The notes beneath the pieces are model-generated. The model was not told the DNA's origin. It made no database searches and worked only from the letters and a program-made list of their open reading frames with translations. 64,000 bases of DNA, taken from the NCBI GenBank assembly GCA_965644295.1, contig CBFFRP010000080.1, positions 62,001 to 126,000 of the forward strand. Reading direction: 5' to 3'. The position numbers were made by a program, and so were the translations under genes. Below are positions 1 through 64,000 of the stretch, piece by piece. Source of the stretch: Paraphysomonas bandaiensis. Lineage: Eukaryota > Protista > Chrysophyceae. The stretch's first letter is position 1; each line of letters begins with the position of its first letter.

Positions 1-514
1 ATACCTTAAAAAACTGAAAATTTTCGTAGGCATGCTGGCTTCCAAACTATTGTGATATATTGTACACTATACTTTAAGGCACTGCTCTGAGTGGCGATGT
101 TGCGATTTTGCGGTGCAAAAAGATTCATTTTTGGAGGTCCACGTTGGAACAAACGCCCGGATTTTAGAAATTAGTTTTTCGGATGTTGCATTTTTGGAAG
201 TCCTCCAATGTGCCAAAAAATGGTGACGAATAGTGCTGAAGATTGAGAAATACTGTGGAATACTGAATAATACAAAACCATTCACTTTCATTCGTTTTTT
301 CGGTGTCTTGAGGAGGAGTGTGTGTTGGTGTGTTGGTGTGTTGATGTGTTGAATCAGAGAATCACAAGAGCGCCTGTGAGTATACAAACATCACTTGGTG
401 CTACTGTATCACTCTTCGACTTCACCGGCCATTAAACTTATACTTCACATGCTGTACTTCACGGCTTAACTTCATCAACAAGTGATAATATATATAACAT
501 AGCCGATAACGATT

Positions 515-2746
515 ATGGTCAGATTCGAAGAAAATTATGCCGCCCACATCGACCTAGGGGTAGACGCCTACATGAACTACGACCTGCTGAAGAAAAAGAT
601 CCATGAATACGAGAGTGCTCCTCAGAGTCGAGATGGAAAGGTCACTCTGAAGGGTGGAACATTCTCCGCTCTATTCGAGGAGGAACTCATTCGGATAGAT
701 GAGATATTTTGTGACAAAATGCGCGATTTGGACTACATGCTTGTCGATACTCAGCGACTCGCCAAGTCAATAAGGAATTCCAATATGTCGAAAGGAAAGA
801 AAAAGGCCCAGGAGGCGGCTCTTAAAAGAAGTGCCACGCTGCTCTATCAAAAGCTCGCGAAGCTTGAAACTTACCGACTTCTGAACAGAACGGCAATCAT
901 AAAGATTTTAAAAAAGTACGACAAAGTATGTGTTCCTCTAAACCATGAGCCTCTTTTCAAGGTTCATATGGATATGATAGACAACTATAGTTTTGGTCAC
1001 GGTAGAACCTTACGTGATATGATATCTAATGTCGAGTCACTCTACGCAGAGTCATTCTGTGGAGGTGTTCTGGAAGAGGCACAGGGGAAGCTACGACTTG
1101 CTAAGGGGTCAGGCCGTCCCCAGTCTCGTACTATAGTTGCGTTCAAGATAGGTGCACTTATAACCCTGATCGTTTGGTTTGCAAATAACCTCGTGCTTGC
1201 ACCACGATATTCGATACCATATCTAACAATGGAGGACCCAGCAGTGTATGTGTATGCCGTAGTAGCTTCTCTAATCACTTTCAGATGGATTTGGGGCTTC
1301 AATGTGTACATGTGGGAGTCCGTACATATTGACTATATTCTTCTTCTCGACCTAGATGCCAACAAGCATGCTCTTACTTACGACCAGATTCTGTCAGAGG
1401 CGGCCACTTACTCCATTGCCTTTTTCGTCAACGTGATGGTATTCCACTCTCTGCGTCTTTATAAGGACAAAACGGACGAGAACTCGATGTCCGGAATTAT
1501 GGCGTTATTCGTACAGTACTCTTACATGATGCCCATTTTGTTGGTTTTAGTTACACTGCTCACTATCCTGAGATCAGCCATGCAACCAACATCATATGGG
1601 GTATTCTCCTCCAAGGTTTTCTTACAGGTAACCTATCTGCTGCTGATTTTATTTCATAATTGGTTTTCTTAGCTATTCATGGTGCCTTTTACGGACGTTC
1701 AATTTCGTCATACCTTTGCGGCAGATATTTTGACCTCCTTCACAAAGGTTATGGCTGCAGTCGTTTACTCCTGCTGCTACTTCATTTCCGGGGCATTCCT
1801 GCAAGGTGGATCAAGAGAATCTGATTTTGGTTCTGAGAGGTTCGCAGTGTGCCAGGAAAGTCCATACATGCACTTAGTAGTGGTGCTGCTATATCTTCTC
1901 CCCTTGTATATGCGTTTCATGCAAAATATGCGCCAACAGTACGATTCCGTGAAGCGCCGCAAGTTGGGTGCGCCTGTCGCACCAGCACCACGCCAGGTTG
2001 TGGTCCGTCCGCGAGCAACGGATGAGGAAACGGCAGATGACGGATCAGAATATGAAGGTGGGCTGAACAGAAGGCGTGTTGGGAGTCCATCAGAGGATCG
2101 GGCTGGACAGGGCACGAACGGAGGCTGGGTAATGGCATCTGTTGCAGATACATCCCAGAGATCGAATGAGGACATGCCTGATATACGTTCCAAGCCTGGA
2201 TCTATGGTAGCTGGATCCCCTGCAGGAGCTGGAATGCCTTACAAACTTAGTCGTAGTGAATCTGTTGATCTACCCAAGCCCAGCATTCTTGAGTGGCTAA
2301 ACACACGCATACGCTTACCGTCTTGGTTGTTGGTATGGCCTTACAGTTTCAATGGATTGAAATACTTCTTGTCTATGCTCGTAGTTGTATTCGGTGCTTA
2401 CCCCCCACAAGACCCTTCGTCGCTCACATATAAGGTTTGCTACCTCACTCTTTGCGCAGTTAGTACCTCGTATTCCACATATTGGGACATATTCAACGAT
2501 TGGCAGCTCTGCCAGATGACCCCACCGAACTATTTGCTCCGAGATATTCTGTACTATGGCGAGACAGAGTACTTTTACTATATTGTAATTGTCCTCAACG
2601 TAATATTTAGATGTCTTTGGACGATATCTTTCACACCGTATGGATCCCACACATTCTTTGTTGTGTTCGAGATTTTGAGGAGAAGTCTGTGGTCTTGTCT
2701 GAGGATGGAACTCGCCTATATCCAAGAGCTAAACAGAAGGAAATAA
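515..2746 (+). CDS. SPX-EXS domain phosphate exporter (XPR1/PHO1/SYG1 family), 2 exons, intron 1628-1672
   Basis: SPX motifs YMNYDLLKKKI and NRTAIIKILKKYDK. EXS motifs VQFRHTFAADILTS, YSTYWDIFNDW, FRCLW and EILRRSLW. A 45-nt GT..AG intron joins ORFs 515-1672 and 1679-2746 in frame. Confidence 0.92.
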
Positions 2747-3450
2747 TACATGGACGGATTTATACTTATTATTATTGCATTGCATACTGCAACTTATACG
2801 ATGAGAATTTAATATATTTAGAGTATAATATTTTGCATCGTTCACCACGAAAGTGAAGTTTATGATGTACCGGTTATTATGCGTGATAATACTTTTACAC
2901 AATAAAGCGACGACGCGTTTAGGTCATGATTTACTTGGAATTGCCACAAAGGAAAGGAAAAGGTTGGGACATTGTATATATGATTTAGACTCAACGGTAA
3001 TAATAAGAAATCTTAACGATGTTGGTTTCTGTTAGAATTGACATTACACTGAAGCTAACCTTGCTGTACGCGTACCATAATTTCAACAGTGAATCGTAAA
3101 TATTAGTATAAATATATTCATGTAACATCGGTTCTTGTTAACATGTTTATCATATATATGTTCACCAGTCATTCCTATATCTAATATAATCATACATCTG
3201 TAACAAAGTTAAAATAACTAAAATTTAAACTACACCTTTTGTTGAACGTTATGTATGCGCGTATTTGATAATAATATGTGATAGTTGATAGTTGTATTCA
3301 AGAAATTAGTGGTTGCAACTATTCGAGAAGAAAAAATTGATCATGGTAAGGGTTAGATTTTTGGTTCAAGTGGTGAAATGGGTAACTGAATGTGATATCA
3401 CTAAATTATATTCTTGGGTTGGGTTAATTGGATAAATACATTATTACTTA

Positions 3451-3652
3451 TAGTAGTGAATGTCTGATTACTAGCGATAGGAGTGTAAGTGTCGGAATGC
3501 AACAAAACAATTTAACTAACTAGTACCACTAACTAGTGATTAATTTTGCGCTACGAAAACTTCTTGTGCGCCACCCCTTTCGCTCTCTGTTCTTAAGTTG
3601 AACAGCCCTGATGCTTGACTTCAGTAGGCAACCCAGTACCCCAGATGCCCCT
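3451..3652 (-). mobile_element. Degenerate partial copy of the non-autonomous SINE-like element that shares the SET-LINE 3' tail
   Basis: The reverse complement ends in cctatcgctagtaatcagacattcacta, versus the LINE end cctattgctaaataatcagacattcacta. gatgcttgacttcagtaggcaacccagtaccccagatgccc matches 36609-36649. Confidence 0.7.
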
Positions 3653-4287
3653 GACTATACAGCAAATAATAATTGCAACTATACAACTGAAAACAAGCGG
3701 CGTCTATTAAGTCAATTAATTGTTACGCACTGCTAAACCTCAGTTTAGGTGAAACAGTATGTATTTAAATAACCAGCAATGTCAAGACTTTCTGCATCAT
3801 AATATATTACAATACCAATATACTGCATTCTCCTTCTGCTTTCATATATATATACGTGTAGTCAATACTATTTATTACAGTTCCATATAGACCTATGTTA
3901 GATAGTAGAATATATAATTTTATATAAGATACAGTACACCAGGACTGCGTAATAATTGATCGTGCATTAATAGACACATACAGGTTGTAGTTTTCTATAA
4001 TTGCAATTATTATTTTCTGTCCGATTAGTTGCAACTATTGGATACTAAGCTACGTATTCTTGTTATTATTATTATTATTCCCGAGGAGACGGTTAAAATT
4101 AAATCTGCGCTGTGTTGACACATTCTGAACTAGACCCTCATTGTCCATTGTCGTAATATGAAAGATGATTATTTACGATTTTGATCTCCTTCTGCAGTTG
4201 TCTGACATTTCGCGTAATGGAAATGTATGAAATAGGTTCAGAAATTATAATGGTATTACCATTAATGATTACCAGTTACCAGGCCTT

Positions 4288-7200
4288 GGCTTCAACCCCT
4301 GGAGCACTACCATCGCACAGGAAGATGCAGTTGAAACACGCCCAAACTGCGTTGACAAGTCGATGCCAGCCAACCCGGAAAGCCAAAAAGGTCGTAAATT
4401 ACGATGAAAGTGACCAACCAACGAACCTTCACAACTCACACCAATCCACGACCACACGAACGATCAGACCAACTCCAGCACTTGATACCACCAGCTGGGA
4501 CAAGGACTGGTCAAGAAAGTTCTACATTGCGTACGCCGATAACACTGCCAAAGGACTATCCCTTTATGCGAAGAACACATTCCCAGCAGACGTCATCATT
4601 GCTGAGTACAAAGGCAAACGCTATCCACTAACAAAGCTGAGTCAGTCTGCAAGGCGTTCTGATTACATAGTTCAAGACAGTACTGGTACCTTCGCAATAG
4701 ATGGCTTTGACCAAGTCCGACAATGTGTAACATGCGAAGCTGGGTATATTAATGACCCCCTAGCCACAAACATGGCTAATGTCAAGTTTGTCACGAAAAA
4801 TAAACGCCTCTATGTCCGTACAATACGTCCCATTGCTAAGGATGAAGAACTTCTCATCAACTACGGGCATCATTACTGGTGTGATCAACGCTGGCCACTT
4901 GAGATATTAATCCAAGCCAGGGCTGCGTACGACAGCGACATAGGCGGTGCCAATAAAGCAGTATGGGACAGACTCCTTGCAGACAAGAGTGGAACTCCTA
5001 CAGAGACCTCCAGCAGCATCCCCAAGGCTCCCTCGGGAGCAGCCATGGGACTCCGACTCTCCACATGGAACACAAATGGCAATCCGGCATCTCACACAGG
5101 CAAAGTCCAAGCTATCATCCGACACTTTAAGCGGCAAAAATTGGACGTGCTCCTATTACAGGATGTCCGTCTAACAGAAACTCAGGCCAACTTCTTCACA
5201 CGTATCATAGAAGATGCAATCCAGGGATCAAGAATATGCCTCTTCCTCAGCAAGCAGCCAAAACTGACTTCAAGAGACCCACTAATGGGGGGTACAGTAG
5301 TCATAATCAGCGAATACTGGAAGCGCCGTCTCGCCTTCACAAAGGCTGACTTTACGGGACTTGGTTTAGTGAGCCGACTAGAGTTCAAAACGTCGGTGGC
5401 GCACACCCTAGTACTAATAAGCGTCTATCTACCCCCGAAGCCATCCACGCCAGGCTCTTGCACATTATGGAGCAAATTGACCAAGCTAGGGAGAGCGTCC
5501 CGTGGTATCTGTACGGCTGACCCCTACAAGCTCCTATGCAACATCCTTACGAAATGGGTCACTAAAGCCAGAGCCAAGGACCATACTGTCATTGTCGCCG
5601 GCGACTTCAATGGCTCCATGGAGACAAATCCGAAAGGCAGAGACATACGACCACTTGCCGACAAACTCCAACTGGCTGCACCACTCCATGAGCTTCTCCT
5701 ACCCAGGAAAACATATCATACCTTCCACAGATTAGACAAAGGAATATCGCGGATCGATCATATTCTACACACGCCGTTACTTCCGAACATGTCTGTTACG
5801 GACACTGGCTGCCTTGACTCCCCCTCACTACTCGCAGCAGCCTTCGATCATCGACCGGTCTGGGTCGGTTTCACTGTACCAGTCAATCTTGACCCTCGAC
5901 CACCTGAGTCGCACCTCCGAATCCCCCCCCGTCTCAATGTAAACCCGAAGGACTCCAAGGAAGTACAGGCATACACCGCAAGACTCCTCCAACTTCATGC
6001 ACAACTACCACATTTAGACAACGGATCGTCTGCCATACTCCCTCCTGAGGTGGCAGCCAACAGACTAGCGGCCATCCATCACATAACCCTCCAGGCTTCG
6101 CTTGAAGCGAAGCGTCCTGCATGTACTTATAGCACACGACTACACGAACGTTGTCAGCGCAAACGCTCAAAGTTCAAGAATGGCTTTTCCCCGGAAATGA
6201 GAGTAATACAAGAAGGAATGATCATGGTTTTGCGGATTATCCAAAAGATGTTCAATTCTGCCGGATACAAACGGCATGGATGGCGCGGCCCCCCGGCAAC
6301 CACCCCCACCCACGAAATCATCACTGCATGGTTCATCCGATGGGACTCCTATCTCAGGAGTTCTCAGGGTCACATCAAAGGCATATCAGACATCAACTTC
6401 TGGTGCAGCCATCGCAACGCGGACCCACGAGTAATCCTGGGTTGGAACGAAAAGCAAGCCACCAAGAAAAACCTTCTCCGAATTGCCTTGCGACTGAGAG
6501 GACTTCTTCATGGAAGAGCCAGGACAGAAATGCGGACTAGACTCACGGCTCGCACCAATCAGATGGAGGCACTGCTACAGCAGAAAAGACTTCAAGCAAT
6601 TCTTCAGAAAATTGGTCTCAAGGTCAAAACACCACTCCGACTTACCACGGTGAAAACAACTGACGGACACATCCTCACAACACCGCAAGACATTCATGAA
6701 GGCATTAATGCGCACTTCCGTGAACATCATGCCAAACCTCCTGGACTTGACCCTGTAGCACAACAGCTCCAGGATGACCCTACATGGTGGAAATCCCTTC
6801 TTGATCCGGGCTCAGCGACATGCCAGGAACCACTCCACCCCCGCTCGAAAATCCCTCTTCCCCTGCAACTGGGGTTACGACGGGCCCTTTGTACCAAGAC
6901 CACTCCGGCCATGGCAGCCACACTCAAATCTACTCTTGCAAAAGACATCACCCAGGATGAATTCTACTGCACACTTCACTCTCTCTCCTTCAACCGCGCG
7001 CCTGGACCCTCAATGGTCTCCTCCAACATGGTCAAATCCTGGCCACCGGTAGTTCAGCGAGAGGCTTACATCCTCACCAGATCTCTCTGGAAACATAAAC
7101 ATGTGCCCATTTGGTGGAGAGACAGGGTAATGTCTCCCATTCTCAAGAAACCAGGAGAATCCTCCCTCACTAATCTCCGACCGATTGGTCTGCTTGAAGT

Positions 7201-10200
7201 CAGTAGGAAAATATTAACAAGGATAATCACTCATAGAATTCTTACCGTATGGGAGGAACAGAAAGTTTTGCATCCGTCCCAGCATGGTTATCGCTGGAGG
7301 AACGGGACGGACACAGCGATACTAAGGGTACTCGCGGCTGCAGAAGAAGCAAGACGAAAAGGCGACCAGCATATATGTACACTCTGGGACTTCAAGAAGG
7401 CCTTCGACTCAATTGCGCCTAACCTCATGCGTCTCGCGTGGGCACGACTGGGCGTTCCGGACGATGTAGTTGACTGGTTTGGCAACTTAGATGCCGGCGG
7501 TCTAACATTTCCCTGGACACCATTCATGGCAAACAACATAGAGCCACGTTCTCTCCTTGACCTCCTGTCCGCAGACGGCCACTTCATTGCACTATTCAGT
7601 CTGGGTTTCGAAGCCGAAAGGGGTATCACCCAAGGGGGCACAGAATCCACATGCGCCTGGGTGGCACTCTACGACATCCTTCTCACGTGGCTGGACATTG
7701 AACTGTCAACAACGAGTCCAACGTTACCAACTATTCAACTCACGACTCCGACTACCGGCGAAATAAAGATCTCCTTCGCGGATGATCTTAACACAATAGC
7801 TAAATCCATACACGCTGCCCAACTCATTGCCCAACAAATATCTGCGTTCTGCGTACTTTCGGGAATGGAACTCTCTATCCCCAAAGTAGTTTGCACAGTG
7901 TTTCCGATCCTACAAGATTCCAACAAGTCCTCCGACCCCATTGGCTACATCATTCTCTACGACTGGTCGTGGCGTCCACACCCAGTCCCTATCCAAACAT
8001 CACTAGAGTCGATACATTACCTCGGAGCAGACCTTCCTCTCACAATCACAGACAAGGCCTCCCATGATTGGTGTCTAAAATACCTGAAAGTCGTGACCAC
8101 ACACCTAGGGATTAAACAGGCCTCAGCCGGCTGTAAAGTCATGGTTATCGAGACCCAAATCATACCGACTTTGCTCTATAGAGCCACCAAAGCTTCATGG
8201 CCGCTACACTGGTACAGAGAAATTGACGCTGCTTGCGCAACCCTCTACAGAAAGGCCCTCAGTCTAGGCCCTGGATACCCCACGGAACTGATCTACCTCT
8301 CACTCAAGCACAACGGATTAGGTATGAAACGTTTCTCAGACTCGGCGCAGGAGCAAAAATGGGGATCTCTACAGCGCGCAATAACCCTCGGGGGAGAAGC
8401 AGGTCAAGCAGCACATTTTCTACTCACTCAGACAACAGAGCCACAGCCCCAATACCACCACTATGTTCTCAGCCTCAGGGAATGGGGAACGGAATTGGGC
8501 CTTACCCTGCAGCAACCTGAGCCCCCCGAACCACAGGATGAACACATGCTGACCAATCTAAAACAAGAACTCGGCCTTAATAGCGTCCAACCAGATACTT
8601 TCAAGGCAATCTTCACAGATGGATCATACACAGCCAGTGCGCTCTCCACGCGTCGCCTCACTCATGTCAATCCGCGAACACGATGGACACACCGAGGAGG
8701 TGCAGCGGTCGTCTACTTACCCCCAGAAAATGCCTGGGAAGATGGTACAACCATAATACTACGACTAGATACACCCTTTCGTGATGTGCCAGGTTTGGAC
8801 TCATACGCATATGAACTCATAGGCACAGCCATGGGGCTTATACTCTCAACACGCATTCCCGAACACATAAGAAGCCACACAGACTGTCAGGCAGTGTGCA
8901 CCCGTACTGAGGAAGCACTCTCCACAAGACGCAGAGCTCTCGGTCACCGTGCAAAAGGGGTACTACTCGAAAGCATCGCGGCCAGTAGAGATTGCAAACG
9001 ACAGGTGACCTGGGTGAGGTCCCATCCCGAACGACGTACCACAGATGAAACGGAGTGGACGTTTGAGGACAAGGGCATCTATATTGCGGACGCAGTCGCG
9101 GGTGAAGACTGGCATGAAGTCGATCGCATCCTTGGAAAAAATAACTACACTGTCTGTACAATTGCGATTGACAGTGCCATTGAACGCTTACTAACCGCTG
9201 GATTATGGCACTGGCGTTTGCACAGTACAAGACGGCCATACTACTCTAGCCCACTCCTTACTGATTTCCAAGATCTCTGCGACCTAAGGACACTTGAGAA
9301 CTACACTTCAACCAGAGATCAACGCTACGGAAACAATCCTGATCGAGCGCCTGGCTACTGGACCAATAGCGGAGTACACCTCCCGCGCAAACTAGCTCAA
9401 GCGGATGGCAGTGCATCCAAAGACAAACTCAGCTCAAATCTACGCCAAAGAATTCTCAACACGGCACTGACATGGGACAAATCTTTCTGCATAGGGAGGA
9501 ACCGGGCCAAAACCAAACAGGGGCTTGACCTGACCAAAGCCGCATGCTCTGACTGCGGGTTTCGACTAGATTCCCTAAAACATATGTGCCTCGACTGCAC
9601 ACATGAATCCATCACCCAAATAAGGGAAACTGCATTTCAATCGCATAAAAATGTGCTACACGAAATACAGAGAACTCAGACCTTACCCAACTGGATCACA
9701 TCTGCACTACGGAGACTCTCCAGCAGAGCCTGGAATCCCTCCATCCCACAGGTCGAGAGATACTGGACTGGAACCATCACAGCAGCCCAACTGGAAACGG
9801 TCTTCGGAGATGACATACACAACCACCTGACGGCTCACAGTCTACGGAACCTAGAAACAGTGGTTATTAATCTCCTGCAACCGCTTTACACTGCAGCGAA
9901 GCTTATGTTACAGGATCGCGGTTGTCGCTATATCACCATGTCCAAAAGGCCGCCCAGGCTACTCCCGAGACCCCGTCCGAAACGCAGTCAGTCAAGACAA
10001 CGTCCGAGAGTCCTTCGACTACTAGGGGTCCAACGAAGACCCCCCACAGCGTATCCGACTCCAGACACACGTGCACACCTCACAGGTCCTACCCGACAGA
10101 GCACTGGACTGCCCAGACCTCCACAACGCCGACGGCTTCGACAACTCTATCTACACCCGCGGCCCCACAGGAGCACAGTAACACATACTACAAACCCAAC

Positions 10201-10576
10201 TCCTCCTCCCAACAATCCCCACCACTCCCAACCCACACATCTGGAACTAGGTGCACTCAGGACCCTAATTCAGAATGCTGAGCCCCCTCCAAAACCAATG
10301 GAGACCCATCCCAAAGGGAGACCCCCAGATCAAAAGCGCCGGTGAGTCCACGGACACACGATAAAGGCGAATTTCATATCACACAAAAAGAACGGAAGTG
10401 GTTGCACCTTGGTGCTTGCGGCGACGCACAAGCAGCTTTCGTAGCGTTAAATAGTAGGATAAAAGAGTTTGTATTGATTAGTTACGGGTAGTGGTCTAAC
10501 TAGTATGACTAGCATTCTTCTAGCCACTAATTGATGCAAGGTCTCAACGCCTATTGCTAAATAATCAGACATTCAC
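4288..10576 (+). mobile_element. Non-LTR retrotransposon (LINE), single ORF SET-APE-RT-RNase H-ZnF, possibly 5'-truncated
   Basis: Exact direct repeat TACCAGGCCTT at 4277-4287 and 10577-10587 (TSD of 9-11 bp; the first TA may belong to the element tail). Composition switches to C/A-rich at ~4280. The 3' UTR recurs elsewhere in the window. Confidence 0.93.
4325..10345 (+). CDS. Retrotransposon polyprotein: SET (~4520-4880), APE endonuclease (~5050-5875), reverse transcriptase (~7090-8040), RNase H (~8605-9110), CCHC finger (~9544-9598)
   Basis: SET: GLSLYAK..IIAEYKG, AGYIND, NVKF, RPIAKDEELLINYGHHYW. APE: TWNTNG, SVYLPP, GDFN, SRIDHIL, DHRPV. RT: LRPIGLLE, DFKKAFDS, GITQG, FADD, YLG. RNase H: IFTDGS, YELIG, TDCQ, WVRSH, ADAVA. 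ZnF: CSDC..DSLKHMCLDC. The first in-element ATG is 4325; the track start at 4181 is a TTG in the host flank. Confidence 0.93.
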   Translation: MQLKHAQTALTSRCQPTRKAKKVVNYDESDQPTNLHNSHQSTTTRTIRPTPALDTTSWDKDWSRKFYIAYADNTAKGLSLYAKNTFPADVIIAEYKGKRYPLTKLSQSARRSDYIVQDSTGTFAIDGFDQVRQCVTCEAGYINDPLATNMANVKFVTKNKRLYVRTIRPIAKDEELLINYGHHYWCDQRWPLEILIQARAAYDSDIGGANKAVWDRLLADKSGTPTETSSSIPKAPSGAAMGLRLSTWNTNGNPASHTGKVQAIIRHFKRQKLDVLLLQDVRLTETQANFFTRIIEDAIQGSRICLFLSKQPKLTSRDPLMGGTVVIISEYWKRRLAFTKADFTGLGLVSRLEFKTSVAHTLVLISVYLPPKPSTPGSCTLWSKLTKLGRASRGICTADPYKLLCNILTKWVTKARAKDHTVIVAGDFNGSMETNPKGRDIRPLADKLQLAAPLHELLLPRKTYHTFHRLDKGISRIDHILHTPLLPNMSVTDTGCLDSPSLLAAAFDHRPVWVGFTVPVNLDPRPPESHLRIPPRLNVNPKDSKEVQAYTARLLQLHAQLPHLDNGSSAILPPEVAANRLAAIHHITLQASLEAKRPACTYSTRLHERCQRKRSKFKNGFSPEMRVIQEGMIMVLRIIQKMFNSAGYKRHGWRGPPATTPTHEIITAWFIRWDSYLRSSQGHIKGISDINFWCSHRNADPRVILGWNEKQATKKNLLRIALRLRGLLHGRARTEMRTRLTARTNQMEALLQQKRLQAILQKIGLKVKTPLRLTTVKTTDGHILTTPQDIHEGINAHFREHHAKPPGLDPVAQQLQDDPTWWKSLLDPGSATCQEPLHPRSKIPLPLQLGLRRALCTKTTPAMAATLKSTLAKDITQDEFYCTLHSLSFNRAPGPSMVSSNMVKSWPPVVQREAYILTRSLWKHKHVPIWWRDRVMSPILKKPGESSLTNLRPIGLLEVSRKILTRIITHRILTVWEEQKVLHPSQHGYRWRNGTDTAILRVLAAAEEARRKGDQHICTLWDFKKAFDSIAPNLMRLAWARLGVPDDVVDWFGNLDAGGLTFPWTPFMANNIEPRSLLDLLSADGHFIALFSLGFEAERGITQGGTESTCAWVALYDILLTWLDIELSTTSPTLPTIQLTTPTTGEIKISFADDLNTIAKSIHAAQLIAQQISAFCVLSGMELSIPKVVCTVFPILQDSNKSSDPIGYIILYDWSWRPHPVPIQTSLESIHYLGADLPLTITDKASHDWCLKYLKVVTTHLGIKQASAGCKVMVIETQIIPTLLYRATKASWPLHWYREIDAACATLYRKALSLGPGYPTELIYLSLKHNGLGMKRFSDSAQEQKWGSLQRAITLGGEAGQAAHFLLTQTTEPQPQYHHYVLSLREWGTELGLTLQQPEPPEPQDEHMLTNLKQELGLNSVQPDTFKAIFTDGSYTASALSTRRLTHVNPRTRWTHRGGAAVVYLPPENAWEDGTTIILRLDTPFRDVPGLDSYAYELIGTAMGLILSTRIPEHIRSHTDCQAVCTRTEEALSTRRRALGHRAKGVLLESIAASRDCKRQVTWVRSHPERRTTDETEWTFEDKGIYIADAVAGEDWHEVDRILGKNNYTVCTIAIDSAIERLLTAGLWHWRLHSTRRPYYSSPLLTDFQDLCDLRTLENYTSTRDQRYGNNPDRAPGYWTNSGVHLPRKLAQADGSASKDKLSSNLRQRILNTALTWDKSFCIGRNRAKTKQGLDLTKAACSDCGFRLDSLKHMCLDCTHESITQIRETAFQSHKNVLHEIQRTQTLPNWITSALRRLSSRAWNPSIPQVERYWTGTITAAQLETVFGDDIHNHLTAHSLRNLETVVINLLQPLYTAAKLMLQDRGCRYITMSKRPPRLLPRPRPKRSQSRQRPRVLRLLGVQRRPPTAYPTPDTRAHLTGPTRQSTGLPRPPQRRRLRQLYLHPRPHRSTVTHTTNPTPPPNNPHHSQPTHLELGALRTLIQNAEPPPKPMETHPKGRPPDQKRR

Positions 10577-11332
10577 TACCAGGCCTTCTTTCCGGTAGAC
10601 GTCGTCAATGTAGAATACATCTTTCTTACCAGAAGTCGTGAATAGCATCATCTATAGCCCATCTCTAAGTTTCAGAATGAGCACATGTTGATGGTCCTAT
10701 ATAGTGAGTTTGAACTAGCTACGTGTAGTGTACTCCTTGTCATTATATGCAGTAACTAATATATACGCACACAAAAACTGATGATATTTTGAAAATATTC
10801 CAATATATTGCAATAACTGACTATTAGTTAAAGAAAGTTTTCGTCAACTATAATTGCAATTATTATTTTCAGTCCGATTAGCTAATTAAAGGAGTTGTAA
10901 TGCGTACATGAATAGCACAAAACTCCATTTCTTGATGAGTCGTACATCTGTTCAGTTCATGGTACTTGGCATACAGCACTAATTCAGAGGCAACATGGGA
11001 CAGTAAGTACCAGTATTCTATTTTTCTCGTTCAACTTTGGCCTTACCATCGTCATATTTGCAGCCCCTATAGTTCTCTTTAGAAATCGTGACTTTCACGT
11101 TGGTATTCACTTAGATATCGTAGAGGTCGTATAGTAGCCGATCTCTGCCAAGAGCAGATTCCTGACAAATTCGCAAGAAGGTTTTAATGTGTACTATCGT
11201 AAATATAAACGGGCTACTCTGGCATTGCTATCTTTCCAATTATATAACTAGTAATGAAAATACGCACATTGGGTAAACCTATATGCGACCCAGCTATAGA
11301 TAAAGGTCGTAACATCAACGCGTAGCTGATCA

Positions 11333-11914
11333 CTATCCTGGAAGCTTGGTCAGTATATATAAATAGCAAAACTCTTGTGTCGGAATTTCAACAGGAGATA
11401 TAAACATACATTTACATTCCACAGAAAAACTCTCATGACACAATAGCCCCAACATATCTTTATCCTTTCCATCAGCCCCAAAAATAGAGAAAATCAAAAT
11501 AAATCCCGACTGTACAAGAACACGTGAATATTCTGATAGCACAGTATGCGCATTCCTGGATGCTGTCTTTTCACATGAGGTTACACTATCAAAGAGACCC
11601 TTTTCAATCACAATATCCACAGAATTGGCAGTGAAGGGAAGCGACATCGCATCAGCTACTAATAAGTCATTCGACAGGGCTGATAAGCCGTCAGAGAACG
11701 CATTAACAGCAAAATCAAACTCTACACAAAGCCCTATTCGAAAAGGAAATACATTTTCTAGAAGGGTATTCCCACACCCCCCGTGAATAACGACTGGGTG
11801 GGTGTTTGCGGACATATCAGGAAGAAGATGGCTCGCGACATCGTATGAGAAGTACCACTCATATCGCGGGGAGGTATAGAACTTATCCCAGAACCCTTTA
11901 GACGACACAGACAT
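11333..11914 (-). CDS. Class I SAM-dependent methyltransferase, EEF1AKMT4/METTL13-N-like
   Basis: FWDKFY...YEWY, motif I IHGGCGN, ADAMSLPF, DIVIEKGLFD, EYSRVL. Confidence 0.8.
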   Translation of the reverse strand: MSVSSKGFWDKFYTSPRYEWYFSYDVASHLLPDMSANTHPVVIHGGCGNTLLENVFPFRIGLCVEFDFAVNAFSDGLSALSNDLLVADAMSLPFTANSVDIVIEKGLFDSVTSCEKTASRNAHTVLSEYSRVLVQSGFILIFSIFGADGKDKDMLGLLCHESFSVECKCMFISPVEIPTQEFCYLYILTKLPG

Positions 11915-12460
11915 CCTTCTGGATACTCTCTATTCAACCCCTTTATGCAGGTAGTTTGCCCATTGATGTCATGCAGACTATCGCAAGCTACACTTGTACG
12001 GTATACTCTGTATACCTGACGATATGATATGAAGAACAGCAGAGTGTGACAGTACCGCAATGTATGCACAACAGTCATGTCCGCTGCTGCTGCTGCTGCT
12101 GCTGTGGTGTGTGTTTCATATAGAGACAGTTTCATTCGAATATTTCAATCTCTGTAGTGTACTGTATACCGTATACAGTATATCACATGCTCGTACATGC
12201 AGAATATGTACATTACATGCGTATCATAGCAGTTCTCGTAGTCGTATAGGAGTACACTGCTGTAGAACAGTCACTGCATCAGCGAACATCACGCAGGTAG
12301 GAAAATGATGTTCAGAAGAGCCGTAGCTGCCTGTTAATCCTCACCACAGACATCATCTCTCCCCTCCCCTTTGCTCTCGTATCTCCTGAATGCATATTGT
12401 GTCTGTATATGTACACTGACAGTGTGACGGTGAGATCTATGTAGTGCTGTTGCAGAGACG

Positions 12461-15400
12461 ATGAGCAGCTCGACTAAGACGTCATGTGCGGCTAAAAAGG
12501 TAAGTGTATATGTCTGTGACGGCAGCTATGAGTGAATCCCTGCTATCAGATCCCAATCAGCCGTCTCAGTCAGCTGTCCACTCCGAAGCACCGCAAGAAT
12601 GTTGGCGGGGCGACTTCTTTCGCCCATATTGCCATGCTAGCGAAAGCTGGACCGTCTTCTGGCCCATCTAATGGCTTGACATTACGCGAAACAAGCTTGT
12701 CAAATGCTTCAAGCGGCGAGGGTCGTCAAACCATTCCCTCAGACGACACGGCGACTGCGCTCCAATTGGGTTCGTGTTCGCAACCAACATCCAATAACGA
12801 TAAGACAGCGAATCATGTAACACAAAAGCGATATCGTCCGACTGCTGGACGGAAAAAACTCTGGCGACTTCCTGAGAACTTCTCACGCACTATGAAAAAT
12901 GACTTAATCCAAACTGACGGTGTTGACTCACATGCATGCTCGGGCTTCGCCACCAACCTGAAGGAAGCCATAAGTCAATCCAAAAGAGGAAATATACAAC
13001 GCGCTGTCCCAGGTGCCCCTGAGAACACCACCCATATAAAGAATGATGATGGAGGAACAGGGCCATCTTGTTCGGATGGTCAGGCGTCAGTAACTAAGCA
13101 TACGTCGCGTGTACAACGGCAACAGGCGACGTGGAGACACCTTGCCGTGCCTAAACACCGCCCCCGTATCGTGCGTACGTATGATCGTTTTTCACGCACA
13201 ACCATTGTTGGTGGTACTGTACAAAGAAAATGCCAGTCAACGCCGAAATCGGCGGGCCTGGCACCGCCAACAGTGTCTGCGTCCAGTCGCATTTCCGAAC
13301 AAGGGACCGGTAGGCGTATTCTTACTGCGGATAACAAGTCTGAGGGACAATGTGCGTCTGGACAATGTGAGACGACGCATGCGATTGCTAGAAGTTCAAA
13401 CGAACCGACGACTACAGGGGATACGGGGTTGGGGGCAATGAACAATGACAGATGTGATCAAGGTGTGAATGCTGTGAAAGGCCATAAAGGACGGGACGCT
13501 GGAGTGTTAGTGGGAGATAAAGGAGTACGCAGAAAGCAGCAGCGGATGCAAATAGCCCGAGGAGCTACAGAAACTGCACGTGTTGTTGGGGGTTCTGGTG
13601 TAAGTAGAGTAAAGAACCCTGTAAAGTACGGAGGGCGGGTAGGTACTAATTCAGGTGTTGTGTCTATTCGGATGAGGAAGGAGGAGAATGTGGTGTCCGG
13701 AGTAAAGGCTCCAGCAACCTCAAAGTTGACTGGAAAGCGTGCATGTGAAGCAATTGGACAAGAAATAGGGGCACCTATTTCGGCTGGTGTAGTACGGGGA
13801 GAGGATGGAGTGGCAGTAAAAGGATGCGGCGCTGAAACGAATAACTTAGATCACGTTATTTCTGATAGCGATATCTGCTGCTCTGCTGTAAAGGATTCTT
13901 CTAACTTATCCATTGCCTCTGAGGCACCGTCTTCCTCCAGAGGCAGTAAACCAGGACAAACAAATGCCAGGATTGGAGGCGGACAAGTTCGATATAGGCA
14001 CCAACCCTCGAAGGGATTGCCCGGTCCAGGATTGCGTGAAATGGGAAATAGTAAAACAGACGAGTCTTCAGTCTCTGCGTGTCCACAACCCAAATCTAAA
14101 AATACTGCAACTTCTAGGTCTGGTGAATATCCTGCCAATGGCGGGAGTTCCCTATCTGGATTCATTGAGTGTTCGTCATCCACTAGAACAGATGCTGTTG
14201 CAAGGTACGAATCATCTGAGGTACTTGATGATGGATGTCCACCCATTACCTCCTCTGACTGCTCTACTTCAATGAAGCTTCCTATGAATCGCAGTCAAGA
14301 GGGTGGGGCTATGTTGAAGGGTGATTCCAGTGCATGCGCGTCTACTCCGGATACTGATAACAGCAGTGTCACAACTGCAGTAGCAAATGCCGCCTCTTCT
14401 GTCCGGTCTAGAATGGGTGGCGTTACACCACATGCTATTGCGTCAACTACGTATGATACTACCGTAAATGGCAGTCACTCGCAAGCAGCTGCTTCAAATG
14501 GATATGTGCAAGGATTTCGTCCAAGTTCTGCGACTGCTGTGGAGGGTGGATCCTCGGAGTCTAAAAACAACGTCGAAGATTTTGAACCAATCTCAAACAT
14601 GCGCGATCCCACTGCACCGTGGAATATTAAGAGACCACATTCTTCTCCGTTACAGAGAAACGCTTCGACACTCACTAACAATGCGGATTCTGCGAGTATA
14701 GCACAGTCTACACATAAGTGCATAGACCTCGGACAGAATGTGCAAGTGGACGCTGATACCCCAGATACCGCTGGAATAGACGAAAAGCAGTCTGCTGCAG
14801 CTGTGCAGTTGCGAAATGCGAAGAGACGGTTTCGACAGTCCTCCCAATTAGCTCAGACTCGCAAGTGGCCCCTACGAATCAATTTTTCTCCTCTCAACAC
14901 CAGACTACAACATCACCAGCAAGAAGATTCCCGGTCTAGCGCTGCTGGTCATTCGAACAAAGTCAGTACACCCTCATCTCCCCCGCGAGTGGTACCCTCT
15001 CATTCCTCGCCTAAAGTGACACCTACACCCTCTAGAGACTCCGATGACGGTGTTTCTGATATAGGGACGAAATGTATAGATAATTATAATACAAGTGTAA
15101 GTACGACACCTAAAAGCTGTTTAAAGAAAGAAAAATCCCGAGATTATATGTCGAGAATGACCGTCGTGCGGCACGTACGCTTTAACTCTGAAGTGCAAAC
15201 GGAATATTTCGATAGCTCTAGCGGCTATAATGACGTGCTAGATCCTACATCGAACGAGAAACAAATCAAAGTTACTGTTCCGAAAGTGACTGTGAGAAGT
15301 GCACCACGCTGTGTGGAAGAGGCCCTTGCGCAGGGTAGCAGCGACAGAGAAAGTATGCGGACAAATAGTACTTGTGATAGTAGCAGTGATGAATCGTCAG

Positions 15401-15477
15401 AGAATTCTGGGCCAATAGATGTCTTTCAACGAGAGCGTTTCACAGTTGATGATTTGATGTCTTTGATGAGAGCATAG
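12461..15477 (+). CDS. Large Ser/Thr/Gly-rich disordered protein with C-terminal SILK-like and RVxF motifs (putative PP1 regulator), intron 12500-12549
   Basis: 981-codon open frame. A 13-codon exon from ATG 12461 splices in frame (GTAAG..TATCAG). No globular domain was recognised. Confidence 0.7.
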
Positions 15478-17598
15478 TACATGTAGCTTGGTATCCAAAG
15501 CCATCGGATACGTTTTATATATATCGAGATGTGTGTGAAGTTTTATTTTATTCATGTGAAGTATCTGTGGTTAGTTCCTCTGTTGAAACAGAGAGTGTTA
15601 GTTCTTATGCGCAAAGTTAATAAAACAGATAGGCTATGCTATTATCACAACTTATTTTCTCGACCATATATTTTCAGTCGAAGACGGACATTCGAAGTAA
15701 CTAAACTTCTTCGCACAAATAGCTAAATAAAAAATTGCAAGGTATCAGACATATGCTTAGTCTGTAGCCTATTGGATTTAAATGTAAAAAGGGATTTTAC
15801 TTGTAAAAAAACTATAAAATGCCGTGAATGACGGTAGCTCGATTACTTATTATTATAATATAGATATACTTAAGTTTTATTTTGTTTTATGTGTATACTA
15901 TACGTTAGTTATAATATTATTCAAAAATTTAAAATTCGCAAAACTAACATTTCAGTTCTTAGTGACCACAATGCAATCGATTTGGGCTAGATATACAAAA
16001 TATTATAATGTACTATTATATACAATATATATTATACAGCTGTGTTGTATACAATATAAAGGACAAAGTTTGCTACTACGGCCTGGTTCTTGCTACCAAT
16101 CTGTCCATCAAGGATTGTCTGAGAAAGGCGGGCAACGCGATCGGAACCATGATGAATGGCCATGCGACGACGAATCCCAAGAACCTACCCTGTGAAAAGA
16201 CCGAGGCCTGTCCCTTGAATGATACCTTGGACGGGTTACGAAATGCAGATAAAGTAAGTAAACTCTTTGCTCAAAACCATCAGTAAATAATATGGAGACA
16301 ATAGGAATAGATTCCTAAGATTGAACGAATGAGCAACTACAAACGAGCGCGCCACCATACCGGTAATACCACGTATCGCGTCCACACAATACCTACATCA
16401 CTGTTTTGTGGGTGGATATATAGCATCTACTGTTGAGTAAGGAACCCTCAACCATTTAATATATTATGGTATAGTATTATATTATTATATTTATATATAT
16501 TACTATAAATGTTAACTGTAATAACTATATTTATTTCTCTTGAAAATCACTATAAACCCTTAAACCTTCAAGTATAATAAGATATAATATTATATATATA
16601 AAATAAATTACTAGTATAAATAATTATATAAGTAATGTTTATAAAAATGTATTATATTACTTTTATAAAATTATAATATATATGATATAGTACAGATTCT
16701 AAGGGTTCGATTTAAATGGAGCAACTGCCCCCAGAAACACCAGTCCGACTTTGAAGGCCGTAGTTTGAACAATCATCTGTTTGGACAATTATTTGTCGCA
16801 GTATTACAAGTAGTATGCGTGCGCAAGTATAAACTCACATGCAGAGGAACAGCAGTGTGAGGGGGTACAAATATAATGCAATAGAGTCATTAATATAATA
16901 ACACTGCTTATCATTAATTTTTTATTCATCAGGATGGCATCATATGAACAAATTTTGTGAGTATGTTGTAAAACAAATGACTATTTAGAAAATGTCCAGG
17001 CGGGAAGGGTCAATTTAAGCAAAGGAATAGGTCTGGGTAGACGTAATTCGCAATGTTGTGACCATATGGAATTTCGCATGCCCTGTCTACGTGACTATTA
17101 TCTGTTTTACGAGCCAACTTTTCGGTTATCAAACCTGGTTTTACATAGAAAGTCTCATGTGGATTGGAGTGACAAGATAATACGGAACAACGAGGACACT
17201 GAACCATTTCGACTCTGGGTTAAAAGTTAAAAGATATATCGACATCTCTCCGGCAAGACAATTACTATGCAGTTCGTGTGTCTCTACTGTTATAGTACTA
17301 CGTACTATGTTCTATATTGTTTGCCATTATTGTGTAGACTGCGGGCAAGTATATGAGTATACTTTTGTCGAAATTGATGAACACCAACACGATTTACGCA
17401 GAGAACAAAAGCAACATTACCCTTTTTCACTACATAAATTACGACGAAAAAGCTTATTGTGTATCATGGAAGCGCGATAAAACTCTCACCTACGACAAAG
17501 ATAGTTTCCGTATTATTTATTAAACCATGTGCGTGCGTTTCACAACATCCACATCGAGAGTACACAAAAATATAGTCAGCTGATGGTATGTGCTACAA

Positions 17599-18757
17599 TT
17601 AATCGCCAGAGGGGGAGGAAGCAGTGTGCGAGTGAGAAAGACTAACATTTGGAAGTAGTGAGCGCGCTAGAGTGTATGCGCGCTCCCATGAGCCAGTATT
17701 AGAGCTTGCAGATGAACGTTTTGCAGATTCGCAACTATGTATTGCGTCGGGACTGCTACAAATGGATGACTGATTCTCAGACCAGGAGAGAGTCCATGAC
17801 AGACTAGTACCAATAGACTCAATCCCAGTAAAGTTTGCATCTAATAGACCGCCAGTCCTTCGCCTTACTTGGAGAAAATGCATACAAGGTTCTGGAAAAG
17901 TTCTCTGATAGTAGAAATAGCTAAGTGCAACTCCTGAACCTGAGGAAGATATGCATACTGCGGCAATCAGAGCGAGTGTGTAATTGAACCGACCAGAAGT
18001 CGTCACTAACACAAAGAGGGCCACTGCAGGTAACCAGCTGGACACTACAATCAAAGGATACATACTCATGCGAGTAACCGCCGCCGATAGCTGCTGCTGT
18101 TCAACATTCAAAGTTCTAGGAGCCCGTGTGGCTGATGCTTGCATTCGTCGGATCTTGATTATCACCATGACACAGCAGATAGAGCTCACAATAATAAATA
18201 ATCCATTTAGTCCAAACATCGTGAAAGCATACGTCACCATTGCCCGTTGAGCGGCCGGAGAGGCTTCAGAGAAAGACAAATCCAAGTCATATGTACAGAA
18301 TAGACGAGCTGTTTTGAAGTATATGGACACACTTTGTGCGATAGGAGGAAGAAATAATACTGTCCTAACTACCCGTTGTAAAATAACTTTCGATGGAGGT
18401 TCACTGTAAGACGATATATACAATGCAATACAGCATATGACCATTGTTGTGCCAGCTTTACTGCAGGCACCAAACTGTAAGAGGTACTCCTGAGTGGCAC
18501 ATATTGCGTATGGAGAATCATACTTTGGACCCAATATCCTGGTCACATGATGATATTAGCAGCATTGCAACAGAAAAAACTCACCAGCACCCTGACTGAA
18601 TTAAATCCGTTAGAGCCAAAAGCATCGACAGTCGCTGAAACACTTGATCACGAAGTTTCGGAGACAGGCAGATGTTCAGGACCACCAACAGCGACAGTAG
18701 AAAGGATAGCATTGACGGTAACACCCAGTACAAATAAGAGCCAGTGAAGCTTGACAT
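17599..18757 (-). CDS. 7TM G-protein-coupled receptor (cAMP receptor-like/Git3-like), intron 18539-18584
   Basis: FQRLSMLLALTDLIQS, CATQEYLLQFG, RMSMYPLIVVSSWLP, seven hydrophobic stretches and a Ser-rich C tail. The 46-nt intron restores the frame (SGCW/ILGP). Confidence 0.8.
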
Positions 18758-19271
18758 GGCAGAGGAAGCCGATATACAGATATGAACAATACACTGATGT
18801 AGCAACCTCTACACAAGAGGGCGTGATGGAACCACTTCACTGCATGGTGTGAGTCAAGCAAACGAAATTAGGACAAGCAAGTGGTCTGAAATACTTTTTC
18901 ATACACTGGGAAGGAGTTCTAGAGTTGTAGTTGACACCTCTGCTTCACTTGAGTGAGCTGTTGGTAGCTTCACCTGGTCGCTTACGCTGCTTTATATTAC
19001 TGTATGTATAGTGTACCATCCCGCATCCACCTCGGTATATGCAATAGCACAAAACTCCAGTTTTTTCGCAGCAAATACGAAGTTTAGCACCACGGATGCC
19101 CGATAACCCTTATTTTATGACAACTTCCTCCTATATATACAGTATGTACGGTATAACATACTGTATACACATTGTATTGGTGGTATTCCTGTGAGCCAGG
19201 CCATTCTTCACTGATGCTCTTCAATAGTTAGCTCACAGTATCTGTGCCGATAGATTCCTGGCTATTGAGTG

Positions 19272-21142
<1,871 letters not shown>

Positions 21143-21769
21143 TTTGCCGTTAGTATTTAAAAGATACCTGATTTTAATCTGCTATTAAGAATAATCTCTC
21201 TTCTGACCTTTTATATAAACTTTATTGATATTAGGAACAGTGCGAATGATATTGAGGTCTGCATAACATAGGAGATATGATAGTACACTTTTCCATGTTT
21301 GAGTGAAAATTTATTCCTGACTAAACACCTTGTCAACCTAGTAAACTGAAAATTTGAGTTATTAAATTACTAGCTTTTTCAACCACTTGACTAGGTTTTC
21401 ATTTCTTTGGTTAGACTATAAAATTACACCTCATTGACTAGGTTCAATAATAGTTCCCCTTTTGTTACAACATTGCGGTTACGTCATTCAGCAGTACTAT
21501 TTTCATAGAACATGTATGATCAAGCTGGCTAGCTGGTATCTAGTATCTGGCATAGTACTTCCTGACTGTGGAAAGGTGTGTACTAGACCGGCGCAGAGCA
21601 AACAGTACGCAATGAACTCAGCCCTATTAGTTTTAGTAGAAGATGTTTGGGATTTTACGAACAACGTATCGAGTACTGATCGATCGCCGAAACCCTTAAG
21701 ATATTCAAGTTGGTAAGAAGCAAAGATTAGTCCAACGTCAAAGAAAAAATTTGGGCTGCAACCAAGCAA

Positions 21770-21917
21770 ATCTTTATTAGTGTACCCTGTATCACACAAG
21801 CATTTGGATATGAGTGAGAAGAACAATATCTGCTGACTATATAGTCGGCTCCAGTACTTAACTCCCAGAACAGAACACCACGAAAACGTGCGAGTCCGAC
21901 TTTGATGAGGGAGACAC
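21770..21917 (-). mobile_element. Head fragment of the SINE-like element
   Basis: agaacaccacgaaaacgtgcgagtccgactttgatgaggg matches 36804-36845, 47953-47996 and 63956-63996. Confidence 0.7.
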
Positions 21918-22673
21918 TTTAGTGGAAATTGTTTAGCAGCCGTATCCACGAAAACTATACAATAGTAATGACTACAGGTTCCAGTTTAAATATTATATCC
22001 AACTTTAATCCTCACTGTGTACGACCCAATGTATCAAAGTTTGACATATTATGAAGTGTGTTGGCTTAACAACTGAGGTAACCTTCTTATACTCAATGCT
22101 GATATTTAAAATTATAATCAATATATATTCTTATCATTCATCAAATTCATTACCACCCATTTCTCTTACGATCTTACTTCGTCACTTGTATCGTCACTAT
22201 ATTCCTCGTTACTACTTTACACTATCTACTTTTTTTGTCATTCATTCTCATAGTACGATTAATAAGAATACAACTGTATACTGTTGAAATTTGAATACCT
22301 TATAACTTATCACCACAGCAATCAATGCTCTCATGTAGCAGAACTCAACACAATGTGTATTCCGTGTGGTCATTATGATGGTCTGACACATTCCTTCCGC
22401 CTGTGCAGGTATTTATTTGTGTTTACTATGATGGAGTAAACTGGAAACTGTAAAAGGACACAGAAATTAAATTCGACAAAGTGTGTATCTCAGTATTCTA
22501 AATTTCTGTTATCGAAACATTGTATATTCTTACATTACAATTTTATGTCATTTACTAGAAGAATATCGGTCACAGAAATAACATAATGATTTTTCAAGTA
22601 AATAAATTTGCATATATAACTAAACAAAATTCATTGAGGGGTTACAGCTACGTGTTAGAGTTGTATATTTCTT

Positions 22674-23912
22674 TTAAGCCGTGTGCTCTAAAATCCAGGG
22701 ATGGTTCGCTATATCCTTCAGCTGCATTCTTCGAGTGCAGTCCTTGACAAGCAACCTGTACTCCATTTAGTCCCAAAAATACCAAAAGAGATGATACAAT
22801 TTACCTAGATATGAGGTCGCGAGCTCCATCTGAAACGATATTAGGAAATTTCAAATCTACATTGCTTATTCTGCGATAGGTAGCTCGTGTGTCAGCTGCC
22901 TCAAATGGAGGATTTCCGACAAGAAATTCGTAGCACAGAACACCGAGACTCCATATATCTGCAGTTTCGTCATGCTCACGCCCTTCTACCATTTCTGGTG
23001 GTAAGTAGTCCAATGTGCCACAAAGAGTTGTGCGCCTTGAGGTAGGTGCATGAACAGACCAACCGAAGTCGGCAATCTTAATGTCATTCTGGAGCACAGC
23101 GGCTTTAGCAAAGTAGCATAAAAAATAGCATAACATACCCGCTGCCCTATCAACAGATTTTCCGGTTTTATGTCGCGATGTATGACATGTTTCTGATGAC
23201 AGTAGTCCAGCGCCACAGAGAGGTCCAGGATATACCTGACACAAGAATGAAACCACCATAGCGAAATTTTTCAGTTTCTATACTTAGCAGTTGTACGCTC
23301 ACTAAAGCGGCCTTTGTTTGTTAATACTTTATAAAGCTCTCCCCCAGGAGCAAATTCCAAGATCAAATATATACGGGAGGCATCATAAAAATAGCCGAAT
23401 AAGCGGAGAACATTTTTCTGCCTGTGGAAAGTACATTTACGCAATGGTTCATAGTGTAGTATGTTGTGAGCGTGATACCTTAGATTAGATTGTATCTCAA
23501 TCTCACGCCGAAGTTGATGTTCAACGCCAGCTTTGAGAAGTTGAGACTTCTTGATTACCTTTGGAATATCGAGTTATAGCCACACAATCATAAAAAGCAA
23601 GATACCTTAATGGCGACGATGAATTTACTTTTCCTTTCCCTTGCCAAGTAGACATCTCCAAACTTTCCTCGTCCTAATGGTCTACCGATTTCAAAATCTC
23701 TTAGGCTCCATTGCTTTCCCCTATTAACGAGCTAACACCAATATGAGTAAATATATATATCAAACCTTCTCGCCTTGTCGATCGTATTGGAGTCAAGGCC
23801 AGGAGGGACTTGTGCCCTGGAGGCCTAAACTATATCAGTTGCGAACAATGTAATGGAAGCCACTCTACCGTCTCTCTGTTTCCTTTGGTGCTGTCATTCT
23901 CTGAGATGGCAT
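22674..23912 (-). CDS. Aurora kinase, multi-exon
   Basis: [72 protein letters not shown]. The start at ATG 23912 is inferred. Confidence 0.95.
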
Positions 23913-25114
23913 GAATGATTTCGAGTTGTGTTATTCTATAATACTCTCACCGTCACATTCTCCTGTCAAATGGAGGGACGACAATCCACTTGTGATAGGC
24001 TCAGTCATCATCAGCTATGTTGAGGTCCAATTGTGCTAAGTTTAATACTGTCAAGCGGATATATATATATGTGCACTGCAGACGTGTAGAGGCAAATGAT
24101 GAGCTGGCAAAACTAGCCGTTGTGTATATCTCTCTACGACATACATCACCACACACCAACATACAGACCTGCACTATAATACGGCATCATTAGTACACGT
24201 ATACTGCTGCTGTACAGTACACGTATACCGTACACACCACACTGTCCAGTAGGATTCCTAGCAATACGAATACTGTGTACACCACCTCGAATAGCACTTC
24301 AGCCAATTATGGATATGCATCCATCCAGAGGACCTGGCTGTGCTATCTACCTGAACGGCAAGAACAATGCAGTCAAAATCTAGCTACTGGTATTGGTACT
24401 GCAAGAGCAAACAACACCACCATACTCTCTTCGGCAATGCTTTTCGTAATAAGGGAACTTCGATACACAGTGTATTGAGCTCTTATTGGTACACCCGTGC
24501 CATAGTTACTATTCTCTTGCTTGTATTGTTGTTACTCTATGAGAGGTTGAAGTCGCTCACTTCTGGGTCTTCTTTATGGCAGGCTCCTGGTATCAAAAAC
24601 TTGGCGAAACTGCTCATATCGAAGTTGATGAGTCCGTTTGATTAAATTTTCTTCAAGATAAAATCTTTGATTTACTTTACTACCAATAAAGCGCTGTACT
24701 CTGGATGCCTGTGCCAGGTGCTGACAGGTCCCATCAGTATCTCTCTTGCTAAACAACGAAATACCTTAACTGCAGTCGTTATTGACTTTATCTCTAATTG
24801 TACTGGTTGTGAACAACCGTTGAAGAGTATTACCGTTGAAAGAAGGAAGAAAGCCAATTCTGGGTCGATAGCCACACTTCGAATTGCCCAGTAAACTTCG
24901 GTTAAGTGGCGCATATATGTGTTTTGATATTAACACGTTACTGCGGGGTCATGAATGGGAATTAATGTGAAGTGTACAACATGCCTCATTTGGAGCAGAT
25001 GCAATGCTTATGATGCAAGGCTATCTGGTTGTAGCACTTCTTTTGTATTTGGGTGATGTAATATGTCATGGATGTTGATAAGTATATGGGTTAGCACATA
25101 AAACGTTTGAGTGA

Positions 25115-25407
25115 TGTTGGGAAATGCTCATTTTACTTAGATCAAAGAGAGATTAAGTTGTTAGACTAGATAGATTTATTAATATCGTTTACACGAATTG
25201 TGTTAAACAACACAAGCTCGTTTTGTGCCATGCATAAATCACTACTTCTGTAGACCTTTCGCTACTAAACATATCTTGAAAGAGCAAACTATTTCAGTTT
25301 TCTCAATATCATAACAGCATCTACACATCACCATACTTCACTGTATTCTCGTACATTGTCTTCAAGTACCACATTGAATATACTAGGATACAGTCCATAT
25401 TCTAATA
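25115..25407 (-). repeat. Copia 3' LTR (293 bp)
   Basis: Direct repeat of 30253-30545. Confidence 0.97.
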
Positions 25408-25580
25408 CTCCCACTCAATGTAGAATGCAGTGATACGAAACAACAATGAGTACAGTGATCTTCATGCTATAAACTAGTCTCATAGGTAAAATAGATGTGA
25501 AATCTTATCAAGATACATATATAACTAGCAGTCAACTAGATATATAGTTATGTGGGATTCTCACCCACTAAAACACACCT

Positions 25581-28500
25581 TTAACCTCTTCGGGGTCGCT
25601 TCTTCTGCTGCTCCTCAACTCTGGTTGACACACTTCTCTTAACCCCGGTAATAGTTTTCTCATGACGACTGAAAAGTTTCGTTGACAATGCCTTCGTGAA
25701 AATATCAGCCGCCATATCATCCGTCGACACATGAATCAACTTTGCCGTAGGAAATTTTCCATTTACATGCTCTCTCACCCAGTGATACTTGATGTCTATA
25801 TGCTTCGACCTCTTATGATACACAGGATTCTCGGAGAGATCTTTCGCACTCTTGCTATCCATAAAGAATGGAGTCGGCTTCGCAACTAAGAGCCCGAGCT
25901 CCTTGAACACCCCCCGAAGCCACACCAGTTCTTGCATAGCCGCATACTCCGCCATATATTCAGATTCCATGCTCGAAGTTGCAACTGTGGTCTGTAGTTT
26001 AGACTGCCAGGCCAATGCGCCTGCACATAAGAACACAATGTATCCTGTTGTCGATCGCCGAGTCAGTCTATCACCAGCCCAATCTGAATCACTGAACACA
26101 TGTAAGTCGAACTCACTCCCACTGAATCTGATGCCCTCATCAATTGTTCCACGCAAATATTTCAATAAGTGAATCGCCAGTTTGCACGATGCATATGTCG
26201 GACAACTACTAAATCGAGACAATAACCCCACTGCATAAGCCAGATCAGGTCTAGTATGCATTGCTAGATACAACACTGCTCCAATAATTTGCCGATACGG
26301 AAATGAGTCAACCCACTGCTTCTGCTCCTCCGTAAGTTCACGTTCCTCTGCCAACAGATCCTGAACATTAGTAGGTAGTGGGGCCTCCTTATTCTTACTA
26401 CTCTTTCCCATAACTGAGCTGAATTTCTTGATAATATTCTTAGCATACTCAGATTGATCTAACATATACCAATTTTCTCCTCTGGTTATCCTGATGTTCA
26501 GAAATCGCTTACACACTCCCAGATCATGCATCTCGAATGTTTCACAGAACCTACGCTTTACGCTTTCCAAGTAAGTCAGATCAGCGGATGCAATTATGAT
26601 ATCATCAACATATATCAATAATAAATGCAGTTTTCCGTTACTCCATCGCATATACAAACACGTATCCAAAATACACGGAGTAAAATGCAATGATTTAATA
26701 AACTTGTCAATATGTTTATTCCACTGTCGCGGTGAAGATCGCAGTCCATACAATGCCTTGATTAGTTGAAAACACCATCCAGCTAGTAATTCCTCATCTG
26801 GTGGAGGTGCCATATACACGTCATCCTCCAGATCTGCATAGCAAAATGCGGATGATACATCTAATTGATGCACATGCATCTGTAACATAAACGCAATCGC
26901 TAACACTAGTCTAATGGTTATACCCTTAACCTCCTCCTTCTTCTCTTGGAGATTTCCTAATGCCACTAGCCGAGCCTTGTACTTTACTATATTCCCTAGT
27001 ATGTCTCGCTTCACCGTATGCACATATTTCGCTCTAACTAATTTCACTCCGCTTGGAATTTTCACGATCTTCAAGACACGTCTTTTCAGCAATGATGTCT
27101 TCTCCACCATTCGAGCTTTTCTCCATTGTTGATACTGTGGAGATCTCTCTGCCTCGGCATATGAATTTGGTATCTTGATATCTTCTGTCTCTGCATGGTT
27201 AAGATCAATATTATGCGCATCCGGTACTTCAACCATATTAATCTCTCCTAAAACTGACGCGTTTGCCAGTCTCCGCTGCAGCCGTTTGCGTCGGACCCGA
27301 CCATCACCATCTAGTTCAATCGGTCGACGAGGTATATAAGAACCCGTACCTTGCTCATCCTGAGCACGCACATCGTGCGTTGTGGGAGGAGCCCCGCTCA
27401 CAACCCCAGACTCATAGTCTTCAGAGGTCTGCAACCTCACAGCTGTCTCCTGACAGGTTGGGTCAGGACTCTCCTGTAACCCTCCAGGTCTTCCCTGGTC
27501 CAGCACCCTGGCTGGCATAGTACTCAGGGCGTCCCCCTTTCCTATATATCCGGTATTCCCGGGAGTTTCTGCAGTCATTCGCACTACGTCCTCGACGTGA
27601 ATCGGCACCCGGTGCTCGATATGCTTCCGACCTGCAGTTACCAGAGATCGATAGGCTACTATTACCCCCTTTCGTTCTACTACTCTCGTGGTCTTGTAGA
27701 GAAGACCATCCTCATCATCAATATGATATGTACCTTCTAAGCCCGCATAGTCAGACACAATTTTCGGTCTCTCGGCCTCCTTCACTCGAAGAGCATCTAT
27801 CTCAGCGAAATAGCTCTCCGAGCGTGACGGTATGGACTCATCAGTTAATACATGTACCGACGTGACGACCCTATCAGTCGCAGGTAGATATACATCATAT
27901 CCTACCTTTTCATCTGAATATCCTATCAGATATCCGATAAGGGCCTTGTCGTCCCAGTCTTTCCGTCGATCCGCCTTTGTAGTGAGGACATACGCACGAC
28001 ACCCCCATACTCTGAGATATTTCAGGTTGGGAGCCTCACCAGTCAAAAATTCAAGAGGGGACATATACCCCTTCGCTGTCTTTGTAGGCAATCGAATTAA
28101 TATGTACCTGGCTGCCATGTAGGCATCTAGCCAAAACTGTGAAGGCAATCCTGACTGAATCAGCATCGCTAATGTCATCTCACCACAGGTCCTGAATTTC
28201 CGCTCCTCAATCGCGTTCATCTCAGGAGAGTCCGTAGAGCTCCACGTATGTTGATAGCAACCCTGTGACCTAAGATATTGTCGCAGCTCATCACATATTA
28301 GCTCCCCTGCTCCATCTGCATGGTAATGATGCATTTCTAATTTGTACCTTTTCACATCTCCTTCAAAAATCTTCTTGAAAACCTGCAGTACCGATGACCC
28401 AGTCCTATGAACAAGCCCTTCCGACCAGAACATCCGACTGGCATGGTGTGTTAGTTTGAGCACATATATTTCCCCTCCTCGAGCTGGACAATTTAAGTAT

Positions 28501-30269
28501 ACTGCTATATCGGCCGAGAAATTTGGACGAACGGAGTCCTCATCCTTTGTCCGAAAACTTACTCTGGTGATCTTCGCCCTGGCGCATACATCACATAGAC
28601 ACTGTTCTTTGGAAACACGTTTCGAGAGATGTTTTCGTTTCAGTCCAGTCCCAATAATTAGCATTCTTTTGTGGGCTTCTACCAACGCATGCTTGTTAAA
28701 ATGACCCGCTCTCCTATGTAACAGCTCCAGTTCATCCTCACCCGTACGGTCACTGAGATTTACTTCTGAATCACTGGATGTCGATACGTCTGGAAGCTCC
28801 AATAACTGCTGTGTTGGCACAGCAGTCATTCCATTCTTCATAGGTCCCTCCAACACCAGCTCATCCGTATTTCTGTCATATATCTGTATACCATACCATA
28901 CAGTAAATCGATATCCCATATCGTTCAACTTCCGTCCAGAACAAAGACACCGATTTATCTGACTTGATACCTCAATGTTCTTCCATGCTCCACGGGAACC
29001 TACACTCGTGACGCATATCTCTGACCCTTTTTTCGAACCATTAATAACCTTTGATGTGTGCATATGACTATCAAGTATATTCACATCATTTATCAAAAAC
29101 ATTGATGACGAACAACAGGTATCAATGTATGTATAGTGAATATCCTCATGCACACTACTGCATATATTCGTCTCATACACATTACATGACAAGTGATACT
29201 CTTCCTGTTGCTCGATCATATTTGCTTCGTCTTCGTCAGACAAATCCGCTGGCTCTCCACGCCTGATGTTTTCAACTGTAAGTAGTCTTTTGTCTGGTTT
29301 CCTTCCATCTTGAAACCTCACAGCCTTGCTCTTGCTTTGCGAGTACTTCTTTTTCGATGCTGGACAATCGATGGCAAGATGTTCCTTTGACTTACAATTT
29401 CTGCACCCAGTATATTCGGCACTTCCAGGTCGCTGCCCTGTAATCTCTGTATCCTTCTTCATCGGCTTCTTCTTACCGTTGTTCTTCTTACGATGATCCC
29501 TCTCTCTGCGATATCGTTTCTTACTGTCTATCAGGTTCAGCTCCTCCACTCTTTTACGCTTCTTCTCCAACGCTTCCTTCCCAGCCATAGTATCATCATA
29601 GCCTTCTATCTTACGTGATACAGTTACATAATTAACATCATCATCCATCAAGTATAATCCAACTCTCAGTTGAGCATACTCTTCATTGAGCAAGCCTTCT
29701 CGTAGTCGACTTGTTTTTGATACCTCCGAGATATCCTGCTGCTGCTCCTGTAGTTCCTTCAGCAGTAGTTCGAACCGTAGTACGTAGTCCTTCGCCGTCT
29801 CCTCCGGACGCATACGGAAAGAACCATATTGAGTTAAGAGGTCACTGATCCTATTTTGCTTCCCTCCAGCAAAACACTTCTTCAACTCATCAATCATTAC
29901 ATGTGTTTTGAACCTGTTTACACCACTCCCTTCTGCCTTGAACGCTTTGTGGGTAAGATGGAATTTACGCAGCGCTTTCGGGGAATGCTGCACCGCATCC
30001 CTGCAGTAAGAATAAGCTATGGCGTTCGCCTTCCAATACCTCTTCACAGCCTGTCTGTACGCCTTCTCCTCCATCAACGTAAGTGGCTGCTCCCCGAAGT
30101 CGCTCTCCTTAGGTGGCAGTTCCACCGCTACCTCGCTTTGTTCCTTCCTCATAAGGAATGTCTCGAAGTCCTCAATCCATTGTTCAACGTTAGTCTCGTT
30201 GAACTGAGGAACTACTCCTCTATCCTCCTTCTCTCCTCCTCGCTCGCTACCATGTTGGGAAATGCTCAT
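25581..30269 (-). CDS. Copia gag-pol polyprotein (Gag, CCHC, protease, integrase, RT, RNase H)
   Basis: CRNCKSKEHLAIDC knuckle, YIDTCCS protease, LHRRAGH..CDVC, DGAGE..EERKFR, KARLVA, QLDVSSAF, LYGL, IYVDD, SDSDWAG, KHIDIKYHWVRE. The INT-before-RT order is that of Copia. Confidence 0.96.
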   Translation of the reverse strand: MSISQHGSERGGEKEDRGVVPQFNETNVEQWIEDFETFLMRKEQSEVAVELPPKESDFGEQPLTLMEEKAYRQAVKRYWKANAIAYSYCRDAVQHSPKALRKFHLTHKAFKAEGSGVNRFKTHVMIDELKKCFAGGKQNRISDLLTQYGSFRMRPEETAKDYVLRFELLLKELQEQQQDISEVSKTSRLREGLLNEEYAQLRVGLYLMDDDVNYVTVSRKIEGYDDTMAGKEALEKKRKRVEELNLIDSKKRYRRERDHRKKNNGKKKPMKKDTEITGQRPGSAEYTGCRNCKSKEHLAIDCPASKKKYSQSKSKAVRFQDGRKPDKRLLTVENIRRGEPADLSDEDEANMIEQQEEYHLSCNVYETNICSSVHEDIHYTYIDTCCSSSMFLINDVNILDSHMHTSKVINGSKKGSEICVTSVGSRGAWKNIEVSSQINRCLCSGRKLNDMGYRFTVWYGIQIYDRNTDELVLEGPMKNGMTAVPTQQLLELPDVSTSSDSEVNLSDRTGEDELELLHRRAGHFNKHALVEAHKRMLIIGTGLKRKHLSKRVSKEQCLCDVCARAKITRVSFRTKDEDSVRPNFSADIAVYLNCPARGGEIYVLKLTHHASRMFWSEGLVHRTGSSVLQVFKKIFEGDVKRYKLEMHHYHADGAGELICDELRQYLRSQGCYQHTWSSTDSPEMNAIEERKFRTCGEMTLAMLIQSGLPSQFWLDAYMAARYILIRLPTKTAKGYMSPLEFLTGEAPNLKYLRVWGCRAYVLTTKADRRKDWDDKALIGYLIGYSDEKVGYDVYLPATDRVVTSVHVLTDESIPSRSESYFAEIDALRVKEAERPKIVSDYAGLEGTYHIDDEDGLLYKTTRVVERKGVIVAYRSLVTAGRKHIEHRVPIHVEDVVRMTAETPGNTGYIGKGDALSTMPARVLDQGRPGGLQESPDPTCQETAVRLQTSEDYESGVVSGAPPTTHDVRAQDEQGTGSYIPRRPIELDGDGRVRRKRLQRRLANASVLGEINMVEVPDAHNIDLNHAETEDIKIPNSYAEAERSPQYQQWRKARMVEKTSLLKRRVLKIVKIPSGVKLVRAKYVHTVKRDILGNIVKYKARLVALGNLQEKKEEVKGITIRLVLAIAFMLQMHVHQLDVSSAFCYADLEDDVYMAPPPDEELLAGWCFQLIKALYGLRSSPRQWNKHIDKFIKSLHFTPCILDTCLYMRWSNGKLHLLLIYVDDIIIASADLTYLESVKRRFCETFEMHDLGVCKRFLNIRITRGENWYMLDQSEYAKNIIKKFSSVMGKSSKNKEAPLPTNVQDLLAEERELTEEQKQWVDSFPYRQIIGAVLYLAMHTRPDLAYAVGLLSRFSSCPTYASCKLAIHLLKYLRGTIDEGIRFSGSEFDLHVFSDSDWAGDRLTRRSTTGYIVFLCAGALAWQSKLQTTVATSSMESEYMAEYAAMQELVWLRGVFKELGLLVAKPTPFFMDSKSAKDLSENPVYHKRSKHIDIKYHWVREHVNGKFPTAKLIHVSTDDMAADIFTKALSTKLFSRHEKTITGVKRSVSTRVEEQQKKRPRRG

Positions 30270-30545
30270 TTTACTTAGATCAAAGAGAGATTAAGTTGTT
30301 AGACTAGATAGATTTATTAATATCGTTTACACGAATTGTGTTAAACAACACAAGCTCGTTTTGTGCCATGCATAAATCACTACTTCTGTAGACCTTTCGC
30401 TACTAAACATATCTTGAAAGAGCAAACTATTTCAGTTTTCTCAATATCATAACAGCATCTACACATCACCATACTTCACTGTATTCTCGTACATTGTCTT
30501 CAAGTACCACATTGAATATACTAGGATACAGTCCATATTCTAATA
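30253..30545 (-). repeat. Copia 5' LTR (293 bp)
   Basis: Direct repeat of 25115-25407, followed on the minus strand by the PBS. Confidence 0.97.
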
Positions 30546-31289
30546 AGTGATATATTAATTGAAGCGGTATGCAACACTGTGGACGATCTGACCATCTGTC
30601 TGTGACTTATGTATTCGTTTTGATCTTTTCATCTTATGCATTAATCAGGCTATCTAATTAAGTGTTGCCATTTTTGTAGCGCATAATAAGTATTTGTTAG
30701 ATATTGCTAACTAATATATTTTGTTTACAACCTCATTTGAAGCAAAAACTGTACTGTGTGGGTAGTAGGTACAATAATAGTATATATAAAAATGATAGTT
30801 GCATTATTGTAATTATTATTGGTAAATAGTGTTGCCTATCAATTGGCTGAGTAAATACTATGTCATTTTAAGCTGTGTAGCTATACATGTTTTTACTTAT
30901 AGATATTGGGCATATCTGTTAGCAAAATAAGTGAACTTATATATATATGTGCACTGTCTGTACAGTCATTTTTTATGACTATTAACCATAATAACATGAC
31001 AGTATACGACAGTATAAGGGTCAATGTACGGAAGAGTAATAATATGTCATCTGATAAAAGGTTAAAGTATAAGCCAGCGCTAGAAATGAATACTATTTTA
31101 ATAGGAAATTGATTGTACTACTACCAATAATCAGATGCGTGGTAAATATTTGTCTGATGAATACACCTCTTACCAATTAAATGCCAATTCATAGTTTTGC
31201 GAGCCTGATATTATCTACTATACAGATGGCTCTATTCATTTACCTACTCATGCTTTTACACATGAATCGTCGCCTCTGGAATAAAATTA

Positions 31290-31525
31290 CTGTTGAGAAA
31301 CACGCGCCAGTGAGTCCTAAGACACACAAACAACATTAAGAAGGAAGTGGTTGCACCTTGGTGCTTGCGGCGACGCACAAGCAGCTTCTGTAGCGCTAAA
31401 TAGTAGAATAATAGAATTTGTGCTGATTAGTTATGGGTAGAGGTCTAACTAGTAGATCTAGCATTCAACTAGCCACTATATCGGAACGAGATTTTAACGC
31501 CTATTGCTAAATAAAAAGACTTTCT
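31290..31525 (+). mobile_element. Severely 5'-truncated copy of the SET-LINE family (ORF end plus 3' UTR)
   Basis: gcgccagtgagtcc matches the LINE stop region gcgccggtgagtcc. ggaagtggttgcaccttggtgcttgcggcgacgcacaagcagctt is identical to 10395-10439, and similarity continues to acgcctattgctaaataa. Confidence 0.85.
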
Positions 31526-32059
31526 ATATAAGCTATATGTTGGTAGCTAAGGTATAGTTACTTGGGTAAGTACTTTAGTAGCAATTTACTGAGACAGCGA
31601 AAAGTACTTGCAATAATAATTGACTAGAGTATGTGCTAATTACTTGAAATTCAATTAATTTTTACGTCTCCTTAACACTCACATAAAACGACGACGTAAA
31701 TTAGAAAATATTTTCTCTTTTTCTCTTTGATTTTACTTCACTTCTTTAGACGATCTCTGCAAACTGGGTTATGCTAAAAGAAATGAAGATATTCTACTTT
31801 TGATTTGGTTTAGTTGTCGTTGTGTATGTAAATAATGCTGACCTGAAGGTAAGTTTTTTTCTTATCTTATTGCTAAAGAATAGGAATGAGGTAGAAGCGT
31901 GGGAGATTATATGTTTAAGGGAAACGGAATAATAGATGAGAACAAACATAATTTACATCTATTTCATTAATTAATGTCGTGTGTGTTATAACATCTCGGC
32001 CTTTCGAGGATGTTACCTATACATAAAAATGGAAGTGGTATGAGGTCAATTAGTACCTG

Positions 32060-32525
32060 ATATGCAAAGAATGAAAGATAGCAACAATTATTCATACATG
32101 ATTGGATACTACCAGCGGAGACTCCACGATGCCAACTCCGTCAGAACTTTTTCTATCCCAGGCCCAACTCATTCAAAGGCACACTGGAGCTTCAATATAC
32201 CCCCTCGCCCATATGTATCTTAGTTGTTATGAACACTTGACTCACTGATACAGAATCCTCTTCCACAAAGTCCTGCGGAGCCCTACCCCAAGGGAAATCT
32301 CCTGACTAATCCCTTCTTCACCTCAAGGACTCACGTCCATAGAGGGCTTCTCCCTCACATACAAGAACGGAAGTGGTCGCACATGCAGCTTCTGTAGTAG
32401 TATATATGAGGATTTGTGCTAGTTAGTTCCAAGAAGTAGCGGTCGGTTTAGCTTCACTAGTCTTCATCTAACAACGTATCTGGTGTTGGTTTTTGACGCC
32501 TACTGCTAATAGAGTAAAACATTTA
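32060..32525 (+). mobile_element. Diverged 3' remnant of a related LINE
   Basis: C/A-rich tract ending in GKSPD* (compare the LINE's GRPPD), then aagaacggaagtggtcgcac..gcagcttctgtag..gacgcctactgctaa, which resembles the LINE 3' UTR. Confidence 0.6.
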
Positions 32526-33238
32526 TACCTTTCAAATAACCAAACTATTCACAAAATAACCTTTTAAAATAAAGAAATCACAGCGAAAATATAAACATCC
32601 GCTACAAGTTACTACGTGTAGTGACAAATAAAGCATTCAGTGATCAGTGACCACTTTAGATATTAAATATAACATGTGGATTGTTCGGTAGAGCGGATCT
32701 GATTTACGACAGCGAAGCATAAATTATTTTTGATCGTAATCAATGCTCCTGTTTATTGGTGATATGCGTAGCTTACTGAAATTCACAAATATTTTTTGTT
32801 TTCTGACCGCAGCGTATTAAAAATAATTAATCATTCGAGATACTTAGTGCCCATTAATGTTATTGTTGCAGGGGAAAGTATAATATTCAATGAAGACAGG
32901 ATGTATCTACGCCAATGGGAGGTCAGAGAAAGGCATTAGAAGAATGTACCTTTACACTTTAGTGAGATCGATAGTACGTATACATTACATTGCCAGAAAA
33001 ATTCTTAGGAGCGTATAATTACCATAGAATGATTCAGTTAAATAAAACAAGATATTTGGGTGACATAAACGCATTTATTCATTGTGAATTTCTGAATATA
33101 CACTGATATTAACGCATCAAACTCAATATCCCAGGACCAAACTACTTCCACACATAAACACAATAATGATAATAAATTTTTATACCCTACAATCTTCAAA
33201 TAAGATTAGTAATGTTTTCATTCACTTCTGAGCATTCT

Positions 33239-34250
33239 CTACGAGTCTGAGTATTCGTTTCCAACAGGCAATATACTCTGGTTAATGTCGTTTTCTCGCT
33301 TTCTTTCGCCGAAAACAACATACCTCACAGCAAATGCACCCACAACTACTGCCAGTATGCATCCCACAACCACAACTGATAAGCCCGCTGTGCCCAGCCC
33401 ACCATAACTTTCGACATCATCGTCATTATTAGAGTGTGAGCCAGACGTGGCGAGGACACCCGGTATGTTGTCGACTCCACCACAGTCAGCATAGTAATAG
33501 TAATTCGATGGATCCGGGTCAATGTACCCCATATCTATTAACTCATAGAATTTCGAAATAATAGGACTATCACTTCGTGGCTCATCCGGTAGGTCAAAAT
33601 TATCCGGTATCTGAGCGCAGTTATCCAGTTGGAGCTGTTCTTGCAAGACAGGATCGGTGTCACATTCCAAGGTGTTGTTGTAGGCGGCTATATTCAGCTC
33701 ATTCTCACTACAAGAAATTTGAGTGCTGTACTGATATCCAAAGAGATCGATCGATGTACAGTCAGGTTTGGCTGCGATGACAACACTGGGAGTGGAGCAA
33801 GTAGGCTCGTCTATGTACAAACCCACAGCCGGCCAATTCTCAGACTCTGCAATAGGTGTCTCTTGGCAACTAATTGATGTGCCATTGAAACAACCTGTTG
33901 GTAGATCGTCAATCGGATAAGTGGTCGAGGAACCCGTACAATCCGATTGCGTATACATATTCACTGTGATTGTCAGAGTATCCTCGTTGGAGGAACACGA
34001 TGATATCTCGTAACTTCGAAATATCGGAAATGTTCGAGGAGTTTTAAGACATACACCAGTCTGATACAAAATACAGTGACTACAGGGCAGTGATATGACT
34101 CGGAGTGGGGTATACCTGCTTCATCACAGAGATCTGAATCTGATCAGCTGAACACTGCGCATCAGAGGACATGTCAATCGTAACCCAATCCGCATATACG
34201 ATGGTCAGTAGATACAAAAGAGATAACTGAAGAAGCATTGTCGCTCTCAT
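33239..34250 (-). CDS. Cys-rich type I membrane protein of unknown function, one intron near 34062-34116
   Basis: Signal-peptide-like exon 1 (MRATMLLQLSLLYLLTIVYA), Cys-spaced acidic ectodomain, a single TM segment (LSVVVVGCILAVVVGAFAV) and a short tail. Confidence 0.7.
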
Positions 34251-34681
34251 TATTTCAAGGAGATAGTAATATTTCGAATGAGTTTATCGAACTATGAGGA
34301 GTGCAGCATACACTCACAGGCAGGCTGTGTGTACATCCACCTCGCTCAGCTCACACAGATATGGTGCTGTATATTCGTCTCGGTACTCCATGTATCTGTA
34401 TCTGAGGTGTCTTCGTAGATATCTAGATGGTTGGTGCTTCCATATCTCAGTATACTGCAGAGTACAGCACAACAATACAATATATACTGTACCACATACA
34501 GCAGTACATGGAATATGCAGAGCAGCAGGAGTATGGTATACTCTGTATACAGTAGCTCCCATAGAGTGTGTGCGGAACTCCCACACACACTCTGCACATG
34601 CAATCGGCCGATCAGATCAGATCAGACTTAGCCAGCACAACTGAAGTGTTCGTTACTCTCCTGGACGGTAACAGTAATAAC

Positions 34682-36157
34682 ATGAAGATCAACCCCAATG
34701 CAGGTGAGTTGCTGTTGTTGTGCGTGTAGTGCTCTGAGGTGTCTGTCGTGTGTATGTGCAGTCAAATCGGAGATTCGAGCAGCGCTGATTAATAATAAAG
34801 TGAATGCGTGCCCGATGGTACTGAGGCGATATCGTGTGGAGCTATTGCTTATGTGCTGTCTGTAGGCTATGAGGGTTGCATGGCACTCTTCCGGGACGTA
34901 TGACAAGAACTCCAATACAGGCGGCTCTGATGGCGGGACTATGCGATTTGCAGCCGAGGCTAACGATGAGGCGAATGCTGGCCTGTCCATCATTCGGGAC
35001 ATGCTTCACCCAGTTCAGGCTAACAACCCTGGCATTTCTGCTGCTGATCTATGGACAGCAGCAGGTGCAGCTGCTGTATCGTTTTCTGGTGGACCTGAGA
35101 TCCCGCACAAATATGGTCGCACTGACACAGATGACCCTTCTAAGTGTCCAAGAAATGGGCTTCTCCCCGATGCCTCACAGGGCGCCGACCATTTGCGAGA
35201 CGTATTTTACCGGATGGGGTTCGACGATCGGGAAATTGTAGCTTTGTCTGGGGGGCACACACTTGGCCGTGGACATTACACTAGATCAGGGTATGATGGC
35301 CCTTGGACTCATACTCCTCTAACATTCAACAACGAATATTTCAAAAACTTGATGAACCTTGAGTGGCGACCGAGGAAATGGAAGGGTAAGTTTCAGTACG
35401 AGGATGTACAATCTGGTCGACTGATGATGCTGCCAACTGATATGGCTCTACGAAACGACCCGGTCTTCAGCAAGTACGCCCGCCGCTATGCTGATGATGA
35501 ACAGGAGTTCTTTCGAGATTTCAGCGCAGCGTACGCGAAACTTCTTTCTCTTGGGTGTCCTTCTGCTTGTCAGCCCACCAGTGCCCCAACGAAAACGCCG
35601 TCCAGTGGAGGTGATGGCAACACTTTGTCCCGGGAGGAGGCGAGCGCAGAGTTCAGAGAGTACGCAATGCATGGATCTCTGGAACGCGTGCAAGAGCTGA
35701 GCGAGAGGTCGGATGTTCACGAAGCGGAGGGGTATTCTGGCCGCACGGCACTGCATAAAGCTGCTTTTTGGGGCCACACCGATGTCGTAGAGTATTTGGT
35801 GGGGCTTGGATTAAATGTAAACGCCGTCGATTATAACGGAGACACCGCGTTACACGGTGCGCATTCTGTTGTCGATTTGTGTTTATACTGACTAAAGTTC
35901 TTTTCTTAGATGCGGCGCGATTTGCTCATGAGGGTGTAGTACGCACACTTGTTGCAACCCCCACTTGTGACCTCTTCTTGAAAAATAAAGATGGGCTCAC
36001 CCCGCTTGAAGTGGCACTAGAGTACTCCACTACAAGTACTGCCAATAAGCACGATATTGTGATTAAGGTGCTGGAAGATGCGGAACGACATCATGGTGGA
36101 AGTGGGAGCCCTATGACAGGACATACAGGCATGTCAACTCTACGTAGTCGTCTGTAG
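34682..36157 (+). CDS. Class I heme peroxidase (cytochrome c peroxidase/APX-like) fused to C-terminal ankyrin repeats, 4 exons
   Basis: RVAWHSSGTYD, SAADLW, LPDA..GADHLRDVFYRMGF, ALSGGHTLG, GPWT..FNNEYF, MLPTDMAL. The same ORF continues into GRTALHKAAFWGH, GDTALHDAARFAH and GLTPLEVA. Confidence 0.9.
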
Positions 36158-36375
36158 ATATGTTATACACCTTATATCTATTTCGAAATATGGCGTACTT
36201 TACTCTCGTACTTCTTTTGGGGTGAGGGGTTTTTAATACTACGTTGCATTGTTGAAAGCTCTTATTAGATTTAGGCTGCCTATCGGGGCTGCAAAAGAAT
36301 CAAGGGCGATTCCTTTGACACCCCATGTAATCAATTATTGCATACGTTTTATGATACAACTATTTTTAGTAACTG

Positions 36376-36845
36376 TAGTGAGTATTTAATTAGCAATAGA
36401 TGAGTAAGAGTCAGTGTTTAACTAGTGCTTAGCTCTGGTATCCTACTATTTAACGCTACGTAAGCTGCTTGTGCGTCACCGCAGGCACCAATGTGCAACC
36501 ACTTTCGCTCTATCACTCTCAAAGCAAACACAGCGAGCAAGTAGAATGTTGATATACCTGACATTTGCTGACTTCCGGATTTTGAGTCCTTAAAGTGAAC
36601 TCATTCCGGATGCTTGACTTCAGCAGGCAACCCAATACCCCGGATGCCCTTGGGGTGGACTCATTCCCCGATGGCTGCTGTCTATTCGTCCAGGACCAAA
36701 GATGTTAGTGTTCCTTGTACCACACATGCGTTTGGCTAAGAGTGGGCAGAACAATATCTGCTGACTATGTATATGCGGAGAAATATATCCGGCACTTATT
36801 CCCCAGAACATGACGAAAAGGTACGAGCCCGGCTTTGTTGAGGGA
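36376..36845 (-). mobile_element. Full-length ~470-bp non-autonomous SINE-like element with the SET-LINE 3' tail
   Basis: Tail gaaagtggttgcacattggtgcctgcggtgacgcacaagcagcttacgtagcgttaaatagtaggat is near-identical to the LINE 3' UTR and ends ..tcacta. Flanked by tttagtaactg (36365-36375) and tttattaactg (36846-36856). Confidence 0.85.
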
Positions 36846-37299
36846 TTTATTAACTGCAAGTCTATGCCAATGGATATGCAAAACCATTTATTTATGAACC
36901 CACTATTAAGTTACAACCAACTCCTACAACGTACTACTTGAAGCTTGCTGAAGTCTATCGCTAGTAGCTATCCTGTATTCAATGTAGCATTGAAATACAG
37001 AACTATAGACTACAATAGGAGTAGCTATTAAAAGTACACAATGAAACTGAAAATATATAATATAGTAGCTGTTAAAGATATGATTTGTAGAATAAACTTT
37101 GGTGATTGATGTGTTTTCACAATCACAGTGCTACAGCAACAATTTTGGCTACAAATTTTCTAATATTATTCAGACAGTTTTGTACTAGTACAAGTATAAT
37201 TCAACTCTCACCATTTTTGCTCTGATTTGGAGTTGATTTTAACTAGTATCTTTGCTAGATAATAATCGGCAAATATAGTTACCACCTCGTTAAAAAACG

Positions 37300-37892
37300 G
37301 TACCCATAGGTATAGAGTATAGAGTATAGATTGTGGAAAGAAATATCATCAATTATCACCCAATCCGACCAGTCATATGCATTCCACGTTTGAGGTGATA
37401 CTTTGCGCTCAACATATTTATCAATCGCACCACCACCTCGCTGGGCAGCCAAAACTTTATCTTTCCATCCCTCGTGTTTGATGGCATGCTGCGATAAGTT
37501 GCGCCCCCCATAACCCTTCTTTTGCTTCAGAACACCTTTTCCTACAGGCAGGACATTCCCGGAATTGCCAAGTCTCTATTGCAACCTCTTTGCTATTATT
37601 ATTTATTTTCTCAAAAAGAACACTCGTGCAATGACTTCTGGTACCAGTTTATCGCACATATCGCCAATTAATTATCTGAACTATTATGCAAGATAATCCT
37701 GTTATGGATATTTAGTCTTTCATCAATCTTCGATTTTCATCATAAAAATTGTTTTTCTCAATAAAAAAGCCGCTTTTTTAGCAACTTTCAGTGTAAAGAT
37801 ATAGCATTTTTTGATCAATTAATTGAAGCAAGCTGGAGTAAATTATAATTGCAATTATGAATTTATTGACAATTAATTGATATGCAGCCCTG
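37300..37892 (-). mobile_element. One-ended hAT-family remnant: TIR, subterminal region and decayed transposase N-terminus
   Basis: Ends caattaattgatatgcagccctg. 37575-37892 is the reverse complement of 58640-59080. The minus strand shows NLSQHAIKH and NAYDWSDWVI-like transposase residues. Confidence 0.7.
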
Positions 37893-38032
37893 ATAGATTG
37901 TATATAGGAAGCTAACTCAAATGAAGGAGTTCAATACACTAAACGTATGTCCACCCCAAACACAATTATCTAATTATTACAGGGGTAATCACCGCGACAA
38001 GCATCCACTACAACACGCACACAACAATATAT

Positions 38033-39223
38033 CTACACCACAAAGTTTTCACTTTCAAGAACTCCCGGTTCCAATTGAAGTGGATACATGGGTTCAAGCG
38101 GAATATTAGAGCTAGGAAATAAACAGTAATACCAAGGAGAGTTCCCAAACACGCGCTTGATATTTTTTCTCCATCCTAAGTCAAAAGGATTCTTGTATAA
38201 TATTCCTGAACTTCGCGCAGCAGATCTATTTTCGTAGTTTATATAAAACTCTATAGTCGTCTAAACAGGAACAGTGAGTAATTGATTTGGCATGGCACGG
38301 AATAGGACACACCTGATTGGTAAGAATGAGGTATATATGCCACCCCAGTAAAATTCCTACGGCCAAGGCTGCAGACAAGGCAACAGTGAAGGTGAGTATA
38401 ACAGCTTCGTCCACGTCAATGCCACCATACAAAGCCTGCCTCCTAATATAATTTCAGACAATACAAACTACGATATGCAAGTCGCCACACCTTTGAGCCG
38501 GAGTCAGCTCTAGCACCCAGCTGCTGCACACGACTAAGATATACACGCAACCCACAAACAAATAGGCCATGAAGAGAACGAAGTACTTATAATTATAGTA
38601 GCCGATACAATTGTTCATCCAAGGACAGAAATGATCCATTTCATAAACACACTTGCCAGTGATCGAGTCATGATGTGCCCGGGGAGGCTTCACACATCGA
38701 CAGTGTCGGCAGAGCTTATACGACACACCGGGATATATCACAGTTTCACGCTTAATTTGGTGCATTGTTTTACTTTCAACAACTATAACTTTCTGGCCCA
38801 ATATTTTCCCGGGATCACGGCACCGCTTCGGCGATCCCTGATATGAGTTACACCGGGAACACATATTCACTCAAGTGTGTCTTACCGCAGCAGTAAATGC
38901 GCAGGACACCAAGTTAAACAATATATTAGTGGCTAGATATACCCCGCATAAAAAGTGCACAGCATACTAACGACAGTGTTACACTGGAGGTGAAGTATGT
39001 ACAGCACGGCACGTACCGATAGGCTTGAGCCGGAAGAAATAGTGGGCAATAAAAATACAAAGAAGATATAAGTGACGCCCAGTATCAAAACAAGAGCAGT
39101 GCTCAATAAAATCGGACCCAATATTTTCGACACTCCGAAAAGAAACACAAACGACACTATTTTCTGCACTGGCACCAACAAGCCGAACCACTGATTCGAC
39201 TGTAGGCACTCAAAGTATGACAT
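38033..39223 (-). CDS. DHHC-family palmitoyltransferase (ZDHHC16-like), DHFC variant, multi-exon
   Basis: CRHCRCVKPPRAHHDSITGKCVYEMDHFCPWMNNCIGYYNYKYF, ILTNQ/TTIE, NPFDLGWRKN and four TM segments. Confidence 0.9.
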
Positions 39224-41124
39224 ATGTGAGAAATACGACGAGCGAGGACGATGAGTGTCTGGCGGACTGAGCCGTTCTCTCAATTAAGTGAGTAGTGAGA
39301 GCTACCTGCTTGTTCAGTTGCAGCCACACTCCCCACAACTTGACTGCGTGTGTATTCCATATTGCTGTATACTTCGTACAGTGGCTGGCCCCTACAAGGA
39401 CCTGAAATGGGCGCACCTTGTGGGGGCCAGGCACTGTATAGGCAGACGGACACGACTGTATACCCCGTATACCGAATACTGTGGAATATACACCACTGTA
39501 TACTGCTGTAGACGTCAGTCCCAGCCATGCCATGCCATGCTCTCTGTATCAGCCCATACGGACATACAGACATCAGGGGGAGCAGGTTAGGTCAGGTCAG
39601 TATGGGATGGTTTGTCATAACTGGCCGGATATCTTTCGGTATAATTAACATGAACAAACACCCAATGCCTTGGTACAATCTAATTGGTAGAAGAACTCGT
39701 CTCATGCGCTATGATAACCTCATCATCCTCGTTGGTATGACGCAGTGAGGCAGAAGCGAATGAGTCTTGTCCTCATTGTTATATGGACATCAAGTTGGCG
39801 AATAAACGTACATGCAACAGCAGCTCTACTAAAGTTAATTTATCACCGTGAGTAAGTCCAAGTCACTGAATATGAAAGTTATTTTCGTTGGGAAATAAAT
39901 TCTCTGAATGAGGCGAGGGAGCATCAACTGTGGCAGCATGTGATGAAATACATCGTATTATAAAGTTAAAGTATTTATTGGTGAACCGACTAGAAACAAT
40001 ACACCTAAACTAGCTAGGTAATCATTGTTTAGCACCGTAGTGAGTTTGGTGATCATGTGATCTTAATGACTAGATATGGAATATACAGAAGTATGGTTTT
40101 ATGAAACAATATTTTTACATTAGTATTGTTGAATCGGTTAGAATTACAATTGCACTAATATTTGTAAGGGGACACTAGCGTACAATACTATTATTATATT
40201 CCTCCTCAAAGTAGGTCGTTATTCGTATACCCAGCAAACGATGGTAAAGGTCGTTGAGTTTGTACTAGCTCAAATATTAAAAAGAACGGCTGTTTGAGAG
40301 CTATAAAAAGTTGTAGTTCAAAGGTATATGAATTATGGCTGTTAATGAAAGAATACAGAAGTGGTTAACTGTATTGTTAGAATTGAAGTCATGATAGTAA
40401 TCATAGTAGTGAAACTGAAATATATATTGACCTTATTAGATCGTGATATATGTAAAGTTGTATGAAAAATGATTGGTAGCGGAGACAACATAAATTTAGC
40501 GATTGACAGTTAATGACAATTGAATTTGATCATAATTTTACTATAAGTTTATAATTTACAATCTCAGCTTAGATTGAAAGTCTTGTTGAGTGATGTCATT
40601 TCTAACATAGAACATACGTATATTAAGCTACAAGATACAAATATATATATGACATATGACTATAGTATAATGAACTAAATTCACATCGATGATACGAAAG
40701 TATTTCTCCATGTGGTACATAACATATATACTATATACAACAGTATAAGGTATAAGTGAGTATTGAAGTAGCAGGGCTGCGTACCAATTAATTGAAGAAG
40801 TCGCTAAGACAGTACAACAATACGTATACGAACAAATGTTATTTAGAGCACTAATGAATAGGGCGTCACATAAGTTTTCGAGCTTATGGGTGCATTGTGT
40901 ATTGTTTACTTACTAAACTAATCATCTAAGCACACAATTCACTGTAAATGCTCTTGAGATGTGAATATCAAAGCGCAGTTTATAGAAATGATTATTCAAG
41001 TGAGCCAGAAGCAAATTACATATGCTTACACGATTCCTCCGACGCAAAAATCCCATTAAAAAACATTACCAAGCCGTACTTAACAAATATCCACAAACAA
41101 CAAGCACTTGTATAGCAATATGTG

Positions 41125-43771
41125 TTATGAAGATATAAATTGCACCAGTTTTCTTGCGGTAGATCTTCGTTTGGAATCATTCGTAGTTGGAGAAAACGTA
41201 AGGTTAGCTTCTCTCTCCTCATCTATTTCTGTGGACGCTCTACTCTTCCTGGCCGGAAGATCGTGTAGATGAAATGGCTAATATAAAATCAATGTAACGA
41301 AAGAGTACTTCAGCCTCTACGACAGTTTGCTTACCTCAACAATAGTTCTTCCGTCCGCTCTGCTTCGATACTTGTCCGCATTCTTCACGCGAAATGCCTC
41401 CGCCTCCCTTTGTGCAGCAATTTCCTTCTGTCTCTGGAGAAGATTCCTGAGCTCAAAGTGCCTTCCAAGACCCCTTACTACTACGGGTTTGGAACTATTA
41501 GACTTTATAGTGGTATTAATCTGTGGTTTAAATGTGCATTCCTTGAGCTCTTCAATCTCCTTGGCTATTAATTCCTGTCTCCTCTTTTCTTCACGCTCCA
41601 TCTGAGCGTACCGAATATCCCGTGCCATCCTTTCCGGTTCTCGCATATTTATACTTCCTGCTCGGGACAACCCTGAAAACTCTCCTCCATCATCGTCTAG
41701 ATTAGACAGAGGACAGCCTACATCTTCCCATGCTACGTGTGGTGAAAAAAGATTGTTCCTCGAAGACCGTCCAGAGGCGCGCATTTGTTTGCGAAAACTG
41801 TCCTGAGAAGCTTTGATATGAGGACGAAATGAACACTCTGCACTTTCCTGCTGTTCCACCCGCCGTCGAACTGAATCTTTTACACGTCGTCCACGCCGAT
41901 TCTCAACCAGTTCCTCGATCCCTGCCGATCTCCCCAGTGCTCTGGACACGGGGTCGATATCTGGAACAAAACTAATTGCCCCATATATCTCCTCTTCTTT
42001 CCGTCGGCGGTTGAGGTCAATATTTTCTGCATCTTCCTGATGAAGGCGCCGCACGCGTTCTTCTTCCGATTCTTCCAACATTTTCGGACGTCGAGAAGAG
42101 AGAATATCTTCAGTTTTCGCCGCCAGCTCTGGCCTAAACCACGACCCACACTCCTTCTCTATCATCTCTCTGGCTTCTTCTACACCACCCCGGACGCGTT
42201 CACAGTACACCCTTTGCCGTTCCATGAACCCTACCCCCCCTAACGCCGGGTTGTTCTGTAAAATGGAGGATGATCCTCGACATGGTTTCGGATCTTTGGT
42301 TCCTTGTGCCATTTCTTTTTCACGTTCCTCTAAGAGCTTATATCGTCTCTCCTGCTGTGCTCTCGCCTCTCCCATCAGGCGTGATCCAACATCAACGCTA
42401 TCCGAATCTTCCATTTTTCGTTTGTCTTCCACCATACGACGACTGCGAGGATTTATCTCTGGATTGAATGTGTTTCTGTCTGCCTGAGCATGTTCATGAC
42501 ACTCCAGTAGAATCTGTCTATTTATTGCTGCTTCTCTCTGCAGGTCTCCTACCCGTTCATGTATTGGAACTCTTTCTTCATCGGCTGACTGTACCATTGC
42601 CCTGGTACCCGGATTGATTGATGGTTGAAAGGTTAAATCTGCTCGTCTCGCAGCTTCCAGCTTCTGCCCTACAACTCTCTGCTGCTCGGCGCGCTTCTCT
42701 GCATATCGGTAAAGCCTATCGGCAGCTCTACCCTCTTCTGCGCGTGTCTCGGTCTCACCACTAGCCCGTAGTATATCATCTGCTGCATCTGATATTCGTG
42801 GTTTGAAGGTACACGTCTGCTCTACCTCAGCACGCTCAAGTTCCACACGCAATTTGTCACGACGCTGAACTGACTGTTCATGCGCCCGCAGCATTGCGTC
42901 GATACGACCAATCGTGCGGCTACGAGAACTCGCTTCTGGTTGTTTGGAATTGTCATCTCTTGTCGCTAGACACGGACGAAACGTGTGCTTTTTAGCAAAC
43001 TCACGCTCAGCCTCCTCCACAATCTCCTCTCGAGTCTTTAGGTATTGTCGCCCTCTTCCAGGGCGAGTACCCGCCATACCGACTCTTCGTTTGCCTCCAG
43101 ATGCTGGTCTACGGGTTGCCGACGTAGATGCAGATCGTGTGCGCTGGACATGCCTATCCGCCCCTCGGACTGTGGGTGGACTGGTGCTTTTGCTGCGAAA
43201 GTTCCCCCCAGTGTGCCCAGACGCTTCAACCCAGTCAGAATGGTCTTTGTTCGGGGTAATGTCGCTTGCAAAAAAGAGTGTATCCTGAAGTCCTGTGTTT
43301 TCAGATCTTGATACTCCAAAGCTTGAAGAATTCACCACATTCGGAGTGGACGATGCGCTACTTGTGCCCCTATAAGTTTCGTAGTTTTGATGTGCATCAG
43401 TAGACGACGGTGATGAGGATTCGCTTTTCGATTTTGAACCGTGCTCTGCAAGAAGGCGACGCAGGAGCTTCTCTCTCTCGACAGGGTCACTGTACCGGCT
43501 CGTCGAAGAGGTTGGTGTGTGTTGGACACCACTCTGCGGAGAGATCTTCTCATCACTGTAGAGGCTATGGGCTCTCTGTAAGTGCGTCACATACATGCGT
43601 TAGAGGGCGATAGTGATCACTGAATATGACTCAAACCTTATCACCGGTAGACTCTCTGTCATCCTTTATCCGTGTCGCTTCCCTCGTCCTGAGAACCTCT
43701 TGTCTCAGGTATCTCTCCGCCTCATCGATCTCCTCCTGCAGCTGATCGAAGTTGATACTCCCGTTATCCAT
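41125..43771 (-). CDS. Charged coiled-coil protein with ~9 [CHLN]TFxP repeats, 3 exons
   Basis: 759-codon central exon. Repeats HTFRP, CTFKP, LTFQP, NTFNP, SWFRP, ISFVP, CSFRP, CTFKP and LTFSP (last exon). Exon 1 from ATG 43771 is inferred. Confidence 0.75.
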
Positions 43772-44689
43772 CTCCAACAAGATACACAGAATGTGATTGG
43801 TTTAGTGGTGAGTAGTTGTGGTTAGCATTCCACAGGCATGTACACGAGTGTGTGTTATTCTTAGGCCTCAACTTATTTGAAATCATATCTCACACCAAAC
43901 CAACACACACGTATAAACAACCCCACACATACTCTGTACAAGCACACGCCTACGCCTCCTACCTATCACGCCTCCTACCCTGCTGCTGTATACGGCGGCA
44001 TACAGCAGAAATATGTGCAAACGGTCAGATCAGGCGGTGTGGTGTACAGTGTACTACGAGGACGTATACAGCAGTATACCAGTGGTACACTTCAGACTCA
44101 CATACCGTATTTTAGTGTATTCCTTATTGTTGAAATCTGAATATCTGTCTGTTGCACTTTTATTTTGAAGAGTTAAGTTAAGAACTTGTTAAGTTAAGTT
44201 GTGTCATTTCTAGATTCGGGTGTTGAAAGTTTTAAAACTACATATGACAGTATTCATATAAACATTTATAAAAGTGCGAAATTCGTAAAAATTATTTCGA
44301 AGAGTGTGTATTCCTCTCACACTCACAGGTTTTCTCACTTTTTGGCCAAGTGAGGAAAAAAAGGAATATACTCATCATAAAAATGCTGAGGTTTTCCTAA
44401 TAAATTTCCTAATTTTTTTTTGGGAAAACCCACTCCCAGACTTTGGAGGAGAGTACAGGCCAGAGTACAGCATTGTATCCACTCTGTACACTGCTGTATG
44501 ACAGCCAGGCAGCACATCACCTCAGAGGACCTGCCTGTCTCGCTCGGGATACGCACGCTCTCAGCTCATAAGCAGCCAACTTAAAAATTTTAGCTGTGTT
44601 CTGAGAAGAGAAAGTTTCATCTTGAAGCAGAAGGTAACGCAACACGGATCGACCGGCTTCTCATACGTGTATTCAGAGTGATCACAGCG

Positions 44690-46654
44690 ATGGATGCTAG
44701 TTTGCTGTCATACACATCCACGCCATCCGGTGTGGTTCTATCGACTCCTCTCGGGCCTGTTAGGTTCGATAATGATGTCTTTATGGTGTACAAGTATTTG
44801 TTTGAGGTTCTGGATATTGACGATGACGGGCGCATATGTTTTAATCAGTGCTTGTTCATACTCATGCGCACTAACTTGCCTAAGGTCAGTCTAGCGATTG
44901 TTCTTTGCTCAACTATGACGTATTCTTTTTCTAGGGTACTTTGCTGAGAGCGTGGGGAAATATCTGTGCCCATAAAGATGAGGATATTGTGTTGGAACAG
45001 TGGCTTGTACTCTGTAAAGTGTTGTCTTACAATCAAGCCAATAGAAACAATTCTGACGTAGAAATTAGAGAGGTTTTAATGTGTCAAACTGTCCCTCTTC
45101 TGCAGCTGAATTTGTCAATAACTTTGGAAGCATTAGAATTACCACGGCGACTAAACCCGGCTGGTGCCCTGGATATTGATGTGATAGGGTGGTGCGAGGT
45201 AGGAGAAGGCATGAATAAACACGTGGAGTACACTGTGCGCTACGTGACATCACTCTCCTGCTTTTCTCACTCTGAATGGGAAGTAAGGCGGCGTTATAGT
45301 GATTTTAAACTTCTATATGATAAACTTGAGCGATATGAGGGTTCTCTGGTTCCACCGCTTCCGCCAAAGCAGATGCTGCATAGTTTGAATCATGATCTCC
45401 CTGCCCAGCGCTCACAAGAGTTGTCACTTTTTCTACGGAATCTCGCCCGCCACCCGGTACTCTACGGCTCCTATGAGCTGAAGATATTCCTTGAAGCTTC
45501 TGAGGGAGGGTTCGCCGCCTACAAAAGTCTGCTCAAGAAGATTGCTGAAGTCGAAGCCAAGGTATTGTGATTTACTGAACGCACAGTAGTTTTCTGAATG
45601 TACACCTTTGCACAGGAGACATCGACGTCTGGCTTATCTCCCTCAAGCGTATCTAATGGGTCCAGTGCAGTTGCTGCTGCTGGCGCCCTTGCGGCGGGTT
45701 ATGCATGGAGCGTGTGGTCGTCTGTTAACCGGTATATTGCTCGGCCGTCTGCTGCGGCCCCTCTGCCATGTGTCGACGACGAGTTGGAGGGAAGTTTCAC
45801 TCGCCTATCTGGTTTACTGTCGGCACTTGGAACTGCCACATGTAGGATGGGTACTCTCATTGATTGTGACAAGAGGAGGTGTCATGAGCTCTCACGCATC
45901 AGCTGCCATTTGCGACAGGCAGGAGAGCTAGATGGAAATCGCCGGTTTGATAGTTGTGCCATTGCAACGGCCAAGTGCGTCGACGTACTCTTACTTACTG
46001 GTCCCAACAGTTTAGACCTTCAGTCGCTAGAGATATATTTTCATCTTCAAAACCTTGCTAGATTTCAAGAAGTACTTAAGAACAACAGCAGTAGGCGGGA
46101 TGGTGCACGGACGGCAGTGGTGGACGCGCAAAGGCGCGTGGAGGAGAGCAGGAAATCACTTGCAGCTGCAAAAGCTGGGACCAATTCTGGAGCAGATGAA
46201 GTGTTGAAAGAAGAGGAACTTCAGGAGGCCAAAGATGCTCTCCGGAGAGAGGAGAAAAAGTGCACTGATATGGATACTGCCACCAAGGTAGTGATTATTT
46301 TTATTTGGCCTCTTCTCACCTAATTCATTTCGCAGCACGATCTCAAGTGGCTTGAGAGAGTTACGAAATTTGAGCTTCAGGTACTTTTATCCCCATGGTA
46401 GTAGCTTTCTTTTTATTTCATTGCAAACAGGGACGAGTTTTAGGCTTTGTTCAAATGCGTGCCGCGTCTGCTCAGAGAGAGGCCGAGGTATGGGAAAGTC
46501 TAGCATATGAGCTCAAGGAGGGAACCTCTCGACCTGTACCCTACGCTGAGGAAGAGGTGAGTATAGAAATATTTTATGATTTTTTCTGATTTCTGACGAC
46601 AACTCTCTACCGTAGGACGATGGGAATTCGATGTTGACTGGGCATTTTTTGTAA
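44690..46654 (+). CDS. Sorting nexin with N-terminal EH/EF-hand, PX and BAR-like domains, multi-exon
   Basis: YKYLFEVLDIDDDGRI..MRTNLPK..LLRAW (EH-like). KHVEYTV..VRRRYSDF..VPPLPPKQ..R..L..FL..LARHPVL (PX). Helical C-terminal half. Confidence 0.85.
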
Positions 46655-47227
46655 TCTATATTAATAGCATGTATATATATTTAATAGCACGTTGCGGATT
46701 CGTACGTAGTTCGTCGATGAATTTTATTCTATTTTGTTGCGTATCATCAATATAAGTTTCCTATCATCAGTTGGCTTTAGCGAACTTCTTCACATCTCAT
46801 CGTATTTCGGCATCTCTATTACTACCACGTGACGATCATCATCTGCTCGCCGCATCACTGAAGAATAGCCCCCAACAGTATCACGGGATTTATATTATTG
46901 GACCTATTCGAAGTGGCTCGCCAGCATAAATCATGGGGTTGGCCTCATCAGAATAGTAAATGATTCAAACTAGTACTTTTTTTGTTAATAATCTACTCGT
47001 TATTAGTCATATGTTGTAAGTTGTAATATTCAAGCATTTAGCTTAGGTGATGTTTTCAGTGATCATAATAGGGAACGGAAAAAAGGCAGTGAAAGGTCGA
47101 TATGACTGAAGTGTGTTAACAATTTCACTGCACATTGAATTAGCAGCTAAGATTCAAATGTAAACGGGACTTACTTTCAGTGTTGCGATGCATAAAATAC
47201 AAAACAAAAAGTTATTGTAGCAAGTAG

Positions 47228-47515
47228 TTAGACCTTTTCGTGGTGTTCTCTGGGGGATAAAAGTACCGGAGAGATTTCTTCGGACTAACATAAGCCGCAT
47301 AAATGGTCAGCAGGTATTTTCTGTCTATTCATCTATTCATAGCCTAGTGCTTGTGTACACGTCTTGGGCCCTGACGAATAAACAGGCATCCGGGAAGGGT
47401 CCCACCTCAAGGGCTCCTGGGTATTGAGCTGTCTGCTGAAGTCGACCATCCGGGGATAAGTGCACCTCTTATAAGGACTCAGAAATCCTGAAATTAGAAG
47501 CAAATGTCAACATTA
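47228..47515 (+). mobile_element. Head/body portion of the SINE-like element, plus strand
   Basis: accttttcgtggtgttc..gggccctgacgaataaacaggcatc..ctgctgaagtc..aaggactcagaaatcctgaa matches the reverse complement of 36550-36830 and 47700-47975. Confidence 0.8.
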
Positions 47516-47533
47516 AGTAGATAATACCGCTCA

Positions 47534-47996
47534 TAGTCCTGAATGTCTTATTACTAGCAATAGGCGGTTAACTAACTAGTGCTTAACTCTGATATCCTAC
47601 TATTAAACGCTACCAAAGCTGTTTGTGAATCTCACCGCATGCACCAAACTGCAACCACTTTCGCACTCAAAGCACACGCAGTAAGCAAGCAGAATGACAT
47701 CTACTGACTTCAGGATATTTGAGTTCTGATATATGGTTGAATTCAGTTGAGGCAGCCCACAATACTCTTGATGCACTTTTGAGGGTGGGCCCATTCCCTG
47801 ATGCCTGTTTATTCGTCAGGGCCCAAAGACGTCTACACAAATGACACTTGTATTTTCGTGACCCTTAGGCTATTAGTGAGCAGAAAATTATCTGCTGTCT
47901 ATGTTTGCGGCTTGTGTTAGTTCCCGGAAAATCCTCTCCGATACTTTCTTTCAGAACACAACGAAAAGGTGCGAGTACGACTTTGTGTGAGGGCAC
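47534..47996 (-). mobile_element. Full-length ~465-bp SINE-like element with the SET-LINE 3' tail
   Basis: Same head, body and tail as 36376-36845. Ends cgcctattgctagtaataagacattcaggacta. Flanked by taccgctca (47525-47533) and tatcgctca (47997-48005). Confidence 0.85.
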
Positions 47997-50002
47997 TATC
48001 GCTCAGAATAGATATTATTATAGTGTGGTGCTCCCTTAACTACTAATTTAGTTAAATAACAGTCTACGAATCGTAATTACACTTTATCATTCTTTTCGCT
48101 CTCGACTGAAACATCAGGATCTTCTCTTGACAGAAAGGTGTTAGCACCTCATAATATATTATGAGTCCAACTACCGCTGCTTGCTTCATGTCGAAGTACA
48201 ATCTAGTGTCGTTGAGAGGCTCGTTTTAGTTGTGCAAAGTTGATTATATATGACACCTGAGCGTAAAAACGTGGATCGATATCGTCGTCTAGAATCACTG
48301 CTATTCCTACGTGCCAAATACATATTATACTATGGTGACCTCGCGCTGTCAAGACCACGCTATATATGCGAAATCAGTTTCTTCACTTTCGTCGTCGTTA
48401 TTTCGGTTGGATACATGAACATCAATAGATTAATCCAGTTGCAGAATTCAGTTATAAACAAAATAATATTCTTCACACAATTAATATCTTCATAGTTTTA
48501 CAGTAATTATTGTGCATAATATTTAAACCCTTTTCTTTATTTCACCAAGTTTTATACTTTTCACCAGGTTTTGGTATTACATTGACATCATGTCTAACTT
48601 ATATAACAACGAGCAAAACGATGCCACAAAAAGTAGTAGCTGTAGAATTGTATGAACATTATATTGCTTAACATTATTGTTTAGAGTTTCTTCGGAGTAT
48701 ATATAGTAGAGGAAATATTATATATATATTGAAAACACTAAAAACTCTCTATAATATAGCACATATATAATATATATAATATATATGTCAAGTACCAGTA
48801 AAAGCCATTAATGGCCCAACAATGGGTGCCCAGAGTTCCCGCAATAATATGCCATTAATGAAAAATTTCACTGCTATTATAATCACATTACCATTAATGG
48901 ACCTTAACGCCGTTGCCATGTTAATCGTTACCAGGCCCTGCTATATAATATATAGTTAGAACTTATATTATTGTAGTTAGAACTTAGATTGAGTAAAAAC
49001 TGAAATTAATGATGTATATAGTAGCCGTGTAAGGGTCAATTAATAAGAACATCTGACCATATCTGAAAAATGGTGTCTGATCAAAAGTCGAGGTGATACC
49101 AAAACCTGACAAAGTGTTACTTTTTGTGCGCAGTTATACCCTCTTCCTACCACCATCAAAAATTTCACCAGCTTTTATACATTACACCAGGTTTTGGTAT
49201 TAGCCCGATTTCAGGATCTAGAGAATATATTATGGTTATGTAGCATGAATGTGGTGATAATGTGTGCAGTGAATATAAGCGATATTGCTAAGTTATTATA
49301 ACCCTATAATATAGTAATTGCGCGTTGTGAGTAGTTGGTAAAGTCTAAAACCTATATGTTAAAATCTAACAGAGAACAGAGTCCATCCATCGCCCACTCA
49401 TGTCGTCTACAGGCCATCTCTTCTCTCAAAACAGATATAAGTGCTGAATTTTAATTTAAAGAGTCAGTGATGGTTAGAGGATATTATCTGGAGTCAATTA
49501 TAATTGGCAATTAATTGATACGCATCTCTGGTACATACGGTATCAAATCTTAACATAATAAATATAACAGATTGGATGGTAATTGCTCTCAAACAGCAAA
49601 AACTCAAGATACAGACGTTCATGGTGGAGAGATATTGTATTATATTTCTACATATTATTACTACTCATAGCATTATAAGCACCTTAGTACAGTATGTCTT
49701 ATGTATGTGGTTTGGGAGGGTCCATTCAAAATCAAGCCTAAGACAAATATGCATCTCCTGCACATATCCAAAAGTCTTGTCCATTGTACATAACTAATTT
49801 TCATACGTCCATACTATATTCACTTTTACAGTGTGTGTTAGTATACAAGGAGTTTGCATTCAGTTTTAGTGTGAAAAAGGTACGCTTTAGTCCATGCCTA
49901 CTATTGATCCTGAGATCAGAATATACAATAGATATGATATGACGATTATAGTACGCATTATAACTATAGGTGTAATATTTATCAACGACAGTACATTTAC
50001 AG

Positions 50003-51544
50003 CTAAACACTCTGCATAGATTCGTTATTTTCTGTGATGTCTACGCGAGCTGAATGCAGCAGAGAGGTATTAACTATTTCATCAAGGGATCCCATTACAT
50101 GCATTGTCTGTCTATGAAACGTTATCTCTGCTTTAACTTGCTGTCTCAATTTATGAAAAAGCTCATCAATTGCATCTGAATGGCCAAGGACAGCACCGTA
50201 AAGGTCAAGGATCCTGTGTGCGACCTGTACTATGAGTCGAGTGTATCGAGGGTGCGAAACGTAGCGCGCACAGAAAGCTAGAAGTGGTTCCAGAGAGGCT
50301 TCATCCCGTCCAGAAAGAGCAACTGTAAGTCCACTTCGCCGACAAAGCTCTTCCAGTACTGTTACAACCACCAATGGGTTTCTCGTCTTAAGCGCAGAGT
50401 CCAGTGCCTGCTGGTAACTGAAACGTTTGAGTTGCACCTCAAATGGGCGCAGCTTTGCACTTCTCTCTGTCTCAACCATATCATCCGCGGTACGTTGCAA
50501 CGCCGATCCCGCGCCTTTGTAATGCCTTCTCCTTGCTCCTTCACCCTGCAATTCCCCCGGTATCAGAGTTCCAGGCACTGCACCTGCGTTCTCCCTGGTG
50601 CGAACAACAAGACTACCATCCACCAAGCCAACTACCAATTTGCGATCCTGAGGTGACACAGCAACACTGAGCACTGGACCCGTGCATTTTATGCCATGCG
50701 ACACTTGAAGAGATTCGAGATTGTAAATCTTGACATGTCCATCGAGTCCAGAGGAGAGTAAGCGAGGAGAAACCGGGTCCAGACACAGGTCTGTCACATT
50801 TTTCTGGTGGCTTGCAAATGTATGTAGCAGCTTGCCACTTACAGTATCCCATAATTTGACCTCGTTCCCGCCTGCAGAGTACACAATTGTACCGGACTGA
50901 GACATAACACATTTCTCAACAGGGCTACCATGTGTAAACGTATTGGTGCATCTACTCTGTCGCGAGTCCCAAACCTTCACCGTATGGTCGTACGATCCAC
51001 TAACGAACACATCGTGTGCAGTGGTGTGCGCACATAGCGTGCGTACATAATCAGAGTGAGCTTGCTTGCATTTCCACGTCGTCTCTTCCGTGCCAAGATC
51101 CCATAATCGTATACTTTGGTCGTCAGAGCCAGACAGAATGTGCAGTCCAGAATACGACCACACAGTGGCACGAACTGCAAGTGAATGTCCCTTCAATTGG
51201 CGCAAGAGTGACTTCGAAGGCACATCAAATACTTTAACAAGGCCACTGGCATCTCCTGCAGTTAGTAATTTACCATCTTTACGGAATTTACCCGAAAAGG
51301 CATCTGCCGAGAATCTGGTATAGGAGCGCTGCACCCTATCGGCCCCCTCATAGAGGTGCACAGAGGTCGCTGCTGTCACTATGAACTGCCCATTGCGCAC
51401 AGGATTAAAATCAATACAATTAGGGGACCCCTGCAGATGGTCCTCCTTAGTGATGGCGAATGACTTCCAGTATCTGGCCTCACTCGTCTCTCTGTCCTGC
51501 ACTTTAGCGAACTGCTTCAGTTTTATTCTCTGAAACTCCGACAT
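50003..51544 (-). CDS. UTP15: U3 snoRNA-associated protein 15 (WD40 plus UTP15 C-terminal domain), intronless
   Basis: EARYWKSF, FRKDGKLL.AGD..G.VKVFD, HSDYVR, SGSYDHTVKVWD, HQKNVT, SSGLDG.VKIY, LKRFSYQQALD, ALSGRDE..LEPLL.F. Confidence 0.93.
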   Translation of the reverse strand: MSEFQRIKLKQFAKVQDRETSEARYWKSFAITKEDHLQGSPNCIDFNPVRNGQFIVTAATSVHLYEGADRVQRSYTRFSADAFSGKFRKDGKLLTAGDASGLVKVFDVPSKSLLRQLKGHSLAVRATVWSYSGLHILSGSDDQSIRLWDLGTEETTWKCKQAHSDYVRTLCAHTTAHDVFVSGSYDHTVKVWDSRQSRCTNTFTHGSPVEKCVMSQSGTIVYSAGGNEVKLWDTVSGKLLHTFASHQKNVTDLCLDPVSPRLLSSGLDGHVKIYNLESLQVSHGIKCTGPVLSVAVSPQDRKLVVGLVDGSLVVRTRENAGAVPGTLIPGELQGEGARRRHYKGAGSALQRTADDMVETERSAKLRPFEVQLKRFSYQQALDSALKTRNPLVVVTVLEELCRRSGLTVALSGRDEASLEPLLAFCARYVSHPRYTRLIVQVAHRILDLYGAVLGHSDAIDELFHKLRQQVKAEITFHRQTMHVMGSLDEIVNTSLLHSARVDITENNESMQSV

Positions 51545-51830
51545 GACTATACACACACGAGATGGGCTTGTTCTTCTGTCTGGTTAGGTGGAGATGTGTG
51601 GTATGGTATCAGTAGCGGAGAGAAGGGTGGTAGAGGTGGCTTCTATAGGCTTGATCTCTTCTATAGTGCACATACACAGACTTCACTGTACGCACCATAC
51701 TCTCACTGCTAGAGGGAGGCCGCAGCCACGAATAGAGATCACTGGTGTGTGCAGGTAAGGTATACGTATGGTATACCTGGTATACTGTAACACATACAGT
51801 TGCATGCTAAATCCTGCACTTCGTATACCT

Positions 51831-52845
51831 CTAAAAACCTGGGATTTTTGCCTGGTCGACTTTTTGATAATGTCCGAATTGACTGCAATGCAAACGGTGA
51901 ATATCCTCCAAATCCCGTTTTTTCTTAGAAGTTGAAAATTTGGGGTTTTGATAACAATGTACCCGAGAATGGGTGCATTTTTTGAGAGGAGAATCTATCC
52001 CCCCAATGAGAATTTCCTCAAAGGATAATCCACGCATAGTCGCTCGTAAAAGAGAACGCAGAGACTGTTCCTTGGAAGGATCTCTAAAACCAGTGAATAG
52101 TTGCTGGTTAAAATCGGCATCTGGGATATTATGCCGCTGCGCCATCGTTTTCAGGCGTTTTGCAAAAGAAGCAACCTGCTCGTTGGAACCCTGTCAGGCC
52201 AAATAAAAGGCCTGCCGCTCCGTAGGCCGGTCCTCCGATGATTTCGTCCGGTCGATATAGGCCTATAGATTCTTCCACGCTCTAATGGCGTCAATCATTG
52301 TATGATGAGAAGAACATGATTGACGCCATTCCGCCAGTAATTTGACATCAGCATCAATCGGAGGTGTGTAGACGCGTATGGACTTTTCGGTAATGATGTC
52401 TAACAGTTTTGTAGACTTCAGCATCGCACGAAAGTCTGTTTCAAAGGCTTCAAAGTCTTGTAGATATTGTGGAACATCCCAAGAGGGAAGTATGAGAGAC
52501 AGATTGTCAAGTTGAGAAGATATGCGTTTACATTGGTCCAATGTTAACTCCTGGATAGGATTTTTGGAAACAGGGAGAGCCATGGTGATAAGTAAAAGTG
52601 CAAACAAAGGGTATAGATCGTGAGAATCCGCTACCAAGTTGAACTATAAAGTATTGACTTGGTGAATCGTAAATAATGATTAGAGATTACAGATGTAACA
52701 TGTTGATACATTGCACTAAGTGTGTGGATATGCATGCATGTGGTGTAATATCCATTCATTCAAGGTACGTCTTGCGTATGCAATAAGGAAACTACGGAAG
52801 CGAAGTTTATACTTCAACTGATTTATCTGGTTTATCTACTCAACA
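51831..52845 (-). mobile_element. Truncated LTR retrotransposon: probable 5' LTR (~52640-52845), PBS and decayed gag
   Basis: Minus strand TGTTGAG...GTTCA, then TGGTAGCGGATTC (PBS-like), then stop-interrupted gag-like frames (52263-52583, 51831-52145) with a knuckle-like CSQFGH. No second LTR or pol. Confidence 0.55.
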
Positions 52846-53351
52846 AGTCGCATACTCGTCATTGCCATATATATAAAGTCTACATATGCAATCGTGGGAA
52901 TTTTATGTTTGGGGGAAAACTCGAAGATTATACAGTATTAAGTAAAAATGTTTGAAAAGTTTTTCTGTTGGAAGTATTAACCTGAGAGACAACAAAAAAT
53001 TTAGCAGTAATATATAGGAGCAAGTGCATATATGCAATCGCGACTGGCAACAACATGTGTGACACAACTACTGCGACACGGTAGTAGGTAGTAGTGAATG
53101 TCTACTTTTATACACAAGAAAAATTATGCTTGAAGATCACAACCCCTTCTTGCCTTAGAATGCCCGCCGTTACGTTAGTCTGACAACTATATTAACCTTT
53201 CAAATGAGTATTTAAACAATTAAAAGTCAAATATATAAACATACTATAGTTATATTACTATACAACTTTTGTTTAACTTGTCTTGCACAACAGCACAAGT
53301 AATTACATACATCCACAAACTCTATATAATACGAAAAAAATTCCGGTTTTA

Positions 53352-54950
53352 TTACTTCGAAATCTTCCGAAGTAGCTGAGAAAGTGACTGAATTTTTGAT
53401 GCGCAGTAATCATTGATCACTGGGCAAATTACTCGCCACAAGCCCGAGAGTGAAGATTTCTTCCCCAGCTCTGATTGAACTACCTGACTGTGAGCTTTAC
53501 TCTCTTCTGTAGAGAGCGTATTATCTATTCTACGGAAGTTTATTGCGCTTCTGAAGAGCCATATCGTCTCCTTCACAAGAGTTTCTAGGGAACCTGGGAC
53601 TCCAGTGCGATTTTTCTCATCCAGCCATTTTTTAATATTTTCAACTCCTTCTACCTGACTTAACACAAACGGAATCAAACGCCTATCGCAGTGGAAGTCT
53701 ATACCTTCTGCAACGAGCGCTTCCTGCTTCAGGCGCATCAGTGAAAGAAGTGCTGCCCAATCAGCTGCTTCAGATTCCAAATCGAAGGGGTTAAGAGTTA
53801 AGTACTTGCGAATGTACGACAGTAGCGCTGCACGATATGGCAATGTGTCACAATCAACAGGCGCTGGTACGGAGCTTGGTCGAACACCACTGAGGGACCC
53901 AATGTAGAGGGGGTCCAGATATATAAGATCAGGTGGCGGATATTTGCATTCAATACTGGATGAGTGGCTGCAGCTGAATCGATGAATCCATTGCGCAGCA
54001 CTGTCCTTTAACATTCGCATGTCAGGGCCCATTCCACCATAAGCTGCACGAATCAGAATACTACCCACGATGGTGCGCGCAGGGCCAGCGGGGAGATCCA
54101 GAAGCGAGAGGGAAGAAGTGGGTGCGTGACCTGGAGCCAACACAAAATCCCGGAAAGGGTGACTAGTAGCCTCCATGTATACCTGTAGGCATGTTGCGGA
54201 AAGAGCACGTGGGGGGCGGTACCCCTTATTAACTGCGACCATAAGCCACACCAGCACCGGTATCGCACAGTGCAGCATACCATCTTCCAAGAAGACAATC
54301 GGAATACGCCGAAGAAATTCTTCGGGGGAAACAGTTAATAGTTTCAAAGAGAGTATCGCACCAGCATCCACCAATCCTCGTCTGAAGGCTTTTTGTATCA
54401 TTGACTTTAGTAAAGGAATATTTATAGATGAACTTTCAGTAGTTTCAGCATCATGCATAGACATCTCCGGAAGTGGTGGTATATTTGTACAAACCCTTAA
54501 GACATAGGGGCCAGACGACTGTGCACGAAAACCACTACCACCTACATCGCACATAAAATTACGTAGCGCAACTTCTTGAGACCATACTGTATCAGTCTCA
54601 GATGTTTTGTCTTTATCAAAGTAAATGACAGGGTCCAGCTTCCCACCCATTAAGCGAAGTGAAAACACAATGATGCTCTTCTTTTGACTGCGAGACATCA
54701 TTGCAGAGAGCGCATCACTCTTATCAGACCCCTCTCGAGAGGTAGCAGGGGAGGTACTACAGGACACAGATGGCTCCCTCCGCACCCGTTTGGCTCCTTC
54801 ATCCAGATGAGATGACACATGAGCCTCAATGAACCTGGACGGATAGCTCCTGTTACATACAGGGCACTCCACACACTCACCCCCACACTTAACAACATCA
54901 GATACAACACCGCCACCAAAATAGGAAGCGATCGTGCGTTTCTTCGACAT
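53352..54950 (-). CDS. UBZ4-type zinc-finger protein with an MgsA/WRNIP1-C-like helical domain, uncharacterised
   Basis: VECPVCNRSYP..IEAHVSSHL, LLKSMIQKAFRRG...FLRRIPIVFLED and an N-terminal KRTIASYF. Confidence 0.7.
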   Translation of the reverse strand: MSKKRTIASYFGGGVVSDVVKCGGECVECPVCNRSYPSRFIEAHVSSHLDEGAKRVRREPSVSCSTSPATSREGSDKSDALSAMMSRSQKKSIIVFSLRLMGGKLDPVIYFDKDKTSETDTVWSQEVALRNFMCDVGGSGFRAQSSGPYVLRVCTNIPPLPEMSMHDAETTESSSINIPLLKSMIQKAFRRGLVDAGAILSLKLLTVSPEEFLRRIPIVFLEDGMLHCAIPVLVWLMVAVNKGYRPPRALSATCLQVYMEATSHPFRDFVLAPGHAPTSSLSLLDLPAGPARTIVGSILIRAAYGGMGPDMRMLKDSAAQWIHRFSCSHSSSIECKYPPPDLIYLDPLYIGSLSGVRPSSVPAPVDCDTLPYRAALLSYIRKYLTLNPFDLESEAADWAALLSLMRLKQEALVAEGIDFHCDRRLIPFVLSQVEGVENIKKWLDEKNRTGVPGSLETLVKETIWLFRSAINFRRIDNTLSTEESKAHSQVVQSELGKKSSLSGLWRVICPVINDYCASKIQSLSQLLRKISK

Positions 54951-55024
54951 GACACACTTTATGCTGCGGTTTCTCTCTCCGCATTGCCCTTCTCAGCCAT
55001 CATCAAACAGGATACAACCTCTGT

Positions 55025-55322
55025 ACCTACCTACCTACCTACCTAGCTACCTACCTACCTACCTACCTACATACATACATACATACATACCTACCTACCT
55101 ACCTACCTACATACATACCTACCTACCTACCTACCTACCTACCTACCTACCTACCTACATACATACATACATACATACATACATACATACATACATACAT
55201 ACATACATACATACATACCTACCTACCTACCTACCTACATACCTACCTACCTACCTACCTACCTACCTACCTACCTACCTACATACATACATACATACAT
55301 ACATACATACATACATACATAC

Positions 55323-55353
<31 letters not shown>

Positions 55354-55377
55354 CATACATACATACATACATACATA
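55025..55377. repeat. Compound (TACC)n/(TACA)n microsatellite
   Basis: Directly visible, about 88 tetramer units. Confidence 0.99.
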
Positions 55378-55548
55378 CTGCTGTATTCTTATGCTGCATT
55401 CCGTATGAGGATCAGATCATTGCATCACATCATACACAAGGGGGAACACTGTTTACGACTCACTGCACACTTTCTGGCGTAACAACTACCCACTACCCAC
55501 TCCACAAAGAAACAAATTCGTCATTTTGTGAACCAATCATCCTGGAAT

Positions 55549-58121
55549 ATGACAGACTGTCCTCATTTGGAGGTTAGTATTTCTCGAGTTGTCCAATTAG
55601 ATATTCTCAAGTGTATGTGGATTGCACTCGCAGCTACGTGATATGAGTGTATGATGTTGAGTTGACAGTATAGAAGTGTGTTAGCGCTGTGTCCAAGTGA
55701 CAATGTAGTGACATCTTGCTGTTCATATGATGCGATGTGCAGAGATCATGCTGCTATTCCATCGATTCTGTGAGAGTGTTTCTATGATACTGTAGTGTTG
55801 ATATTGTTTGATGATGTGATGCTGTGTTAATCTTGTCCATATTATTACGGAAATAATATTATTTTTTGTAGTGGTTGTGTGATGCTGATACTTGTGTATT
55901 ACAATGCTTATGTATATTATTTCGTATTATTTTGGTGCTTTTAATGTATTAGTTTGGATACTTATGGTAATTTCCTCTCAACATATAGATGCACGCCGCT
56001 ATCAAGCACCCCTCGTCACGCTCTGAACATACCATGGAGACCTACCAGTCTATGTACAAGTATAGTGTGGAGGATCCGGCAGGGTTTTGGGCTGGTATGG
56101 GTGTACATTTAAGCTGATTATTATTAATCTACACATTTCAGACCTTGCGAAGCAACACTTATCATGGTTTCAAGATTTCAGTGAATGTATGGCCGGGACA
56201 TTCGAACAAGGGGACATTCGCTGGTTTTGCAATGGAAAACTCAACGTTTCGTACAACTGTATTGACAGACACCTACCTTTGCGGTCGAACCAGGTTTGTG
56301 TGCTCATTATTAATGTCGTGGTTGTAATTCAGTATATAGACTGCTTTGATTTGGGAGAGTGATGAGCCCGGTCAAGGTCGCAGTGTGACATATCAGGAGC
56401 TGGCACATTCAGTGTCACGTATTGCTAACTTCATGAAGTCAATGGGTGTTCGCAAAGGCGACGTGGTCACTGTATATATGCCTATGATTCCTGAACTCCC
56501 GATGGTGTTACTGGCATGTACACGCATTGGAGCAGTTCACTCCGTGGTATTTGCAGGGTTCTCTGCGACCTCTCTTCGTGATCGTATTATAGACTGCCGT
56601 AGTCAGTGGGTGTTTACAGCTGACCAGGGCATGCGTGGGGGTCGTGTCATCCCTCTCAAGCAGACTGTGGACAAGGTTGCTATCAGAATGTTGTTTGAAT
56701 TATTCGTTGTTGACTTGGCGTTGCATGTCTGGACAGGCACTGGAGGAGTGTCCAGACGTTCGAAACGTGTTTATGTTCAGTCGCACAGGAGCCGACGTTC
56801 CCATGACAGCCAACAGGGATATACGCATGGTAGATCGCCTGTGCAAGGTACACATTTTTAGTTAAATGTTACAGCATGTAATTTTATATGGTAGGAGCGA
56901 CCATATTGTCCTCCGGAGCCAATGGACAGTGAGGATACTCTATTTGTATTGTACACCTCTGGGTCTACTGGAAAGCCGAAGGGCGTCGCCCATAGCACTG
57001 CCGGATATTTGCTACACGCCGCGGTGACCACCCAATGGTCATTTGACCTTCAAGAGGGGGACATATTTGCATGTGTAGCGGACTGTGGATGGATTACCGG
57101 TCATACGTACACCGTTTATGGGCCATTATGCTTGGGGCGAACAACATTGCTTTTTGAGAGTGTACCCACTTACCCAGACCCTTATAGGTACTGGGACGTC
57201 GTCCAGAGACACAGAGTGACACAATTTTATACTGCTCCGACAGCCATCAGAGCTCTTATGCGTTTTGACGCAGCTCCTATTGCAAAATATGACCTGTCCT
57301 CTTTGCGCGTTTTAGGATCTGTTGGAGAGCCCATAAATCCGGAGGCCTGGAATTGGTATTTCCATCATGTGGGCAGAGGTCGCTGTACTGTGGCTGACAC
57401 TTACTGGCAGACAGAAACAGGGGGACACCTCGCCGCCAACCTTCCAGGAATTACTACGATGAAGGCAGGCTCGTGTACGCTGCCCTATTTTGGTATCCAA
57501 CTAGCTGTGATGGATCCGACATCTGGACAAGAACTGCGAGGCCCAGGTGTAGAGGGTGTGCTCTGCGTAAAGGCAATTTTTCCGTCTGTTGCAAGAACTG
57601 TGTTTGGGGACCACGACCGTTATTTAGCGGTGTACACGAAGCCCTACCCAGGATACTATTTCACTGGCGATGGGTGCAGACGCGATGAAGATGGATTTTA
57701 CTGGATTACTGGGCGTGTGGATGATGTTATTAACCCATCTGGACACAGAATTGGTACCGCCGAAGTGGAAGCAGCGATAGATGAGCTGGATGAGGTTTCA
57801 GAGGCAGCTGTTGTGGGATTCCCACATGAAGTAAAGGGTGAAGGCATCGGGTGCTTCGTTATCCTGAGACAAGGAGTTCAAGAATCCCCGGATTTGACAC
57901 AGAGACTGAAAAATGCCGTGCGTGCCCATATTGGAGCATTTGCAACACCTGACTTCATTATCTATTGTGATTTACCGAAAACTCGCTCTGGGAAGATTAT
58001 GCGCCGTATACTTCGAAAGGTAGCCCATGGCGAGGAAGATTCAATTGGAGACATTTCTACTTTGGCAGATCCTGCTGTAGTTCCAATTCTGGTGGAAAAG
58101 TTTAAGATCGCTCGAGGTTAA
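55549..58121 (+). CDS. ACS: Acetyl-CoA synthetase (AMP-forming), multi-exon
   Basis: [72 protein letters not shown]. Exon 1 at 55549 is inferred. Confidence 0.96.
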
Positions 58122-58639
58122 TAGCCCCATTATGTGAGGCGCAGAGCTATATTATATTTCCTTAGCGATCGCTGTTAGAACTGACATTTCACTGAAATTG
58201 CCATTGCTCTGCACTTAAACCTTAATCTTGCTTTGTTGAACGCAACGCACTTCCAAGTAAGAAATTATAATTATTATTCTAAACACTTCACAACACAACA
58301 TATTCGTGTAACATCTGGTGAACATCTGTTCTCAGTTCTCAGCAACATCTGTTTACCATATGTTCACCATTCACCACTCACTCCTATATCTTATATAGTC
58401 ACACATCAGTAACTGAATTTACTTCTGGTCTTAACCACACTCATTAACCACAGTCAGTAACCACACTTATAAGAAGTAATATATTTACGTCCAAATCAAT
58501 TATTGTATTACTCTACTGAATAGTACTATCAGAGAGTGTGCTTGCATGCACATACAAATCGTTTGCTAGTGTTTGGCAATAACTAAAGTACTCAAAATCT
58601 TCGGAATTGACATTCATTATATTCATTGACCATTCCTGT

Positions 58640-59934
58640 CAGGGCTGCGTATCAATTAATTGATTTTCAATTAATTGCAATTAATTGTCAATTATTGAAA
58701 TTGCAATTAATTGTCAATTATTGAAATTGCAATTATTGAAATTGGGACATCGATTCATAATTGCAATTATAATTGACTCCAGCTAGCTTCAATTAATTGT
58801 CAATTAATTGCAATTAATTGATATTAAAAAACCCACCTTTTTGTGCTGAAAAGTTGTTAAAAAACGGCATTTTTAGTAAAAAATCCAATTTTTAGGATAA
58901 AAATCGAAGATTGGTGAAAGACTATAATATCCATAGGATTATCTCACATAGTAATTCATTTAATTAATTAGCGATAGGAGCGACAAATTGGCACCAGAAG
59001 TCATTGCACGAGTAAATAAAGTAAATATTTGAGAAAGTAAATAAATGATGATAATAATAACGAAGAGGCTGCAATAGAGATTTGTCCTGCAGGAAAAGGG
59101 GCTCCACATTTTCCGTGATTGACCGCTACTTGCTTCTATCTAATCATATGCGATCTTTCGAGTTTGGTTCCGATGTGTTAAAAGTCTAATTGTAGGACTA
59201 TCCACCTCTATATACAGAGTATATAGTATATACATGTATATTATGCCCTGTATTATAAAAATAAGTGTAGTACAATTACAGAAGTAAGGTTACACCAGCT
59301 TGACTTCCACGACGTTTGCACATTGATTGACGAACCCTTCATAATGCACCCGATTGTTGAGCGTCATCTGGGCGACAGTGCTGCTATTATTTTTAACGCT
59401 GCTTTCGAAAAGGCAGTCGTGAAGATTCAATGTGGCAACGAAGCCGTAGCTCGGACGGCAAAGAATCAAACTAAAATATATTTGTTCGATGAGGAAGAAG
59501 AAGATTATGACGGTGCGAGTCTAGCTCCGAATGACGACGCAGCGCAACGTTTGTTTGATGGTAGCAGGCAGCGGAAGCGAGCAAGACTTAACAAGCAAAC
59601 GCGTTACGGATGAAACACTTGCATAGCACAACCAATAAGGTTGAGAGGTTGCTCAGTAGAGCTACGATTGTTATGACGGGCTTGCTCAAGAGCTTGACTC
59701 CTCAACATTTAGTGCTAATTATGATTTTCGCATGAATCGTTGCCTCTGGAATGAAATGACAGTTGAGGTAGCTATATTCGCAGCTAGTGTATTTTAGTAC
59801 TAAATAATTGCAATTAATTGCAATTAATTGCAGTTAATTGCAATAGTTGAAATTGAGACAGCAAGTAATAATTGCAATTATAATTGACTACAACCTGCGT
59901 CAATTAATTGACAATTAATTGATACGCAGCCCTG
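58640..59934 (+). mobile_element. Non-autonomous hAT element (1295 bp) with transposase C-terminal remnant
   Basis: Perfect TIR CAGGGCTGCGTATCAATTAATTG. 8-bp TSD ATTCCTGT (58632-58639, 59935-59942). Many CAATTAATTG subterminal repeats. FEKAVVKIQ and TTNKVERLLS (hATC-like) at 59323-59750. Confidence 0.92.
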
Positions 59935-59942
59935 ATTCCTGT

Positions 59943-61109
59943 GTGGCCATAACCTGTGTTTGATTTGCTTGTTGTATCTGTCACACTGTCACAGGCATGA
60001 AACAGCTTGGAATAGTCATCACACACAGGAATACATGTTGTAGAGGCTTTGGTTGCCCTCCTCGTGTATGCATTACTTTATGCTGTGTGTTGCATTCCAT
60101 CTTTTCTATGAGCGTGCACAATTATTTGCTTCTGTCTCTCGTTCCACAACCCATTCCATTTTCCCCTCATATCTACTCCGTCTCGCACCAGTCGTGTCAA
60201 CGCAGGAAATCGCTTTGGATTAACGACTCCTATAAATTTCACTCCCTTATCATGCAATATTTGCCGTCCAGCATCATCCAAGTAATACGAGTCAAAAACC
60301 AGGACTGACTCAGTCTTATGGGCAGAATTAAATTGCCCCAGTGACTGACAACGTTGGAAACAGGTATAGACTCCCCCAGTGGTTTCATGGTTTCATAGCA
60401 TCGTGCAGCCACACATCCAACATGTAAGTCAACTTGTGCTTCAGAGGTGCACACAGCTCATACAGCCACAACCCTTCCTTGTCCGGTTTCATGTAAACAA
60501 CACGTACATCTGGACTTATACCTGCAAATCTGAAAAATGTAGAAGCTTCTCATCTCCAGCAAGAGCACGACCAATCCCTCTAAGGATGCTTCTGAAGTTC
60601 GAAGATATACCTTTAGAGTTGGAAGTGAATATTTCGGCAAATCGTATGCCACACGACGAAATCGTAGGGTAATTTCTTCTGAACTCTTTTCGGTAATACT
60701 CAAGTTGTGAATGCAGTGGACGGATATTCTTCTGGACACCAGTAAACACGAACTGTTCGCCATAAATACGAATCCAAATGGCAAGCATCTTGTATATCTT
60801 ACTCACAGATAACAGAACGGAGTCCCCTCTGTTGTAAAGGAGGTGCTCAGGATCTATATCTCGGGCAATTGTCGTGACAAGTGCAGGTGTAACAAACTTT
60901 AGAAATATGCTCAGAAGCGTTGGCCTTCGCAGCTTAAACGTCGGATAATGACTGAGAAGGTCTGAATCTGGCAAATGAAACGATTCATGTCTCAAATCAA
61001 CCCGCTTCAACTGCTTTTTAAGCTTCTTCGACTCAGCCCTAATTTTGGCTTGTCGTGCAGCCTTCTCTGTGCGCTCTTTTGTATTCGATCTGCTCTGCTT
61101 TGGATACAT
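59943..61109 (-). pseudogene. piggyBac DDD transposase pseudogene
   Basis: Across several frames: LAGDEKLLHF, MKPDKEGLW, LVFDSYY and PVCDDYSKLFHACD (the three catalytic Asp regions). Several frameshifts and a stop. Confidence 0.8.
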
Positions 61110-61380
61110 CTTTAAGTATAAGAATGAATCGAATATAATGAAGTTACCTGCACATCATTTTGCCCTGTGATTGGGTCGCTGGGAGTGCTGTCCGCTGCTG
61201 TCATATGAATTCACATACTTCATTTGAGTCCGAATTGACTGTTACGTTTTTTCCGTACATAACAACAGTGTTTTTTGTGTTTTTTGTGCTGTGATGGTGA
61301 GTGTGGTTTTTGAGTGTGGTTAAAACAATTCCTTTGGTTCACCGATGAGTTGATTGCACTCAACTAAAACTAAAAAGTGC

Positions 61381-61567
61381 TATTTGTTCATACTAAAATT
61401 TACAAATTATCCTACTACACTAAAAATGGCAGTTGATCCGTATTTAAGTTTAGTAGAATCGATAAAATAAACTTAGTAGCTTAGTAAAAATGTCTGCAAA
61501 ATTTAGTAGGTTCAGCTGCCATTCTTAGTTTAGTAGGAACAATTGGAAAATTTAGTAGGTACAAATA
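61381..61567. mobile_element. Fold-back MITE-like element with ~60-bp imperfect inverted arms
   Basis: tatttgttcatactaaaattt..cctactacactaaaaatggcagttga versus the reverse complement of 61505-61567, tatttgtacctactaaatttt..cctactaaactaagaatggcagctga. Confidence 0.65.
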
Positions 61568-61702
61568 TATTAGCTAAAAGAGAATGTGGTAACTTCGTGA
61601 TGTGTAGTAGTACACTTTACATAAACGAAGGATAATGCACAGAACTACATATTATGTTACGATTAACAAGAACTGGAATGAGGATTGCTTACTATACGCA
61701 CA

Positions 61703-62533
61703 TCACCAGTCTACATTACCGCGCCCTCGGAAGCATTTGCTGAGAACAGTGCCACTTAAAATACTATCTACAAGCTCAGGAACTACCCTTTTAGACACAT
61801 ATCCATACCACTCCCCACAAGGGTATACTATTAGTGTCCCAGCGTACTTGTGTCCACCTATATGACTGCTTGCTCGCACTGCTATCTCGGACTCAGGTAC
61901 GCCTCTCTTCTTCAGTTCAGATTGCAGTTCAGTGATAATTTGTGGACCAGCACGACCGCAGCGTTTATCCCGAGAACCATGTGTGCACACTAGGACAAGC
62001 TTCTTCCACGGCAAGCTACATCCAGCACCCAAAAACTTCTCCGGTATGGATTGCAACAGCAACATTCGGGCAAAATCCTCCATGTTAACTTCACTGCCGA
62101 TACCTGTAAACGCCAGGCCCTCAGGGTACAATATCACCTGGCATATTTCTGTGTCCTTTTCGGTCCCTTCATAAGCAGTCATTTTCACAGCGAGAGTAGA
62201 ACCTGTCTCAGATTTAGCGCTTTCGATTGCAGCCGACAAGCGGGCCGCGAAACTGTTTTCTTCTTTCTCAATTCGTTTCGGCCATGCTGCTGATGATGTT
62301 GTGCGCACTATCACATGCCTGTCGACATGCGGGGCCGTATCTTGCAGTGCAGAACACGCATCACATGAACTGGAGACATCCCCGTCCCTCTCTATCTCTG
62401 CCTTTCTATCGCAGGAAGCTGCCTGTGTCTTGAGCGCAGAGCGACCAGAGAGAAGATTGCGGCCCCACACCATCAGCATGTGTGCAGCTATGAACAGCAA
62501 TGGCTTCCGCAAATGTGCAACCAAATGATTCAT
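61703..62533 (-). CDS. Sucrase/ferredoxin-like thioredoxin-fold [2Fe-2S] protein (Aim32/Apd1 family)
   Basis: LVCTHGSRDKRCG and SSHIGGHKYAG..YP.GEWYG (2Cys-2His ligands). Presequence-like N-terminus. Confidence 0.9.
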   Translation of the reverse strand: MNHLVAHLRKPLLFIAAHMLMVWGRNLLSGRSALKTQAASCDRKAEIERDGDVSSSCDACSALQDTAPHVDRHVIVRTTSSAAWPKRIEKEENSFAARLSAAIESAKSETGSTLAVKMTAYEGTEKDTEICQVILYPEGLAFTGIGSEVNMEDFARMLLLQSIPEKFLGAGCSLPWKKLVLVCTHGSRDKRCGRAGPQIITELQSELKKRGVPESEIAVRASSHIGGHKYAGTLIVYPCGEWYGYVSKRVVPELVDSILSGTVLSKCFRGRGNVDW

Positions 62534-62596
62534 CGCTCCATTCGCTCTGTAGCCTGCCAGCCAAACAAAATTCCGTAATCAACATACTGGAATGTG

Positions 62597-62738
62597 TATG
62601 TATGTATGTATGTATGTATGTATGTATGTATGTATGTATGTATGTATGTATGTATGTATGTATGTATGTATGTATGTATGTATGTATGTATGTATGTATG
62701 TATGTATGTATGTATGTATGTATGTATGTATGTATGTA
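62597..62738. repeat. (TATG)n microsatellite
   Basis: Directly visible, about 35 perfect units. Confidence 0.99.
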
Positions 62739-62940
62739 TCACATACTGCAAACAAATGCAATATCCAAAAAAACAAAAGGTGGGACAAATATAGACTCGA
62801 ATATAGACTACGTAGTATATACGTAGTACGAAGTAGAATATAACATGCATTTGAAACACGCACTGAACTATTCACTATTCTCCTTGAACATGGCAGCCGT
62901 TAGTGGCATATATCACTATTCGACCATAGTTACTGTAAAC

Positions 62941-63790
62941 ATGAGTGAGACAGATTCAGACAGGGAGGAAGAGTTACCTCAAAGGGGAAGAGGAAGTGGC
63001 CATAAACGCCGACAGCGTGTTGTCTCTGTTGACTCCAATGCTGATAATATATCTGACTATAAGAATTAACGAACTAAAGCAGGTATGAAAGCAGCATACA
63101 AGCAAAGGTTGGCCATATTGCAGCGTGGTGTAAAACAGAGTACCATGAAGCTCTGATGATGATGAAAATTTGAAGAATCCATTCCCGAAAGGCATCTGTC
63201 TTGATTTCTGCGGCCATCTGTTCACACCGGCTCACGAAAGAGGGAAGCTAAGGACCCCAGATGACATTCGAGAAGGTGAACCTGCCCCCCCCTAGTGTAT
63301 CCCACACTAAGGGATATAGAAGCTCCATCGTCGACATATATACCTAAAGAAAAGTGAAGCTGGACGTGGACTTAGACGTAGACCTACGGCTGGCGATAGA
63401 TGGCTACGAGAAACACATCAATGAGCTGAAGAAGAAAGGACTCATGAAAGCAGAAGGGGGAAAAAGTCCATTAAAATTGAATGGCTATAAAATTTTAGCG
63501 ACGAAAATGATGCTGATGGTTCCCTGTGCCATTGCATGCAGTTGGTCCTATATGTTGTTCATGTGGGCATATTTTGTTCTGATGTGGAATTTGATGAATA
63601 GATCTGATTTAGTAGCTCATTGATGATTGAACTTTTTGACTGGAAAGGTGATGCAATGCTTGTTCAAGAGCAAGGACACAAAGCGGACAAAAAACTTTGT
63701 AACTAGAATCACCCGTTACGCCTACGAGTTGACTTCACCTATTGTACACAAAATAGTTCAGTTGTTGGCCCAAAATAACAAACGAAAAGT
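62941..63790 (+). pseudogene. Crypton-like tyrosine recombinase remnant
   Basis: GYEKHINELKKKG..GKSPLKLNGYKILA..WAYFVLMWNLMNRS and FDWKGDAMLV resemble the N-terminal part of stramenopile Crypton recombinases. Stops and frameshifts are present. Family call is from memory. Confidence 0.55.
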
Positions 63791-63998
63791 TGAAATACCT
63801 ACACAAATGACACTTATTAGTGGGTAGATATGAGTGATTTCACCCTTGGGCCACACAAGCATTCGGCTATATGAGAGGTAGAAAATTATCTGCAAGTCAC
63901 GTTAGATTCCCGAAGAAATATCTCCACTTTAATAGATTCCCGGTACTTATCCCCCAGAACACCACAAAAAGTTGCGAGTCCGACTTTGTTGAGGACAC
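63790..63998 (-). mobile_element. Head fragment of the SINE-like element
   Basis: cccagaacaccacaaaaagttgcgagtccgactttgttgaggacac and acacaaatgacactt match 47835-47996. Confidence 0.75.
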
Positions 63999-64000
63999 CG

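Follow-up and report, generated by a model that had tools for sequence, protein, structure and literature searches.

Introduction

Chromatin readers and DNA methyltransferases are known in retrotransposons. The closest described counterpart of the element studied here is Dualen-1_GCr of the cryptophyte Geminigera cryophila, a member of the Dualen/RandI clade which was reported by Lescot et al. 2016 and submitted to Repbase. According to the available part of that paper, its 5287-aa product carries SET, C48, APE, RT, RNase H, CCHC and RLE, with C48 after the SET and RLE at the end (PMC5029228). As far as this description goes, our LINE resembles it in the very long single ORF, in a SET that precedes APE, RT, RNase H and CCHC and in the marine protist host; a cysteine protease is a possible further likeness, and our family has no Pfam C48 domain. 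Compared by description, it also differs in its length (about 3100 aa), in a SET placed about 55 residues before APE and in having no RLE motif. Of the Dualen/RandI traits it has APE upstream of RT, and behind the RT it has RNase H and CCHC. Since no RLE motif was found in the lineage, it appears to be an RLE-less variant and not a filed Dualen. The initial annotation knew of no SET-carrying LINE and regarded an architecture already described as the end of its novelty; Dualen-1_GCr had been described with a SET, so the architecture is not novel in principle, and the RLE-less variant is what is new. In the literature searched, the only report of a SET in a LINE was PMC5029228, and no RLE-less case was found. 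Nor did that search find any work on what a LINE-borne SET does.

SymbioLINE-Dnmt (de Mendoza et al. 2018, PMC5890265) is likewise a LINE with an epigenetic writer under purifying selection. As presented in the accessible part of that paper, its writer is a DNA cytosine methyltransferase in a separate ORF1, whereas here a putative protein methyltransferase is fused to APE-RT. SET genes are noted by Kojima 2025 in the HarbingerS and MuDR DNA transposons of Phytophthora (PMC12730594). These are transposon-borne SET lysine methyltransferases with a proposed role against silencing, as the SET of our LINE is predicted to be; unlike it, they reside in DNA transposons, and the available part of that report mentions none fused to a reverse transcriptase. 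L1-like APE LINEs with RNase H have the same APE-RT-CCHC order, a variable-length duplication and 5' truncation. Our family adds an N-terminal extension of 1100 residues and an in-frame SET, its copy lacks poly(A) and its match to L1 is distant. As to the domain itself, SET7/9, vSET (PBCV-1 A612L) and our SET are compact and have no Cys-rich pre- or post-SET; SET7/9 resembles it in the helical post-SET (TM 0.64), and vSET, a viral H3K27 methyltransferase, in the EExxxxYGxxYW end. In fold searches the identity to these enzymes is below 25%, our SET has ND in place of NH and is tethered in a polyprotein, and a substrate is not transferable from them.

Our main reading, offered tentatively, is that a SET acquired anciently and held in cis on the particle would methylate host histones at the copies of the element, which would stay expressible.

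Results

The LINE copy and its truncation

The window is the whole 64,000-nt stretch of Paraphysomonas bandaiensis DNA that was analysed. The following features were assigned in it.

4277..4287, + strand: left target-site duplication TACCAGGCCTT (exact 11-bp repeat).
4288..10576, + strand: 5'-truncated APE-type LINE copy; the full-length ORF has 3111-3114 aa and the copy starts at residue 1097 (contigs, alignment to relatives).
4289..10345, + strand: open reading frame, 2018 codons and stop (translation, alignment to relatives).
4514..4888, + strand: SET core (Pfam match 4553-4867, PDB profile matches, model and fold search, motif census).
4751-4753, 4754-4756 and 4862-4864, + strand: SET residues Asn, Asp at the His position and putative catalytic Tyr, respectively.
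4889..4990, + strand: post-SET helices (a helix pair with the YW...W motif), of the kind usual in LINE-linked SETs.
5048..5875, + strand: APE endonuclease (Pfam, motifs across 7 families).
6968..8035, + strand: reverse transcriptase with FADD (Pfam match 7145-8026).
8588..9130, + strand: RNase H, D-E-D-H-D complete (alignment of 7 families).
9545..9598, + strand: CCHC zinc knuckle, CX2CX8HX4C.
9599..9940, + strand: conserved all-helical C-terminal domain.
10346..10576, + strand: 3' UTR without poly(A) tail.
10577..10587, + strand: right target-site duplication (exact 11-bp repeat).

A single open frame between two duplications had been noticed before, and it was confirmed here. The 11-bp sequence matches the window exactly twice on the + strand, at the two flanks of the element, and nowhere on the - strand. 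From 4169 onward the frame has no stop before the one at 10343-10345. Within the element the first ATG, at 4325, would give a product of 2006 aa and a stop, and alignment to longer relatives identifies it as an internal Met of the full-length protein. Two such relatives, P0016 (3114 aa) and P0020 (3111 aa), fall in the same 90% cluster as the window copy and are more than 98% identical to it (22/2018 and 12/2015 residues differ, respectively). The element had been described as intact, with an ORF that begins with the SET. Neither statement holds, since 1096 N-terminal residues present in both relatives are missing from the copy, contigs of the runs X5 and X9 diverge from the window at 4288 and continue for 1654 and 522 nt, respectively, and the SET is internal in the full-length protein. 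The coding loss at the 5' end is about 3.3 kb. The window copy is a 5'-truncated, recent LINE insertion, and without its 5' end it is probably not expressed by itself.

The family is young, with about 1% residue difference among the full-length members and high depth in at least one run: in run X5 the depth over the element starts at 94, increases in the 3' direction to about 190-310 and is 3-5 in the flanks; depth does not equal copy number. Runs with a share below 0.2 (X17-X24) were left out of the analysis. The LINE hallmarks found were the target-site duplication, the 5' truncation and, among dispersed copies, an excess of 3' ends over 5' ends. At the 3' end of the element no poly(A) or simple-repeat tail is present, and ...CAGACATTCAC directly abuts the duplication; this does not exclude a LINE, because SymbioLINE-Dnmt is tailless too, according to the available part of its description (PMC5890265). 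The 3' UTR shares its last approximately 190 nt with short repeats of an abundant family. Near 3450, in a related short copy, identical terminal bases are followed by TAC. The first bases TAC of the right duplication may also be the element's own 3' end.

The SET domain

The five SET motifs quoted in the initial annotation are all in the translation, and the SET fold proposed from them was borne out. Pfam PF00856 matched over its full model (1-105/105, E 8.5e-9, 36 bits vs a cut-off of 22.4), and the AlphaFold model (mean pLDDT 77) had SET7/9 as its best fold match (E 2.5e-8, TM 0.64), first of 364 Foldseek matches at E 0.001. The Atlas score to SET clusters was 0.96. In the PDB profile search KMT2C was the leading match (E 2.6e-9), the H3K4 enzymes KMT2C and Set1 ranging from 2.6e-9 to 2e-8, and the Asn and Tyr of the window SET align with the N and Y of KMT2C. 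Viral SETs resemble it by fold alone (12-22% identity), and a scan of viral contigs with the SET alignment pattern gave 18 pattern matches and no relatives.

Both SET signatures deviate: NH(S/C)xxPN is represented by NDPLATNMAN (NDxxxxxxxN) and ELx(F/Y)DY by ELLINY, the latter variant being found in vSET as well. The motifs had been quoted without flagging that NH reads ND. Of the 28 SETs linked to a LINE or to C48, all have the putative catalytic Tyr and 25 the I-SET Tyr; the Asn is kept in 24 (the others have Asp in three cases and His in one), and the NH His in none. Since Asp is the rule at the His position in other related SETs too (122 of 153 rows), we regard it as a mark of the subfamily and not as decay inside LINEs. 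SET proteins bind SAM by five backbone atoms and one Asn side chain, as stated in the available part of PMC3178901, thus the exchange of His for Asp need not abolish SAM binding. The SET is likely to be an active SAM-dependent lysine methyltransferase.

An active SET might act on non-histone proteins, such as the polyprotein itself or host restriction or RNA-silencing factors, whereby the particle would be stabilised or regulated. We consider this unlikely, though several observations are in line with it and weigh on the main reading. SET7/9, the nearest fold, has a helical post-SET and was solved mostly with non-histone peptides, in many complexes. Long Lys/Arg-rich spacers of the polyprotein adjoin the SET. 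An acidic groove is expected for histone-tail binding, according to the available part of PMC3178901, and the acidic excess is absent from the window SET core, which is net basic (19 K+R vs 13 D+E; relatives are mixed). Against a non-histone substrate, the best profile matches are the H3K4 enzymes KMT2C and Set1, at identities too low for substrate assignment. SETs of the type also travel with Ulp1 and OTU proteases, the targets of which in hosts are chromatin and silencing marks: P0068 and P0079 have the same SET type in a C-terminal position, together with Pfam OTU and Peptidase_C48 (Ulp1).

A catalytically weak or dead SET could instead serve as a binding module: by recognising histone tails or methyl-lysine it would tether the particle or aim it, in the manner of the PHD and chromodomains of other retroelements. 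The absence of the NH His from all 28 SETs and the replaced Asn in 4 of them would fit this, as would weak matches to PR domains and the free position of the domain, N- or C-terminal. It is made unlikely by the retention of the Tyr in all and of the Asn in most sequences across about 30% identity, and by the Asp that the related SETs have at the His position.

Other domains of the polyprotein

The initial annotation placed APE, RT, RNase H and a CCHC finger behind the SET, and this order was confirmed. Exo_endo_phos (E 1.3e-9) and RVT_1 (E 7e-15) were matched in Pfam. The APE keeps the GDxN, DH and DH(R) motifs; at its first Glu position, where Glu is usual, Asp stands in all 7 families. APE lies upstream of a LINE-type RT in one frame, as in APE-type LINEs, and the best solved match of the RT is human L1 ORF2p (E 2e-9 vs 9e-4 for R2). 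No Pfam RNase H match was obtained in the window protein; the D-E-D-H-D residues are invariant in the 7 aligned families, and Pfam RNase_H matches the relative P0024 below the cut-off. RNase H and then CCHC follow the RT. After the CCHC none of the 7 families has a conserved PD-(D/E)xK, PD or RH(N/D) motif of an RLE. This region was also compared by fold with the R2 knuckle-RLE region, in case it holds a degenerate remnant: Foldseek returned nothing at E 0.001, and VIA put two R2 structures at ranks 33 (Z 4.4, rmsd 4.9, 127 aligned) and 41 (Z 4.3, rmsd 5.1, 120 aligned), where helical proteins without any relation scored alike. The lack of a clear fold match for the C-terminal domain is no evidence for a new fold.

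The N-terminal extension contains two repeats with G-x-C and H-(Y/F) motifs which are kept in a sister family (67% and 65% identity, vs 47% between the repeats). Pfam gave no match in these repeats, whole-protein BLASTP did not link them to the Pfam OTU/C48 domains of P0068, P0079 and P0106, and Atlas gave a weak lead to the herpesvirus tegument deubiquitinase domain (score 0.77). Upstream of the repeats a D-x-x-G-D-G-P-like motif recurs in 8 proteins; a literature search for a similar motif found no paper. Such a ribosome-skip-like signal, or the C48 and OTU proteases encoded by relatives, might release the SET from the polyprotein, to act in trans genome-wide and not at the insertion. This is very unlikely: every instance of the motif is upstream of the SET and none is between SET and APE, and as a 2A signal the motif was rejected because it misfits the consensus GD(V/I)ExNPGP as given in the available part of PMC3708506.

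Spread and constraint of the SET-APE fusion

The search for further SET-APE copies found 19 clusters or loci where a SET precedes APE, at identities as low as about 35% (P0016, P0212/P0045, P0002, P0004/P0028, P0030, P0044, P0024, P0047, P0048, P0049, P0052, P0055, P0059, P0112, P0125, P0149, L001, L003 and L004). SET, APE and RT are in a single frame in 7 of the 19, P0024 lacking the start of its SET. A word-index search of long proteins with the SET region alone retained 0 of 148 candidates, a limit of sensitivity, as the fused relatives were found otherwise. Among five deep families the identity is 29-48% in the SET, 31-63% in APE and 25-50% in the linker; between closely related families the conservation of the SET is slightly below that of APE (68 vs 75%, 81 vs 91%, 47 vs 63%). 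Against L004, which is broken into several frames and was compared frame by frame, pS is saturated (0.71-0.86) and pN is 0.35 for the SET, 0.33-0.35 for APE, 0.44 for the linker and 0.24 for RT; the SET does not evolve neutrally. Five supported clades are common to the SET and APE trees, which consist of sequences of the SET-LINE lineage only; in the SET tree both C-terminal SETs fall within the N-terminal ones, with a support of only 84/88. The SET is dispensable in the wider lineage, because the P0034 cluster and L006 retrotranspose without it; L005 has just 103 residues before APE and is uninformative on SET absence. L004-L006 come from records titled as bacterial MAGs, and we infer that they are mis-binned eukaryotic repeats and not bacterial LINEs.

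In runs X5 and X9 there are contigs that extend from SET into APE (4733-5472 and 4744-6210), in agreement with the earlier view that the SET is not a neighbouring host gene, and against a mis-join. The sister-family protein P0210, SET included, derives from an MMETSP transcript, and in the single RNA run examined the depth over the SET bins was only 1.5-3.6. The SET had also been said to share the base composition of the element, which was not confirmed: its region has 45% GC, vs 50-53% in APE, RT and RNase H and 34-37% in the flanks, with a GC3 of 0.43 vs 0.51 (Fisher p 0.09; 4 of 77 windows are equally low). Base composition decides nothing on the origin of the SET, either way. By these sequence comparisons the SET belongs to the element, and the fusion is old and under purifying selection. 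That the SET was captured from a host gene only once, is carried along neutrally or stems from a mis-join in the assembly is extremely improbable, and is refuted by families about 35% identical in which the fusion is conserved. In its favour are the GC and GC3 values, slightly lower and nearer to host genes, and the contigs over the two outer junctions, which enter the element by just 14 and 24 nt (under the 31-nt bar); against it stand the 19 clusters or loci, the congruent trees, a pN that equals that of APE where pS is saturated, and the contigs of two other runs across the fusion.

Discussion

In a LINE, the polyprotein attaches to the RNA that encodes it; after APE has nicked the target, RT copies this RNA by target-primed reverse transcription. 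The RNA is then removed by RNase H, and where copying terminates early, 5'-truncated copies with a duplication result. The polyprotein of the present family would act in the same order, and early termination by its RT would have produced the truncated copy in the window. Under the main reading, the SET would stay on the retrotransposition particle in cis during these steps and would methylate histones at the element copies, whereby silencing would be escaped. In the lineages with de-SUMO and deubiquitinating proteases, these and the SET might act jointly as a small chromatin-editing kit. That histones are the substrate and anti-silencing the outcome we hold to be plausible, at somewhat less than an even chance.

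A bolder proposal, which we consider doubtful, would make these elements widespread, undescribed giant LINEs of protists, possibly descendants of Dualen minus the RLE, with a SET subfamily of their own (ND and post-SET helices) that changes its place, N- or C-terminal, and passes from lineage to lineage in company with Ulp1 and OTU proteases. The element would then be the first retrotransposon to mark the histones of its own new insertion in cis while target-primed reverse transcription takes place, the copy being born active.

The youth of the family and the SET-less relatives, which are natural controls, make the system tractable for testing whether a retroelement sets the chromatin state of its own insertion. 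If RT trees put the lineage beside Dualen, it may also bear on how APE took the place of RLE in LINE evolution.

Domain architecture and copy state

The LINE at 4288-10576 (+) is bordered on both sides by an exact 11-mer, TACCAGGCCTT, as the initial annotation had proposed. Its open frame extends from 4169 as far as the stop codon (10343-10345); the stretch 4169-4288, which runs through the duplication into host DNA and includes upstream ATGs, is probably open by chance. By Pfam the protein has SET (lysine methyltransferase-type), covering the entire model (E 8.5e-9), as well as RT and an endonuclease of APE type; the alignment of seven families gave a complete RNase H (D-E-D-H-D) and the knuckle CX2CX8HX4C. 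All the annotated domains were recovered. For SET, Atlas (0.96), a solved-structure profile search (70 matches at E 0.01; top KMT2C, 2.6e-9) and an AlphaFold model (pLDDT 77; best Foldseek match SET7/9, E 2.5e-8, TM 0.64) agreed with Pfam. In the APE (5048-5875) Asp stands at the position of the first metal-binding residue in 7/7 families; in APE endonucleases this residue is usually Glu. The earlier argument from base composition weighs for neither side (GC 0.45 in SET vs 0.50-0.53 in the remaining domains; GC3 difference p 0.09). The neighbours are eukaryotic in kind (SPX-EXS, UTP15, a copia element), and the environmental runs containing the LINE were marine.

The copy had been called intact, with an ORF beginning with SET, and neither description holds. 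P0016 (3114 aa) and P0020 (3111 aa), proteins of the same 90% cluster, are longer: the window copy starts at their residue 1097 and differs from them at 22/2018 and 12/2015 positions, respectively, and SET is internal in the full-length protein (residues 1185-1289). One contig in each of the sequencing runs X5 (mean depth of this contig 94) and X9 departs from the window at 4288, extending 1654 and 522 nt further. ATG 4325 is therefore an internal codon, and the window copy arose by 5' truncation. Contigs in X5 and X9 span the SET-APE join properly, which answers the suspicion of a mis-join. The outer junctions are covered in run X1; these contigs are of little weight, since no more than 14 and 24 nt of the element lie within them and the window may itself derive from X1. 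In X5 the depth, which by the tool's own warning is no copy number, was 94-113 in the SET bins vs 3-5 in the flanks, a pattern that fits a young multi-copy family.

The final ~190 nt (10388-10576) are common to a very abundant short repeat family. Its X5 depth was 5190, vs 100-300 in the LINE body, and many loose ends fell at 10388-10396 in this run; the family probably represents a SINE-like, non-autonomous partner.

Other features in the window
about 3450-3600 (-): short repeat copy
25581-30290 (-): copia-type LTR retrotransposon, intact-looking; ORF of 1562 aa with gag knuckle, integrase and RVT_2
31338-31524 (+): short repeat copy
34866-35891 (+): ankyrin repeats fused to peroxidase
36433-36511 (-): short repeat copy
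47585-47663 (-): short repeat copy

Age and constraint of the fusion

A protein search returned 6 among 5531 candidates, two of them (~35% identical) carrying SET, APE and RT. After cluster look-ups and additional searches there were 19 clusters or loci with SET ahead of APE, in 7 of which RT lies in the same frame. Pairwise identities among five deep families are 29-48% for SET, 31-63% for APE and 25-50% for the linker. In three closer pairs (SET/APE 68/75, 81/91 and 47/63%) SET is slightly less conserved than APE, and the spacers adjoining it, at 21-39%, are far below SET. Between the window LINE and locus L004 pS is saturated, and pN of SET equals that of APE. The SET and APE trees have in common P0016+P0045, P0024+P0048, P0028+P0030+P0044, P0112+L003 and P0068+P0079, their deeper forks not being resolved; P0034, having no SET, is not in the SET tree, and P0045, too short, is not in the RT tree. 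Judged from these comparisons, the fusion is old and under selection, and the 19 clusters or loci and the equal pN speak against a one-off capture or a neutrally evolving SET.

The relative L004, a SET-APE-RT copy broken by frameshifts, is ~48% identical to the window LINE. It stands, like L005 and L006, in a record titled as a bacterial MAG; these relatives are likely mis-binned eukaryotic repeats. In L003 a separate upstream ORF (375-3473, 1032 aa, zero Pfam matches) is overlapped by the SET-APE frame (3389-9715), and some members may have two ORFs.

SET as a mobile module and its companions

HMMER with the LINE SET profile found 382 proteins at E 1e-10 among 1.84 billion representatives. 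Of the 150 matches listed, 74 extend into the post-SET helices, and among these a LINE domain is present in 13 and a C48 (Ulp1-type) protease in 4 more; the LINE domain was found in 0/45 SETs without the helices and 0/31 rows ending at SET. Since fragments make up most rows and LINE SETs were the basis of the profile, this is an association, not a census.

P0068 (3923 aa; RNase H-APE-RT-knuckle-SET-OTU-C48; at least six near-identical full-length members) and P0079 (3532 aa; RNase H-APE-RT-knuckle-OTU-SET-C48) have an unusual order, with an N-terminal Pfam RNase H before APE, and SET, OTU and Ulp1 at the C-terminus. By APE and RT they cluster with P0034, which has no SET, but by SET they fall within the N-terminal SETs, with modest support (84/88); these placements hint that SET may have been transferred between LINE lineages. 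SET is missing from the relatives P0034 and L006.

In the N-terminal 1100 residues of the full-length family there is a pair of repeats bearing G-x-C and H-(Y/F) motifs; P0212, a sister family, retains both (67% and 65% identity). By the OTU motif they resemble papain-type proteases; Pfam matched no protease domain in them and Atlas gave a weak protease lead. Upstream of the repeat domains, the N-terminal extensions share a short conserved motif that ends in D-x-x-G-D-G-P. It does not match the 2A consensus and may mark a point of cleavage or skipping.

Residues of the GDGP motif
P0016: 34, 460
P0002: 14
P0004: 537
P0030: 248
P0149: 333
P0212: 79, 545
L003 ORF2: 653
L006: 229

Catalytic state and proposed role

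In 28 LINE- or C48-linked SETs the residue aligned with the catalytic Tyr of KMT2C is always Tyr, and the SAM-binding Asn is retained in 24. The His position holds Asp (21) or Glu (7); since Asp is also found there in 122/153 other related SET rows, it is a subfamily mark. In a review of SET structures (PMC3178901), the contacts that hold SAM are given as five backbone atoms plus the side chain of one Asn. The LINE SET also has its variant C-terminal motif in common with vSET. Taken together, these points make catalytic activity likely.

As is established for LINEs, the polyprotein would bind the RNA that encodes it and use target-primed reverse transcription to integrate. No separating signal was found between SET and APE, the GDGP motif always lying upstream, so SET, still joined to the rest of the protein, would be carried with it into the nucleus and to the target site. 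There it would methylate host histones at the element's copies, keeping them expressible, with de-SUMO or deubiquitinating domains assisting in some lineages; this reading we prefer tentatively. The substrate leads differ, sequence profiles pointing to H3K4 enzymes and the fold to SET7/9, and the window SET core is not acidic. Among the rival readings, methylation of non-histone targets is rather unlikely. That SET is a binding-only module is a little less likely still, the Tyr being invariant. Action in trans after cleavage is improbable, as it lacks a separating signal, and a neutral passenger is hardly credible beside the conserved fusion.

Relation to known elements

The initial annotation was aware of no described SET-carrying LINE clade. 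A precedent exists in Dualen-1_GCr of the cryptophyte Geminigera cryophila, which, according to Lescot et al. 2016 (PMC5029228), has 5287 aa with SET methyltransferase, C48, APE, RT, RNase H, CCHC and RLE, was submitted to Repbase and is termed unique to cryptophyte Dualen. Other papers report that most cryptophyte genomes contain expanded Dualen LINEs (PMC12747079), that HarbingerS and MuDR DNA transposons also carry SET genes (PMC12730594) and that DNA methyltransferase-bearing LINEs were already known (PMC5890265); the main text of a 2026 preprint on Dam-carrying retrotransposons does not contain the whole word 'SET'. The SET-LINE fusion of the window is genuine and conserved, but its copy here is truncated and other LINEs with SET came before it.

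The window family would resemble Dualen-1_GCr in its working. However, the PD-(D/E)xK motif that defines Dualen was found in 0/7 families. The region after the knuckle is modelled as helical, an Arg nine residues past the knuckle is invariant, and a fold search there gave two R2 rows, at background level only; from this Arg and these rows, a degenerate RLE remnant is possible. Our literature search found neither a published description of an RLE-less SET-LINE lineage nor functional work on it; Repbase may list more. What appears new here is a widespread LINE lineage without a recognisable RLE, carrying a mobile type of SET.
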